Assembly (NCBI GenBank): GCA_964016885.1 | Contig: OZ024740.1 | Coordinates: 410,688,001 to 410,752,000 of the forward strand | From: Eledone cirrhosa | Taxonomy: Eukaryota | Direction: 5' to 3' | Length of the DNA stretch: 64,000 nt | Shown: positions 1 through 64,000 of the stretch, one piece after another | Layout of the letters: every line of letters starts with the position of its first letter | How positions within the stretch are numbered: position 1 is the first letter of the stretch | Notes under the pieces: generated by a model | Told to the model about the DNA's origin: nothing | Databases searched by the model: none | The model's input: only the letters and a program-made list of their open reading frames with translations | Made by a program: the position numbers and the translations under genes

Positions 1-3000
1 GGTGGTGGCATTGTTTTTGTTATTGCTGGTGGTGGTGGCATTGTTGTTGTTGTTGGTGGTGGTGGTGGTGGCATTGTTGTTGTTGTTATTGCTGGTGGTG
101 GTGGCATTGTTGTTGTTATTGCTGGTGGTGGTGGCATTGTTGTTGTTATTGCTGGTGGTGGTGGCATTGTTGTTATTGTTGCTGTTGGTGGTGGCATTGT
201 TGTTCTTATTGCTGGTGGTGGTGGCATTGTTGTTGTTGTTGCTGGTGGTGGTGGCATTGTTGTTGTTATTGGTGGTGGTGGTGGCATTGTTGTTGTTGTT
301 GCTGGTGGTGGTGGCATTGTTGTTGTTATTGCTGGTGGTGGTGGTATTGTTGTTGTTGTTATTGCTGGTGGTAGTGGCATTGTTGTTGTTGTTATTGCTG
401 GTGGTGGTGGCATTGTTGTTGTTGTTATTGCTGGTGGTGGTGGCATTGTTGTTGTTATTGCTGGTGGTGGTGGCATTGTTGTTGTTGTTGGTGGTGGTGG
501 TGGCATTGTTGTTGTTATTGCTGGTGGTGGTGGCATTGTTGTTGTTGTTGCTGTTGGTGGTGGCATTGTTGTCGTTATTGCTGGTGGTGGTGGCATTGTT
601 GTTGTTGTTGCTGGTGGTGGTGGCATTGTTGTTGTTGTTGCTGGTGGTGGTGGCATTGTTGTTGTTATTGGTGGTGGTGGTGGTGGCATTGTTGTTGTTG
701 TTATTGCTGGTGGTGGTGGCATTGTTGTTGTTATTGCTGGTGGTGGTGGCATTGTTGTTGTTATTGCTGGTGGTGGTGGCATTGTTGTTATTGTTGCTGT
801 TGGTGGTGGCATTGTTGTCGTTATTGCTGGTGGTGGTGGCATTGTTGTTGTTATTGCTGGTGGTGGTGGCATTGTTGTTGTTGTTGCTGGTGGTGGTGGC
901 ATTGTTGTTGTTGTTATTGCTGGTGGTGGTGGCATTGTTGTTGTTGTTATTGCTGGTGGTAGTGGCATTGTTGTTGTTGTTATTGCTGGTGGTGGTGGCA
1001 TTGTTGTTGTTATTGCTGGTGGTGGTGGCATTGTTGTTGTTGTTATTGCTGGTGGTGGTGGCATTGTTGTTGTTATTGGTGGTGGTGGTGGTGGCATTGT
1101 TGTTGTTGTTATTGCTGGTGGTGGTGGCATTGTTGTTGTTGTTGCTGGTGTTGGTGGCATTGTTGTTGTTATTGCTGGTGGTGGTGGTGGTGGCATTGTT
1201 GTTGTTATTGCTGGTGGTAGTGGCATTGTTGTTGTTGTTATTGCTGGTGGTGGTGGCATTGTTGTTGTTGTTATTGCTGGTGGTGGTGGCATTGTTGTTG
1301 TTGTTGCTGGTGGTGGTGGCATTGTTGTTATTGTTGCTGTTGGTGGTGGCATTGTTGTTGTTGTTGCTGGTGGTGGTGGCATTGTTGTTGTTGTTGCTGG
1401 TGGTGGTGGCATTGTTGTTGTTGTTGCTGGTGGTGGTGGCATTGTTGTTGTTATTGGTGGTGGTGGTGGTGGCATTGTTGTTGTTATTGCTGGTGGTGGT
1501 GGCATTGTTGTTGTTGTTGCTGGTGGTGGTGGCATTGTTGTTGTTATTGGTGGTGGTGGTGGTGGCATTGTTGTTGTTATTGGTGGTGGTGGTGGCATTG
1601 TTGTTGTTGTTGCTGGTGGTGGTGGCATTGTTGTTGTTATTGGTGGTGGTGGTGGCATTGTTGTTGTTGTTGCTGGTGGTGGTGGCATTGTTGTTGTTAT
1701 TGGTGGTGGTGGTGGCATTGTTGTTGTTGTTATTGCTGGTGGTGGTGGCATTGTTGTTGTTATTGTTGGTGGTGGTGGCATTGTTGTTGTTATTGGTGGT
1801 GGTGGTGGTGGCATTGTTGTTGTTATTGGTGGTGGTGGTGGCATTGTTGTTGTTGTTATTGCTGGTGGTGGTGGCATTGTTGTTGTTATTGTTGGTGGTG
1901 GTGGCATTGTTGTTGTTATTGGTGGTGGTGGTGGTGGCATTGTTGTTGTTATTGCTGGTGGTGGTGGCATTGTTGTTGTTGTTGCTGGTGGTGGTGGCAT
2001 TGTTGTTGTTGTTGCTGGTGGTGGTGGCATTGTTGTTGTTGTTGCTGGTGGTGGTGGCATTGTTGTTGTCGTTATTGCTGGTGGTGGTGGCATTGTTGTT
2101 GTTATTGCTGGTGGTGGTGGCATTGTTGTTGTTGTTGCTGGTGGTGGTGGCATTGTTGTTGTTGTTGCTGGTGGTGGTGGCATTGTTGTTGTTGTTGCTG
2201 GTGGTGGTGGCATTGTTGTTGTTGTTGCTGGTGGTGGTGGCATTGTTGTTGTTGTTGCTGGTGGTGGTGGCATTGTTGTTGTCGTTATTGCTGGTGGTGG
2301 TGGCATTGTTGTTGTTGTTGCTGGTGGTGGTGGCATTGTTGTTGTTGTTGCTGGTGGTGGTGGCATTGTTGTTGTTATTGCTGGTGGTGGTGGCATTGTT
2401 GTTGTTGTTGCTGGTGGTGGTGGCATTGTTGTTGTTGTTGCTGGTGGTGGTGGCATTGTTGTTGTTGTTGCTGGTGGTGGTGGCATTGTTGTTGTTATTG
2501 CTGGTGGTGGTGGCATTGTTGTTGTTGTTGCTGGTGGTGGTGGCATTGTTGTTGTTGTTGCTGGTGGTGGTGGCATTGTTGTTGTCGTTATTGCTGGTGG
2601 TGGTGGCATTGTTGTTGTTGTTGCTGGTGGTGGTGGCATTGTTGTTGTTGTTGCTGGTGGTGGTGGTGGCATTGTTGTTGTTGTTATTGCTGGTGGTAGT
2701 GGCATTGTTGTTGTTGTTATTGGTGGTGGTGGTGGCATTGTTGTTGTTATTGCTGGTGGTGGTGGCATTGTTGTTGTTATTGCTGGTGGTGGTGGCATTG
2801 TTGTTGTTGTTGCTGGTGGTGGTGGCATTGTTGTTGTTATTGCTGGTGGTGGTGGCATTGTTGTTGTTATTGCTGGTGGTGGTGGCATTGTTGTTGTTAT
2901 TGCTGGTGGTGGTGGCATTGTTGTTGTTATTGCTGGTGGTGGTGGCATTGTTGTTGTTATTGCTGGTGGTGGTGGCATTGTTGTTGTTGTTGCTGGTGGT

Positions 3001-6000
3001 GGTGGCATTGTTGTTGTTATTGCTGGTGGTGGTGGCATTGTTGTTGTTATTGCTGGTGGTGATGGCATTGTTGTTGTTATTGCTGGTGGTGGTGGCATTG
3101 TTTTTGTTATTGCTGGTGGTGGTGGCATTGTTGTTGTTGTTGCTGGTGGTGGTGGCATTGTTGTTGTTATTGCTGGTGGTGGTGGCATTGTTGTTGTTGT
3201 TGCTGGTGGTGGTGGCATTGTTTTTGTTATTGCTGGTGGTGGTGGCATTGTTGTTGTTATTGCTGGTGGTGGTGGCATTGTTGTTGTTGTTGTTGCTGGT
3301 GGTGGTGGCATTGTTGTTGTTGTTATTGCTGGTGGTGGTGGCATTGTTGTTGTTATTGCTGGTGGTGGTGGCATTGTTGTTGTTATTGCTGGTGGTGGTG
3401 GCATTGTTGTTGTTATTGCTGGTGGTGGTGGCATTGTTGTTGTTGTTGCTGGTGGTGGTGGCATTGTTTTTGTTATTGCTGGTGGTGGTGGCATTGTTGT
3501 TGTTGTTGCTGGTGGTGGTGGCATTGTTGTTGTTATTGCTGGTGGTGGTGGCATTGTTGTTGTTATTGCTGGTGGTGGTGGCATTGTTTTTGTTATTGCT
3601 GGTGGTGGTGGCATTGTTGTTGTTGTTGCTGGTGGTGGTGGCATTGTTGTTGTTATTGCTGGTGGTGGTGGCATTGTTTTTGTTATTGCTGGTGGTGGTG
3701 GCATTGTTGTTGTTGTTGCTGGTGGTGGTGGCATTGTTGTTGTTATTGGTGGTGGTGGTGGCATTGTTGTTGTTATTGGTGGTGGTGGTGGCATTGTTGT
3801 TGTTATTGCTGGTGGTGATGGCATTGTTGTTGTTATTGCTGGTGGTGGTGGCATTGTTTTTGTTATTGCTGGTGGTGGTGGCATTGTTGTTGTTGTTGCT
3901 GGTGGTGGTGGCATTGTTGTTGTTATTGGTGGTGGTGGTGGCATTGTTGTTGTTATTGGTGGTGGTGGTGGCATTGTTGTTGTTATTGCTGGTGGTGATG
4001 GCATTGTTGTTGTTATTGCTGGTGGTGGTGGCATTGTTTTTGTTATTGCTGGTGGTGGTGGCATTGTTGTTGTTGTTGCTGGTGGTGGTGGCATTGTTGT
4101 TGTTATTGCTGGTGGTGGTGGCATTGTTTTTGTTATTGCTGGTGGTGGTGGCATTGTTGTTGTTGTTGCTGGTGGTGGTGGCATTGTTGTTGTTGTTGCT
4201 GGTGGTGGTGGCATTGTTGTTGTTATTGCTGGTGGTGGTGGCATTGTTGTTGTTATTGCTGGTGGTGGTGGCATTGTTGTTGTTGTTGCTGGTGGTGGTG
4301 GCATTGTTGTTGTTATTGCTGGTGGTGGTGGCATTGTTGTTGTTATTGCTGGTGGTGGTGGCATTGTTTTTGTTATTGCTGGTGGTGGTGGCATTGTTGT
4401 TGTTGTTGCTGGTGGTGGTGGCATTGTTGTTGTTGTTGCTGGTGGTGGTGGCATTGTTGTTGTTATTGCTGGTGGTGGTGGCATTGTTGTTGTTATTGCT
4501 GGTGGTGGTGGTGGCATTGTTGTTGTTATTGCTGGTGGTGGTGGCATTGTTGTTGTTATTGGTGGTGGTGGTGGCATTGTTGTTGTTATTGCTGGTGGTG
4601 GTGGCATTGTTGTTGTTATTGCTGGTGGTGGTGGTGGCATTGTTGTTGTTATTGCTGGTGGTGGTGGCATTGTTGTTGTTATTGCTGGTGGTGGTGGCAT
4701 TGTTGTTGTTGTTGCTGGTGGTGGTGGCATTGTTGTTGTTATTGGTGGTGGTGGTGGCATTGTTGTTGTTATTGCTGGTGGTGGTGGCATTGTTGTTGTT
4801 ATTGCTGGTGGTGGTGGCATTGTTGTTGTTGTTATTGCTGGTGGTGGTGGCATTGTTGTTGTTATTGCTGGTGGTGGTGGCATTGTTGTTGTTGTTGCTG
4901 GAGGTGGTGGCATTGTTGTTGTTATTGCTGGTGGTGGTGGCATTGTTGTTGTTATTGCTGGTGGTGGTGGCATTGTTGTTGTTATTGGTGGTGGTGGTGG
5001 CATTGTTGTTGTTATTGCTGGTGGTGGTGGCATTGTTGTTGTTATTGCTGGTGGTGGTGGCATTGTTGTTGTTGTTATTGCTGGTGGTGGTGGCATTGTT
5101 GTTGTTATTGCTGGTGGTGGTGGCATTGTTGTTGTTATTGCTGGTGGTGGTGGCATTGTTGTTGTTGTTGCTGGAGGTGGTGGCATTGTTGTTGTTATTG
5201 CTGGTGGTGGTGGCATTGTTGTTGTTATTGCTGGTGGTGGTGGCATTGTTTTTGTTATTGCTGGTGGTGGTGGCATTGTTGTTGTTATTGCTGGTGGTGG
5301 TGGCATTGTTGTTGTTGTTGTTGCTGGTGGTGGTGGCATTGTTGTTGTTATTGCTGGTGGTGGTGGCATTGTTGTTGTTGTTATTGCTGGTGGTGGTGGC
5401 ATTGTTGTTGTTGTTGCTGGTGGTGGTGGCATTGTTGTTGTTATTGCTGGTGGTGGTGGCATTGTTGTTGTTGTTGCTGGAGGTGGTGGCATTGTTGTTC
5501 TTATTGCTGGTGGTGGTGGCATTGTTGTTGTTGTTGCTGGTGGTGGTGGCATTGTTGTTGTTGTTGCTGGAGGTGGTGGCATTGTTGTTCTTATTGCTGG
5601 TGGTGGTGGCATTGTTGTTGTTATTGCTGGTGGTGGTGGCATTGTTTTTGTTATTGCTGGTGGTGGTGGCATTGTTGTTGTTGTTGCTGGTGGTGGTGGC
5701 ATTGTTGTTGTTGTTGCTGGTGGTGGTGGCATTGTTGTTGTTATTGCTGGTGGTGGTGGCATTGTTGTTGTTGTTGCTGGTGGTGGTGGCATTGTTGTTG
5801 TTGTTGCTGGAGGTGGTGGCATTGTTGTTCTTATTGCTGGTGGTGGTGGCATTGTTGTTGTTATTGCTGGTGGTGGTGGCATTGTTTTTGTTATTGCTGG
5901 TGGTGGTGGCATTGTTGTTGTTGTTGCTGGTGGTGGTGGCATTGTTGTTGTTATTGCTGGTGGTGGTGGCATTGTTGTTGTTATTGCTGGTGGTGGTGGC

Positions 6001-9000
6001 ATTGTTGTTGTTGTTGCTGGTGGTGGTGGCATTGTTGTTGTTATTGCTGGTGGTGGTGGCATTGTTGTTGTTGTTGCTGGTGGTGGTGGCATTGTTGTTG
6101 TTATTGCTGGTGGTGGTGGCATTGTTGTTGTTATTGCTGGTGGTGGTGGCATTGTTGTTGTTATTGCTGGTGGTGGTGGCATTGTTTTTGTTATTGCTGG
6201 TGGTGGTGGCATTGTTTTTGTTATTGCTGGTGGTGGTGGCATTGTTGTTGTTATTGCTGGTGGTGGTGGCATTGTTGTTGTTGTTGCTGGTGGTGGTGGC
6301 ATTGTTGTTGTTGTTGCTGGTGGTGGTGGCATTGTTGTTGTTGTTGCTGGTGGTGGTGGCATTGTTGTTGTTATTGCTGGAGGTGGTGGCATTGTTGTTG
6401 TTATTGCTGGTGGTGGTGGCATTGTTTTTGTTATTGCTGGTGGTGGTGGCATTGTTTTTGTTATTGCTGGTGGTGGTGGCATTGTTGTTGTTGTTGCTGG
6501 TGGTGGTGGCATTGTTGTTCTTATTGCTGGTGGTGGTGGCATTGTTGTTGTTGTTGCTGGTGGTGGTGGCATTGTTGTTGTTATTGCTGGAGGTGGTGGC
6601 ATTGTTGTTGTTATTGCTGGTGGTGGTGGCATTGTTGTTGTTATTGGTGGTGGTGGTGGTGGCATTGTTGTTGTTATTGCTGGTGGTGGTGGCATTGTTG
6701 TTGTTATTGCTGGTGGTGGTGGCATTGTTTTTGTTATTGCTGGTGGTGGTGGCATTGTTTTTGTTATTGCTGGTGGTGGTGGCATTGTTGTTGTTATTGC
6801 TGGTGGTGGTGGCATTGTTGTTCTTATTGCTGGTGGTGGTGGCATTGTTTTTGTTATTGCTGGTGGTGGTGGCATTGTTGTTGTTGTTGCTGGTGGTGGT
6901 GGCATTGTTGTTGTTATTGCTGGTGGTGGTGGCATTGTTGTTGTTGTTGCTGGTGGTGGTGGCATTGTTGTTCTTATTGCTGGTGGTGGTGGCATTGTTT
7001 TTGTTATTGCTGGTGGTGGTGGCATTGTTGTTGTTGTTGCTGGTGGTGGTGGCATTGTTGTTGTTATTGCTGGTGGTGGTGGCATTGTTGTTCTTATTGC
7101 TGGTGGTGGTGGCATTGTTTTTGTTATTGCTGGTGGTGGTGGCATTGTTGTTGTTGTTGCTGGTGGTGGTGGCATTGTTGTTGTTGTTGCTGGTGGTGGT
7201 GGCATTGTTGTTGTTATTGCTGGTGGTGGTGGCATTGTTGTTGTTGTTGCTGGTGGTGGTGGCATTGTTGTTGTTATTGCTGGTGGTGGTGGCATGTTGT
7301 TGTTATTGGTGGTGGTGGTGGCATTGTTGTTGTTATTGCTGGTGGTGGTGGCATTGTTGTTGTTGTTATTGCTGGTGGTGGTGGCATTGTTGTTGTTATT
7401 GCTGGTGGTGGTGTCATTGTTGTTGTTATTGCTGGTGGTGGTGGCATTGTTGTTGTTATTGGTGGTGGTGGTGGCATTGTTGTTGTTATTGCTGGTGGTG
7501 GTGTCATTGTTGTTGTTGTTATTGCTGGTGGTGGTGGCATTGTTGTTGTTGTTATTGGTGGTGGTGGCATTGTTGTTGTTGTTATTGCTGTTGGTGGTGG
7601 CATTGTTGTTGTTATTGCTCTGTGGTGGTGGCATTGTTGTTGTTATTGGTGGTGGTGGTGGCATTGTTTTTGTTATTGCTGGTGGTGGTGGCATTGTTGT
7701 TGTTGTTGTTGCTGTTGGTGGTGGCATTGTTGTTGTTGTTATTGCTCTGTGGTGGTGGCATTGTTGTTGTTATTGGTGGTGGTGGTGGCATTGTTTTTGT
7801 TATTGCTGGTGGTGGTGGCATTGTTGTTGTTATTGCTCTGTGGTGGTGGCATTGTTGTTGTTGTTGTTGCTGTTGGTGGTGGCATTGTTGTTGTTATTGC
7901 TGGTGGTGGTGGTGGCATTGTTGTTGTTGTTATTGCTGGTGGTGGTGGCATTGTTGTTGTTGTTATTGGTGGTGGTGGCATTGTTGTTGTTGTTATTGCT
8001 GTTGGTGGTGGCATTGTTGTTGTTATTGCTCTGTGGTGGTGGCATTGTTGTTGTTATTGGTGGTGGTGGTGGCATTGTTTTTGTTATTGCTGGTGGTGGT
8101 GGCATTGTTGTTGTTGTTGTTGCTGTTGGTGGTGGCATTGTTGTTGTTGTTATTGCTCTGTGGTGGTGGCATTGTTGTTGTTATTGGTGGTGGTGGTGGC
8201 ATTGTTTTTGTTATTGCTGGTGGTGGTGGCATTGTTGTTGTTATTGCTCTGTGGTGGTGGCATTGTTGTTGTTGTTGTTGCTGTTGGTGGTGGCATTGTT
8301 GTTGTTATTGCTGGTGGTGGTGGTGGCATTGTTGTTGTTATTGCTGGTGGTGGTGGTGGCATTGCTGTTGTTATTGCTGGTGGTGGTGGCATTGTTGTTG
8401 TTGTTGTTGCTGTTGGTGGTGGCATTGTTGTTGTTATTGCTGGTGGTGGTGGTGGCATTGTTGTTGTTATTGCTGTTGGTGGTGGCATTGTTTTTGTTAT
8501 TGCTGGTGGTGGTGGCATTGTTGTTGTTGTTATTGCTGGTGGTGGTGGCATTGTTGTTGTTGTTGCTGGTGGTGGTGGCATTGTTGTTGTTATTGCTGGT
8601 GGTGGTGGCATTGTTGTTGTTGTTATTGCTGGTGGTGGTGGCATTGTTGTTGTTATTGCTGGTGGTGGTGGCATTGTTGTTGTTATTGCTGGTGGTGGTG
8701 GCATTGTTGTTGTTGTTATTGCTGGTGGTGGTGGCATTGTTGTTGTTATTGCTGGTGGTGGTGGTATTGTTGTTGTTATTGGTGGTGGTGGTGGTGGCAT
8801 TGTTGTTGTTGTTATTGCTGGTGGTGGTGTCATGTTGTTGTTATTGCTGGTGGTGGTGGCATTGTTGTTGTTGTTATTGCTGGTGGTGGTGGCATTGTTG
8901 TTGTTGTTATTGCTGGTGGTGGTGGCATTGTTGTTGTTGTTATTGCTGGTGGTGGTGGCATTGTTGTTGTTGTTATTGCTGGTGGTGGTGGCATTGTTGT

Positions 9001-9170
9001 TGTTGTTATTGCTGGTGGTGGTGGCATTGTTGTTGTTGTTATTGCTGGTGGTGGTGGCATTGTTGTTGTTATTGCTGGTGGTGGTGGCATTGTTGTTGTT
9101 GTTATTGCTGGTGGTGGTGGCATTGTTGTTGTTATTGCTGGTGGTGGTGGCATTGTTGTTGTTATAGCTG
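1..9170. repeat. Minisatellite, ~30-bp unit GGTGGTGGCATTGTTGTTGTTATTGCTGGT, running off the left window edge
   Basis: Hundreds of tandem units that vary in GTT/GGT triplet number and by point variants. The long ORFs over it are translations of the repeat. Confidence 0.97.
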
Positions 9171-10791
9171 ACACAGCATCACTTCTCAGTCATGTCAGCC
9201 CAGACGGCTTTGGGGAGTGTTCTCTGTTGTGTGTATTTAGTTATTCAACTGTTTTCAGCGGCTGGATTAAAACAGTAAAAGCTAAAATCCAAAACAGAGT
9301 AAGATAAATGTATAGGCCTTTTGTCACCTGTGACTTGTCTAGGTTCCTCCATTAATTATGGCGAACTGACTGTGAGACAAGTTGAATGGTCCAGACTCTG
9401 CAGTATGTCTCCATTTCTCCCGAACAACTTGACTTATTTAAGGCTTAACCTTACCAGTAATTATAATGTCAGATTTCAGGAACTGTATTGTTTATCACAG
9501 CTCCACAAAATTCCCCGTCGTAACCTTGGTACCATAGATGCCATCTGGCTTTTCAATGGTCATCTGTGTTTTGGGGATGTATAACAAATTCTGAGTGTTA
9601 TGGGTTTTGTGTGCAAGTGAAACAATGTTTTAGTTTTAAACCCTACTTGATTTACTGCTACAGGTGTTTCAAAATTCACAACAAAGAGTAATTAGTATCA
9701 ATTCTGTTTTCCTGTCAAACAAGGATACAAATCATAAAAAATTGAATTTTCTCATTTCCCTTCTCCCCAAACGGGACATAATATCAAATTGATCGGAACA
9801 CAGGGACAACTTTAATAAACTCTAACACTTCCGGTCTGCCCGATTCATATAGTAACCCTACTAAAATATACACCCCCAAAGTAGCAAACACAAATAGTCT
9901 TCTACATTATAATTATTTCATTCAGCTTTGGTTGTTTCTGAATTATTTTCTAGATTACAAGGTGAGAAACAAAAGAGTGCCTTTAGCTTCGAGTAAATAC
10001 TTAATCACACTCACCTAAAGTAGGGGAATGTGCGTTAATTAATGGAGGTGATGAAATGATACTAATTAATAGAGCATGACAATTGATAACATTTATGCAT
10101 TAGCTTTTTACTTTTGTGATATATCGTATTTTGCAGGCTTGGGTAATGTTGTTAGAATGAGACGTGTGTATTCTATGAGAATTTGAAGTTTAATTTGTGT
10201 TTGGGGAAGCATATATATCTTCTGTTTCTTTTGAGTTCGTATATAAGCATTTCCTCTCATATGATTTAGCATAGTCTATTATCAATACCAGATTGAGTTT
10301 CTAAACTCTGACATTTCCGGTTCACTCGAGTGGTATAGTAACACTTGTTAAAACATGTTTCATTTTTAATCTACTATATAAATTGGAAGTGGTCAGACGT
10401 TGTATATTTAAGTAAGTAGGTGTAGTCGGATGAACATCGAAACGGCTTGGTGGAATGCAGGGAAAATTTACACAGTTATGCAGAATGACCCGAGGAGGCG
10501 TTTGGTCGACTTTTAGGGTACAAGCTTCCATGGTTACGGAGAAAATCGATGAAACAGGAATTTCCCATTCAAATTGAACTGAGAGTAATCTGTGAACGCA
10601 GAAGTAAATATTTCGAGAAACGTTCCAACCGAACGAAAACAGGAAGACGATATTTTGGTTCGTGAAGACGTTCTCTGGCAATGAACGAAAAAAAAAGCGA
10701 GGATAATACGTCGTTATGTGGAGCGAGAAGAACAATTTCATGCAAAGACAAGACCAAGTTTATGGTATAAATGGAGTAGTTAGACTAATAT

Positions 10792-11421
10792 TCTATTTAA
10801 CATAACAGAATTATTTCCAGCCCCGGAGTTTAAGAATGATGTAAATAAAATTGAAAACGAAAATGACAGAGGTTATTAAAATAGTAAAAGTAAATAGTGA
10901 ATATTTAGGCCAGTACATACGTATGCCCCGACGGACATACACATACATACGCACACACAAATACACCCCCCCCCCACAAACACACACACAAACACACTCA
11001 CACGAGCGCGCGCGTGTATAAACCTTATGCATTTCTACAGTATTTTCACCAAACTTAAGACATAGGTTATTTATGTACACCGGATATTGATTATAGGGCC
11101 TCCCGGCAGATAACCCCCTTTAACCACTTCCTTGGAGTCGACTAAAGAACTGCAGTGCAATGCAACAAAACGTCATAACTTCTGGAGTTCGCAACCGATT
11201 TTCACAAAACTTGACACATGGGTTACGTTTGTCCTACAAATGAATGTAAACTCTCAGAATTGGCACATATTGAGTAGGGGACCCCTGGGGCAGGACCCCT
11301 CTTTTGGAAAAAGCCGATGATTTTGTAAAAGTATAGTTTTCGAAGTAGCACTGAAGTATTGACATAAATGGTATACACAATTGTTATTTAATACCCGAGC
11401 AACGCCGGGTACCTCTGCTAG
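10792..11421 (+). mobile_element. Non-autonomous Helitron-like element (3' end clear, 5' end tentative)
   Basis: Subterminal hairpin TACCCG-agcaacgc-CGGGTA (11392-11411) is followed by CTAG|T at 11418-11422, the canonical Helitron 3' end. Candidate 5' TCTATTTAAC at 10792. Confidence 0.6.
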
Positions 11422-11680
11422 TTATTATATATTTTCAACAATTCAAGCGAATGGCGGAGAAATACACTATCTTGACAAAGGGCAATAACCTAGAAACATG
11501 TTGACTGTTTTTCTATGCTACTGTTAGATCGAACGGATGATGATAGTCATCTAAAAAAAAAAAATAGCGTAATGAGGTTGTTTGCATGCAAATCGAATAT
11601 TATTAATATTCGATATAAAACTCATAAATACATTTATGTAACCCGCTATGTGAGAGCGAGTAATCAAATTCTAATTTTGT

Positions 11681-11726
<46 letters not shown>

Positions 11727-12149
11727 CCCCCCCTATCCCTCTCTCTCTCTCTCTGTATATATATATATAGAGATATATAATATATATATTATATATAAAT
11801 ATATGCGTGTGTGTGTGTGTCTGTGTATAAGTGTATATATGTGCTTGTGTTGATATTCTGGAAATTACTAATTTCACACATGAGAGATATACATAAAAAT
11901 TACTGGTCATTAAATGTACAGCATAAACATGTTATGTATTCTTAAAAGAAGATGTATTATGTAACTGAAAGCTGTTAGTTGAAGCATTCATTAATCGAAG
12001 AGAAAAATGAAAATATGTGAAAACGCAACAACTTATTTCTTTTGTTGCATTTATATAAACAAAGATGATATAATAAGAACATGGCATTTTATAAAAATTA
12101 AGAACTCAGTTTCGCTACTAACCAGTAAAATGTAAATGACAAACAATGT

Positions 12150-12410
12150 CTTCTTTTCTTCTCTTCTTCGCCCACTTATTCCTGAGTCGGTGATGGAGGC
12201 AGAGTCCTCAAATACTCCATCCTGCGGGTCCTTTCAGAAGCAACCATCTCCAACTGATTCGGCTGGATACCCAAGTGTGACCCTCTAAGCGCATGGATGT
12301 TATCCAACCATCTTACTCGGGGTATACTCCTGAGTCTCTTCCCGGTTGGTTTTGCCCTTAAAATATGTCCAGCGATTCTTTCTTGCGACATTCTAACCAC
12401 ATGCCCAAAC
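12150..12410 (-). mobile_element. RTE-clade LINE 3' fragment
   Basis: Translates FGHVVRMSQERI...PTGKRLRSIPRVRWLDNI (RTE C-terminal GH-RM / RGRP-RW-D motif), followed by an AAG-rich tail. Confidence 0.75.
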
Positions 12411-13562
12411 AATGTTTTAAAAAAAAATGTATGTAATTGACAAGAAAAGAGGTGAATGTGTGAAACCCTCATTTCAGTTATGCTAAATCATACACTGCCA
12501 TTCAGCGAATGGAATGTTTCACGATTCTCAATACTTATTTAACTTTAAACATCAGTATTTCCTTTAAGAAAGTAATCTCTCCTTCAAATTGACTTTTCTG
12601 CAAACACATATATCTATGGTCTCAACTGATGTGAAAGAAACGTGAGTCGTGTAAACATATAGTGTTATATTAATTATTGTACAGACACATATCTATGGTC
12701 TCAACTGATGTAAATGAAACGCATGGCATGTAAATATATCTTGTCATATTCAATGTGCCGTCATTTTATATTGTAGCTTTTGTTCATAGATACAATTTTA
12801 TCATGTCAACTATATTTTACAAAAATAAGTTATATAACGATGGAAATATGAAAAATAAAAATAAAATCAAAATTAAATAATGAAAAGTGTTGTGGAAGAG
12901 GTAGACAGATGTGGCTGTATGGGAAAGGTAGTTACTCCTTAGATTTGTTGTTACTCTTTCACATTGCTTCACGGCTCTTATACTCTTTTCACCATTAAAA
13001 TATTTCTGAGATATCAGTATAGAAGGCAATATTGACAAGGTGAGGAGTAAAGGGACCGGCAATTGAGACCATCCTCCAGATTCTCATGAATAACAAAGTA
13101 ACCATCAAATAACTCTTGAAAGTGGTTTATAAAATTTAAATCTAAATTTATTTCCAAAGAGAAGAAACCGGAACATTTTTCTCTGAGAGTTCCTTATACT
13201 CTGAAGAAGGGAATTTTAAGTTTTGAAATATTACAACAGTAAGACCCACAAAAAAAAAAAAAATAAATAAAAACAAAAAAAAACAACAACAAATATTACC
13301 AGGTAACTAACTTTTTCGTTACCTTCAACTCACTGTCCATTTTGTATTGTTTCGCCTTATATCACTTTGCACATTATATATTATACCATTGAGTTTATCG
13401 TGGAAATCCACAGTTTCAGTTTGATAGAATTTATCTACAGATATGCATGCTTTACTGTTAGTGCTGGTTATCCTGTAATGAGATTTTTGTGAAAAAATCA
13501 GTCAACTTATTACAGCAGGCAAAAGTGAATCGTTTATATCTAGTCATGTATGATAGATATAT

Positions 13563-13748
13563 AATTGTTTCTACTATTGGTACAAGGCCAGCAATTATCC
13601 CAGTGCATTACTGGTACTTTTTATCGACCCCGTAAGGATGAAAGGCAAAGTTAACCTTCATGGGATTTGAATTCAGACCGTAAAGGGACGTAACTATGTT
13701 GCAAAGCATGGCGCCCGACCTTCTACCGATACTCCCAATCCACCGACC
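13563..13748 (-). mobile_element. tRNA-derived SINE (family A)
   Basis: A-box TGGcAGTATCGG-like and B-box GAGTTCAAATCC-like motifs, central CCTTTCATCCTTACGGGGTCGATAAA (resembles the MetaSINE-type core). Many copies in the window. Confidence 0.85.
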
Positions 13749-14140
13749 TTTAGATATAAAATGAAACCGTTACTGATTCCTACCAAAACCACATTTTTTA
13801 AAGGGGAATAATATAATTACCTTTGCTGTTTTAAATCAACATTTGGAGTGGGATACTATAAATGATAACAGTAAGCGGTGTAAATAAATAGTATTCTCCT
13901 CCGATTTAACCACTCTATATTTTCTCACTTTTAAATGACAATGAAACCCAAACTTAGCTAAATTATTCTTTGGAGTAGTAAAATTATTTCATCCTTTTAC
14001 TGGGTGCGGTAATTTAAGACATTTCAGAACATATGCCACACTATTGAATCTGATAACCACGCGCTGATATATACATACATACATACACGCACACGTAATG
14101 TACATGCACACACACATGTGTGTTTGTGTGCCTATGATCA

Positions 14141-14200
<60 letters not shown>

Positions 14201-14398
14201 AATATTATATCGGTTATTTAGTAGAAATGTTGCGATTTCAATCTACGCGCCTGGTGACCAAATCATTATCAAAGTCAGGTCGATCGTATCGATATTAGTA
14301 TCTCAAAGTGATAATTTACGCGACGTTTGCCACGTTTGATAATGAATAAAGATATTCAAAATTCAAACACCTTTTTCTCGTAGTATATATATATATAT

Positions 14399-14454
<56 letters not shown>

Positions 14455-14486
14455 ATAATAATAAATTTGAAGACTAAAATCTGTTA

Positions 14487-14532
<46 letters not shown>

Positions 14533-14815
14533 TATTCTAAGGCGGGTAAAATTCCCGAGATCCATGGACGAGTTCTCTCCAGCGGTCTCTGTCCCTCATT
14601 ATCGCTGCCATGTCCTGCGTCTCCAATAGACCAGTGTCTGTCCCTAGGGCATCAACATACGTTAACCTTGGTCTTCCTTTTCTAGTGTGTAAATGGCGTG
14701 CTGCGTGGTTGCAAATGGGTTACATATGAATAAAATTAGTCCTTCATCAGTGATCTTCCAACCTTCATTGGTATTTCTTCGCTTTAAAGATCATATACCT
14801 CTGGTTGGTGCGAGA

Positions 14816-15060
14816 AATAACTAAAGAAAGTTATTGGGACAAGTAAAATAGGATGGAGCGAGCGAGACATGTAAACAAACGTAGATGGTATTGCAATGGA
14901 AAGAGAGGAAGAGCTCGTCTATGATTTCACAGAACTTAAGTTCATAGATATCAGGGACTTGTCTCTTCCTCTCTTTCCGTTGCATTACCATCTATGTTTG
15001 TTTACATGTCTCGCTCGCTTCACCCTATTTTACGTGTCCCAATAACTTCCTTTAGTTATT
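14816..15060. mobile_element. Foldback/MITE-like element with ~100-bp terminal inverted repeats
   Basis: AATAACTAAAGAAAGTTATTGGGACA...GAGAGGAAGAG pairs with CTCTTCCTCTC...TGTCCCAATAACTTCCTTTAGTTATT across a ~50-bp spacer. Confidence 0.7.
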
Positions 15061-16686
15061 GCCTGCAAGCAAGCTACAGACGTTTACATCAATATAGCCC
15101 CTCCTGATGACCTTAAATTAAGGCCCATAATAGCAGGCACCACATGTGAAACCCACCGCCTAAGCAACTTCCTAGATATTCTGCTTAAACCTTTCCTAAA
15201 ACATATAAAAAGCTTCATAAGGGACGACCTTGACATGCTCAACCACCTCCCAACAACACTCAATAACGAACATACCCTACTAGTAACTTTTGATGTAATC
15301 AATTTATATTCCAATATCCCACACAACCTAGGTATAGAGGCAATACAATTCTGGATGGAAAATTTCCCTAGTGAACTTCCACAGCGCATCACTAAAGAAT
15401 TTGTGTTGGAGATACTCAAATTCATCTTGGAAAACAATTTCTTCGAATTCAATGCCAAATACTACAGACAGTAATCTGGGAATGCCATGGGCACGAAAGT
15501 GGCCCCCTCATATGCCAACCTTGTCATGGGATATTTGGAAACCATTCTCTACCGCAAAGTTCTAGACAAATACGGCAACCACTTCTACCAATACATAGAA
15601 AAGAACTGGAAGCGATATCTGGACGACTGCTTCATCCTCTGGCATGAAAGTATAGATAGACTTTTTGAGTTCAAAACCCTTCTGAATGGACTCAACACTA
15701 ACTTACAATTCACAATGGATTACAGCCATGAACAACTCCCTTTCCTCGACATCACATCAAGAAAACAAGCAACAAAATAGAAACAGACATATACTACAAA
15801 CCCACAGACTCCAAACAATACCTTCCATTCAACTCGTGCCACCCTAAACACAACAAAATGGCAATTCCTTATAACCTAGCCAGAAGGATCTGCACAATAG
15901 TTTCTGATAAATACACATGCTACACACGACTAGAAGAATTAAAAAACACACTTATCAGCAGAAACTACCCACCATCCCTAATCACCAATGGATTCCAACG
16001 TGCCCTAAAACTAGACATCCAGGAACTCAGACACCCCAAACTCAGGAATGAACCGCAACAAAAAACTTTACCATACATATCCACACACAACCCCATCAAC
16101 AATGAGGTATTCGACACCATCCTCCAGAACATTACTAAAAAGAGACCCAAGATGAACAATATCCTCCAAACACACAACATCATAAAGAGCAAAAGACAAC
16201 CCAAATCCATAAAAAAACATCCTCACACAAGCCCAAATCCAACAAACCCTCACAATCAACCCTACAGTAACAAAATGCGGAAGGCCCAACTGTGGCATAT
16301 GCATAAATATAATAGAAGGTTCAACATTCCATTTTAAACAAGGACAACGTTTCACAGTTAAACACAACTTTACATGTGCATCTGAAAACCTAATCTATGA
16401 TTTGACCTGCTCAGGTTGTCAAGAGCACTACATAGGACAGACAGAAAACAGCCTCCGACAACGTATGACCGTCCATAAATCACAAATTAAAATACAGGAA
16501 TACAGAAAGATTGCATTTAGTGAACATATCGCCAATTGTGCTCTCAACCAACATCCAAACTTTAAAATTTTCCCCATTTACAAATTCATAGACAACGCTA
16601 CTTTCAACCAACGTACCAATAAGGAAACACATTTCATTAATAAATTTGAACCACTACTCAATGCTCTAAAAATCGGACCAATCTAA
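15061..16686 (+). pseudogene. Disrupted PLE reverse transcriptase/GIY-YIG endonuclease ORF
   Basis: ORF pieces 15235-15474, 15487-15780, 15858-16337 and 16402-16686 assemble into one PLE polyprotein. Confidence 0.88.
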
Positions 16687-17098
16687 AACTGCAACAAACC
16701 ATCAAACATTTACAAGAGTTACCTCCTCACACCCTACCTAATCCTTTTTCTTAAATAAATTAAATATCACCCAGCAAGAATTGCTTCCCCTGCATATTAA
16801 CTCTCTAAAAAGAGAAATCCTGTCAAACCTCAGTCCACCATTTGCCTCCATCATGGAATCATGGATCAACTAAGCACTCTTGCTATATTAACACATTTTG
16901 ATCTGCTTAACTTCAATGACTGTGCTTGTAAATAACATTATTTTTTCTTACACATTGACTTTTTACGTTCCACATTATGCACGTTTTTTTCCTTTCCTTT
17001 TTCTTTTTTCTTTTCACTTCTTAAACCTTGTTTGTAAATAACATTATTCTTTCTGCACCTTCTGTTTAACATGTGCGATACCACACTAATACATTTCA

Positions 17099-17140
17099 CT
17101 ATCATTTGATAATGCATATAAATGCTGAAACCGGTAATAG
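17099..17140 (+). ncRNA. Minimal type I hammerhead ribozyme (U3-A8 core variant) in the PLE 3' region
   Basis: TTGATAA (17106-17112) - stem II GCA/TGC - GAAA - CCGG (palindromic ACCGGT stem III) - TA (GUA triplet). Stem I is imperfect (CTAT/ATAG). Confidence 0.55.
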
Positions 17141-17383
17141 ACAATAATTAAATATATAAATAGATAAATAAATGCCATTTTAAAATAATAAATAAATCAA
17201 CTAATACCTTAACACTTCACACAAAGTAAAACATTTCGTTTTAATCATTTTCTAACCCAGAAGAGAGAGAGAGAGAGAAACAAAAAAGGAAAAAAAAAAT
17301 GTTCTTCCGCATAATCGTCTCTTTCTCCCTGTTTTCATATATATATATATATATCCTAACTCGTGTGCTACTTCTCCACATTT

Positions 17384-17435
<52 letters not shown>

Positions 17436-17551
17436 AGAGTCAGGCTAGATCGATACAGATCGAACCTTGAGCTGATCAATAGCGAAACGCGCCTCACCAA
17501 TCAATAAACGTAATGACGGCTTAACAAATCGTCCTTGTGTTATTACATATA

Positions 17552-17614
<63 letters not shown>

Positions 17615-17709
17615 GGTTCCCGCCTACCAAATTCTATTTGAAAGACATTGGTGAAACGCAGTGGAAGTGGACCCCAAAACATGAAGGTGCAAAGTAACAT
17701 TTTAGTTGC

Positions 17710-17758
<49 letters not shown>

Positions 17759-17872
17759 CGTGTCTGTTTGTGTGTGTGCATCCCGAGTTCAAAACGGGGG
17801 TAACCACAGTATGTAAGTTACACAATGCATAGCAGAGTATAACATTTTCATATGGCAATGTCTATAATATAC

Positions 17873-17958
<86 letters not shown>

Positions 17959-18122
17959 GATAGATAAATATACCCGGGTGTGTATGATTGTGTATAGAAG
18001 ATTATATTAATAAGAGGAATTCCAACTTTGTCTGATTTACTCGTTTTATTTACAATCCGTTAAAATTTATAATGGTATTATAATGAAATAGTATGTTAGA
18101 ATATTAAATGTTAAGTGTTAAT

Positions 18123-18161
18123 TGAACAAGTACTTTCATGCTTTCGCAATCTTCAGGTTCA
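18123..18161 (-). ncRNA. Minimal type I hammerhead ribozyme
   Basis: Minus strand TGAAC-CTGAAGA-tTGC gaaa GCAt-GAAA-GTAC-TT-GTTCA: 5-bp stem I, stem II with a GAAA loop, palindromic stem III, followed by AATAA. Confidence 0.7.
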
Positions 18162-18545
18162 TAATGTGTGGTGACATTCAAGTTTGCAATTTTCAACGTT
18201 CTGTTTGTATAGATAGGAATATACGCGCACACACACTGCCTCGCATACACATACACAAAAAACTAAAAACTTACTGACAAACACACACACAAACTCTATA
18301 AGACTCTGAGACACCCACATGCCCACTTACATACACAGATTGAAGCCACACACATCTACTAATTTCTTCCCTTTGGCACACACACACACACTCGCAAACA
18401 CACAAATCACACCCCTGTATCACCCAGGCTGGACTTTTGGGCTATAGCCCCTACCTCTCTTTCTTCTCCCAATCCCTTTTCCAAACTTCCTTTCTTAACC
18501 TTTATACTCTACTCATACATCTATCTGTTTTCTCCTTATCCGAAC

Positions 18546-18582
18546 TTTCCTGATGAAGGACGTCTGTCTGAAACGCTGAACC
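18546..18582 (+). ncRNA. Degenerate hammerhead motif in a PLE pLTR-like relic
   Basis: CTGATGA-aGGAC gtct GTCT-GAAA-cgctgaa after a pyrimidine-rich tract; the relic ends in (TA)n at ~18663. Confidence 0.45.
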
Positions 18583-18869
18583 TTCCTGCACTTCCTCCAA
18601 GCGTGAACCTAATATAACTGTATTTTTGCATTCCTGTGTTTGTTATATTTTGTTTCAATTTTTATATATATATATATATATAACTAAAAGTCTGTGATTG
18701 CTTGCTTCCTTGTCTGTAATGTAATACAGCCTAAAGGGCGCATAATGGGAACATACTTTGAAAGGAAGTTGCCTCTGAAATGGGAATACAAATCGAATAA
18801 AACAAGTTTCGCGTAAATCGGACCACGGATTCTCGAGATATAGGGTTTTTTCCAGGTACCTTCATAAAC

Positions 18870-18901
<32 letters not shown>

Positions 18902-19231
18902 GAGACAGAGAAGGAGTATGGAAGAGAGGGCTGGTGGTGTTTTTGTATATATATATATATATGAGTGTGTGTGTGTATATATATGTGTGTATATGCGTGT
19001 ACGTATATGCGTATACCAATATATATAGATCACAGACACAACATATATATATATATACACACACACATACATATATATATGTATACACACACACATTTAT
19101 ATATATATATACATACACACATATATATTATATGGGTCTTCCAGTTTAATTTCACATTATATACATGTCTGTGTACATTTTAATGAACGTGACACAACGA
19201 TCCACGGGTGGTCTTGTATTTATATATATAT

Positions 19232-19700
19232 ATACGAGGTCTTTTCCAAAAGCAAGTGTGCTGATTTTCCTATGTAACGCAGCACCTCTCTGTTATTTAC
19301 AGTCATGTTGCTTATGGCCTCGTGGGCACGTACATAATCGTTTTAACATGAGCGATTGAGTCAGTCGTGAGTTATTGCTCTTTATGTACAGACGTGTTTA
19401 TCACCTCTGCAGGAAAATATCGAACAAAAGTACGAGATCAAATTTTGTGTGAACCTCAACAAATCTACCACCGTAAGCTTTCTTTTTTTTAACATAAGCT
19501 TATGGAGATGTCACTCTCTCGAGAATTATGGTTTTTAAGTGGCATAAAAGTTTCAAAGTAGGCCGAGAAAATGTTGCAGTCGAACCTCGTTCTGGAAGGC
19601 CAATCTCATCAAGAAAAGAATAAAATGGGGGAAGTGGTGTGAGCGGTGATGGTGAAAGTTTCCGATTAATTGTTAGGATAACTAGCAGAAAAACAACCCT
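19232..19700 (+). mobile_element. mariner transposon relic, 5' part (TIR + HTH region)
   Basis: TA-CGAGGTCTTTTCCAAAAG terminus; translation IKFCVNLNKS..AYGDVTLSR..VFKWHKSFKVGRENV..EPRSGRP, typical of a mariner transposase N-terminus. Confidence 0.75.
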
Positions 19701-20043
19701 TCGGGTGGTATTCTTCTAGCATGTGTAGTGTGCATATTGATATTATAAGCACGTATATATGCATGTAGATAAGATACATAAAATAAAATCGTAATTGAGA
19801 ATATACACATAAATTGAACGAAGACTGCGCACTGTCTTATGTAAAAAAGACGATATTATATATAAACTGCATTAGGAGAAAATTAGTGACGGAAATATAT
19901 GAATGTTTATTTAAGCGATCGCTAACCGGAAGTGTTGACATTTATAAATTTTAAAGAAGTGAACTTTAAATAAATAATGAAATATATTTAATCAACAGCG
20001 ACGAAATTTAGTAGATAAATTATATAATATTCATTCATTATTT

Positions 20044-20223
20044 ATTGGCAGTATCGGAAGAGGGTCGGACGCCATGCTTTCCAGCATAGTTACGTCCCTT
20101 TACGGTCTGAGTTCAAATTCCGCCGAGGTTAACTTTGCCTTTCATCCTTACGGGGTCGATAAAATAAAGTACCAGTAATGTACTGAGTAATTGATGGCCT
20201 TGTGCCAAAAGTGGAAACAATTA
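20044..20223 (+). mobile_element. tRNA-derived SINE (family A)
   Basis: Same A/B boxes, core and GCCAAAAGTAGAAACAATT-type tail as other copies. Confidence 0.85.
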
Positions 20224-20359
20224 TTTATTCAAAGTAATCGAACTTATTTTACTAATGGGATAACAAACTATAAACCGTAGGCAGTCCCGCACTCCTTATT
20301 TTATTATAGTTTAGATTGTAGAATAAAATGGCATTGATGAAAATACAGTTCACAGAATT

Positions 20360-20535
20360 TATACGCGAAAGAACTGTGGAGCAAAAAGCGAATCGATTAG
20401 AAATTTGAGCCAAATTTCTTGCTTGGAGAGACTAATAGCAGGAGATGAGTCATGAGTGTTCGAGTACGTTCCAGAGACAAACCCTAAAGTGAGAAGTGGC
20501 GCATGAAGAACTCTGCTCGTCCGAAGAAAGCACAA
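20360..20535 (+). mobile_element. mariner transposase relic, catalytic-domain start
   Basis: RLIAGDES*VFEYVPET matches the mariner (T)GDE.W..Y.PE.K first-aspartate motif; likely the same element as 19232-19700. Confidence 0.65.
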
Positions 20536-20981
20536 ATGCCAGGAGTTGCGACCGCTAGATAGTATCAGCAATGAAAAAAAAACCGATTTGACGAGTTACA
20601 CACCACTCGGTAAACGAATGAGGTAGAATCTTGTTGATCGATTAAATACCCCCCCCACACACATACGCCCCCCACACACACAACACGCACACACTCTCAC
20701 ACATACACGCACACATATATCTATATATAGACAGGTTTGTTCAAGACATACCATATGTCACAACGGTGACTCTACATCTCCACCGGGCGGTACAGGTTTA
20801 TACATATATGCATACATACATATATACCCCCCCCCACTCTCAAGCGTGAAACTAATATTAACATTTATACTGCCTCTTCGCTTCCAGGTTTTTTTTCGTT
20901 TTCTGTTTACTGTCTCAAATTTAAAATACATATATACATAAACACACATATACATAAAACGGGCATGCACACATACATACA

Positions 20982-21746
20982 TGATGGCTGCCCCCTCGCC
21001 TCGTTATCGAGTATGGTCATTGCACGATATAACATTATTAATAATCATCAATTAAAGCTATTTATCGTGCAAGGCCTGTGCACTTTTTGAAGTGAGGAAA
21101 AACTGCATTGAGCCAATCCCACTCTCTGAGCGACTAGCTATAACCCGAAAAGAAGAAAAGATCAACATTAGGTGAATTGGCAGTATTGGTAGAGAGTCAG
21201 ACATGCTTTCCAGCGTAGTTACGTCCCTTTACGATTTGAGTTCAAATCCCGCCGAGGTTAACTTTGCCTTTCATCCTTACAGGGTCGATAAAATAAAGTA
21301 CCAGTAATACACTGTGTAATTTGCTGGCCTTGTGCCAAAAGTAGAAACAATTATCGGTAACTACTGAGCCGCAGGTTTTATGTCGGAGTTATCCCAGTTT
21401 CCTGAGTTGCCTAGTCCTAGAAGAATGCCTTGACAAAGGCTAGGGGTCCTTCACTCCCAGCGGTTTAACCGCGCGATCAGGTATCAAGCCTGATTATGTC
21501 TATGTCCCCGCGCATACACATGCATAAATGTATATACATATTTACACATTTTTGGATGGCCGTTGACTCTTATGAGTTCTTCCGCCCTTTGTCAGGTTTT
21601 GATTTTTGTCCTGCAGGGTGTCCAAAATCACCCTCCTCACCAAGTAAACTTGGCGGGGTTGCCGGTTTACTCACCGACGATCCGACCATGCGACAGGTTG
21701 TACTGGGTTACATATTACCAGTAACACAAAAGATTGACACCTGTCA
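20982..21746 (-). mobile_element. Diverged copy of unclassified TG...CA repeat (family C), interrupted by a SINE
   Basis: Shares GATGGCCGTTGACTC, CACCCTCCTCACCAAG, CTTGACAAAGGCTA and terminal GGCAGCCA with 21792-22400 and 31451-32060. Confidence 0.6.
21171..21353 (+). mobile_element. tRNA-derived SINE (family A), nested in family C
   Basis: Full-length copy; family C homology resumes on both sides. Confidence 0.85.
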
Positions 21747-21791
21747 TAAATATATGCACACATACATATATACATACATACATATATACAT

Positions 21792-22400
21792 TGTGGCTGC
21801 CAATTCGTTTTCGAGTACGGCCACTACTTTATATCCATGTAGGAGAACCCCTACCGATGCGCTGAACGAATGTGACTTTTTAGTCCAGCCAGCGACTTGA
21901 AAACTCTGGTACAAACACTACACTTGTGACAATTATTGAGACATAGTGCTGGGCCCATGGTATCATGTGACGACAAGTGCAGAGAGATCTCCAGATATAA
22001 AACAATGCCTGTGCCGTGAAGCTTTTATAGTGAGCAAAGGCATTGCACAAAGCCAGTCCCACTCTCTTAACCAAGATCATATTTACCAAAAAGAAGAACA
22101 AGTCAACATCATTGGATACCATCAGGGTTGCAGGTGTTATATCAGAGTTTTCCCACTCCTAGAATACTGCCTTGACAAAGGCTAAGGGGTCATCTCTCCC
22201 GGTGATTTTGGATGGCCATTGACTCTTAAGAGCTCCTTTGCCCTTTGACAGGTTTTGTTTTTAGTCCTGCAAGATTTCCAAAGTCACCCTCCTCACCAAG
22301 AAACCTTGGTGGGGTTGCCAGTTTAGTCGCCAACGACCCGACCAAGGGCCAAGTTGTACTGGGATACATGTTACCAGTAGCACCAACTGGTGACCTGACA
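21792..22400 (-). mobile_element. Unclassified ~610-bp interspersed repeat (family C) in TA/CA microsatellite
   Basis: Near-identical reverse complement of 31451-32060; termini TGTCAGG...GGCAGCCAC. Confidence 0.8.
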
Positions 22401-22525
22401 TATACATGACATAAACATATATACATACACACACACATACGTGCATACATACACGTACGCATCTCTCTCTTTCTCTCTCCCCCTCTTCCCCCCTCTCTCT
22501 CTCTATATATATATACATATATAAG

Positions 22526-22631
22526 AAAAAGTATGACCCCGACGGCAGAGCTCAAGCCGTTTCGACGGCTAATTCTAGACAGAAATAGCCGTCGAAACGG
22601 CTTGAGCTCTGCCGTCGGGGTCATACTTTTC
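22526..22631. repeat. Palindromic head-to-head pair of family B 3' ends
   Basis: AAAAGTATGACCCCGACGGCAGAGCTCAAGCCGTTTCGACGGCTA and its reverse complement around a short spacer; TA-flanked; recurs at 38069. Confidence 0.85.
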
Positions 22632-24584
22632 CTATTTCCCACTCTACTACCCTAAGTATTGAGTACTCTGGTGCGTTATGGTCCATCTGGTTCCTTACCA
22701 CACTACCTTTGTTATATATATATATATATAGAGAGAGAGACAGAGAGAGAAAGAGAGATAAAGTGCGAGAGAGGGGAGGTGTGAAAGAAGGAGAAATACA
22801 TATATGCCTCCTCTAGGAATGAATATGCGTGAGTATGTGTTTATATCTTTATAAATGTGTGTCTATATGTGTTGTGCGGGTCTGTGTGTGTGTGTATGCG
22901 TGAAACCAATGACATGGCTATCGGTTGATTCTATCTTGTAGGGTGTTTTTTGAAAAAAGTCGATATTGAAAAACTAGACAGCAAATAACATTGGGTCAAG
23001 TTTTTGTCTCTTGATGTGCAATAATATAGCGATATTAAATTAAAACTGTTTAATATTGCCTTTAGAATATGTGTATTTTGCGGCACGTGAGAGAAAGGTT
23101 TTGTTCTCTGACTGAAATGTACATTTGTTGTGAATGACGAATCAATGATCAAGCTGAAAGCAAATCATCCGTGTTGTTAGTTGATCACAAATGTTGACAC
23201 GTTAGACTTGTAATTATACAGCTTTCAAAATACACCGTGTAACTTCAAACTTCTTGTAGAGAAAAACACTTTGCCTTAAAATTATATCCACTACTATAGA
23301 GGAGAAAATTGAGGCTATTTTTAGCAATACTGGTTAGCTTGATTTGATTGAAACCACCGAAGTAATGCATATGCTTGCCGATTGAATAATTTTAGAATAT
23401 TCAATATATTTTCATAAACTGAATATATTTAGTTGAAATTTAGTTAAAGTATTTCTGATCTAATACAAAATGAATATATAATTCCATTTCTTTTAAGCGT
23501 ATGTCTCAAGCAGAGATTAAGATATAGGGGAGTTACATAATATGAGGATTAATGGAGTACTAGCAATATTGCCATTCAAAAAGAAAAAAAAGGAAAGGAA
23601 GAAAGGTTAGCCTATATTAAAGCTTTCAATATACTTTAATGGTCCCCTCAAATTGTACGATTAAGTTAAATAATTTTTTTTTTTGTGCATTATTTTGTCG
23701 TACATTCAATTTTACAGAGAGAGATATAATAGCATTGAATTTTGCATTGAATTATTTTTCCAGATTAATAGAGGTCAATATACCAACATCAAAATCCCAT
23801 TATCAAAGAGCCTTATTCAAATATGGTGGCATTATCGAAAACAAATTTCTATAGTCAAAGAAAAAAACAAACAAACCAAAAAACAAACAATAAAAAAAAA
23901 CATTTCGTTTAGAGTCTTTCCATTACATTGCATCACTGTTTGCTCTAAATGTGCTTCGTTATTGATATTATTAGATATTGTTTAGCACCAGATATTATTG
24001 ATATTACTAGATATTGTTTAGCATAGATATTGTTTAGCACTGGCAAAGAAGATCTATGACCAAACATATTTTAGTAATGATCATCCTATCTATTTAAAGA
24101 AACTATACAATTTAACATGTCTTGTAAGGCGTTAAGGTATGATTGAAGGGTTATTGAGTTGCTAGTTATAGCAGATCGAGTGATCATGTAGATCCATCCG
24201 TATAGGTATTACACTGGTATGTAACAAAATACGCATCATTCTACGAAACAAACAAGATTTTGTTTTATTTATAAAAATATACGAATAATATGACTTTCTA
24301 TCCTCCTTTGAGTTAATTGATCGTACTTTGGTTTTAGCAAGATGGCATTAAAATAATATCTATTGTTAAATAGAACCTCAGAATTAGCTTGCTACGTATT
24401 GGTATCATTTCATATATCTCACTGCTCTACTCATGGGGCTGGAAAGTATTATATTTGCAGAACAAGACATGAATTTCATTGAATAATTCTTCATGAACAA
24501 ACGAAACACTCACAGTAAGAAATCAAGAAATTGTTTATGAAACAACTAATCTTCTAACTGTTTAATTCATCATTTAAAAGAAGA

Positions 24585-24860
24585 CATGTGGTTAGAATAT
24601 CTCAGGAAAGAATCGCTGGATAGATTTTACGGGCAAAACCAACCGACTGGAAACCCAGGAGCAAGATGGTTGGATAACATCCATGAGCTTAGCTGGTCAC
24701 GTTTGGAGATCCACCCAGATTAGTTGGAGACGGTTGCTTCTGACAGGACCTGCTGGAAGGAGGGTTTCAGGACTCTGCCCCCACGAACCTCTCAGGAATA
24801 AATGGGCGAAGAAGAAGAAGAAGAAGAAGTAATAGTAGAAAAAGAAGAAGAAGAAGAAGA
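24585..24860 (+). mobile_element. RTE LINE 3' fragment with (GAA)n tail
   Basis: Homologous to 12150-12410 (GAAAGAATCGCTGGA, AGATGGTTGGATAACATCCATG); ends in GAA repeats. Confidence 0.75.
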
Positions 24861-25229
24861 CCCCTTGACCTACCAATGAAAAGTAAAAAGTGGACATCAT
24901 GGCTACTAATACTGTTATTGAAATAACTGACGTTCATAACTCCTTACCCCCCCCCCCCCCTTAGTTATTTCCCATAATTTGTTGAGATTTCAGATATATT
25001 GATGAGTGACATTAAATTCTAATCATTGCAGCAATACAAATACAGATTTGTGTCTAGATTAAAGTAATTTCATTTGATCGATCTTCAGCTCAAAATATGG
25101 AGGTATACCAGATTTGTAAACATAATTTCATAAACGTATTTGGTAAATTAATTGTTAGTAAACTCTAAATATTAATATCCTGTCATTTATACGTCATATG
25201 AAACCGATTTTTTAGACACAAAACGATTT

Positions 25230-25820
25230 GTTGTTGGTGTTGTTGTTGTTGTTGTCGTCGTCGTCGTTGTTGTTGTTGTTGTTGTTCATAATCCTGGGGA
25301 GTCCTGACAACAGAATCCCCAAGCACACCTTCCAGCGAATCCTGCGTGTTTATGGATCTTATCCAACAATCTCGCTCGAGGTCTACCCTTGGGTCTTCTG
25401 CCGATTGGCTTTGTCCCTAAAATCTATCCAGCGATTCTTTCCTTAACATTCTAACCACATGATCTTAGTATCGGAGCTGTGATCTATTAATTTGGAGATG
25501 TAGTGGCTCTACCTAAAGCGATTCCCTGATCTCCGAGCTACGTATTCTTTTAAGTAAAGTTACTCAAAAGACCCTCCTTGAGAATTTCATTTGGACGCTT
25601 GTGTTCGTGATCCTATTCTTTCGGTCAAAACACTAAATTCATGACCATAGGTAAAGTTTAACACGAATACCGAATTAAAGATAGCCAGACTGGTTTTACA
25701 CCCACCTCCCTTCTGAGGAGTGAATGTTGAAGCTGCCTTATTACTGCACCAGATCATACAATTCTTGACTCAATTTAATCTCCTGCGTCCCATCACTTGC
25801 GAAAACAGACCCAAAGTATC
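25230..25820 (-). mobile_element. RTE LINE 3' fragment, older and longer
   Basis: Shares CCAGCGATTCTTTC..ACATTCTAACCACATG with the other RTE copies; (CAA)n tail on the minus strand. Confidence 0.65.
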
Positions 25821-26164
25821 GGCCACTCCCTGATATGTTTATGGTCGTGCTTGTGATAGTGGCCCCCTCAACACATTCTATTCACTGTTATCGGAGTTGA
25901 GTCAGTTACCCGCAAATGTGAACCCCGCGAGGTGGAGTGGCTATTCCAGCGCATCTCACTTGCCAACCTCCGGGACAATTTCTTCTTCATCCTGAACGAT
26001 GAGACCACTAGATGGACTGACCCATTAACAGTGAGTGTTAAATATAGATCACCCCTACACCCAGAGAGTGTGTGTGTGTGACAGCTCACACCTATGCAGG
26101 GTTAGCTGGCCTCCTCCAAGGTATATCTCGCTGGAGGTGTCTTGGGTGATTTAATGATAGGGAC

Positions 26165-26322
26165 CCCAGTCCTATCATCTCATTTCTACAGTTGAGTAAA
26201 TTGGAGCAACGTGAAATAAAGTGTCTTGCTCAAGGAAACAATACATCACCCGGTCCGAGAATTGAGCCCACAACCTTTTGATTGCAAGCCCATTGCTCTA
26301 ACCACTAATCCATGCGCCTTCA
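26165..26322 (-). mobile_element. tRNA-derived SINE (family D)
   Basis: Minus strand TGGATTAGTGGTTAGAGC (A box) ... GGGCTCAATTCTC (B-box-like), then CCTTGAGCAAGACACTTTA, a conserved SINE body motif. Confidence 0.7.
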
Positions 26323-26738
26323 CACACAGAGTAAACATTAATAACTAAATTAACCGGATACATTAAGAAGCTTTAGTGCTTAGTAATATAACTAACTTTC
26401 CCATCATTATGTTGATATTTGTAACATAACTTAAGAAAGGTTCTTCTATGATTAAGACTGAAACAATCCACAGACTATGAATTCTAATTATAAATGTATA
26501 CTATGAATACTAGTTACAATTCAAAGTTAAGATTATAATATAAACTGATATAAGTCATCTAAAAATATAGGCTAATATAGTGAAAATACGCACAGGAACG
26601 CTCACATGAATTAAGCTATATATCTGTTGTATGGCGAACGACCACATTACTTAAAGGGGATCTGAGTAATTTAAACCCTCTGTCACAATCCTTGAACATG
26701 TTTTTTCTTTGACTAAACACAACCTAATTACACCCCTC

Positions 26739-26801
<63 letters not shown>

Positions 26802-27295
26802 GTATTAGAACAGGGAATTAAGGTTCGATACAAAGAGTGAATATAGAGAAAAGGTGAAATTGGAATAGCACGGAAAATATATTTTAGAGTCTCTTTTTCT
26901 TTTTTTTATCCTTTCTTTGATTCGTCAAAGTGACATTATTGAAAAAATGAGAGGGACAATTCTTTAAAAAAAAGTTTTATAAAGTATATAAAGTATTACC
27001 AGTTTCGATGTATTATTAAAATTCATCTTATATATATATTCACACATATATATATATATTGGTTAGATGACCTGTTCGTTGAAACTGGAAATACTACACA
27101 TATTACAGGTAATAAATGTATGGATGTCTTTATTTAAAAATATACTTAAGACATTTGTGGTAAAGTCGTTAATAACCACCAACAGATGCCGGCACTCTCT
27201 CTTAGCATTATATGGAAGAATATTATTATTGGGGTTAGGCACAGAATATATTTGCATTAGCTATATGAAGAATGGGATGAACGGACTTGTAGGGC

Positions 27296-27345
<50 letters not shown>

Positions 27346-27533
27346 TAGAGAGAGAGAATGAGAGAGAGAGGAAGAGAGAGAGGGAAAGAGATCGAGAGAG
27401 GGAGAGAGAGAGGGAGACAGATATGTAGAGAGAGATTTAAAGGCAAAAACACAGAAATGCAAGCGTATAAATAAATAAATAAATAAATATATATATGTGT
27501 GTGTGTGTATATATGTGTGTTTATATGATTGTT

Positions 27534-27577
<44 letters not shown>

Positions 27578-27861
27578 ATACGAGTATATATATGTATATA
27601 TATATGAGTATATATATATATATATATATAAGAGAGAGAGCGTGAGAGTGAGAATGTAAATTAAAGGGAGGAGTGAGGTGTGACTGGTTGGCGGGACAGA
27701 TAGTTAAGTAGAAATCTAAGTTGATATGAACATACTTAGGTGCACACTTACACTAAAAGAATATTTTTACCTAGTCAGATAAGTATAGAAATAATATTTA
27801 GTTCGTCATTTAGAAATATAATTAGACAGATACTTTGCTTCACTCACACCTGTATATAGGA

Positions 27862-27892
<31 letters not shown>

Positions 27893-27946
27893 AAAAATAT
27901 ATATATATATAAACTATAAATATATATATATATATATATATAAAGA

Positions 27947-27996
<50 letters not shown>

Positions 27997-28978
27997 TGTG
28001 TGTATATATATATACATATATATATATATAGCGAGAGATTAGTTGGTAAGTAGTTAACAGGCTAGCTAGCTTGGTAGTTAGATAAATAGATGCATAGATA
28101 TATAGATTAGACAGATAGATAAAGAGACAAAGCTAGATAGAGAGAATCAGAGAATCGAGCAGAACGAGATAGTAAGTGAGTGGGAGGTGTGTGCGTGTGT
28201 ATGTGTGTGTGTGTGAGAGATAGAGAGAGGGGAGGGAGGGAGAGAGAGAAAGAGAGAAAAGGTAAGAATGAAGAATGAGTCGTAGAAATAAATCGATACT
28301 AGTTTTGAGAATTGCAGGGGAGTGTACACATGAAAATAAAGTAAAACCAGACTTTAAAAAATTATAGCATAACTATATATGAATAGAATAAACGAAAATT
28401 TCCATTGACGTAGTGATGTGAAATGAGAAAAATAAGTCTAGCGTTTGTTGCTGGAGAAGGAGGAGTTAGAGGCGGGTCATTGGTGGGTGGTGCAGCATTG
28501 GAACTACAGTTCTTGCTTCGCTTTTATTAACTGGACAGTGCATTCCATATATGGACATAGAGTTTGCAGAATGTAAGAAGGCAGAATAAGGTTATCGAAT
28601 AGCGCAGAGTGATGTTTAAGTTATCTTGTGACACATTGTGGTTATGTGGTTGCGTGTAACAGGTTACAGGTGTAGCAACTAGTTGGAATATATGTGGAAA
28701 GAAATAGGAAAGGAATGAAGGAAATAATAAGAATGTGAAAGAATCTAGTGAAACTGTGAAGAAATTTAAGTATAAAAAAGTGACGGCAGTTAGAATGTTA
28801 TAAAAACGGTGGGGTGGATGGGGTGGGTGAAGAAATGGAACTGTAGCGTTACAAGAGTATATAGTCGTAGAAATACAGGTATGAAAGTAAGAAAGGAAGG
28901 AAGGAAGGAAGAGGCTGAATGAAGAAATAGTAAAAAGAGAGAGAAGGGGGAAATCTACCACTGTCACGGTATATAAAA

Positions 28979-29167
28979 TAATTGTTTCTAATTTTGGCAC
29001 AAGGCCAGCAATAACCCAGTACATTACTGGTACTTTATTTTATCGACCCCGTAAGGATGAAAGGCAAAGTTAACCTCGACAGGATTAGAACTAAGACTGT
29101 AAAGAAACGTAACTATGCTAGAAAGCATAGCGTCCAGCCCTCTACCGATACTGCCAATTCACCGCCC
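28979..29167 (-). mobile_element. tRNA-derived SINE (family A)
   Basis: Full-length reverse copy. Confidence 0.85.
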
Positions 29168-29517
29168 TGGTATATAAAATAATGTTATCATGATGTAAGG
29201 AATGAAAAAATTTATTCACTTGAAAAAATATATATAAGTGAAAGAATGATGGAGGAAAAGTAATAAAGATAGTGATAAGTGAAAGAAATTAAGCAAGTAC
29301 TAATGTATAGAGTATCTCACTAATAACTGATTGAATGTTTGAAGGAATAAAATTATAAGAAAATGAAGACAAAAACTGAAACAGCAAATAATCTAAAGAA
29401 TTAAAGAAAAAAAAAAATAACCACTAAATAGAATATATATATATATATATATATATGAAAAAGTATGACCCCGATGGTAGAGCTCAAGCCGTTTCGACGG
29501 CTATTTCTGGACGTCCA

Positions 29518-29560
29518 GGGCTTCCTGATGATTTCTCACGAATGAAACAGTTCTAGTCCC
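29518..29560 (+). ncRNA. Degenerate type I hammerhead motif (family E tail)
   Basis: GGGCTTC-CTGATGA-tTTC tcac GAAt-GAAA-cagt-TC-TAGTCCC; the downstream tail recurs inverted at 59360-59455. Confidence 0.5.
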
Positions 29561-29806
29561 GTAGAAGCTCTTCTATATTAAATATTTTTACTCTACTATG
29601 TATTGAGTACCTTACTTACTGTGGTTACCTCCGATTAAACCCGGAATAACTTATATATATATTGTTTATATAATATCGTTTTCTTATGAGAAAACAGTGC
29701 AGGTGAAGAAATTATTACAGTTCAAAATATGAGATTTATTACAATAAACCACTCAGGAGGCTAAATACAATATATATATATATATACATACATATCTATC
29801 TATCTA

Positions 29807-29847
<41 letters not shown>

Positions 29848-29885
29848 TTGCGAGGTTTTTGATATGAAATCGTGTGTCGAAACAA

Positions 29886-30357
<472 letters not shown>

Positions 30358-30691
30358 CCGAGGGTCGGTATGCCTTAGCTGGGGCAGTGGGGTGAGCACT
30401 TGGCGTAAAAAATGGTTCAAGTAGGTTGTGTTTATCACCTCAGCCGGCCAAACTTACTCCCATGCCTCTCGGGCGCGGTACTGGCACCACTAAATTGGGT
30501 TGGGTGTGAAAGCGAGAGCTCAGTGCTATAACCAATGCAATGCTTGGATTGGACTGTTCTAAAGTCATATTCTTGCGGCTGGGTACCGCTAGCAAAAACC
30601 AATCACCCGAAGAAGCTCCAATTAACATACACCATGAATTCCTTCGAAAAGCCGGGTGAACGCTTTCGAAAAACAACTCGGGTCCGGCTAC

Positions 30692-31026
30692 GGTTCCGGA
30701 TTAGAGGAGTTCAGCCGTTATCGCTCAAAGGCAGCCTGGCATCACAGCTCTATCGAGCAAGCGCGCAAACTGTTGCTCTGATCTCGCGGTTACTCTCGTA
30801 CTGGACGGGATAGCCGTAGCCGAGTGGACGTTGCCGGGGGTGGCGGCGACTGCAAACTCTTCTAAAAGATGCTGCAGCCGCCACCGCCGCCGCCTACACG
30901 CAGGGCATCGGTAGGATAAAACTAACCTGTCTCACAACAGACTAAACCCAGCTCACGTTCCCTGTTAGTGGGTGAACAATCGAACGCTTTGCAAATTCTG
31001 CTTTGCAATGATAGGAAGAGCCGACA
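30692..31026 (-). pseudogene. Diverged 28S rRNA 3'-domain fragment
   Basis: AAAACTAACCTGTCTCAC..CTAAACCCAGCTCACGTTCCCT.TTAGTGGGTGAACAATC..CAATGATAGGAAGAGCCGACA is the antisense of the conserved LSU peptidyl-transferase region; CTCTCGTACT (sarcin-ricin loop AGTACGAGAG) at ~30793. Confidence 0.85.
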
Positions 31027-31092
31027 CAATACAAGTATATATATACAAGTATATATGTACATATATATATATATCTATATATATATATATAT

Positions 31093-32057
31093 ATGGTGGC
31101 TGCCAACTCGTTTTCGAGTACCGCCACTACTTTATATCCATGTAGGAAAATCCCTACCAATACGCTGAACGAGTGTGACTTTTTAGTCCAGCCAGCGACT
31201 TGAAAACTCTGGTACAAACACTACACTTGTGACAATTATTGACACATAGTGCTGAGCCCATGGTACCATGTGACGACAAGTGCAGAGAGATCTCCAGATA
31301 TAAAGCAATGCCTGTGCCGTGAAGCTTTTATAGTGAGCAAAGGCACTGCACAAAGCCAGTACCACTCTCTTAACCAAGATGATATTTACCAAAAAGAACA
31401 AGTCAACATCATTGGATATCATCAGGATTGCAGGTGTTATATCAGACCTATGTCAGGTCACCAGTTGGTGCTACTGGTAACATGTATCCCAGTACAACCT
31501 GTCTCATGGTCGGGTCGTTGGCGACTAAACTGGCAACCCCAAGGTTTCTTGGTGAGGAGGGTGACTTTGGACATCCTGCAGGACTAAAAACAAAACCTGT
31601 CAAAGGGCAAAGGAGCTCTTAAGAGTCAATGGCCATCCAAAATCACCGGCAGAGATGACCCCTTAGCCTTTGTCAAGGCAGAATTCTAGGAGAAGGAAAA
31701 CTCTGATATAACACCTGCAACCCTGATGGTATCCAATGATGTTGACTTGTTCTTCCTTTTGGTAAATATCATCTTGGTTAAGAGAGTGGGACTGGCTTTG
31801 TGCAGTGCCTTCGCTCACTATAAAAGCTTCACGGCACAGACATTGCTTTATATCTGGAGATCTCTCTGCACTTGTCATCACATCGTACCATGGGCCCAGC
31901 ACTATGTGTCAATAATTGTCACAAGCGTAGTGTTTGTACCAGAGTTTTCAAGTCGCTGGCTGGACTAAAAAGTCACACTCGTTCAGCGCATCGGTAGGGG
32001 TTCTCCTACATGGATATAAAGTAGTCGCCGTATTCGAAAACGAATTGGCAGCCACCA

Positions 32058-32060
<3 letters not shown>
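31093..32060. mobile_element. Family C full copy (31451-32060, +) with an inverted partial copy (31093-31446)
   Basis: ~350-bp inverted arms; both outer ends (GGCAGCCACCA) abut (TA)n. Confidence 0.85.
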
Positions 32061-32122
<62 letters not shown>

Positions 32123-32427
32123 ATGGAAACATTTGAACAGGGACAAAACAGAGAGGCAGTACAACAAATGTTTATTAATTTCACGCTCTGGAGAGTGGGG
32201 TGTTGGTGGGGGATATATATATATGAAAACAGGGAGAAAGAGACGATTATGAGGAAGAAAAATATTTGTTTTCCTTTTTTTTGTGTCTCTTTCTCTCTTT
32301 GTTTTACTTTGTGTGAAGTGATAAGGTATTAGTTGATTTATTTATTACTTAACAATGGCATTTATTTATCTATTTATATATTTAATTATTGTCTATTACC
32401 TATTTCTGCATTTATATGCATTATCAA

Positions 32428-32512
<85 letters not shown>

Positions 32513-32731
32513 CGTCTGTGTGCGTGTGTATGTGCGTGTGCGCGTGTGTGTGAGTGTGTGTGTAGGAAAGAAAACAAACATAGGGATACAAAATTACATG
32601 GTTATATTTGGTTCACGCTTGGAGAAAATATAGGGGGTTCGATGTTTCGGACAACACTCTTTCATCCGGAAAGTTCCGATGAGAGAACAGGTAGATGTAT
32701 GAAAGTAGTCTGTGAAAATTATATATATATA

Positions 32732-32875
32732 TAGAAGTAGTTCCACAACAGTTAGTTCACCATACAGAGAACAAATGTTTCACCTTATGCGGATCTTCAG
32801 CTGGGTCTGATGATCCGCATAAAGTGAAACATTTGTTTTCGATATGATTAACTAACTGTTGTGGGACTACTTCTA
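32732..32875. repeat. Palindrome of two head-to-head hammerhead cores
   Basis: Plus CTGATGA (32807)-tCCgcataaag-tGAAA-CATTTG-TT and minus CTGAAGA (32794-32800)-tCCgcataAGG-tGAAA-CATTTG-TT; arms extend ~65 bp. Confidence 0.7.
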
Positions 32876-33736
32876 CCAAACTCGTCCCATGGACTGAGTG
32901 CTCTACTACTACGGATATAACCCTCCAGTGTTCTACTATTATATATATATATATATATACATAATTACATACACTGAGATAGCTATTATCGATACTCCAA
33001 CTAATATATATATATATATATATACATGTGTGTGTATGCACGTGCATGTGTGTGTGTAGGCACGTGCATGTGCAGAAATGCACAAAGGAGTGGAAGATGC
33101 ATATACGGGATGCATATTTGTAAAAGGAAGCCATTTGTAAAGTTTTGGTGGAATAAAACGACCGAGCAATGTTTCGAAGGATGGCATCAATAGCCGATTT
33201 AAAGATCATTTGAGAGTTTGAGAGAAATTGTGAAATCGTGTTGAGCTAAATGTGTTTATAAATGAATGAATGCTGAAACCTGCATGCCAGAAGAGAATAA
33301 GCGAATAGTATAGAATAAAGAAAATAACGAATAAAAGGATTTAATATAGACAGAAAGAACTGGCAGAATGAAAGATAAAGAAACGGGTGAACAATAACAA
33401 GGAATGAAAATATGAAATGATATAGTATGTAAAGAAGCGAATGAATGAGGAATAAACAAATACACGATAAGAATAAATGAATATAGGAATGAGTAATATA
33501 ATGAATAACATTATTTATTACATAAAAGAATTGAGGAATAAGAGAAGGAATAAAGATTAAGATGAAAGACTATATGAGTTAATGGCTGAAAAAATAAAAG
33601 AAATAATTGTTTCTACGTTTGGCACAAGACCAGCAATATAACATGTATTAGAGCGCATATTAAACAAAACACAATAATAAAAATGTGGAAAATTGTTCAA
33701 AGTAATCTCATTGTATCTGCTAGTTGGGAGAAAATA

Positions 33737-33907
33737 ATATTTCTACTTTTGGCACAAGGCCAGCAATTACACTAGTGCATTACTGGTACTTTATTTTATC
33801 GACCCCGTTAGGATGAAAGGCAAAGATAACCTCAGCCGGATTTGAACTCAGATTGTAAAGGGCTGATGCATGTTGTCCGACTCTCTACCGATTCTGCCAA
33901 TCCACCA
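33737..33907 (-). mobile_element. tRNA-derived SINE (family A)
   Basis: Reverse copy with a small internal deletion; further fragments at ~33604 and ~34255. Confidence 0.8.
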
Positions 33908-34845
33908 ACCTTTAAAAGAAATAATAAAAGATGCAAAGAGGTAAATGACGGAATAATTTAAAGAAGAAATAAGAAGAAATGTTGGTTGATAAAACAGGAG
34001 AACAAAACAAACAAAAATGGTGATCAGGAAAATGAAAATGTAAGATAAGTACGGCAATAAAGAATAGAGGAAGAACGAGGGAAAACATTAGGAAATGTAG
34101 AAAGGTAGATGAGAAAATGAAGGAAAACCAAAGAAGGCAATGAATTATAGGTGAAGAAACAAGAACATTTAATGAAGACCAGCAGATGGAATAAACACAT
34201 ATGAATGAAGAAACAATAAGAAAGTCTAAGATACATGACCAAGGAATGTGAATGATGAACTCAGAACGTAAAGGGCCATAACTATGCTGCAAAGCATGGT
34301 GTCTGACGCTCTACAGATATTGCTAAACCACCGAATAATGAGACGTCGATGAAAAGGCAACAAAATGATGAATGAAAAAATTAAAGATTGAAGAAACAAA
34401 AATAAAGTGTCAATGGATGAAGGTCAGATGAAGATAGAACGAAATGGAGAGATATTGAAGAATGGATCATGAAAAAAATAGACTGAATGAAATGGACAAG
34501 TAGTAGTAAGAGAATGCATAATTAAGGAACAAACGATGGCAAAATATAGGAATAAAGGGAGAGAATCAAAGACAAATGATTGAAGAATTATATGAAAGAA
34601 CACAATGTTTTGATTGTACTTTTCTTTCGTTTGTTCACACGGGCGATGCTGTTCACTCTGCCGTCTCTAAGGGCTTATAAGACCAACATGTTCCACTAAT
34701 CTATGTTATAAAAACATTGAAACAGGTTATTTTAAGTAAAAATACTTTCAATATATATATATAAGCTTCAATGTAGGTTTTTATAATATAAAAATAGTCG
34801 AACATGCTGGATGTATAAGCACCGAGAGACGAGAGAAGTGGACAA

Positions 34846-34920
34846 CATCGCTCGTAGGAATCGAACTCACACCTGCTATATGCTGGACGGCTATGCGACT
34901 GTTACACTAAAGTGAGTCTG
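34846..34920 (-). mobile_element. tRNA-like SINE head
   Basis: Minus strand TAGTGTAACAG ... GAGTTCGATTCC (B box); no complete cloverleaf is evident. Confidence 0.4.
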
Positions 34921-35149
34921 GCAATTTACCAGTTTTTTTGAAGCGTTGTCTATCAGTTAGTAGGATGTAAATAAAGAATCAATCCTGTACAAGAAGCGTT
35001 GTTCAAAGTTTGAATTTTGAAAGTATGTTAGTTTAAGTGGTTCAACGTAAGAGTTTCCTTTCTACTAAGAAAGGTGTCGTATTATTCTTCAGTAACGGAG
35101 AAGCTATGAGACCCAGTGACTGTCCTATAATTTCTATATATGCTTTTGC

Positions 35150-35276
35150 ATATATGTGTATCTAAACTATAATGTGTATATATGTGTTTGTGTGTGTGTA
35201 TATGTGAGTATAGATGTATGAATGTTTATATATGAGTATGTGCACATGTAGGAAGAGTGTACATGTGCTCACACAA

Positions 35277-35316
<40 letters not shown>

Positions 35317-35382
35317 ATGTGTGTGTGTGTGTGTGTTGTATATGTATATATATATGTGTGTTTATGTATGTGTATATATATG

Positions 35383-35413
<31 letters not shown>

Positions 35414-35521
35414 GTATACATATATATGTGTATATATATGTATATATGTGTATATGTGTATGTATATATGTATGTATGTATGTGTGTGTCTATATGTATG
35501 TACATGTATATATGTATATAT

Positions 35522-35577
<56 letters not shown>

Positions 35578-35700
35578 ATATGTGTATGTATCTGTATATG
35601 TATATGTATATATGGTGGTATAGATGTGTATGTGTGGATATAGATATATATGGATATGTATATATATGATTATATGCATGCGTGTGGATGTGTATTTAGG
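35150..35700. repeat. Compound (TA)/(TG) microsatellite
   Basis: Direct inspection. Confidence 0.9.
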
Positions 35701-36647
35701 TTTGCATCTATTTGCACGTATGTATATTTTGGTTAGATATCAATATAACTGTACCTCTCTCTATATCTGGTGTGAATATATGCACTTTGTAGACTATGAA
35801 ATTTATGTGTTTTAACTATGCCAACATGTACTTATCTGAGTTTGATTGTTTATGCATAAACATACTTAGTAATATTTTAGAGCCTTTAATATGTTATATT
35901 ATACTGAGTGCAATTTACCACACCGTACTATATGCTGTTGGTTAAGTTGTATATTATCGCATTACTATATCACATTATCTTATAATTTTCATCTTTTAAT
36001 ATATCTTTCTTAGCCATAACATTAATTTATATTCACCTTAAAACTCAATACAACACTAATCACCATTTATTTTGACATTCCTTTTAAATTCACTATACAA
36101 GATACATTCAACTATCAGTTTGACAATCCCCTTCCTTCCTAATAGATTTTTATGCCATTTCTACTAACACCTTTCAACCATTCCTTTCACAGGGTCATGA
36201 CCTCAACTAAAGTGTATTACTTTTCATCTTAACACCATATGAAAAAAACAATTTGATTCGTTAGTTTTTCAACTACCTCCAAATATGGACATGATACTAA
36301 TTCTGAGTAAAATTATTATTGAATAACATTATTATTGCTTTTGAAAACAGCTGGTGATATGCATGTAAGTAAATATTCTCTCTATCTGATAGTTTGTAAA
36401 CTTACATAGATCAATAACTGAGTATAGCTACAATGTATTATCACCATCTAGAAACGACCGTAAAGCAGTGAAGTATATCTCTAATGACTTGATTTTTTAT
36501 TTCATTGTTTTAACTTATATCATGACTCTGTTTTCCTTTTAATGTTTTATTGTTTTCTGAGATTTATCTTAACCTACAACATTTTCAACATATGGATTAC
36601 ATTGAGTTCTTCATACAGAATAGACCCCACAACTTACAGTGGATACC

Positions 36648-36701
<54 letters not shown>

Positions 36702-36974
36702 TGTGTCTGGATATCTGTGTGCGCGCGTGTATAATGGTGTGTGGCTGAATTTCGGTTTTATTACTCACCTTTATGATTGTAAGTGACGTGCTGCTCTGAG
36801 GAGCATTGCTATACTACCTGTATAGAGTGGTAAGTATATTACATATCTCTTCTATTGATACATATTGATATATTTTGTTTGCATATCAATAAACTATAAA
36901 TTATGATGAGATATTGACATTCCTTGCTATTGATTGATAACGACAACCACAATATTAGTAAGAACAATAACAGA

Positions 36975-37292
36975 AGAAGCGGGAGGAGAGGAGGAGGGGG
37001 TGGTGAAAAGAAGGATGGGAGGGGGAGAAGGAAAGGAGAAGTAGTGGTAACAGTAGTAGTAGTAGAAGAAGAAGGAGGAGGAGAGGGAATAGAAGGAGGT
37101 GGATAAGAATTAGAAGAGAATGATGAGCAGGAGGAAGTGGATGATGATGAGGAGAAGAAGTAAAAGAGGAGGAGGATGGGAGGAGGAGTAGGAGGAGCAC
37201 GATGAGGAGGAGGAGGAGGATGGGAAGAGGAGGAGGAGAAGAAGAAGAAGAAGAAGAAGAAAAGGAAGGAGAGGAAGAAGAGGAAGGAGAGC
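36975..37292. repeat. Purine-rich GAG/GAA low-complexity tract
   Basis: Direct inspection. Confidence 0.85.
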
Positions 37293-38068
37293 TTCATACG
37301 TTAATTTATATTCTTTTAATAGGTAAGGAAGTATATTTCAAATATCTTTTCTTGTCTATATTTATTTGATTAATATTTATATTTATTATTATTAAAACAC
37401 AAAACTGATCTCCTCTGTTACATTCCAAAGAATAGTTTCTTTTTCATAAATATAATTTAATGGTAAGAAGTTCCATATAATGGATTATAATATAAAATGT
37501 TCTATTGTTTATATTTTAATTTTTCATCCTTCCGTAGGCATGGAAATTAATATTTTAACTTTTGTGCTGGAAGACGAGAGAAAGAGAGCGATAGCGAGGG
37601 AGGGAGAGTGGAGGGAGGGGGGATAGAGAAAGAAAGAAGTAGAGAGAGAGAGAAATAGAAAGAAAGAGAGGGAGAGAGAGAGAAACAGAGAGAGAGAGAG
37701 AGAGAGAGGGGAGGGAGAGATAAAGATAGATAGATAGATAGAGAGAGAGAGAAAGAGAGAGAGAGGGGCGGCAGAGAGAGAGTTATGTGACATATTAGTA
37801 AACTTAATATTAATTCTGCATGTAAAAAATATTGGTGCAATAATAATATTATATTTGAATCTCTTGTTATTCGGATGATCACTGCAGAGAAATTATTATA
37901 CTTCACAAATTTCAATTAATACACTAGCATTTCAATTTAAAACCATTTCAAAATCCGAATTTGCGTTGTAAAAGAAATAAAAGCAAATTTGACAACATAA
38001 AACTTTCAGCTCAAAATTACTATCGATGACCCAGGATAGGGAAAATCTAAACTGCTATGAATGTATAT

Positions 38069-38185
38069 ATAGGAAAAAAGTATGACCTCAACGGCAGAGC
38101 TCAAGCCGTTACGACGGCTATTTCTGGTCCAGAAATAGCCGTCGAAACGGCTTGAGCTCTGCCGTCGGTTCATACTTTTTCCTAT
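38069..38185. repeat. Palindromic head-to-head pair of family B 3' ends
   Basis: Same sequence family as 22526-22631, centred on TTTCTGGTCCAGAAA. Confidence 0.85.
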
Positions 38186-38253
38186 TACCCACTCTACTTC
38201 CTTCGTTATATATATATATATATATATATTTAATTTTGTATAATAATAATAAT

Positions 38254-38326
<73 letters not shown>

Positions 38327-38629
38327 AATATTATTATTATTATACAAAATTAAATTAGGGGTGTCATATCTGAGAGACATGCACCATATCCACTGTAGAA
38401 TATGCTCAAAGATTCCAATGAATAGATCCGAGCATTTTATATCATTGATTGACATATGTATATATATATATATATATATTGTTATACTTTGGGAGGGTCA
38501 TGTTGCCAATAAGAAACACACGCACCAGTTGCTTTCACTTCAATTTATTGTAATAAATTTATAAATTTAGGAATTTATAAATTTCCGGTTGGTTGGTTGG
38601 TTCCACAACCAGATGGTTGTTTATATATT

Positions 38630-38672
38630 GTCAAAGTTCTTTCGTCACACATTCTGTGACCTCTTCAGTGAC
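38630..38672 (-). ncRNA. Type I hammerhead ribozyme in the 3' region of the Naiad-like PLE
   Basis: GTCA-CTGAAGA-g-GTCAC agaatgt GTGAC-GAAA-GAAC-TT-TGAC: intact core, stems I and II paired. Confidence 0.75.
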
Positions 38673-38873
38673 TGGGGATTCTTTTCCTTGTTTTTGTGCC
38701 TCTCCTTTGTTCTGTCCTACGCCATTTTGTTTCTGTGTGTGTGTTGTGTGCTCAGTCTGCGCAGGCGCCACATCCGGGTGTCTGTGTGTGTTTATATTCG
38801 TTTATTTATTTGTTTATTTACATGTTACAGGTTGGATGTTTGTTCTATGTGCGTGTGTGCTTTCATTTTGTCC

Positions 38874-41800
38874 TTAATTGTAAGTTGTGATGTTGCTGTT
38901 CCACTCATGTTTTCTATTTAATTTTGGTTGTAATTCTTTTATGTTTATTGCCTCTGTGATTTGTCTAAACATTGCGTCTTTTCTGTGTGTAGATTCTATT
39001 TTTATTTCTATGTTCTCTAATTTACCCTTATGTTCTATTTTAGCATGTTGGTAGAGTACAGATGATTCTTTACTATCTTGAAGGTCTCGCCAGCGTTCAT
39101 TTATCCGTTCCCCTACACTACGAGCTGTCTCACCTATGTACACTATATTTTTGTCTCTACATTGTCCTTCAGTACATCTTATGCTATATACTACATTTCT
39201 AGTTTTACAGTTAATATGGAGGCTTAATTTACAGGTTATACATTTCTTATCTATACAGGGGGGTCTTTGAAAAGGGTATGTCTTGCTAATAAGTGTTTTT
39301 ACGGAGGTACCTGGTCTTTCTACTATCTTAATATTGAGTTTATGTTTATCTAGGGGGCCCTTCTAAATTTGTAAGCTAATTCACCTCTAGGGGTTGTATC
39401 GATGAATATTACACTCTGGTATTTATTGCTATCATACCATGAGTTTATTCTATTAACCTTATTCCTAGTTCTTTCTATTCTATTCCAAAATTTGCTCCTA
39501 TAGAAGGGGCAGGTCCCATTTGTGTCATTATTTACCATTTTTTTCCCATTTGGTTCTGGCTCCTCTATACACTCTGATTTTATCTCTCTGATTGTAACCG
39601 GAGAACTGCATACGGTGGATGAAGTGTTGTATGTGTCTCACTAGTTCTTCGGGGTTGCACATGCGGGACACATTTCTCATCACCCGTACCAAATCCGCAA
39701 TCAGTATGTTGATTTTGGTATGGTCCGAAACAGCTGAGTTTCTGTGGATCAGATATTTGGAAGTCATGGGTTTGGCATAATGGGAATGGAGGATTTGTTT
39801 TTTGTTATTAATGGTATCTAACCAGAGCTCTGTGTCTAGTACAGGTAATCGATGGTTGGGGTGTTTACTTGGCTAGTCTATAGTAACTCTAATACTCTGG
39901 TGGATGGAGTTAGCTATTTGCTGGATGCTTTCCATTGTGTTTTTCTCTAATCCCTGACTGTTCTCTAGTGGGGGTGTTTTAACTACGATGTTTATATCGT
40001 CAACGTAGCGGGAGTACATTATCAGGGTTAAGGGGTCTTCTATTTTTTCTTTAAGTTTAAGTTTAAGTCTACTGTCCCACCATACCATGAATAGGTTAGC
40101 TATGTCGCCTGCATTGCTAACACCAATGGCTGCTCCTTCCTCTTGGGCGTATGTTTTTCCATTAAATTTGAACATATGTTTCTTAAGGGTTAATTTTATG
40201 CTGGCCCCCACTGCATGTGCACTCATTTTCTTTAGTTCATCGTGGTTTTCGGGTGTCCGTATGGATCTGGTCCACCCGTTCCATCTATCTGTGTGGGCCT
40301 TCTTGTCCATTGAGGTAATGGTAGGTGGTCTGCCTCTTGCTGGTCTTGTAGGGCACAGTTTGCTAAGGTCATATTTGTCTAGGTAATTATTACTATAGGT
40401 AAGTTTAAGTAGGAGTCCCAGCTCACTGGTATCAATCCCACGGAACACAACATTGCTCTCACTGATCATTTCTACGCATTTCTCCACAGCAAAATCCTCG
40501 TAAACAGATGGATACAGGGACACAGCATCCATACTACCTATTATGCAGCTTGTTAGGTCCCTAGATCGGTTACTCTCGCCGATTCTGCTGAGGAAGTCCT
40601 CCATGCTGTCACATATATCTGAGGACATTTCAATGATGGGGCGTATGATCAGGGAGAGGAAGTAGGACAGTCTGTAGTTACTAGCAATGTTAGCTCCACA
40701 GACTGGCCGTGTTGGTGGTCCCGCGACAGGGTCACTGCCCGTTTTATGGTCTTTTCGAAGCCCATACAACGCCGGCACGTCATTGTCCCAGGCCTGGAAG
40801 TTGTTGGCAGTCCTTTTGTTGGGCTGCATTATATTCGTCCACATCACCAAATGGGCATCGAAAGCTTTTTCACTATCCTCATGCTCCTGTGGTGTTACTT
40901 CTCTTGTGTTAGTGATGTAGGGTTGCATTGCCTGGATGTTGTTTGGCAGGCTGTCAACCGACATTCTGCCAGACTTGTCTGTTGGAAAGCATGCTATCTC
41001 TCCATTACGCGAGCGCTGCATGAGCTTACGCAAGCCATTTGCAGATTTTTCTCCCAGTTGCTGGGTCTCCATTCTATTATGCTTCTTGCTATACTGTTCT
41101 ATAATATTTCTAAGTTCGGATCTAGCTATACTAAATTGTGCTTCTGTTTGTTCATCGACCTGCGACGGCAATTGCGTGCGTTTGTTAAATGGTAAAGTCG
41201 TGGCGTGGACTCGTCGCAGGTCGAACGACTTATCGGAGGGATTATAAAAAGTAGAGTTCCAGGCTGCTGCTTTATGTGTACTAGTGCTATTGTTATTGTT
41301 AGTTGTGTTGTTTCTATTTCTATTTCCACCAACAGCGTCATGGTTATTTCTATGTCTCTCATTATTCCTCCTCTCTCTTTCCATTGGCTCATTGTTATTA
41401 TCTACTCTATTTTGTGTGTCTGTGTGTTCGTCTTGGTTATTTTCTTTGTCCATAGTCTCCCTTCTCCTTTTAATCCTATTACCTTCCCTTATTTCTGTGC
41501 TACTGTCATTACTTGTTTTCTGTGTCTGTGTGTTTGTTAAGATTGTGGTGGTGGTGAGAGGCATTGAATGTGTGTGTTGTTGTTGTTGTTGTTGTTGTTG
41601 TTGATGTGTGCTGTTGTTGATGTGTGTTGTTGTTGTTGTCTCCGTGTGTGTTATTATTGTTGTGTGTGTTGTTATTGTTGTTTGTGTCTGCGTGTCTGTT
41701 GTTGTTGTTTCTGAGTATGTTATTATTGTTGATGTGTGTGTTGTTGTTATTGTTGTTTGTGTCTGTGTGTCTGTTGTTGTTGGGATGTGTGTTGTATATG

Positions 41801-42300
41801 TGTGTGCGTATGTTGTTACTTTTGTTTTTGTTTTTGTTTTTGAGGCTCCAACGTAATTTTGTAAATGATTTTTCTATTTCTGACAAGCAACTAATTATAT
41901 TTTCCTTCTTGAATTTCGCATATTTAGGTGGTAGTTGTAATACAGATAATTCATCAGGGTCTACTGCAGTGTTGCCGTATATATTTGTGTTGTTGTTGTT
42001 GAACTCAGCTGTTAATGAGATGTCGGCCATATTTATACCGTCAATTTTGTCGGGATATCTATTGGTATTCTCTACAGTATCCTGATTTAGTTTTATCTGC
42101 TTAAGCCACTTTAGTTTCTTGTTAAAATGCTTATCACATTCTTGAGCAATGTACTGTTCTTCAGGACGTATAAGGCTTATAAATATTAGTTTTTCTCTTG
42201 GTGTGGTGATCTTAGTTATTTCTCGTATTAGGTTACGCTTATGTTTTTCTTGATGACTTAATTCTCTATAGATCTTCTTTTTATGTTTAGAATTAGTGAT
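38874..42300 (-). pseudogene. Disrupted PLE RT/GIY-YIG polyprotein
   Basis: ORF pieces 41509-42324, 39873-41564, 39528-39767, 39350-39538 and 38874-39143; TAG at 39873 and several frameshifts. Confidence 0.88.
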
Positions 42301-42303
42301 ATA

Positions 42304-42370
<67 letters not shown>

Positions 42371-42454
42371 TAATGATAATAAATTTGAAGACTAAAATCC
42401 AAAGAGGGCACGATAAGGATAAATATATATCGAATATATAAGAACCGTAGGGCA

Positions 42455-42601
42455 AATATTTATTAAAATAACAGATTAAAGTTTAAGCAAATAATCGCTG
42501 CTTTCACCCTTAACGGGATCTTCTGAAACTAACTAGTTTCAGAAGATCCCGTTAAGGGTGAAAGCAGCGATTCTTTGCTTAAACTTTAATCTGTTATTTT
42601 A

Positions 42602-42610
<9 letters not shown>
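42455..42610. repeat. Near-perfect palindrome (family F), HHR-like CAGAAGA...GAAA
   Basis: ~73-bp arms around AACTAACTAGTT; a related palindrome lies at 44008-44143. Confidence 0.85.
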
Positions 42611-42669
<59 letters not shown>

Positions 42670-42957
42670 GGAAAAGAATGAAACGAAATTTCATTTCTCA
42701 CTCTTAGTACGGCTGGTACTTAAATGTATGTATGTATGTATACGTACATACATATATGTATACAGACGTACAGTAGTATGTATATATATACATACATGCA
42801 CACATATATATGTACGTATGGGTTATATAGAATACACATATGAAACAATCACAGGGAATAATTTGTAACTTTACAAATTATATATATATATTAGAAAGTG
42901 AGGTTTTTTTACAAAATGAAAAATAACCGAGGTGTCCTACACGAGTGAAAGTATAGA

Positions 42958-43966
42958 AAAAAAAGATGAAATCGAAAATGCAACTGGAGTCTTATTTAAA
43001 AAATATATATATATTTATTTGGTTCCTTTACCGGTTTCGCAGTTCTTCTGCTTTTTAAAAGTAGAGTTGAGATGGAGGGTCTGTAGTTTTTCTCACATCT
43101 GGTTGGTCTCTGAATGTTACTTGTTTTATATGGAAAAAAGTGTCTCGTAACGCCAGGTTTTTAGAGAAGTAATTTGATTGGTTGGTCAATAAGTATAATA
43201 AATTTCGCGCCAGTTCGCGTTACAAAATTCTTCAAACAAGGGGGGGGGGGTGCTCAGGTTTTTTTTTCATATATGAGTGTTTGAATTACTTTTTACTTAA
43301 AAAAGGGACTCACGAAGGATTTTTCGAAAAAAAATGTAATCTGATTGGTTATAAATGAAATTATGGCTGTCACGTGAACAAGTTCATTAAATTTCGCGCC
43401 CGTATTTTGGAATTTGTTTTGTAGCCTTTTAGAGAATTTTATGACAATGAAAAAAGTGGCTCACGAAGGCTTTTTTTTTAAATGCAATTTGATTGGTTAT
43501 AAATGAAATTATGACTGTCAAATACGGGCGCGAAATTTAATGAACTTGTTCACGTGACAGCCATAATTTCATTTATAACCAATCATATTACATTTTTTTA
43601 GAAAAAGCCTTCGTGAGCCCCCTTTTTTAAGTAAAAAGTAATTCAAACACTCATATATGAAAAAACAACCTGAGCACCCCACCCTTGTTTGAAGAACTTT
43701 GTAACGCGAACTGGCGCGAAATTTATTATACTTTTTGACCAACCAATCAAATTACTTCTCTAAAAACCTGGCGTTTCGAGCCACTTTTTTCCATATAAAA
43801 CAAGTAATTTTCAAAGACCAACCAGATGTGAGAAAAACCACAGACCCTCCATCTCAACTAAACTTTTGAAAAGCAGAATAACTACGAAAGCGGTATAGGA
43901 ACCAAATAAATATATATATTTAAAAAAAAATAAGACTCCAGTTGCATTTTCGATTTCATCTTTTTT
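42958..43966. repeat. ~1-kb inverted repeat with ~445-bp arms
   Basis: AAAAGATGAAATCGAAAATGCAACTGGAGTCTTA...TTTCGCGCCCGTATTT mirrored by AAATACGGGCGCGAAA...TAAGACTCCAGTTGCATTTTCGATTTCATCTTTT; the spacer contains a partial duplication of the arm. Confidence 0.9.
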
Positions 43967-43967
43967 T

Positions 43968-44007
<40 letters not shown>

Positions 44008-44009
<2 letters not shown>

Positions 44010-44211
44010 TATTTATTAAAATAACAGATTAAAGTTTAAGCAAAGAATCGCTGCTTTCACCCTTAACGGCATCTACTGAAACTCCCGTTAAGGGTGAAAT
44101 CATCGATTCGTTACTTAAACTTTAATCTGTTATTTTAATAAATATTTGCTCTAGGGTTCTTATATATTTGATATATAGTTATCCTTATCGAGCTTTGGAT
44201 TTTAGTCTTCA

Positions 44212-44215
<4 letters not shown>
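44008..44215. repeat. Family F palindrome, second copy
   Basis: Same arms as 42455-42610 with a different junction; the long tail matches 42372-42455 inverted. Confidence 0.8.
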
Positions 44216-44291
<76 letters not shown>

Positions 44292-45285
44292 GTAACAAAG
44301 AAAGTGTGGTAAGAAACCAGGCAGACCAATAGCGCACCAGAGTACTCGATACTTAGGAGAGTGGGTAATAGAAGCACATATTTACATGTTGTAATACATG
44401 TAAATATAATAAAACAAAAGAACAAAATGTTTATAAGGTTTATTTTTAATATATGGAATCATGCCATGTTTTAGTAATATTTCTTCCAGAAGTTTGATTA
44501 TTCCATTTGATGATATTCCTCGAAGAGAGGAAATTTATTACTTTTAATTTTCTGATAGAAAATGTTTCAGATGTAATTCCCGTGACACCTGTTTCAAAAA
44601 GATCGAAAAACTCTAGCAATAAAGACAATGAGAATGACGCAACCTATCAGGTCTTAAAGTTGTAGACATCGTTCTCTCTTATTTCCTTATCTGCACGGTT
44701 GAAAATATTTATCAAATTTTATCAAGATATGTAAAATATGAATTAAGTAATTTTTCTAGTTAAAATAACGCTAAAACAACCATTTACATATTTCTGATTT
44801 AGCCCACGTCCGATCTGATCGAAGGGACCTGTGCTCGAATGGCATTCCAAGAAAGGCCACCTCATCCGTTTTTGTCTTCAGGATACAGAACACATCAGAA
44901 CATCTTATCCGATATCTCTCTTATATTTTTAAACAGGAATTTAGATAGGTTTGAATGATATTTCTATTTGGCACCCTTATTGGCGTATTTAAATATATAT
45001 AGAACACTGAAGTTGGCCTGAAATAATTAACAGCCAGTGTCTCTTATCCTCTGCAAGAACAAGTTGCCCGTAGATACAGATAATAATAATAATAATGATG
45101 AGATGAGGATAGTGATGATGATCTTAAATATTGAAAGATTAAGGAAAATTGGATTTTTCTTTTTCGGCCCAATACAAAATGACACTTTAAGAAACAGAAT
45201 AACATATAAACGCTGTTAAATATATCCGAAGAAAAACGTGGCTCTCAAGATTTACGTCTTAAACGTTCTTAAACAATAAACTCGC

Positions 45286-45671
45286 ATTGGATTGGTAGTA
45301 TCGGTAGAGGATCGGACGCTATGCTTTACAGCATAGAGTTATGGCCCTTCCTGATCTGAGTTCAAATCGCGCCGAGGTTAACTTTGCCTTTCATCCTTAC
45401 GGGGTCGATAAAATCAAGTACCAGTAATGTACTGGGATAATTGCTGGCTTTGTGCCAAAAGTAGAAAAAAATATTTTATATAACGTGGATTGGCAGTATC
45501 GGTAGAGAGTCGGACGCCATGCTATGCATTGTAGAGTTACAGCCTTTACAGTCTGAGTTCAAATTCCGCCGAGATTAACTTTGCCTTTCATCCTTACGGG
45601 GTCGATAAAATAAAGTACCTGTAATACAGTGCTATAATTGCTGGCCTTGTGCCAAAAGTAGAAACAATTAT
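45286..45671 (+). mobile_element. Two tandem family A SINEs (45286-45468, 45485-45671)
   Basis: Two full copies separated by ~16 bp. Confidence 0.85.
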
Positions 45672-46311
45672 TCTATATAACGCCTTTGTTCCCTCTGTGA
45701 ACCCTAATATTTTGAACTTGCTAACTCTGTACAGTAAGCGATTATTTCTTCATTTCTGCTGCCACTCTCAAATCCCTTTCCCCAGTAGTGTATCTCTTTG
45801 AAACTGCTAAAGAACATATCTTTTCTATTCATCCATTATCTCTAACGATTATACACTGAACACTATCCTTTTAACTTTGCAGTTTTCAATATAGCTTTCC
45901 TCAGACTAGCAGTAAAGTGAATGAACCTCCGTCAGATTCGGTTGTTCGATCAACTGAACTACAAACTCATTAAATGAGTGTGTAGCTAACTCAGTATTCC
46001 ACAGCTGTATGCACTCTTGACATACTCCTCAAACAAAATGTACGTTATACTATGTGAAAAGACTGAATATTGAAATACAGGTACAATTCTTCCATCGGCT
46101 TCTTTATTTGCTCAGGTTTGACTCCTTTTGAGGTCATCATAAAGAACAGTTCCCAAAGATGTGGTGAAGTGGTCTCAGCAATGAGAACGTCTTAAACATT
46201 CAGGTATGCTAACGATAAAGAAAACACAACCCATTTATATAGAATACTTTTACTTTAAGTAACTTACTTATACTTTATATATTCATTATTAGATATATAT
46301 TTTTTTTTTTA

Positions 46312-46620
46312 GGGCAGTGAATTGGCAATATCGGTAGAGGGTTGGACGCCATGCGTTCTAGCATAATTACGTCCCTTTACGGTCTGAGTTCAAATCCCGT
46401 CGAGGTTAACTTTGCCTTTCATCCTTACGGGGTCGATAAAATAAAGTACCAGTAATGTACTGGGTAATTGTTGGCCTTGTGCCAAAAGTAGAAACAATTA
46501 TTAGATATCTTTTTAAGGCAAGGTTAACTTTACCTTTCATCCTTAAGGGATCGATAAAATAAAGTACCAGTAATGCACCGGGTAATTGCTGGCCGTGTGC
46601 GAAAAGTAGAAACAATTATT
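46312..46620 (+). mobile_element. Family A SINE (46312-46503) plus tandem 3'-half copy (46519-46620)
   Basis: Full copy, then a repeat from AGGTTAACTTT to AGAAACAATTATTAGATAT. Confidence 0.85.
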
Positions 46621-48797
46621 AGATATATTTTATTATTGTAAAACTATAATTAGAACTACCTTATATCTGTCTTGGTGAAGAAATGAAACTTGCATGAAAC
46701 AAATTTACAGACATTTACAAAACGTAAATGTGATTAGTAACGAGTGAAAACAATTACTTCGAAATATCTCCAGTATCTTCTTCACCTACCTATAATTATG
46801 ACCGATAACTCTAACCAAAAATGGATAGATATGAACAGAAATAGGCGACTAGAAAATGGATATTGCTTGTGAATACAACGTGAATAAAGATTATATTACA
46901 ATTGTCTAATGGGTTTGCCACTGATTTCTAGTCAATACACAGCCAGAGAAAACAAAATCACACAAAGAAAGCATGCTGTTTGTAGTATAAAACGATATTT
47001 CACTCGGTGAATATTGAATGTAACGAAGTTGTTAATACGATATTGTTATAATAATTATTTGTTTTGAAGACATCTTTCTGTATTTAATCTCTCAAGAATT
47101 ATGTTTATCAAATTAAATATCATTTCTAATATTGTAATCTCTATCCTTCTCCCTGAAAAGAATTAACAGCTTTTAGTGTCAGAGAGTGGTGAGCTCTGCC
47201 AAGTTTAATAAGCTAAGACGGTACATCTAAGACTCAATCATTCCGGGCCAAATGAAGTGAGCGCCCCCATAACTCCACCGAATTATATAGAAGAATTATG
47301 TCATTATGTTTTATGTGTTTCGGGGATATTGTTGATATTGTAAGATATCTCATGTTATGGGAATTATATTAACCTATTCCTCATTTCCTGTGTTTGATTA
47401 GTGATAGCGTCTTATATAATTTCCTCTGTCTGCTTGATAAGGGTTGCACCGTTGGTTGTTTTGTAAGTCAACAACTGTGTTACCTCATATAATTTATATA
47501 TAATGCGTATTTAGAATTATAGAAAACATCTAGACATCGTGGTTGATACTCATACTTTCATGGTGAAAAAATATCGATATCATCCCAATACTCAATATAT
47601 TTATAATATATTTCAATATGACTGCTATTTTATCGATATTGTTTCATTTAAAATGTCTTTTTCCTCCCTTGCTTCTATGTATTTATTCCCTTTACACAGA
47701 CGCACATTTTAATACAAAGACAGAAGCACCTTGTTTCATGTTTTCTTCTGTATAAATATATTTGAGTTGTTTTTCTCCAAGTATCGTATGGATTCTCATA
47801 ATTATTTGGGATTTTTCTTTTAATGAATTTATATTAAACAGTGAATAGTTTCCTTTACACATTTTTATGTAGAAATTTTCTAATCGATTATACTTTCAAG
47901 TTTACAGATTATTTTCACCGCATCAGAATATCATAATCTGTAATGGAAAATAATATTTCATAAACTATATTTTAAAATCTTACAATTTTCTCGTCATTGG
48001 AATATATTTTATGTGAATTGCTTTTTTTCCAATGAAAACTAAACGAAGATATCGATTTGTTTTTAGTTCAATATATTAATAATGGGCACTTTCCTGTCGC
48101 AAGATATAGGAAGGAAAAGATTATGTATAAATTTTACATAAGCCGTTTAAAACAATTTTTCGTAGAACAATTCCAGTTCAAAGGCCAGTGACCGGCAAAT
48201 AAGCATTTGGAACCAATTTAGTGGGCGGATGTGCCAAATAACTTCCGTTATGACGGAAATGCATTTAATTAAATTCTCCACTGAAGGATGCAGGAGTTAT
48301 TGTGCATGACAAACGAAACTTGCTGCCATTCAGGAACACAAAGACCTATTATAAGTCGTTTAAAAGATATTCTAAACAGGACTGTACATTTTGACTCTAA
48401 GTCAAAATCCAGTCGTTATATGCTAAGGTCTACCAAATCAAGAGATACTGAGACAAAACATACTGTATTTGCGGATAATCTAAAGAACTACACTAATAAT
48501 GCGCACAATCCTGAGAAACAGCTGGGCTTAACATTTTCGGTTGACATAGAGATAGAATTTGGTGAAACAAAATGTTCATGAATTTCATTATGCGTTAGAA
48601 GCTAATTTCGTTATAGCAATGTATAAAATAATTAAAACTAAGTTAACATAAATATACATTCAGTGATGTTTACCGTGTGAAAACTATCGACTATTACTAA
48701 AATAATATATTTGGCCTATTGCGAGTGTAGCAGGAATTTAAAAAGAAAGAAAAAAATGAATAAATGAGGGGAGGAACGAAAGTGAGAGTGAGTCGTA

Positions 48798-48952
<155 letters not shown>

Positions 48953-49026
48953 CAATAGTATTCATAAATGGAAACTATCTTTATAAAACCATATTTATTT
49001 TGGTACGCACTCATCAGATAAAATTG

Positions 49027-49081
<55 letters not shown>

Positions 49082-49161
49082 TTGTGTATAATGGCAGCTA
49101 TGGTGCTTCCATAAGCGGTATGCCAAAATTAGCACTCAATATTCAGCACAGTAGAGTGTAG

Positions 49162-49623
49162 ATAGTATAAAGAAAACGAAAAGATCAGTGATGCATTTGG
49201 ACTCAATTTATTGCGTGTTACAATTGTTTCGCCGGCATGGCCCCTGTATGGATCTGGCTGATTCTACGGCTGCAGGTTCCTCCAGACACGGGTAGTTCGT
49301 TCGGAGCAAATTTTATCACTGGGGTGTTATCATAAAAAAACACCCTCAAAAAACCTCTTTCACTCTTGTCATGCCATTGGCTGTTGTTACTCCACGTAAT
49401 CTTAAGTTCTGGTCACTGTTTACTGCTACACGGGTCATCAGCCATTTTCCGTCCGACACACTTCAATGGAGTCATGCTGGGTTCGGTATTTCACACGTCT
49501 GTTCACACTCCAGAGCATGCACCCACACATACAAATACACACACACATATTCACACACAGGCAGACAGACACATGCGTGCATACACATATGCACGCATAC
49601 ATGCGTAGACCCCCCCCCCCACT

Positions 49624-49656
<33 letters not shown>

Positions 49657-49865
49657 GCTCCCTCACTTCCACAGACCCAGGCACACCCACTTCTAGGTAC
49701 AGACCGCCACAAGCCTATTAACGCCAGCTTATGTCGCGCCATATATCCGGTCCGACAGGCACGGCCCACGTAGACATACACATATACACACATACGCGCG
49801 CACACATGCCAACGCACAACCTTATGTAGATATATATATACACTCATACACACACATACATACAT

Positions 49866-49921
<56 letters not shown>

Positions 49922-50507
49922 GCACACACATACATACAAAATACACATACGTACACAAAATTACATACACACATACGTACACACACACACACATATATAT
50001 ACATGCATACGCGCAACCACACATATACAGACATATCTACATCTACATATACATACGCACACGGACTGCCACATGCAGACACCTGCACATTTGTTTACAC
50101 ACACATGTTTCCACATATACATGTATAAACAAAACCGTAAATTAAAAATACATTATATAATAAAAAACACAATATACCATAACATAACGGTAAGATAACA
50201 ACATAAAGTATCAATATAGTATACAATATGCACACACATTCACACACATTCATACATACATATACGGATATATACAATGGATATATGATAAAATAATAAA
50301 AATAAGAGTAACAAAACATGTATATATAATCCATATATAATCATCCGTACAGATTCCTGTGAGATGTACATAAACATATACATATATACACAAATACACA
50401 TATATAGAGGCCCACATATGCATACACCCGCACCCACACACATATATATATATACATACGCACCCACATACACACACATACCCATACGTAGCTATACGTA
50501 CATACAT

Positions 50508-50569
<62 letters not shown>

Positions 50570-51252
50570 TCTGCCACATACGTGCATACATGTACATGCA
50601 TGCACACATACGCGCTCATAAGCTCATGCCCATATACACACCCCCATACACCCCCCGCATATATATATATATCTACATACCCACACACACACATACACCT
50701 ACGCACAGGTACACACATAAAAACACCCAAATATAAATACAATAGGATAATAAAATAAAATAAATAAATTTACAATATTTTAGAATACATTAAAATCTGT
50801 ATGTAATTTCACAAATAGATACATAAAAAAGGGGTAAATAATAAATAGGGGGGCGGGGGGCGGTACAGGAGAAGGTGTGTGTATCCATGTGATATAATAC
50901 ACATAGGTAGTATGAGGAGCAAACTTGGGTCCGTATATAGAACATGTAACAGTAACAGAACAATAATAGAACAATAATGACAGTAATAATCATTGTTCCA
51001 AAGTGGAACATGTGGAGAGTATATAGTCACGATTGACGGGGTACACATTTTTTGAGGGTGTTTTTTGATGATAAAACCCCAGTGATAAAATTAGCTCCGA
51101 ACGAACTACCCGTGTCTGAAGGCACCTGCAGCCATAGAATCAGCCAGATACACACAGGGACCATGTCTCGAGCTACCTGCCGGCGAAATAATTGTAACAC
51201 GCAATAAATTGAGTCCAGATGCATCACTGATTTTTCGTTTTCTTTATACTAT
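49162..51252. mobile_element. Family G element: inverted ~190-bp arms (49162-49353, 51048-51252) with degenerate long-stem-II HHRs around a CA/TA-rich interior
   Basis: The arms are reverse complements. Plus arm reads CGTGT-CTGAAGG-~60 nt-GAAA-tAATTG-TA-ACACG-cAATAAA (51111-51208); TA-flanked. Confidence 0.7.
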
Positions 51253-51499
51253 ATATATATTGACGAGATTATAGTATTAGCCATAATCGCGTTTGCCCCC
51301 TTTTGGTCACTCAATGAGATATGGTTTGAACTTGTACCGAGCGAAACCTGCCTCAAAGTGTATATTCATAATGTGACGGTTGCATTTCTACGTCTGGACC
51401 AGGGTTTCTGCAAACGTAGTATGTTACGATAAGTGCAATTTGTAACTTGCCGAAAACTGTGATACTGTATTAGCTTCGTCAGCAGACAATGGATTATGA

Positions 51500-51543
<44 letters not shown>

Positions 51544-52132
51544 AGATGAAATTCACTCTACGAACGTGAAAGAGAATCACTGCTATATCAAAGTTGCCTG
51601 CAGTAAGCAGGGACTTTACGTGAGGGTGAATGGTATCTCTTTTGCCAAAGCACAATGGTAAATGGCGGCAAAAATTCGAAATATAATTCAATTCAGTAGC
51701 CATAATTTAGATCTCCATTAGCTTGGGAAAAATAAAAACGGAATTGTACAGAATAGTACAGAAACACAGAGGTAAAAAGGTAATTAATACAATTTACTTA
51801 CGTTACTGGTTGTCTGTTAACTGGGAGAATATATATATTGACGAGGTTAAAAAATTAGCCTTAATCCTGTAATATATATATATATATATATAATATATTT
51901 ATAAACACACAGATACATGCGGACACACACATATATACATGAATGCATCCGCACCCAACTGTGAGTTAAGGGTGCCAACTTCACCGATGTTGCTCAATGA
52001 ATGACTGGGACAGACCAATTCAGTTTGAACCAGACTGAACCAGTATCAGAGTTAAAAATACATTATGAAGAGAGAAGAAACATTTAGATATAATTAGTAA
52101 TAAAATGTATCATACCTAAACTGCTCCTAAAT

Positions 52133-52220
52133 TCCTCGACTACGTAGTTTCGTGGCATAAACAAAAACAATATATCAAAGATATAGAGTCCTTGCGAGGT
52201 CTGCCGACTTATCAAGAGGA
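52133..52220 (-). ncRNA. Type I hammerhead ribozyme, U3-A8 core (also 52724-52811, 53315-53402)
   Basis: TCCTC-TTGATAA-GT(c)GGCA..long loop..TGCCAC-GAAA-CTACGTAG-TC-GAGGA on the minus strand; GUC cleavage triplet. Confidence 0.85.
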
Positions 52221-53952
52221 TACCTCATTTTACTAGTCTCAAGAACGCGTCTACACGACGTGAGAAAGAATCCCAAAAGGCGGAGGGGGAGATAGTCACG
52301 CGATATAACGGTCGAGAAACAGAGCTAAGCCTCTTATAACCACGAAGAAAATACCACGGAGGCGGAGGGGGTATTCATATCGAGGCCGCAGAAGAGGTAG
52401 TGAAGAAGGCGAGAAGTATGAGTAATGGAAGCTTTCCAGTTGTCCCCACACTTCAAAGATTGCTCGACCAGAGGGAGTTATTAATATATTTATAAACACA
52501 CAGATACATGCGGACACACACATATATACATGAATGCATCCGCACCCAACTGTGAGTTAAGGGTGCCAATTTCACCGATGTTGCTCAATGAATGACTGGG
52601 ACAGACCAATTCAGTTTGAACCAGACTGAACCAGTATCAGAGTTAAAAATACATTATGAAGAGAGAAGAAACATTTAGATATAATTAGTAATAAAATGTA
52701 TCATACCTAAACTGCTCCTAAATTCCTCGACTACGTAGTTTCGTGGCATAAACAAAAACAATATATCAAAGATATAGAGTCCTTGCGAGGTCTGCCGACT
52801 TATCAAGAGGATACCTCATTTTACTAGTCTCAAGAACGCGTCTACACGACGTGAGAAAGAATCCCAAAAGGCGGAGGGGGAGATAGTCACGCGATATAAC
52901 GGTCGAGAAACAGAGCTAAGCCTCTTATAACCACGAAGAAAATACCACGGAGGCGGAGGGGGTATTCATATCGAGGCCGCAGAAGAGGTAGTGAAGAAGG
53001 CGAGAAGTATGAGTAATGGAAGCTTTCCAGTTGTCCCCACACTTCAAAGATTGCTCGACCAGAGGGAGTTATTAATATATTTATAAACACACAGATACAT
53101 GCGGACACACACATATATACATGAATGCATCCGCACCCAACTGTGAGTTAAGGGTGCCAACTTCACCGATGTTGCTCAATGAATGACTGGGACAGACCAA
53201 TTCAGTTTGAACCAGACTGAACCAGTATCAGAGTTAAAAATACATTATGAAGAGAGAAGAAACATTTAGATATAATTAGTAATAAAATGTATCATACCTA
53301 AACTGCTCCTAAATTCCTCGACTACGTAGTTTCGTGGCATAAACAAAAACAATATATCAAAGATATAGAGTCCTTGCGAGGTCTGCCGACTTATCAAGAG
53401 GATACCTCATTTTACTAGTCTCAAGAACGCGTCTACACGACGTGAGAAAGAATCCCAAAAGGCGGAGGGGGAGATAGTCACGCGATATAACGGTCGAGAA
53501 ACAGAGCTAAGCCTCTTATAACCACGAAGAAAATACCACTGGTTCAGTCTGGTTCAAACTGAATTGGTCTGTCCCAGTCATTCATTGAGCAACATCGGTG
53601 AAGTTGGCACCCTTAACTCACAGTTGGGTGCGGATGCATTCATGTATATATGTGTGTGTCCGCATGTATCTGTGTGTTTATAAATATATTAATAACTCCC
53701 TCTGGTCGAGCAATCTTTGAAGTGTGGGGACAACTGGAAAGCTTCCATTACTCATACTTCTCGCCTTCTTCACTACCTCTTCTGCGGCCTCGATATGAAT
53801 ACCCCCTCCGCCTCCGTGGTATTTTCTTCGTGGTTATAAGAGGCTTAGCTCTGTTTCTCGACCGTTATATCGCGTGACTATCTCCCCCTCCGCCTTTTGG
53901 GATTCTTTCTCACGTCGTGTAGACGCGTTCTTGAGACTAGTAAAATGAGGTA

Positions 53953-54040
53953 TCCTCTTGATAAGTCGGCAGACCTCGCAAGGACTCTATATCTTTGATA
54001 TATTGTTTTTGTTTATGCCACGAAACTACGTAGTCGAGGA
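53953..54040 (+). ncRNA. Type I hammerhead ribozyme, U3-A8 core (also 54544-54631, 55135-55222)
   Basis: Stem I TCCTC/GAGGA; core UUGAUAA + GAAA; stem III perfect palindrome ACTACGTAGT; predicted cleavage after C54035. Confidence 0.85.
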
Positions 54041-55291
54041 ATTTAGGAGCAGTTTAGGTATGATACATTTTATTACTAATTATATCTAAATGTTTCTTCT
54101 CTCTTCATAATGTATTTTTAACTCTGATACTGGTTCAGTCTGGTTCAAACTGAATTGGTCTGTCCCAGTCATTCATTGAGCAACATCGGTGAAGTTGGCA
54201 CCCTTAACTCACAGTTGGGTGCGGATGCATTCATGTATATATGTGTGTGTCCGCATGTATCTGTGTGTTTATAAATATATTAATAACTCCCTCTGGTCGA
54301 GCAATCTTTGAAGTGTGGGGACAACTGGAAAGCTTCCATTACTCATACTTCTCGCCTTCTTCACTACCTCTTCTGCGGCCTCGATATGAATACCCCCTCC
54401 GCCTCCGTGGTATTTTCTTCGTGGTTATAAGAGGCTTAGCTCTGTTTCTCGACCGTTATATCGCGTGACTATCTCCCCCTCCGCCTTTTGGGATTCTTTC
54501 TCACGTCGTGTAGACGCGTTCTTGAGACTAGTAAAATGAGGTATCCTCTTGATAAGTCGGCAGACCTCGCAAGGACTCTATATCTTTGATATATTGTTTT
54601 TGTTTATGCCACGAAACTACGTAGTCGAGGAATTTAGGAGCAGTTTAGGTATGATACATTTTATTACTAATTATATCTAAATGTTTCTTCTCTCTTCATA
54701 ATGTATTTTTAACTCTGATACTGGTTCAGTCTGGTTCAAACTGAATTGGTCTGTCCCAGTCATTCATTGAGCAACATCGGTGAAGTTGGCACCCTTAACT
54801 CACAGTTGGGTGCGGATGCATTCATGTATATATGTGTGTGTCCGCATGTATCTGTGTGTTTATAAATATATTAATAACTCCCTCTGGTCGAGCAATCTTT
54901 GAAGTGTGGGGACAACTGGAAAGCTTCCATTACTCATACTTCTCGCCTTCTTCACTACCTCTTCTGCGGCCTCGATATGAATACCCCCTCCGCCTCCGTG
55001 GTATTTTCTTCGTGGTTATAAGAGGCTTAGCTCTGTTTCTCGACCGTTATATCGCGTGACTATCTCCCCCTCCGCCTTTTGGGATTCTTTCTCACGTCGT
55101 GTAGACGCGTTCTTGAGACTAGTAAAATGAGGTATCCTCTTGATAAGTCGGCAGACCTCGCAAGGACTCTATATCTTTGATATATTGTTTTTGTTTATGC
55201 CACGAAACTACGTAGTCGAGGAATTTAGGAGCAGTTTAGGTATGATACATTTTATTACTAATTATATCTAAATGTTTCTTCTCTCTTCATA

Positions 55292-55326
<35 letters not shown>

Positions 55327-55525
55327 CACGAGTCTGTGTATGTGTGTATGTGTGCATGTGTGAGCGTAAGGTAGAGTGACGCAATTTCGAGTGATCATCG
55401 GCCTTTAGACTCACTTGATCAATGAAACAATGGTTAATACTGTAAATAAAACCCTTTTTGTACAGCCGACCATGTTATTCTTCACTCTTTCACTACATAT
55501 ATATATATATACTTATATATATATA

Positions 55526-55643
<118 letters not shown>

Positions 55644-55667
55644 TATATATATATGCATATATATATA

Positions 55668-55790
<123 letters not shown>

Positions 55791-55983
55791 CAGGATTAAT
55801 GCTAATTTATTAACCTCGTCAATATATATATTCTCCCAGTTAACAGACAACCAGTAACGTAAGTAAATTGTATTAATTTCCTTTTTACCTCTGTGTTTCT
55901 GTACTATTATATACATACATACGTACTATTATATACATACATACATACATACACACACACACATATATATATAATTAGATGTG

Positions 55984-56028
<45 letters not shown>

Positions 56029-57722
56029 TATATGTGCACACATATATTTAAATGTAACTGTGTATCTATATGTGCGCATATTTGGATGTCTGTTTCTTTA
56101 TGAGATATAATCTACATTGAATATATCAATGACAAAATATAAAATAAATTTAAAACCGCAATAAATCAGTTTCAAGCCTCGATAAATAAGAAAATAAGTG
56201 TGAAATGGAGAGCATCAGGAAGATTAAAAATATTTACTGCAATGCGGAAGTTATTATACCAAATTTCTTTATGGAAGAAACCCGAAAGTATAAAACGCTA
56301 TTTAAAATATTTTGAATTCGTTTAAGTTCAAGCACATATAACGAAATGTATTATTAATATCAAGGTAGGTTTATATAGCTGATAAAATGACAAGATCGTA
56401 TACATTTATATCATGTGCACTTTAAATAGCTTTGTAGCTTTTCTGGTTTACGTTATTGTAGTGCCACATCTATGGTTGCGATAAAATAGAATTAGTGGAA
56501 TAGCGGATGAAATGCCTCTTGCTATTTGTGTTTTAAATTTAAATATTTATTTTATCGATGTCGGATATAATAGAATGCAACGTGTTTTCTTCGTTGGTTA
56601 TTGTTTTGACTTTAAATATTATAGTCGTAAATACCCAAATACGAGTAGATGTTCACGGGCGGAATGTCATTCAGCATAGTTTTGTTGGGTTATAGCTGAT
56701 CTTATCTAAACAACATTGTATTGACTTAACATGAAAGGTAACTTGGAAGCATATATATTTTTATATAAAGTCATATTAAAGTATAAACTAAAAACTGACT
56801 ACACGGGAGGAAAAAATATTTGGATGAGAATATCCCAGAAAAATGTTAAAATGCAAAATAATGCAAATTCAAACTTTAATTCTAAAAGACCGAGTAAATA
56901 TATAGAATAACAGCTTCGCGATCAGAATTCTTCAAGACAAACATACAGGGAGCAAGCCGAAGTAAAATCAACAAATGATGAAACACTCCAGACTAAAACA
57001 GTTCAGAATGAATGACTAAAAAGACCTTTTGGAAAAACAATATTGAAACAATTAGAAACTATGTAATCAGTAAAATGTGACGATAAAATCGTTTCTCTTG
57101 TACAATTACAAGAGACAATCAATCATGATGTTTCTAGTTGAATAACCTTATCAAAAGTGAAATAGAAATATATAGATTTTCATTGCCTACGCAATAGTAT
57201 CGTTCTGTTAAAGAGTACAATACCCTATAATTCTCTGGAAACTATTCTGAATATAACAATGCTAGACTATATATAACAAATGTTACTTGAAATGGAACGA
57301 AATCTCTGGCCTGATGTCTTCACTGTTACGTAGCAAGAAATCATTTGAAGAAAATCCTCTATTAGTTCCAAAATATTTACGCCAGCAGCGATCAAAGATT
57401 GTTTTTCTAGGTGAAACTCTGCAATGAGTCGACCATAGTAACGATCATTAGCGTACTATTCTCCCTGATAATTAAAGCATTCGATTTGTGTGACAAAGAA
57501 GCCTCTGGTTAGGCATATTAACACAAACGAAAATACTCCACGGCGTGTTGTATGCGTCAATAATGCCAAACCCTTTAGATGAACAATAGCTAATAATCTT
57601 ATAAAAGACCATTAACTATAATCCATATCTTATAACGAAGTAAGTGAAGGGGGGCGGGTGAAGAATATGAAATAGCTCAGTGACAAATATGCATACATAC
57701 ATACATACATACATACATACAT

Positions 57723-57773
<51 letters not shown>

Positions 57774-57850
57774 AATATCTAATGGTAGCTAAGGTCCTTC
57801 CATGGGCGGTATGCTGGTTGAGCACTCTATGGTCCTACGGAGCAGAGTAT

Positions 57851-58141
57851 TATAGAATGGAAAACGAAAAATCAGTGATGCATCGGAACTCAATTTATTG
57901 TGTGTTACAATTGTTTCTCCGGCGAACAGCTCGAGGTGCGATCCATGTGTGGATCTACCTGACTCTAGTCTCGCAGGTTCCTCGGACACGAAATCAATAG
58001 ACGTGTCCGAGGAACCTGCGAGACTAGAGTCAGGTAGATCCACACATGGATCGCACCTCGAGCTGTTCGCCGGAGAAACAATTGTAACACACAATAAATT
58101 GAGTTCCGATGCATCACTGATTTTTCGTTTTCCATTCTATA
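57851..58141. repeat. Near-perfect hairpin of two family G 3' ends with degenerate HHRs
   Basis: ~140-bp arms and an 11-bp spacer; GTGT-CCGAGGA-long stem II-GAAA-CAATTG-TA-ACAC-acAATAAA. Confidence 0.85.
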
Positions 58142-58515
58142 TATATATATATATATTTACAAATGGCAACTTAGTAAAATAGAAGCTTTGGCTGCGGCCA
58201 AGCAAAAGCTACCTACAATTAGGAATGAGTAGCAAAGTACTCAATAAGGTAGGGCCTTAGAGTAATAAAATACGTTTAGGCAGCTTGACAAATTGAAAAT
58301 TGCGGCAGGCAAAACCCAGCCATACAATACCAAAACGACGAAAAAATTAATCAGGTTAGACAACAGCCCTGGACAAATCGAATGATATTCTGCAATACGT
58401 CCGATATGTTTCTATGAATTCGAAATCATCAATCCAACTTACGTAATACGTAAGCTTGTGGTATTCTACGATCGAACAGGGGATTCGCGTCATCGACAGG
58501 TATTTCGTTCTATGC

Positions 58516-58568
<53 letters not shown>

Positions 58569-58754
58569 GTTATATAGTAAGGTGTATTATTGGTTGTGTC
58601 ATACGGTCCAATAAACTTTTGTTAGCAATATTAAGTTCTCCACGCTATTGTATATCTCCAATTCCATTTATGGGAACAGCTAGATGATGTAAAACGGAGT
58701 ATTTGTATCAAAATAAAGATCCGAAGGCATGGTATAAATTTCTAATCATTTTAA

Positions 58755-58828
58755 TCACGACAGATGTTTCAATAAGGGATAAATCGATTGTGTGGTCGTG
58801 ATCGATTATCACTGATCTCATCAGGTGA
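58755..58828 (-). ncRNA. Type I hammerhead with extended stem II (family H, left arm)
   Basis: TCAC-CTGATGA-~47 nt-GAAA-CATCTG-TC-GTGA. Confidence 0.65.
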
Positions 58829-59210
58829 ATAATGAAATGTCTTCAAATATGAGGGAGGAAAAACTAACGATGTTCACTCACTAGAGTTTTGTACCCCATA
58901 TGAAGGATCAGCAGCCAAAGCACGCCAACTGCCCTCGTCTTCAGTCAGGGTCATAAATCTATCAAGTCTCTATCTCTCATCGATACAATTCAATCAATAC
59001 ACGTATAGCAGAACGTTGAACGGAATTTACTTGCGTGTGTATAGGGTTGTGGTTGACCCATTTTTTTCTAATTTACATCGTTAAGATTGAGATTTGACCA
59101 ATATAACATTTGTTGTTTTGTAGCCTAACTTTCGGTGCATACTGTGTTTATACCGAAATTCTACAGATTTGATGCTGAGATTAGATCTGTCCAGCGTCTT
59201 TTACAGCTAT

Positions 59211-59284
59211 TCACCTGATGAGATCAGTGATAATCGATCATGACCACATGATCGATCTATCCATTATTGAAACATGTGTCGTGA
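59211..59284 (+). ncRNA. Type I hammerhead with extended stem II (family H, right arm)
   Basis: TCAC-CTGATGA-~47 nt-GAAA-CATGTG-TC-GTGA; arms 58706-58831 and 59208-59333 are inverted. Confidence 0.65.
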
Positions 59285-59328
59285 TTAAAATGATTGGAAA
59301 TGTATACCATGCCTTCGGATCTTTATTT

Positions 59329-59363
<35 letters not shown>

Positions 59364-59595
59364 TTATTCCGGGTTGAATCGGAGGTAACCACAGTAAGTA
59401 AGGTACTCAATACATAGCAGAGTATAAAAGTTTTAATATAGAAGAGCTTCTACAGGAATATATATAAAGAGAGAGAGAGGAGACGGAAAAGGATAGTGAG
59501 CGAAAGGATAGGCTGTTTATCACACTGCACTGTCTGGTAAATAAAACAACTTTATGTTGCTTTAAGCAGGAAACGAAAGAGGATCTATATTCAAA

Positions 59596-59773
59596 TAATT
59601 GTTTCTACCTTTGGCACAAGGCCAGCAATTATCCCAGTGCTTTACTGGTACTTTATTTTATCGACCCCTTAAGGATGAAAGGCAAAGTTAACATCGGCGG
59701 GATTTGAACTCAGATCGGAAAGGGACGTAGCTATGCTGGAAAGCATGTCCGGCCCTCTACCGATACTGCCAAT
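59596..59773 (-). mobile_element. tRNA-derived SINE (family A)
   Basis: Reverse copy. Confidence 0.85.
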
Positions 59774-59981
59774 TTCAAATAATGAAGTATAAACTCCTCG
59801 AAATATTTCAAAGCTTTTTAAATAATATATTTTTGTAAAATATTGTAACATTATTTAAGTTTAGTTTTTATCACTCTCATTAAACTGTTCAGAAGAAAAG
59901 TAAACCTTCATAATTGAAAATCTATGATGTTTGACACCACTTGTGTTCAATCTTGAATGTACTGTCACATTTACACATTAT

Positions 59982-60170
59982 TGGTGAATTAGCAGTATCG
60001 GTAGAGGGTTGGACGCCATGCTTTGACGCATAGAGTTACGGCCCTTGCCATTCTGAGTTCAAATCCCACCGAGGTTAACTTTGCTTTTCATCCTTACGGG
60101 ATCGATAAAATAAAGTACCAGTAATGCACTGGGTATTTGCTGGCCTTGTACCAAAAGTAGAACAATTATT
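59982..60170 (+). mobile_element. tRNA-derived SINE (family A)
   Basis: Full-length copy. Confidence 0.85.
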
Positions 60171-60849
60171 GGTTTCAATCTTCTGGTTAAGTTGAACGGG
60201 TAATATCATACTATTAAAGACAAAAAATGAAGACTTTAGGGTAGAAATTTATCAATGTATTCCTATTCTATAATTAACAAAATTGTTGATTCATGACGAT
60301 GCGGGTAAAATTGTCCGCATGTGATTCAAATCATATGTGTGGGACGATACACTTCCCCATCAACTTTCAAGAAGTCAATTACATACCAAATGTTTGTTGT
60401 ATTATCCTCAGCACAATGAATAAAAAGTAATAACGAAATATGCGCGAAGGCGCTAGATATGATCCTCCTAGTGAAAATTAATTCAATAAGTTAGACAATG
60501 GGAACAATACGAGCTTAAGAAACCCTCAAAAGGGTTTCTGTCCGTGACTATCTAATGGTATAAAATGTGAAAATCAAAACGTATATTATGTAATAACATG
60601 AGGTTAATAAGAAATGAAATACCAATATGATGCATACAATGCAGTGTACCCACCACATACGTAAATATGCATATAAATGTACACATATTGAAGGCAAGTA
60701 GATCATTTAAACAATCACAAGGATACACACATATACATATTTCCATATAAACTGAAAAAATGCGAAATATCTTTTCAAACTTAATTGACCCTTCATCAGA
60801 AGGCACTATATCAACTAAACAACCAAAAGACATAATTGAGGGTCATATA

Positions 60850-61211
60850 CAGTGAACTCCCTACATGAGTGATCACGGTTATTTGCGGAATTTTCCTTAG
60901 AACCTAACTAATAATTGTTCGTGGAAACCACATCATATTCGTGGATCGAAAATATCTTGTGCGTCTTTTTTATGGCTTTTTGGTGGCAATATACATTTTT
61001 TAATGCTAAATTATTAATAACATTATTATACCGTATTTGCCGGCCTATAGGACGCCCCCTTCGCATAAGATGCTCCCTCTTTTTTTTAATTATATTTTAC
61101 GTTATATTTTGACGTTTATAGTCATTTTTATAGACCACGTCCAATATTCGCGATTTTTCAATCTTCGCGAGTGCTCCAGGTTCGTAACCCCCACGAATAC
61201 CGGGGTTTTTG
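60850..61211. mobile_element. Decayed pogo/Tigger-like MITE
   Basis: TA-CAGTGAACTCC left end and CCCCACGAATACCGGGGTTTTTG-TA right end; TIRs are degenerate. Confidence 0.4.
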
Positions 61212-61899
61212 TATATTCGATACAAGATAACAGAGTATCATTAAAAAGAAAAAAAATATATTGAGACATAGCTACAGCTGCGATCTCATTGACATTAAAC
61301 CACTACAAGTAACAACAGAAAACAGAATTAAATATATAAAGTTCAAAACAAGAAAAAAAATACTTGATTTAATATGAATTTTTTCTCCTGTCAAATTGTT
61401 CAAGTAGAAGAATAACATTTCTCATATGAAGCCGAAGAATGTAAAATCACAAGAAAACATAGAATAACCTGCCCATTAAGACTGCGTTAACCACCATTAA
61501 TCTATCGTTATATACATACATTCAGTTAGATTTGAGAATATGTTTTAGCAGATGATTTAGTTAGAAGTATATTTGGAATGTCATCTCGCATGTTGTGCAC
61601 AAATAAATAAATCTACAATCTATTCACTAATGTCTACCGTCTAGACATTTAGCCGTGGGGGAGCTGACCTCATAATTATGAATATATTGATTCATTAGAT
61701 AAAGATGAATATCTAGGAGGCCGACAAAAAGTTGAATTCGATGTTTTGGTAATCATGCCTTTCTGATGAATAATTAGTAATATAAGTGTCAAAGAGGTTC
61801 CAAAGATTGGCAATTGGAATATAACGAAGAATGAAACCTTACGATTTGCGTTCGACAATATAAACATAAACACACGAAGACGAATCAATAAACACACAC

Positions 61900-61930
<31 letters not shown>

Positions 61931-62134
61931 TACATACACACACACACACACATACACACAAACATACACACACATACACACACACGCACACACACATACG
62001 CACACACACATACACACACACAGCACACACACTCAGGCGCGCGCACACCCACACGCACATACCTATATATATATATATATATACATATATGGGAAATAAT
62101 AAAAAAAATGGGTTTCAAAGGCGTACCTTTATAT

Positions 62135-62196
<62 letters not shown>

Positions 62197-62314
62197 AGTG
62201 TCTTTATATTATGTACAAAAATTGATGTCAAAATTGATGTTAGCAAAGCCTGCTTTCTCGGTTTTGGATTATCAAAACATTTCTCATTAGGTTAAATTTT
62301 TTTAAAACCCCCTA

Positions 62315-62463
62315 CATGCTGATTATCGACCACATGTCCCTCTGAATGTCCGGTCCACACCAAACCCCGACCAATTTAATGATGCTGCTGGACGGCATGG
62401 ACATGCCTCTCCATGTGCCGAGCTGCAAGCCTATCGACTTTTCCTGGTTACCGCTTAGTAGAC
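62315..62463 (-). mobile_element. L1/Tx1-clade LINE RT fragment
   Basis: [13 protein letters not shown]...[10 protein letters not shown] resembles the RT C-terminal N..KS / KYLG region of Tx1/L1 elements. Confidence 0.55.
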
Positions 62464-62465
62464 CA

Positions 62466-62543
<78 letters not shown>

Positions 62544-62586
62544 CATATATATATACACACACACATATATATATATATATATACAT

Positions 62587-62635
<49 letters not shown>

Positions 62636-62699
62636 CATACATATATATATATATATACGTCGAAACGGCTTGAGCTCAGCTGTCGGGGTCTTACTGGTT

Positions 62700-62763
<64 letters not shown>

Positions 62764-64000
62764 AATATATATATATACATATGTGTACGTGTTGTGTTCG
62801 TGTGTCTAGATATTGAATTATGTACAAAGAGTATAGGATCTAACAACAATGTATGTCAATCCACACGTTTTTCTATATAAATATCTCATTTCTACGTCGA
62901 CAGAAAAAGTTGAATAGCTTGACCTAAGAACCTCATCAGAACATATCTACATCCGTAACAATCTACGATCAAATAAGTAACTAAAATCTTTCTATAAACA
63001 TCAAATGTGGCAGTAACAGTGAACCATATCTGGTAATTGAAATAAGTTTATTGTCTATGTTGTTAGTTAATTTACTTACGAATTAGATAAAAATGTGTAA
63101 ACGAGACATATTTACATACATGAATATATCTTTACACATTTTCGTAGTTTTGTTTACAAATATGAATTTCGCTCAGATTTTCGTGAACGACAGCACACTG
63201 GTGATTAAAATATGAATGTAAATCTTTATAAAATTTAACCTTACGAAATCTTCATTACCTTTGTAACATAGTGTTTTATAAGGCAGCGGTAGCTTCTGAA
63301 AAGAAATACCATACTTATAGAAAGGCAAGCTACTTCTAGACCTCTGCAGCACACTCATGAGTATTTACAATGATACTGTTGTTTACAAGAGGAAATCATA
63401 ATCAGCTATCTCTTCACAGTTATGTTGGTTTTGAAGCTGTGTATTCGGAGCATGTATCACGGATAAAATGGAATACTTGACTTAAAATTCGAATCATCCA
63501 AAATTGCCTGGCACGCAATGGACTGCTTCTTTAATGAATTGGCTTCAAGCTGCATACTGACTCTAGATGGCTGCAGGTCTAGAGGCAACTATAAGGGCTT
63601 CATTTAGTAAATATTGAATTAATTCAATTTATGATCTACAGTCGTAAATTAAATACAAAATAAATATCCTTCCCTTACCACATAAATAATATTAGAAGGT
63701 ACAAAGGTGACACACTTTCTACTTCCATCTGCCAGGAATAAACACTTGTCATTAATAAAACATCATAAATATTTATACAACTTATATTAGATTTAAAATA
63801 AATATAATGCATTAAAATAATCTGGTGTTGTTTATCTTTCTGTGTACAAAGAGTGGGAAATGTTAACATTCATTTTACGGCAAAGCTAATAAAAACTGAA
63901 GTAATATCTATCTTAAATTCACATTAAATATTCTACTATATATCTAACATAAATATTTATTATTTATTTAAGTTGCCAAACATACGAGTATGCATATTAA

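What the first reader, a model, noticed from the sequence alone, without database searches (positions are those of the whole stretch)
51891..55297. Large (591-nt) retrozyme-like repeat carrying a rare U3-A8 hammerhead with extended stem II
Seen: six copies of TCCTC-UUGAUAA-stem II (GTcGGCA/TGCCAC closing a ~45-nt insert)-GAAA-CTACGTAG-UC-GAGGA, one per 591-bp unit. C3 and G8 of the CUGANGA core are both changed (U3, A8), which keeps the 3-8 pair. Stem III is a perfect 10-nt palindrome. I saw only one difference among units (C>T at 52570). Established: metazoan non-LTR retrozymes are tandem repeats with type I HHRs that self-cleave into monomers and circularise, are usually a few hundred nt, and are thought to be mobilised by PLEs; palindromic stem III permits dimeric cleavage. 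Inference: a young, probably active, unusually long retrozyme family that standard CUGANGA searches would miss.
Basis: partly seen in the sequence, partly recalled or inferred. Interest (0 to 1): 0.9.

Follow-up and report, generated by a model that had tools for sequence, protein, structure and literature searches.

The report
Hammerhead retrozyme with Penelope insertion footprint
This 591-base non-coding repeat occurs in thousands of copies, keeps a conserved variant of the hammerhead ribozyme motif, and is inserted in the same two-armed way as a Penelope-type retrotransposon of the same genome, which likely copies it from a predicted self-cut RNA circle.

Summary
The six hammerhead (HHR) motifs are real, but the locus is not a six-unit tandem. 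It is two arrays joined 5'-to-5' (2.8 units minus, 3.0 plus), each ending in (TA)n. The family has about 7,400 HHR copies. Core and stems match at 42/44 positions in a 75%-identical older subfamily.

Arms end at two fixed sites, A (+80 from the predicted cut) and B (about +245). Of 27 head-to-head junctions, 24 pair A with B and none pair like with like. This is the Penelope 'tail at one end' footprint. A young Neptune/Nematis-type element here (RT + GIY-YIG) shares the U3-A8 core, the (TA)n target, site A near +80 and the A+B rule, so it is the likely helper. Units differ 0.24% within an insertion and 2.05% between insertions, which fits rolling-circle copying of one monomer.

U3-A8 and 591 nt are both already reported (PMC4209133, PMC3088659; bioRxiv 10.64898/2026.07.22.740005). 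Cleavage, circular RNA and helper identity are inferred, not shown. Verdict: new variant of a non-LTR retrozyme, interesting for its mechanism footprint.

The parts
51891..53539 (-). Left arm, 2.8 units; 3' end at 51891 = site B (unit +247), 5' end at unit +372
53538..55297 (+). Right arm, 3.0 units; 5' end at unit +94, 3' end at 55297 = site A (unit +80)
53538..53539 (.). 5'-to-5' junction of the two arms, 2-nt microhomology
54036..54626 (+). One 591-nt monomer from predicted cut to predicted cut (unit numbering +1 to +591); longest ATG-started ORF 75 aa
53953..54040 (+). Type I hammerhead motif: stem I, U3-A8 core 53958-53964, stem II with bulged C, palindromic stem III, predicted cut after 54035
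53979..54011 (+). Hairpin extension of stem II; pairing kept across subfamilies by A-U/G-U/G-C exchanges
54544..54631 (+). Hammerhead motif copy
55135..55222 (+). Hammerhead motif copy
53315..53402 (-). Hammerhead motif copy
52724..52811 (-). Hammerhead motif copy
52133..52220 (-). Hammerhead motif copy
54090..54115 (+). Site A (pyrimidine tract then TA-like end, unit +80): one of two fixed 3' ends, inferred start of reverse transcription
   Evidence: loose TA ends at 54115 in run X2
54255..54282 (+). Site B (unit +235 to +247): second fixed 3' end; the A-B interval of about 165 nt is the Penelope-type 'tail'
   Evidence: loose TA ends at 54280 in run X2
51872..51890 (.). (TA)n target, left
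55298..55326 (.). (TA)n target, right

Best explanation
This is a non-coding, multi-thousand-copy repeat with a conserved U3-A8 hammerhead motif and a Penelope-type two-armed insertion pattern, likely a non-autonomous retrozyme whose RNA would self-cleave, circularise and be copied into (TA)n by a Neptune-type Penelope enzyme. Proposed cycle: (1) an array is transcribed, probably from an internal promoter (inferred); (2) two hammerheads pair through the 10-nt palindrome and cut after GUC, releasing 591-nt monomers that are ligated into circles, in which stem I is predicted to be folded away (inferred from folding and the known retrozyme model); (3) the helper RT/GIY-YIG protein cuts both strands of a (TA)n tract and starts one cDNA at site A and the other at site B on the same RNA (fixed ends, A+B pairing and shared variants shown; enzyme step inferred); (4) both cDNAs can run past the cut site for more than one unit (shown in the DNA), as rolling-circle copying would give; (5) their distal ends are joined by microhomology into the 5'-to-5' structure (junctions shown, repair route inferred). 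The most likely helper is the young family here called Nep-A (L131); about 0.6 for that family, about 0.9 for some Penelope-like element.
For: Dispersed young family: 619 candidates, 40 scored, full-length hits at 99-100% on many contigs; 7,402 exact half-motifs. Motif under constraint: an older subfamily found with an HHR-free query matches the young unit at 42 of 44 core/stem positions versus 379 of 503 elsewhere, Fisher p=0.0012. The only recurrent substitution in these 44 positions at more than 3 of 73 loci is the bulged C of stem II (9 loci; also a CpG site). No C3-G8 version of the family (0 matches). The HHR strand folds far better than shuffles (circular, z -6.0); the other strand does not (z -1.3). 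Stem III is improbable in a monomer (pair probability 0.02-0.03), while the palindrome duplex is -12.9 kcal/mol. Footprint in 53 position-ordered loci (82 arms): 40 end at A, 37 at B, 5 elsewhere; 75 of the 77 run into (TA)n; 24 of 27 head-to-head junctions are A+B, 0 A+A or B+B; 20 of 27 overlap by 1-11 nt; 34 of 82 arms exceed 600 bp. One template per insertion: 0.24% within versus 2.05% between arrays; 14 haplotypes in 19 doubly covered arrays; 12 of 51 loci carry a variant fixed in all covering units and absent from the other loci, e.g. 7/7 and 8/8 units over both arms in L092. Helper: Nep-A encodes RT + C-terminal GIY-YIG and has a U3-A8 core (6,978 pattern matches, all 100 listed of this type), ends near +80 and +150 into (TA)n, 19 of 20 head-to-head pairs A+B, and 72 of 91 scored copies stop-free over 467 aa at 98-100% identity. 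Literature: tail at one end and inverted 5'-truncated copies are Penelope hallmarks (PMC8557442); Penelope RT cuts and extends both strands and starts at two internal RNA sites (PMC11167929).
Against: No cleavage or circle was shown. 5' ends show no spike at the predicted cut: 18 at +1 versus 15 at +11, 5 at -13, 3 at -25. 53 of 158 5' ends fall in +326 to +425, about twice the uniform share, so some templates may be uncut linear transcripts. Short Nep-A copies run through their own HHR to about -72, and HHR cleavage was dispensable for insertion in vitro (PMC11167929). L063 carries a stem I mismatch in 3 of 3 units. 28 within-array variants are shared with other loci, and L022 and L026 have 3/4 and 4/5 patterns. 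The retrozyme shows no BLASTN similarity to Nep-A, site B differs (+245 versus +150), and only 50 of 150 listed GIY-YIG loci (10,596 candidates) were examined. The stem II-extension covariation is weak against its shuffle control (14/500, related sequences). 8 of 9 Xenopus retrozyme dimers did not cleave in vitro (bioRxiv 10.64898/2026.07.22.740005).
Confidence: 0.7

Rival explanations
1. Same family and same Penelope helper, but the template is a linear, uncut multimeric transcript. The hammerhead is weak or serves as a protein-binding fold, and arrays are regenerated by template jumping or DNA-level homogenisation rather than by a circle.
For: No spike of 5' ends at the cut; 5' ends cluster at +326 to +425; Nep-A short copies cross an uncut HHR to a common 5' end near -72; PMC11167929 found uncut RNA to be the dominant substrate in vitro; stem I mismatch fixed in L063.
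Against: Many haplotypes, each fixed across up to 8 units and both arms, need repeated passage through a single unit followed by re-multimerisation. Tandem junctions keep the cut site exact. The catalytic core is conserved over 25% divergence. 12 of 12 examined +1 ends are true junctions exactly at the predicted cut. Two runs each hold one unbranched contig of unit length + 30, though their library type is not on record.
Confidence: 0.17
2. The 591-nt unit is the detached pseudo-LTR of a still unseen autonomous Penelope family, and the copies are 5'-truncated ends of that element rather than a parasite of Nep-A.
For: The footprint is fully Penelope-like. Xenopus retrozymes resemble Penelope pseudo-LTRs (bioRxiv 10.64898/2026.07.22.740005). 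Only a sample of about 110 of several thousand loci was read.
Against: In the loci read, arms continue upstream into further 591-nt units, the other arm or (TA)n. None of 50 GIY-YIG loci carries this HHR as its end; L126 holds an independent two-armed insertion. The same unit layout persists through subfamilies at about 97, 88, 81 and 74% identity.
Confidence: 0.08
3. An ordinary satellite or foldback repeat spread at the DNA level, with a chance or dead hammerhead-like motif.
For: Near-identical units and an inverted arrangement; Rfam finds no hammerhead.
Against: Fixed 3' ends, variable 5' ends and polarity; strand-specific folding; selective conservation of the 44 ribozyme positions; an identical footprint in an RT-encoding element.
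Confidence: 0.03

Closest known systems
Metazoan non-LTR retrozymes (Cervera and de la Pena 2020, PMC7229834, passages read; Li, Clavereau and Pollet 2026, bioRxiv 10.64898/2026.07.22.740005, parts 1-3 of 5 read)
   Same: Non-coding tandem units, each with a type I hammerhead; GC below 45%; thousands of copies; structured RNA; Penelope elements in the same genome.
   Different: U3-A8 core; 44-nt insert in stem II with a conserved hairpin instead of a short loop 2; 10-nt palindromic stem III; larger than the 150-450 bp of the 2020 paper; short dispersed arrays in (TA)n with two fixed 3' ends and frequent 5'-to-5' inversion, which I did not see described for retrozymes in the passages read. Cleavage and circles were shown there and not here.
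Penelope-like element pseudo-LTR hammerheads, including the U3-A8 variant of Schistosoma Cercyon (PMC4209133, parts 1-2 of 4 read)
   Same: U3-A8 covariation, palindromic helix III for dimeric folding, irregular base of helix II, pairs of motifs on opposite strands 100-700 bp apart.
   Different: Here helix III is a long palindrome rather than minimal, helix II is extended by a hairpin, and no ORF is attached.
Neptune/Nematis and Poseidon Penelope-like elements (PMC8557442, passages; PMC11167929, parts 1-2 of 4)
   Same: (TA)n or AT-rich targets, inverted 5'-truncated arm, tail at one end only, two internal start sites downstream of the HHR.
   Different: The retrozyme encodes no RT or endonuclease. 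Its tail is about 165 nt (Nep-A about 68 nt) against the 30-40 bp quoted for Penelope elements.
MRC1 and other non-autonomous Chlamys elements (PMC8557442, passage)
   Same: Non-autonomous Penelope dependants forming multicopy head-to-tail insertions.
   Different: Those resemble their helper at the 3' end and most Chlamys lack HHRs; here there is an HHR and no BLASTN similarity to the candidate helper.

Membership tests
Type I hammerhead ribozyme | Core YUGANRA / GAAA / UH with a 3-8 Watson-Crick pair | tested here: met
   U3-A8 core, GAAA and GUC in all six copies; 99 of 100 listed genome copies have U3-A8; natural U3-A8 variants are published and stated to be active in vitro (PMC3088659).
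Type I hammerhead ribozyme | Three helices with stem I open-ended, conserved | tested here: met
   98.8% of cells paired in 26 copies; helices I-III nearly invariant, so conservation rather than covariation; the ribozyme fold is 2.4 kcal/mol above the MFE in a 120-nt fragment.
Type I hammerhead ribozyme | Loop 1-loop 2 tertiary contact of canonical HHRs | not tested
   Loop 2 is replaced by a 44-nt insert; no contact was modelled.
Type I hammerhead ribozyme | Site-specific self-cleavage | not testable with these tools
   Genomic proxy inconclusive: 18 5' ends at +1 versus 15, 5 and 3 at control sites.
Metazoan non-LTR retrozyme | Tandem units each carrying a type I HHR | tested here: met
   3 + 3 units in the window; arrays of up to about 5 units per arm elsewhere.
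Metazoan non-LTR retrozyme | Non-coding, low GC, no LTR-type organisation | tested here: met
   Longest ATG ORF 75 aa; GC about 0.41-0.43; ends are (TA)n junctions. PBS and PPT were not searched for separately.
Metazoan non-LTR retrozyme | Dispersed by retrotransposition | tested here: met
   Fixed 3' ends, variable 5' ends, many contigs, several subfamilies.
Metazoan non-LTR retrozyme | Expressed as a unit-length circular RNA | tested here: inconclusive
   Single unbranched contigs of unit length + 30 in runs X1 and X6, library type not on record; DNA haplotype pattern fits a monomer template.
Autonomous Penelope-like element | ORF with RT and GIY-YIG endonuclease | tested here: not met
   None in the unit or attached in the loci read; present in the candidate helper.
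Penelope-mobilised element | Inverted 5'-truncated arm, tail at one end, microsatellite target | tested here: met
   24 of 27 junctions A+B; 75 of 77 A/B ends run into (TA)n.
Neptune/Nematis clade (helper Nep-A) | C-terminal GIY-YIG with a CX2-5CxxC linker; clade placement by RT tree | tested here: inconclusive
   Domain order and linker seen in the L131 translation; no named reference RTs were on hand, so Neptune versus Nematis was not resolved.

The most novel reading that the evidence does not exclude
A ribozyme-cut circular RNA parasite and its Penelope helper caught as a matched pair. One RT/endonuclease complex primes both target strands at two fixed sites on a single 591-nt RNA circle and rolls round it twice, leaving a two-armed insertion in which every unit carries the same private mutations. 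The helper would recognise its parasite by a shared U3-A8 hammerhead and its spacing to site A rather than by sequence. That would give the first concrete retrozyme-helper system for reconstituting circle-templated integration.
Probability: 0.35. Interest if true: 0.78.

Novelty: new variant of a known kind. Interest (0 to 1): 0.55.

Why it matters
Animal retrozymes are proposed to be mobilised by Penelope elements through circular RNA, but the papers I read rest this on co-occurrence, shared HHR type and pseudo-LTR similarity, and call the mechanism unresolved. Here the insertion footprint itself (two fixed start sites used one per strand, both arms from one haplotype, multi-unit read-through) matches a young RT/GIY-YIG family in the same genome. 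That supplies a named RNA and a named protein for an in vitro test of circle-templated integration. It also shows that about 13,000 hammerhead-type motifs in one genome use a core that CUGANGA descriptors would skip; the Rfam scan of this window missed all six.

Tried and rejected
Rfam scan of 48000-60000: no hammerhead family, only microsatellite-driven miRNA noise. RNA holders: no RNA holder listed among 6 runs; this says nothing about expression. A second read-laying meant to tell DNA from RNA runs gave no result, so the nature of X1, X3 and X6 stays open. Test for cDNA run-off at the cut: no spike. Canonical C3-G8 ancestor of the family: none found. Sequence kinship to a Penelope pseudo-LTR: none by BLASTN in 50 GIY-YIG loci; 25-bp matches to another family lie antisense within its ORF and look like chance. 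PDB search with the helper protein: 0 hits. Homologue search: 463 proteins, RT and GIY-YIG domains, no informative clade names among the 120 listed. Earlier scan findings: none. Literature searches hammerhead+Penelope+octopus, retrozyme+C3U/G8A, octopus+ribozyme+retrotransposon+circular RNA and Neptune+hammerhead listed no description of this family. Repbase/Dfam and subscription papers were not searchable, one paper on dimeric Penelope HHRs was not held, and I read no supplements, so the family may already be catalogued. Target-site duplications cannot be read because both ends lie in (TA)n. Rejected: 'rare core' and 'unusual length' as the source of interest.
Full report
Observation. Three copies lie on each strand. 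The locus is a minus arm (51891-53539) and a plus arm (53538-55297) joined at their 5' ends by a 2-nt overlap, both running into (TA)n. I number the unit from the first base after the predicted GUC cut (+1 = 54036). The left arm's 3' end is at +247 and the right arm's at +80. Rfam found no hammerhead here at E<=1.

Family. The genome has 3.0 Gb in 1,796 contigs. Its size, its roughly 30 large contigs and its SINE-like repeats look like an octopus to me; this is recalled and was not tested. The unit gave 619 candidates, 40 scored, with full-length hits at 99-100% on many contigs. A 22-nt 3' half of the motif occurs 7,402 times (control 0). A 5' half with positions 3, 7 and 8 left free occurs 6,336 times; 99 of the 100 listed are U3-A8 and one is U3-G8. 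A C3-G8 version has 0 matches. Subfamilies sit at roughly 97, 88, 81 and 74% identity. The longest ATG-started ORF in the unit is 75 aa.

Is the hammerhead real? To avoid circularity I retrieved the oldest subfamily with a query lacking the ribozyme (27 loci used, the query's own locus and two overlapping loci left out). Its majority state matches the young unit at 42 of 44 core and stem positions, 32 of 44 in the stem II insert and 379 of 503 elsewhere (Fisher p=0.0012). One of the two differences looks like an alignment artefact. In 26 natural copies 98.8% of cells pair. Helices I-III hardly vary, so they give conservation, not covariation. The 13-pair extension has 6 pairs varying on one side and 1 on both, 99.1% paired, but only 14/500 against shuffles of related sequences. 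The ribozyme fold costs 2.4 kcal/mol over the MFE in a 120-nt piece, monomeric stem III has pair probability 0.02-0.03, and the palindrome duplex is -12.9 kcal/mol, so a dimer is predicted. In the circular monomer stem I has probability 0. The HHR strand folds at z -6.0, the other at z -1.3; the isolated 106-nt motif is not more stable than shuffles (z -0.42). U3-A8 is a known natural covariation, stated to be active in vitro (PMC3088659, passages), and occurs in about 1,300 Schistosoma Penelope-type HHRs (PMC4209133, parts 1-2). Length is within the 51-972 bp reported for animal retrozymes (bioRxiv 10.64898/2026.07.22.740005, parts 1-3), though above 150-450 bp (PMC7229834, passages).

Insertion footprint. 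I read 53 loci taken in order along contig C1, all picked by an exact match to an HHR half (overlapping loci, one duplicate and one locus with cut-off ends left out). Of 82 arms, 40 end at site A (+72 to +86), 37 at site B (+232 to +255) and 5 elsewhere; 75 of the 77 run into (TA)n. All 27 inversions are 5'-to-5'. 24 pair A with B (13 and 11 in the two orders), none pair A+A or B+B, and 3 involve another end. 20 of 27 junctions overlap by 1-11 nt. 34 of 82 arms exceed 600 bp. In 17 top-hit loci, 9 of 10 head-to-head junctions are A+B; the one tail-to-tail case there (L029) is a young copy beside an older one. An independent run shows loose TA ends at 54115 and 54280. An inverted truncated arm and a tail at one end only are Penelope hallmarks (PMC8557442, passages). 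A Penelope protein cuts and extends both target strands and starts at two internal RNA sites that define the tail (PMC11167929, parts 1-2).

One template per insertion. Over 73 loci, with indel-ambiguous columns left out, units differ by 0.24% within an insertion and 2.05% between insertions. 19 doubly covered arrays fall into 14 haplotypes. 12 of 51 multi-covered loci have a variant fixed in all covering units and seen in no other locus of the sample, 4 of them in three or more units, including both arms of L092 (7/7 and 8/8) and L042. Both arms therefore come from one haplotype, and each haplotype must have passed through a single unit and been re-multimerised. I read this as rolling-circle copying (inferred). 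Against: 'private' is relative to 73 of several thousand loci; 28 within-array variants are shared with other loci; L022 and L026 show 3/4 and 4/5 patterns; L063 has a stem I mismatch in all 3 units.

Cleavage and RNA. Exact-junction counts are 18 at +1, 15 at +11, 5 at -13 and 3 at -25, and 12 of 12 examined +1 cases are true junctions. This is a step, not a spike, and is inconclusive. Of 158 5' ends, 53 lie in +326 to +425 and 11 in +1 to +25; the first cluster may be a start site or a pause. Runs X1 and X6 (other organism codes, library type not on record) each hold one contig of 621 and 620 letters, which is unit + 30, the length of a closed loop at word size 31 (word size of the contigs recalled). 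Each has a single haplotype and no branch. In the genome sample 30 of 113 passages of site A exit into (TA)n and position 14 is split 43:32, so an unbranched loop is not what this genome's DNA would easily give. It is a hint of a circle or an array transcript, not proof.

Helper. The genome has 10,596 GIY-YIG candidates, 150 scored; I read 50 of them. One family (Nep-A; L131, unit 4,979 bp) encodes RT followed by a CX4CxxC linker and GIY-YIG. It carries a compact U3-A8 hammerhead with a palindromic stem III; it was the only U3-A8 motif my palindrome-requiring scans found in these loci apart from the retrozyme itself, and they missed a canonical-core motif I read by eye in another family. The pattern has 6,978 matches, all 100 listed of this type. 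Nep-A's 3' ends fall near +80 and +150 into (TA)n. In 20 regions that I picked mostly as opposite-strand neighbours, 19 of 20 head-to-head pairs are A+B, 1 is B plus another end, and one region had no pair. Site A is a pyrimidine tract ending in TA at the same distance in both elements, and site B has a similar TTTCT-A-rich end. 72 of 91 scored copies are stop-free over 467 aa at 98-100% identity, most with a 775-aa open frame; whether a complete N-terminus exists was not established. Against: no BLASTN similarity between retrozyme and Nep-A, other families also end in (TA)n, and many short Nep-A copies read through their own HHR to about -72, i.e. from uncut linear RNA.

Verdict. It works like, and on the testable features belongs to, the non-LTR retrozymes. 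It is a variant in ribozyme build and, more usefully, one whose DNA footprint ties it to Penelope-type twin-site priming and points to a specific helper. Shown: motif, conservation, copy number, two fixed ends, A+B rule, homogeneity within insertions, and a Penelope family with the same footprint. Inferred: cleavage, circle, rolling-circle copying, helper identity. My searches listed no description of this family, but repeat libraries and supplements were not seen.

Noticed in passing
L131:2150-8400 (G000:C1:145.87 Mb) and about 7,000 sites: Young Neptune/Nematis-type Penelope family with a compact U3-A8 hammerhead. Many insertions are short two-armed pieces whose 5' ends cluster at about -72 from the cut, some 30 nt below a TATA-like box, suggesting copying of uncut transcripts from a pseudo-LTR promoter.
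   Followed up: partly
window 51745-51903 and 55756-55915: A 160-bp inverted pair (96% alike) flanks the retrozyme insertion, each copy facing a (TA)n tract; the left part (51640-51875) had no match in other fetched loci. Possibly another TA-targeting element or an inverted duplication.
   Followed up: partly
window 55326-55497: Short repeat between two (TA)n tracts ending in a pyrimidine tract much like site A; 77-97% matches in 6 other fetched loci, perhaps the 3' end of another Penelope-dependent family.
   Followed up: partly
L136:1233, L145:4962, L138:9089: Other hammerhead-like motifs with a canonical core, long AT-rich stem II and palindromic stem III; two of them end in (TA)n about 45 nt after the cut. 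A second family with an extended stem II.
   Followed up: no
L134 and L140, 3' of the ORF: A second Neptune-type family with a canonical-core minimal hammerhead (read by eye) and a promoter-like block similar to Nep-A's.
   Followed up: no
window 1-9170: 30-bp minisatellite, about 299 copies, strong strand skew.
   Followed up: no
window 45288-45682 and 46403-46631: Tandem copies of a SINE-like repeat; it resembles octopus SINEs as I recall them, not tested.
   Followed up: no
window 51048-51260, 49159-49353, 57860-58148: Another interspersed repeat of about 200 bp, with an inverted pair at 57860-58148.
   Followed up: no
one search hit list: Several relatives of the helper protein are labelled as proteins of bivalve gill symbionts, probably host Penelope sequence carried in those assemblies.
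   Followed up: no

Follow-up and report, generated by a model that had tools for sequence, protein, structure and literature searches.

Head-to-head hammerhead units in Eledone cirrhosa: a probable retrozyme insertion primed at two fixed sites on one RNA unit

A (TA)n microsatellite in the genome of Eledone cirrhosa holds an insertion of 591-bp hammerhead units in two head-to-head arms. We analysed it within a stretch of 64,000 nucleotides (the window) and together with related loci across the assembly. It is probably a young non-coding hammerhead retrozyme, primed by a Penelope-type dimer at two sites (A and B) on a single RNA unit that is likely to be circular. What makes it interesting is the pattern across the family rather than this one locus.

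The features of the insertion are collected in Table 1. Position 1 of the unit was defined as the first base 3' of the predicted cut, C17 lying at 54035, 54626 and 55217 on the plus strand and at 52138, 52729 and 53320 on the minus strand. Re-measurement reproduced exactly the coordinates, lengths and senses of the arms and the AC overlap between them that a first-pass annotation had reported. It also bore out that the four ends fall at four different unit positions (372, 247, 94 and 80), none of them at the cut, and that both sense 3' ends run into (TA)n. We take the insertion to be very young because its six units differ at a single base (52570). At unit position 236 all six units, in both arms, carry the minority allele of the family.

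Table 1. Features of the head-to-head insertion, in window coordinates.
Feature	Position	Strand	Basis
Left (TA)n target remnant	51872-51890		
Left arm, 1649 bp, 2.79 units (unit 372 to 247), outer end at site B	51891-53539	-	
Long hairpin predicted at unit 166-237, immediately 5' of site B (mean pair probability 0.96)	51901-51972	-	Fold of family majority unit as circle
Type I hammerhead motif, U3-A8 core variant, palindromic helix III; predicted cut after 52138	52133-52220	-	
Hammerhead motif, left arm copy 2	52724-52811	-	
Hammerhead motif, left arm copy 3	53315-53402	-	
Head-to-head junction of two 5' ends (372/94), 2-nt overlap, unique in genome	53538-53539		
Right arm, 1760 bp, 2.98 units (unit 94 to 80), outer end at site A	53538-55297	+	
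Hammerhead motif, right arm copy 1; predicted cut after 54035	53953-54040	+	
Hammerhead motif, right arm copy 2	54544-54631	+	
Hammerhead motif, right arm copy 3	55135-55222	+	
Long hairpin predicted at unit 10-71, immediately 5' of site A (mean pair probability 0.96)	55227-55288	+	Fold of family majority unit as circle
Right (TA)n target remnant	55298-55322		

The 26-mer across the junction occurs once in the genome. Arithmetic on the depth table of read run X3 requires a contig of depth 19 over 53540-53566 that extends leftward; none of the 24 read-derived pieces listed, of 174, spanned the window junction. Ten other contigs at single-copy depth in run X1 join minus to plus arms (runs X1-X3 represent one sample, maybe the assembled one), and the element is present in ten raw reads of another sample. 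No empty (TA)n allele was seen in the read contigs, which break at (TA)n. A target-site duplication is unreadable inside (TA)n, and the 113 loci described below showed no general flank duplication. At the window locus itself, a 127-bp piece of a low-copy repeat (27 genome matches) flanks the whole site at 51745-51871 and 55789-55915. The two copies form a tail-to-tail inverted duplication of 96% identity, each abutting (TA)n, which predates the insertion. Similar short tail-to-tail duplications surround (TA)n at two other loci (L172 and L132) and perhaps reflect snap-back repair at earlier TA breaks; as a general part of the insertion mechanism, flank duplication was ruled out across the 113 loci.

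The 3.0-Gb assembly contains 7,277 exact ribozyme cores, and copies 99-100% identical are spread over many contigs. We compiled 73 loci near the haplotype of the window (sample 1), a set biased to full units and one young subfamily (395 exact pattern matches). Because of this bias a second sample was drawn, taking along contig C1, in genome order, the first 40 core-bearing loci that were new. One segmentally repeated locus (L082/L083), a duplicate copy in L137 and five microsatellite-like matches of 23-44 nt were dropped before counting. Sense 3' ends lay at site A or site B in 176 of 181 cases (113 loci), nearly all running into (TA)n, with 117/119 arms of at least 45 nt in sample 1 and 59/62 arms in sample 2. 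Site A lies ca. 80 nt after the cut (mostly 74-81) and site B ca. 245 nt after it (mostly 241-247), the outer ends wobbling by a few bases. The earlier proposal that priming took place at an arbitrary point of the RNA is thus not borne out: the 3' ends are fixed at two sites, one per arm. Among 66 head-to-head insertions, 61 paired A with B, none paired B with B, one paired A with A and four had one off-site end; the probability of at most one same-site pair in 62 is 1e-17. The lone A+A locus (L093) has arms of different haplotype and a TA-like remnant between them. The head-to-head form was found at 22 of the 40 loci in ordered sample 2 and is the norm of the family, the window locus being ordinary within it; roughly half of all loci are single 5'-truncated arms. 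AT-rich matches had also been noted where the ends merge into (TA)n. Their role in priming is at most partial, since site A complements (TA)n little (5/10). TA-likeness was ruled out as the selector of the end sites: the best TA-like 10-mer of the unit ends at 207 and is used by no real arm.

Plotting end positions on the monomer had been recommended, with dispersed ends taken to support a circular template and fixed termini shared by all loci to point to a DNA transposon or satellite. The outcome is divided, the inner ends being dispersed and the outer ends fixed at A and B; the fixity is that of a Penelope footprint with two start sites. That the arrangement arose at the DNA level, as a fold-back transposon or a satellite with fixed termini and central deletions, or is an assembly artefact, we regard as the least probable of the explanations considered. 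The fixed outer ends would suit a DNA-level origin, but A and B are different sequences rather than one inverted terminal sequence, the ends wobble, and about half of the loci are single truncated arms. In addition, junctions vary between loci and variant spectra are strand-biased (see below). An artefact finds some room in the window junction being supported by depth arithmetic in X3; against it stand the single-copy-depth contigs of X1 and the reads of the other sample, and chimeric fold-back reads would not yield the A+B rule.

The same pairing was observed in Penelope-like elements (PLEs) of this genome. Of 10,597 GIY-YIG candidates, 150 were scored and 20 fetched, several of which carried long frames with a reverse transcriptase (RT), a CX4CxxC linker and GIY-YIG. 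One open frame of 938 aa gave RVT_1 (below cut-off) and GIY-YIG matches and contains the linker. By RT, linker and GIY-YIG these elements resemble the Neptune/Nematis type as described in the accessible text of PMC8557442. Three autonomous RT plus GIY-YIG families end in (TA)n at two sites 50-70 nt apart, and 20 of their 24 head-to-head loci, read by eye, were A+B; of the other four, one was cut by the locus end, two had an off-site end and one (L047) was possibly B+B. Short arms of PLE family f1 have a fixed 5' stop (18/25 within 20 nt), unlike the retrozyme, and show, as a control, what a template with a genuine 5' end gives. Short head-to-head f1 derivatives with fixed 5' ends are common, and young Neptune/Nematis-type families with minimal hammerheads and two end sites were noted at L105:2273-7731, L108, L120, L129 and L156. 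A sister retrozyme (L165-L176, e.g. L172:1262-1708; 1,649 candidates) shares ca. 70-80% identity and has a unit of ca. 580 bp with the same ribozyme core, end sites and hammerhead fold, the helix II extension being changed. Twelve of its loci were fetched and all nine head-to-head ones were A+B, the query having forced one arm past A. Comparison of the unit with the 20 PLE loci for homology to an autonomous pLTR gave only matches of 14-28 nt (E 0.4 or worse), and none of 40 core-bearing loci had an autonomous element attached to the core. An autonomous partner may lie among the scored candidates beyond these 20. At L172 (G000:C5:104258188-104261353, ca. 300-1710), the 3' part of an autonomous PLE is joined head-to-head to a sister-retrozyme arm through a short overlap without TA, both arms ending at B-type sites. 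This chimera may be the single lead to a partner enzyme; alternatively, it may be an insertion into an older copy.

The two arms of a locus share one haplotype. At sites polymorphic between loci, arms in sample 1 were discordant at 0 of 676 sites (41 pairs), compared with 13.7% after re-pairing (minimum 9.6% in 2000 shuffles); in sample 2, discordance was found at 2 of 179 informative sites (16 pairs) against 20.6% after re-pairing. Thirteen locus-private variants, in ten loci, were fixed in every unit of both arms. These results, along with the end positions, support the earlier reading that two target-primed cDNAs grew from either side of a cut in (TA)n and were joined at their far ends. They make it highly improbable that the sides of the break were primed on two different RNA molecules, a course that would demand a single source gene in each cell and leave the pairing rule to be explained separately; the absence of B+B among 66 pairs also argues against it. 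Mixed products may exist nonetheless, as the PLE/sister-retrozyme chimera at L172 (one case) indicates.

Identical arms would equally be predicted if one cDNA or antisense RNA had folded back and copied itself, the self-priming model favoured for the head-to-head junctions of Penelope palindromes in the accessible text of PMC3846280. Three junctions are exactly symmetric, and one clear non-fixed variant was seen once per arm (L099), in line with this model. In such a process, however, the copy must fit inside the template arm, which is impossible in 17 of 61 A+B loci and excluded at the window locus by arm lengths of 1649 and 1760. Further, 13 variants in the zone that would have to be copied are missing from the other arm, although some may be later mutations. 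We therefore consider self-copying a very improbable source of the arms, and return to two cDNAs primed on a single RNA unit.

Variant spectra differed between changes fixed in every unit and changes seen in one unit. For this comparison L093 was excluded, as were sample 2 copies below 95% identity (34/40 loci kept), and polarity was set by the majority allele. On the sense strand, A>G made up 18 of 52 fixed but 4 of 97 single-unit variants in sample 1 (p 1e-6), and 15 of 35 against 4 of 47 in sample 2 (p 4e-4); six of the 15 sample 2 sites recur from sample 1, so that the samples are partly dependent. A G on the 5' side was found at 0/18 and 1/15 of the fixed A>G sites, compared with 28 of 132 adenosines. 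A 3' G at 8/18 sites in sample 1 was not repeated in sample 2 (3/15). The fixed A>G sites that recur are 242, 277, 357, 395, 436, 537 and 547, of which 277, 395 and 537 were seen on different haplotypes. Scarcity of a 5' G is an ADAR preference according to the accessible part of PMC11019741, and the fixed A>G bias with few 5' G looks as if it came from ADAR editing of one RNA unit; polymerase error may be its source instead. Single-unit variants lean towards T>C and G>A on the sense strand (42/58 transitions, p 0.006). This lean is expected of wobble errors by an RT on sense RNA.

An RNA-level change present in every unit of both arms would mean that one unit was read repeatedly, and this forms the main argument for a circle. 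Private variants in all covered units at 21 of 74 insertions, combined with 44 fixed haplotypes in 72 loci, likewise call for a one-unit bottleneck. The template was read past the ribozyme site several times, as had been proposed at the outset (110 of 119 arms cross it), and was most likely a circle. Alternating variants that would point to a dimeric circle were not found, the two repeated variants of L050 lying in adjacent units.

Inner (5') ends were dispersed (Rayleigh p 0.18, 180 ends), with an excess at unit 355-414 (37/180, chi-square p 0.002) that includes the left arm of the window; there was no excess at the ribozyme cut (13/180 within 15 nt, p 0.13). Junctions in sample 1 had overlaps of 0-5 nt in 37/44 cases and short insertions in 7/44, and 4/63 junctions were near-symmetric (p 0.016). 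The excess and the symmetric junctions may reflect a minority of insertions whose template was a linear RNA with a 5' end, or else pausing of the RT. Both are counterpoints to a pure circle, as is a weak helix III, and they are among the observations that would favour a linear, uncleaved multimeric transcript of a homogeneous array, copied by the same enzyme from the same two sites with dimer geometry alone setting the pairing. The accessible text of PMC11167929 reports that PLEs act in vitro mainly on uncleaved RNA and that both strands share start sites in bulk. According to the text available of PMC4209133, a short palindromic helix III cleaves poorly as a monomer. Arrays of 5-7 units do occur in the family. 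On such a template, however, edits would fall on individual units, whereas A>G is frequent among fixed variants and rare among single-unit ones. The one-unit bottleneck stands against it as well, and 5' ends do not pile up at one point as in family f1. A linear multimer is thus in our view unlikely, and a single circular unit remains the preferred template.

Each unit contains a predicted type I hammerhead motif with the U3-A8 core variant, known from PLE ribozymes in the accessible text of PMC4209133, and a palindromic helix III. The hammerhead core with helices I-III was modelled at -21.5 kcal/mol compared with -22.6 kcal/mol for the unconstrained fold, a cost of ca. 1 kcal/mol. The window gave no Rfam hammerhead match at either threshold, and a weak mir-268 match on the hairpin at site A (E 0.012, below cut-off) was taken as chance. 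Folded as a circle, the unit is highly self-paired (z = -5.7, 40 shuffles), and a long predicted hairpin ends a few bases 5' of each of the sites A and B. The only ORF of at least 50 aa is a putative 75-aa frame, one per unit, and the unit lacks the single ORF with RT and GIY-YIG that characterizes an autonomous PLE. It has no LTR and a GC content of 41-43%. None of the RNA read sets among the runs listed carried the unit. A 621-nt contig of run X4 is compatible equally with a circle and with tandem DNA.

By its sequence the family, known here from DNA alone, is a non-LTR retrozyme. With metazoan non-LTR retrozymes, as described in the accessible text of PMC7229834 and 10.64898/2026.07.22.740005, it shares a non-coding tandem unit with GC below 50% and one type I hammerhead each, a self-paired fold, dispersed short arrays and a genome that also contains PLEs. 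For retrozymes, the same two texts propose that a PLE RT copies a circle by the rolling-circle route. The unit of 591 nt compares with 170-400 nt in PMC7229834 and 51-972 nt in 10.64898/2026.07.22.740005. Head-to-head arms, two fixed 3' ends and evidence for a shared template are seen here but not in the available text of either source; the word 'inverted' has no occurrence in that of PMC7229834. Neptune/Nematis-type PLEs, in the accessible text of PMC8557442, PMC3846280 and PMC11167929, share a 5'-truncated inverted copy at the 5' end, a tail confined to one end and AT-rich or (TA)n targets, as well as the U3-A8 hammerhead variant (PMC4209133, accessible text). Both also have two internal RT starts downstream of the ribozyme cut, the first at ca. 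85-92 nt in PAc, as far as the text available goes, and at 80 here. In contrast to PLEs, the family has no RT/EN ORF, its sites are spaced by 165 nt (30-40 nt in the PLE text available) and its arms run over several units. Neither the one-site-per-arm rule nor the single template appears in the PLE texts in their accessible form.

Twin priming of L1 has in common with the present case two primers of one target site on one RNA, a head-to-head product and short microhomology at the junction. In L1, one start is at the poly(A) end and the other at an internal site that varies, and the arms do not overlap on the RNA. The two sites of the present family are internal and fixed, and in 16 of 61 A+B loci each arm is longer than one unit.

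In the mechanism we favour, the retrozyme unit would be transcribed, cleave itself and be ligated into a 591-nt RNA circle, and ADAR would edit adenosines of this single unit. A Penelope-type RT-endonuclease acting in trans, probably as a dimer, would nick both strands of (TA)n, and one cDNA would be primed at each of the sites A and B. Both enzymes would then circle about three times with strand displacement before the far ends of the cDNAs were joined. One A and one B per circle would explain the missing A+A and B+B insertions. The accessible text of PMC11167929 describes a PLE protein that nicks both strands and extends them, with two internal start sites bounding a 'tail', and is predicted to be a dimer. 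Cleavage and the circle are, for their part, predictions from sequence, and eight of nine Xenopus retrozyme dimers showed no cleavage in vitro. We further put forward, as a tentative idea with a little less than an even chance of being right, a general Penelope-type rule: a dimer would bind one RNA at two hairpin-marked sites and copy it from both target strands. When the RNA is a circle, double rolling-circle insertions would follow, in which host A-to-I edits would be fixed in every unit and drive the heritable evolution of the family.

Inverted PLE copies, their one-sided tails and the integration of retrozymes from circles are open questions in the accessible text of PMC8557442, PMC11167929 and PMC7229834. 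The family offers thousands of natural reaction products under a strict rule, namely one A arm, one B arm and one haplotype. This rule separates models, speaks against self-priming and tells in vitro work which RNA sites and which target to use, and the disputed insertion mode of retrozymes becomes directly testable. The A>G imprint would offer RNA edits a way into germline DNA. No statement of the one-site-per-arm rule, a shared template or fixed edits in retrozymes was found in the openly accessible literature, and the part of the supplementary text of PMC11167929 available contains no terms for a pairing rule or editing.

Several observations lie beside this argument. At L082/L083 (G000:C1:166374500-166393900), insertion and flank form a tandem array of at least three copies that runs up to an assembly gap, the unit number shifting from 3 to more than 5, a secondary expansion towards a satellite. 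Much of the unit is present in near-identical form in runs labelled as other organisms (X4, X5 and X7-X14), with the 621-nt contig in X4 and, in X5, one of 577 nt near the family majority; this could be low-level carry-over of a high-copy repeat or true sharing. In run X6, two contigs leave the element near unit 22 (window 52116) into unrelated sequence beside a splice-donor-like motif, with exonisation in a host transcript as one possible origin. Elsewhere in the window, two-copy tandem repeats of 197 and 118 bp at 45288-45682 and 46403-46631 resemble a SINE-type element, and dispersed 28S rRNA fragments at 30220-31026 adjoin an (AT)n tract. Positions 1-9170 consist of ca. 299 copies of a 30-bp G+T-rich unit that could be a coding repeat on the minus strand.
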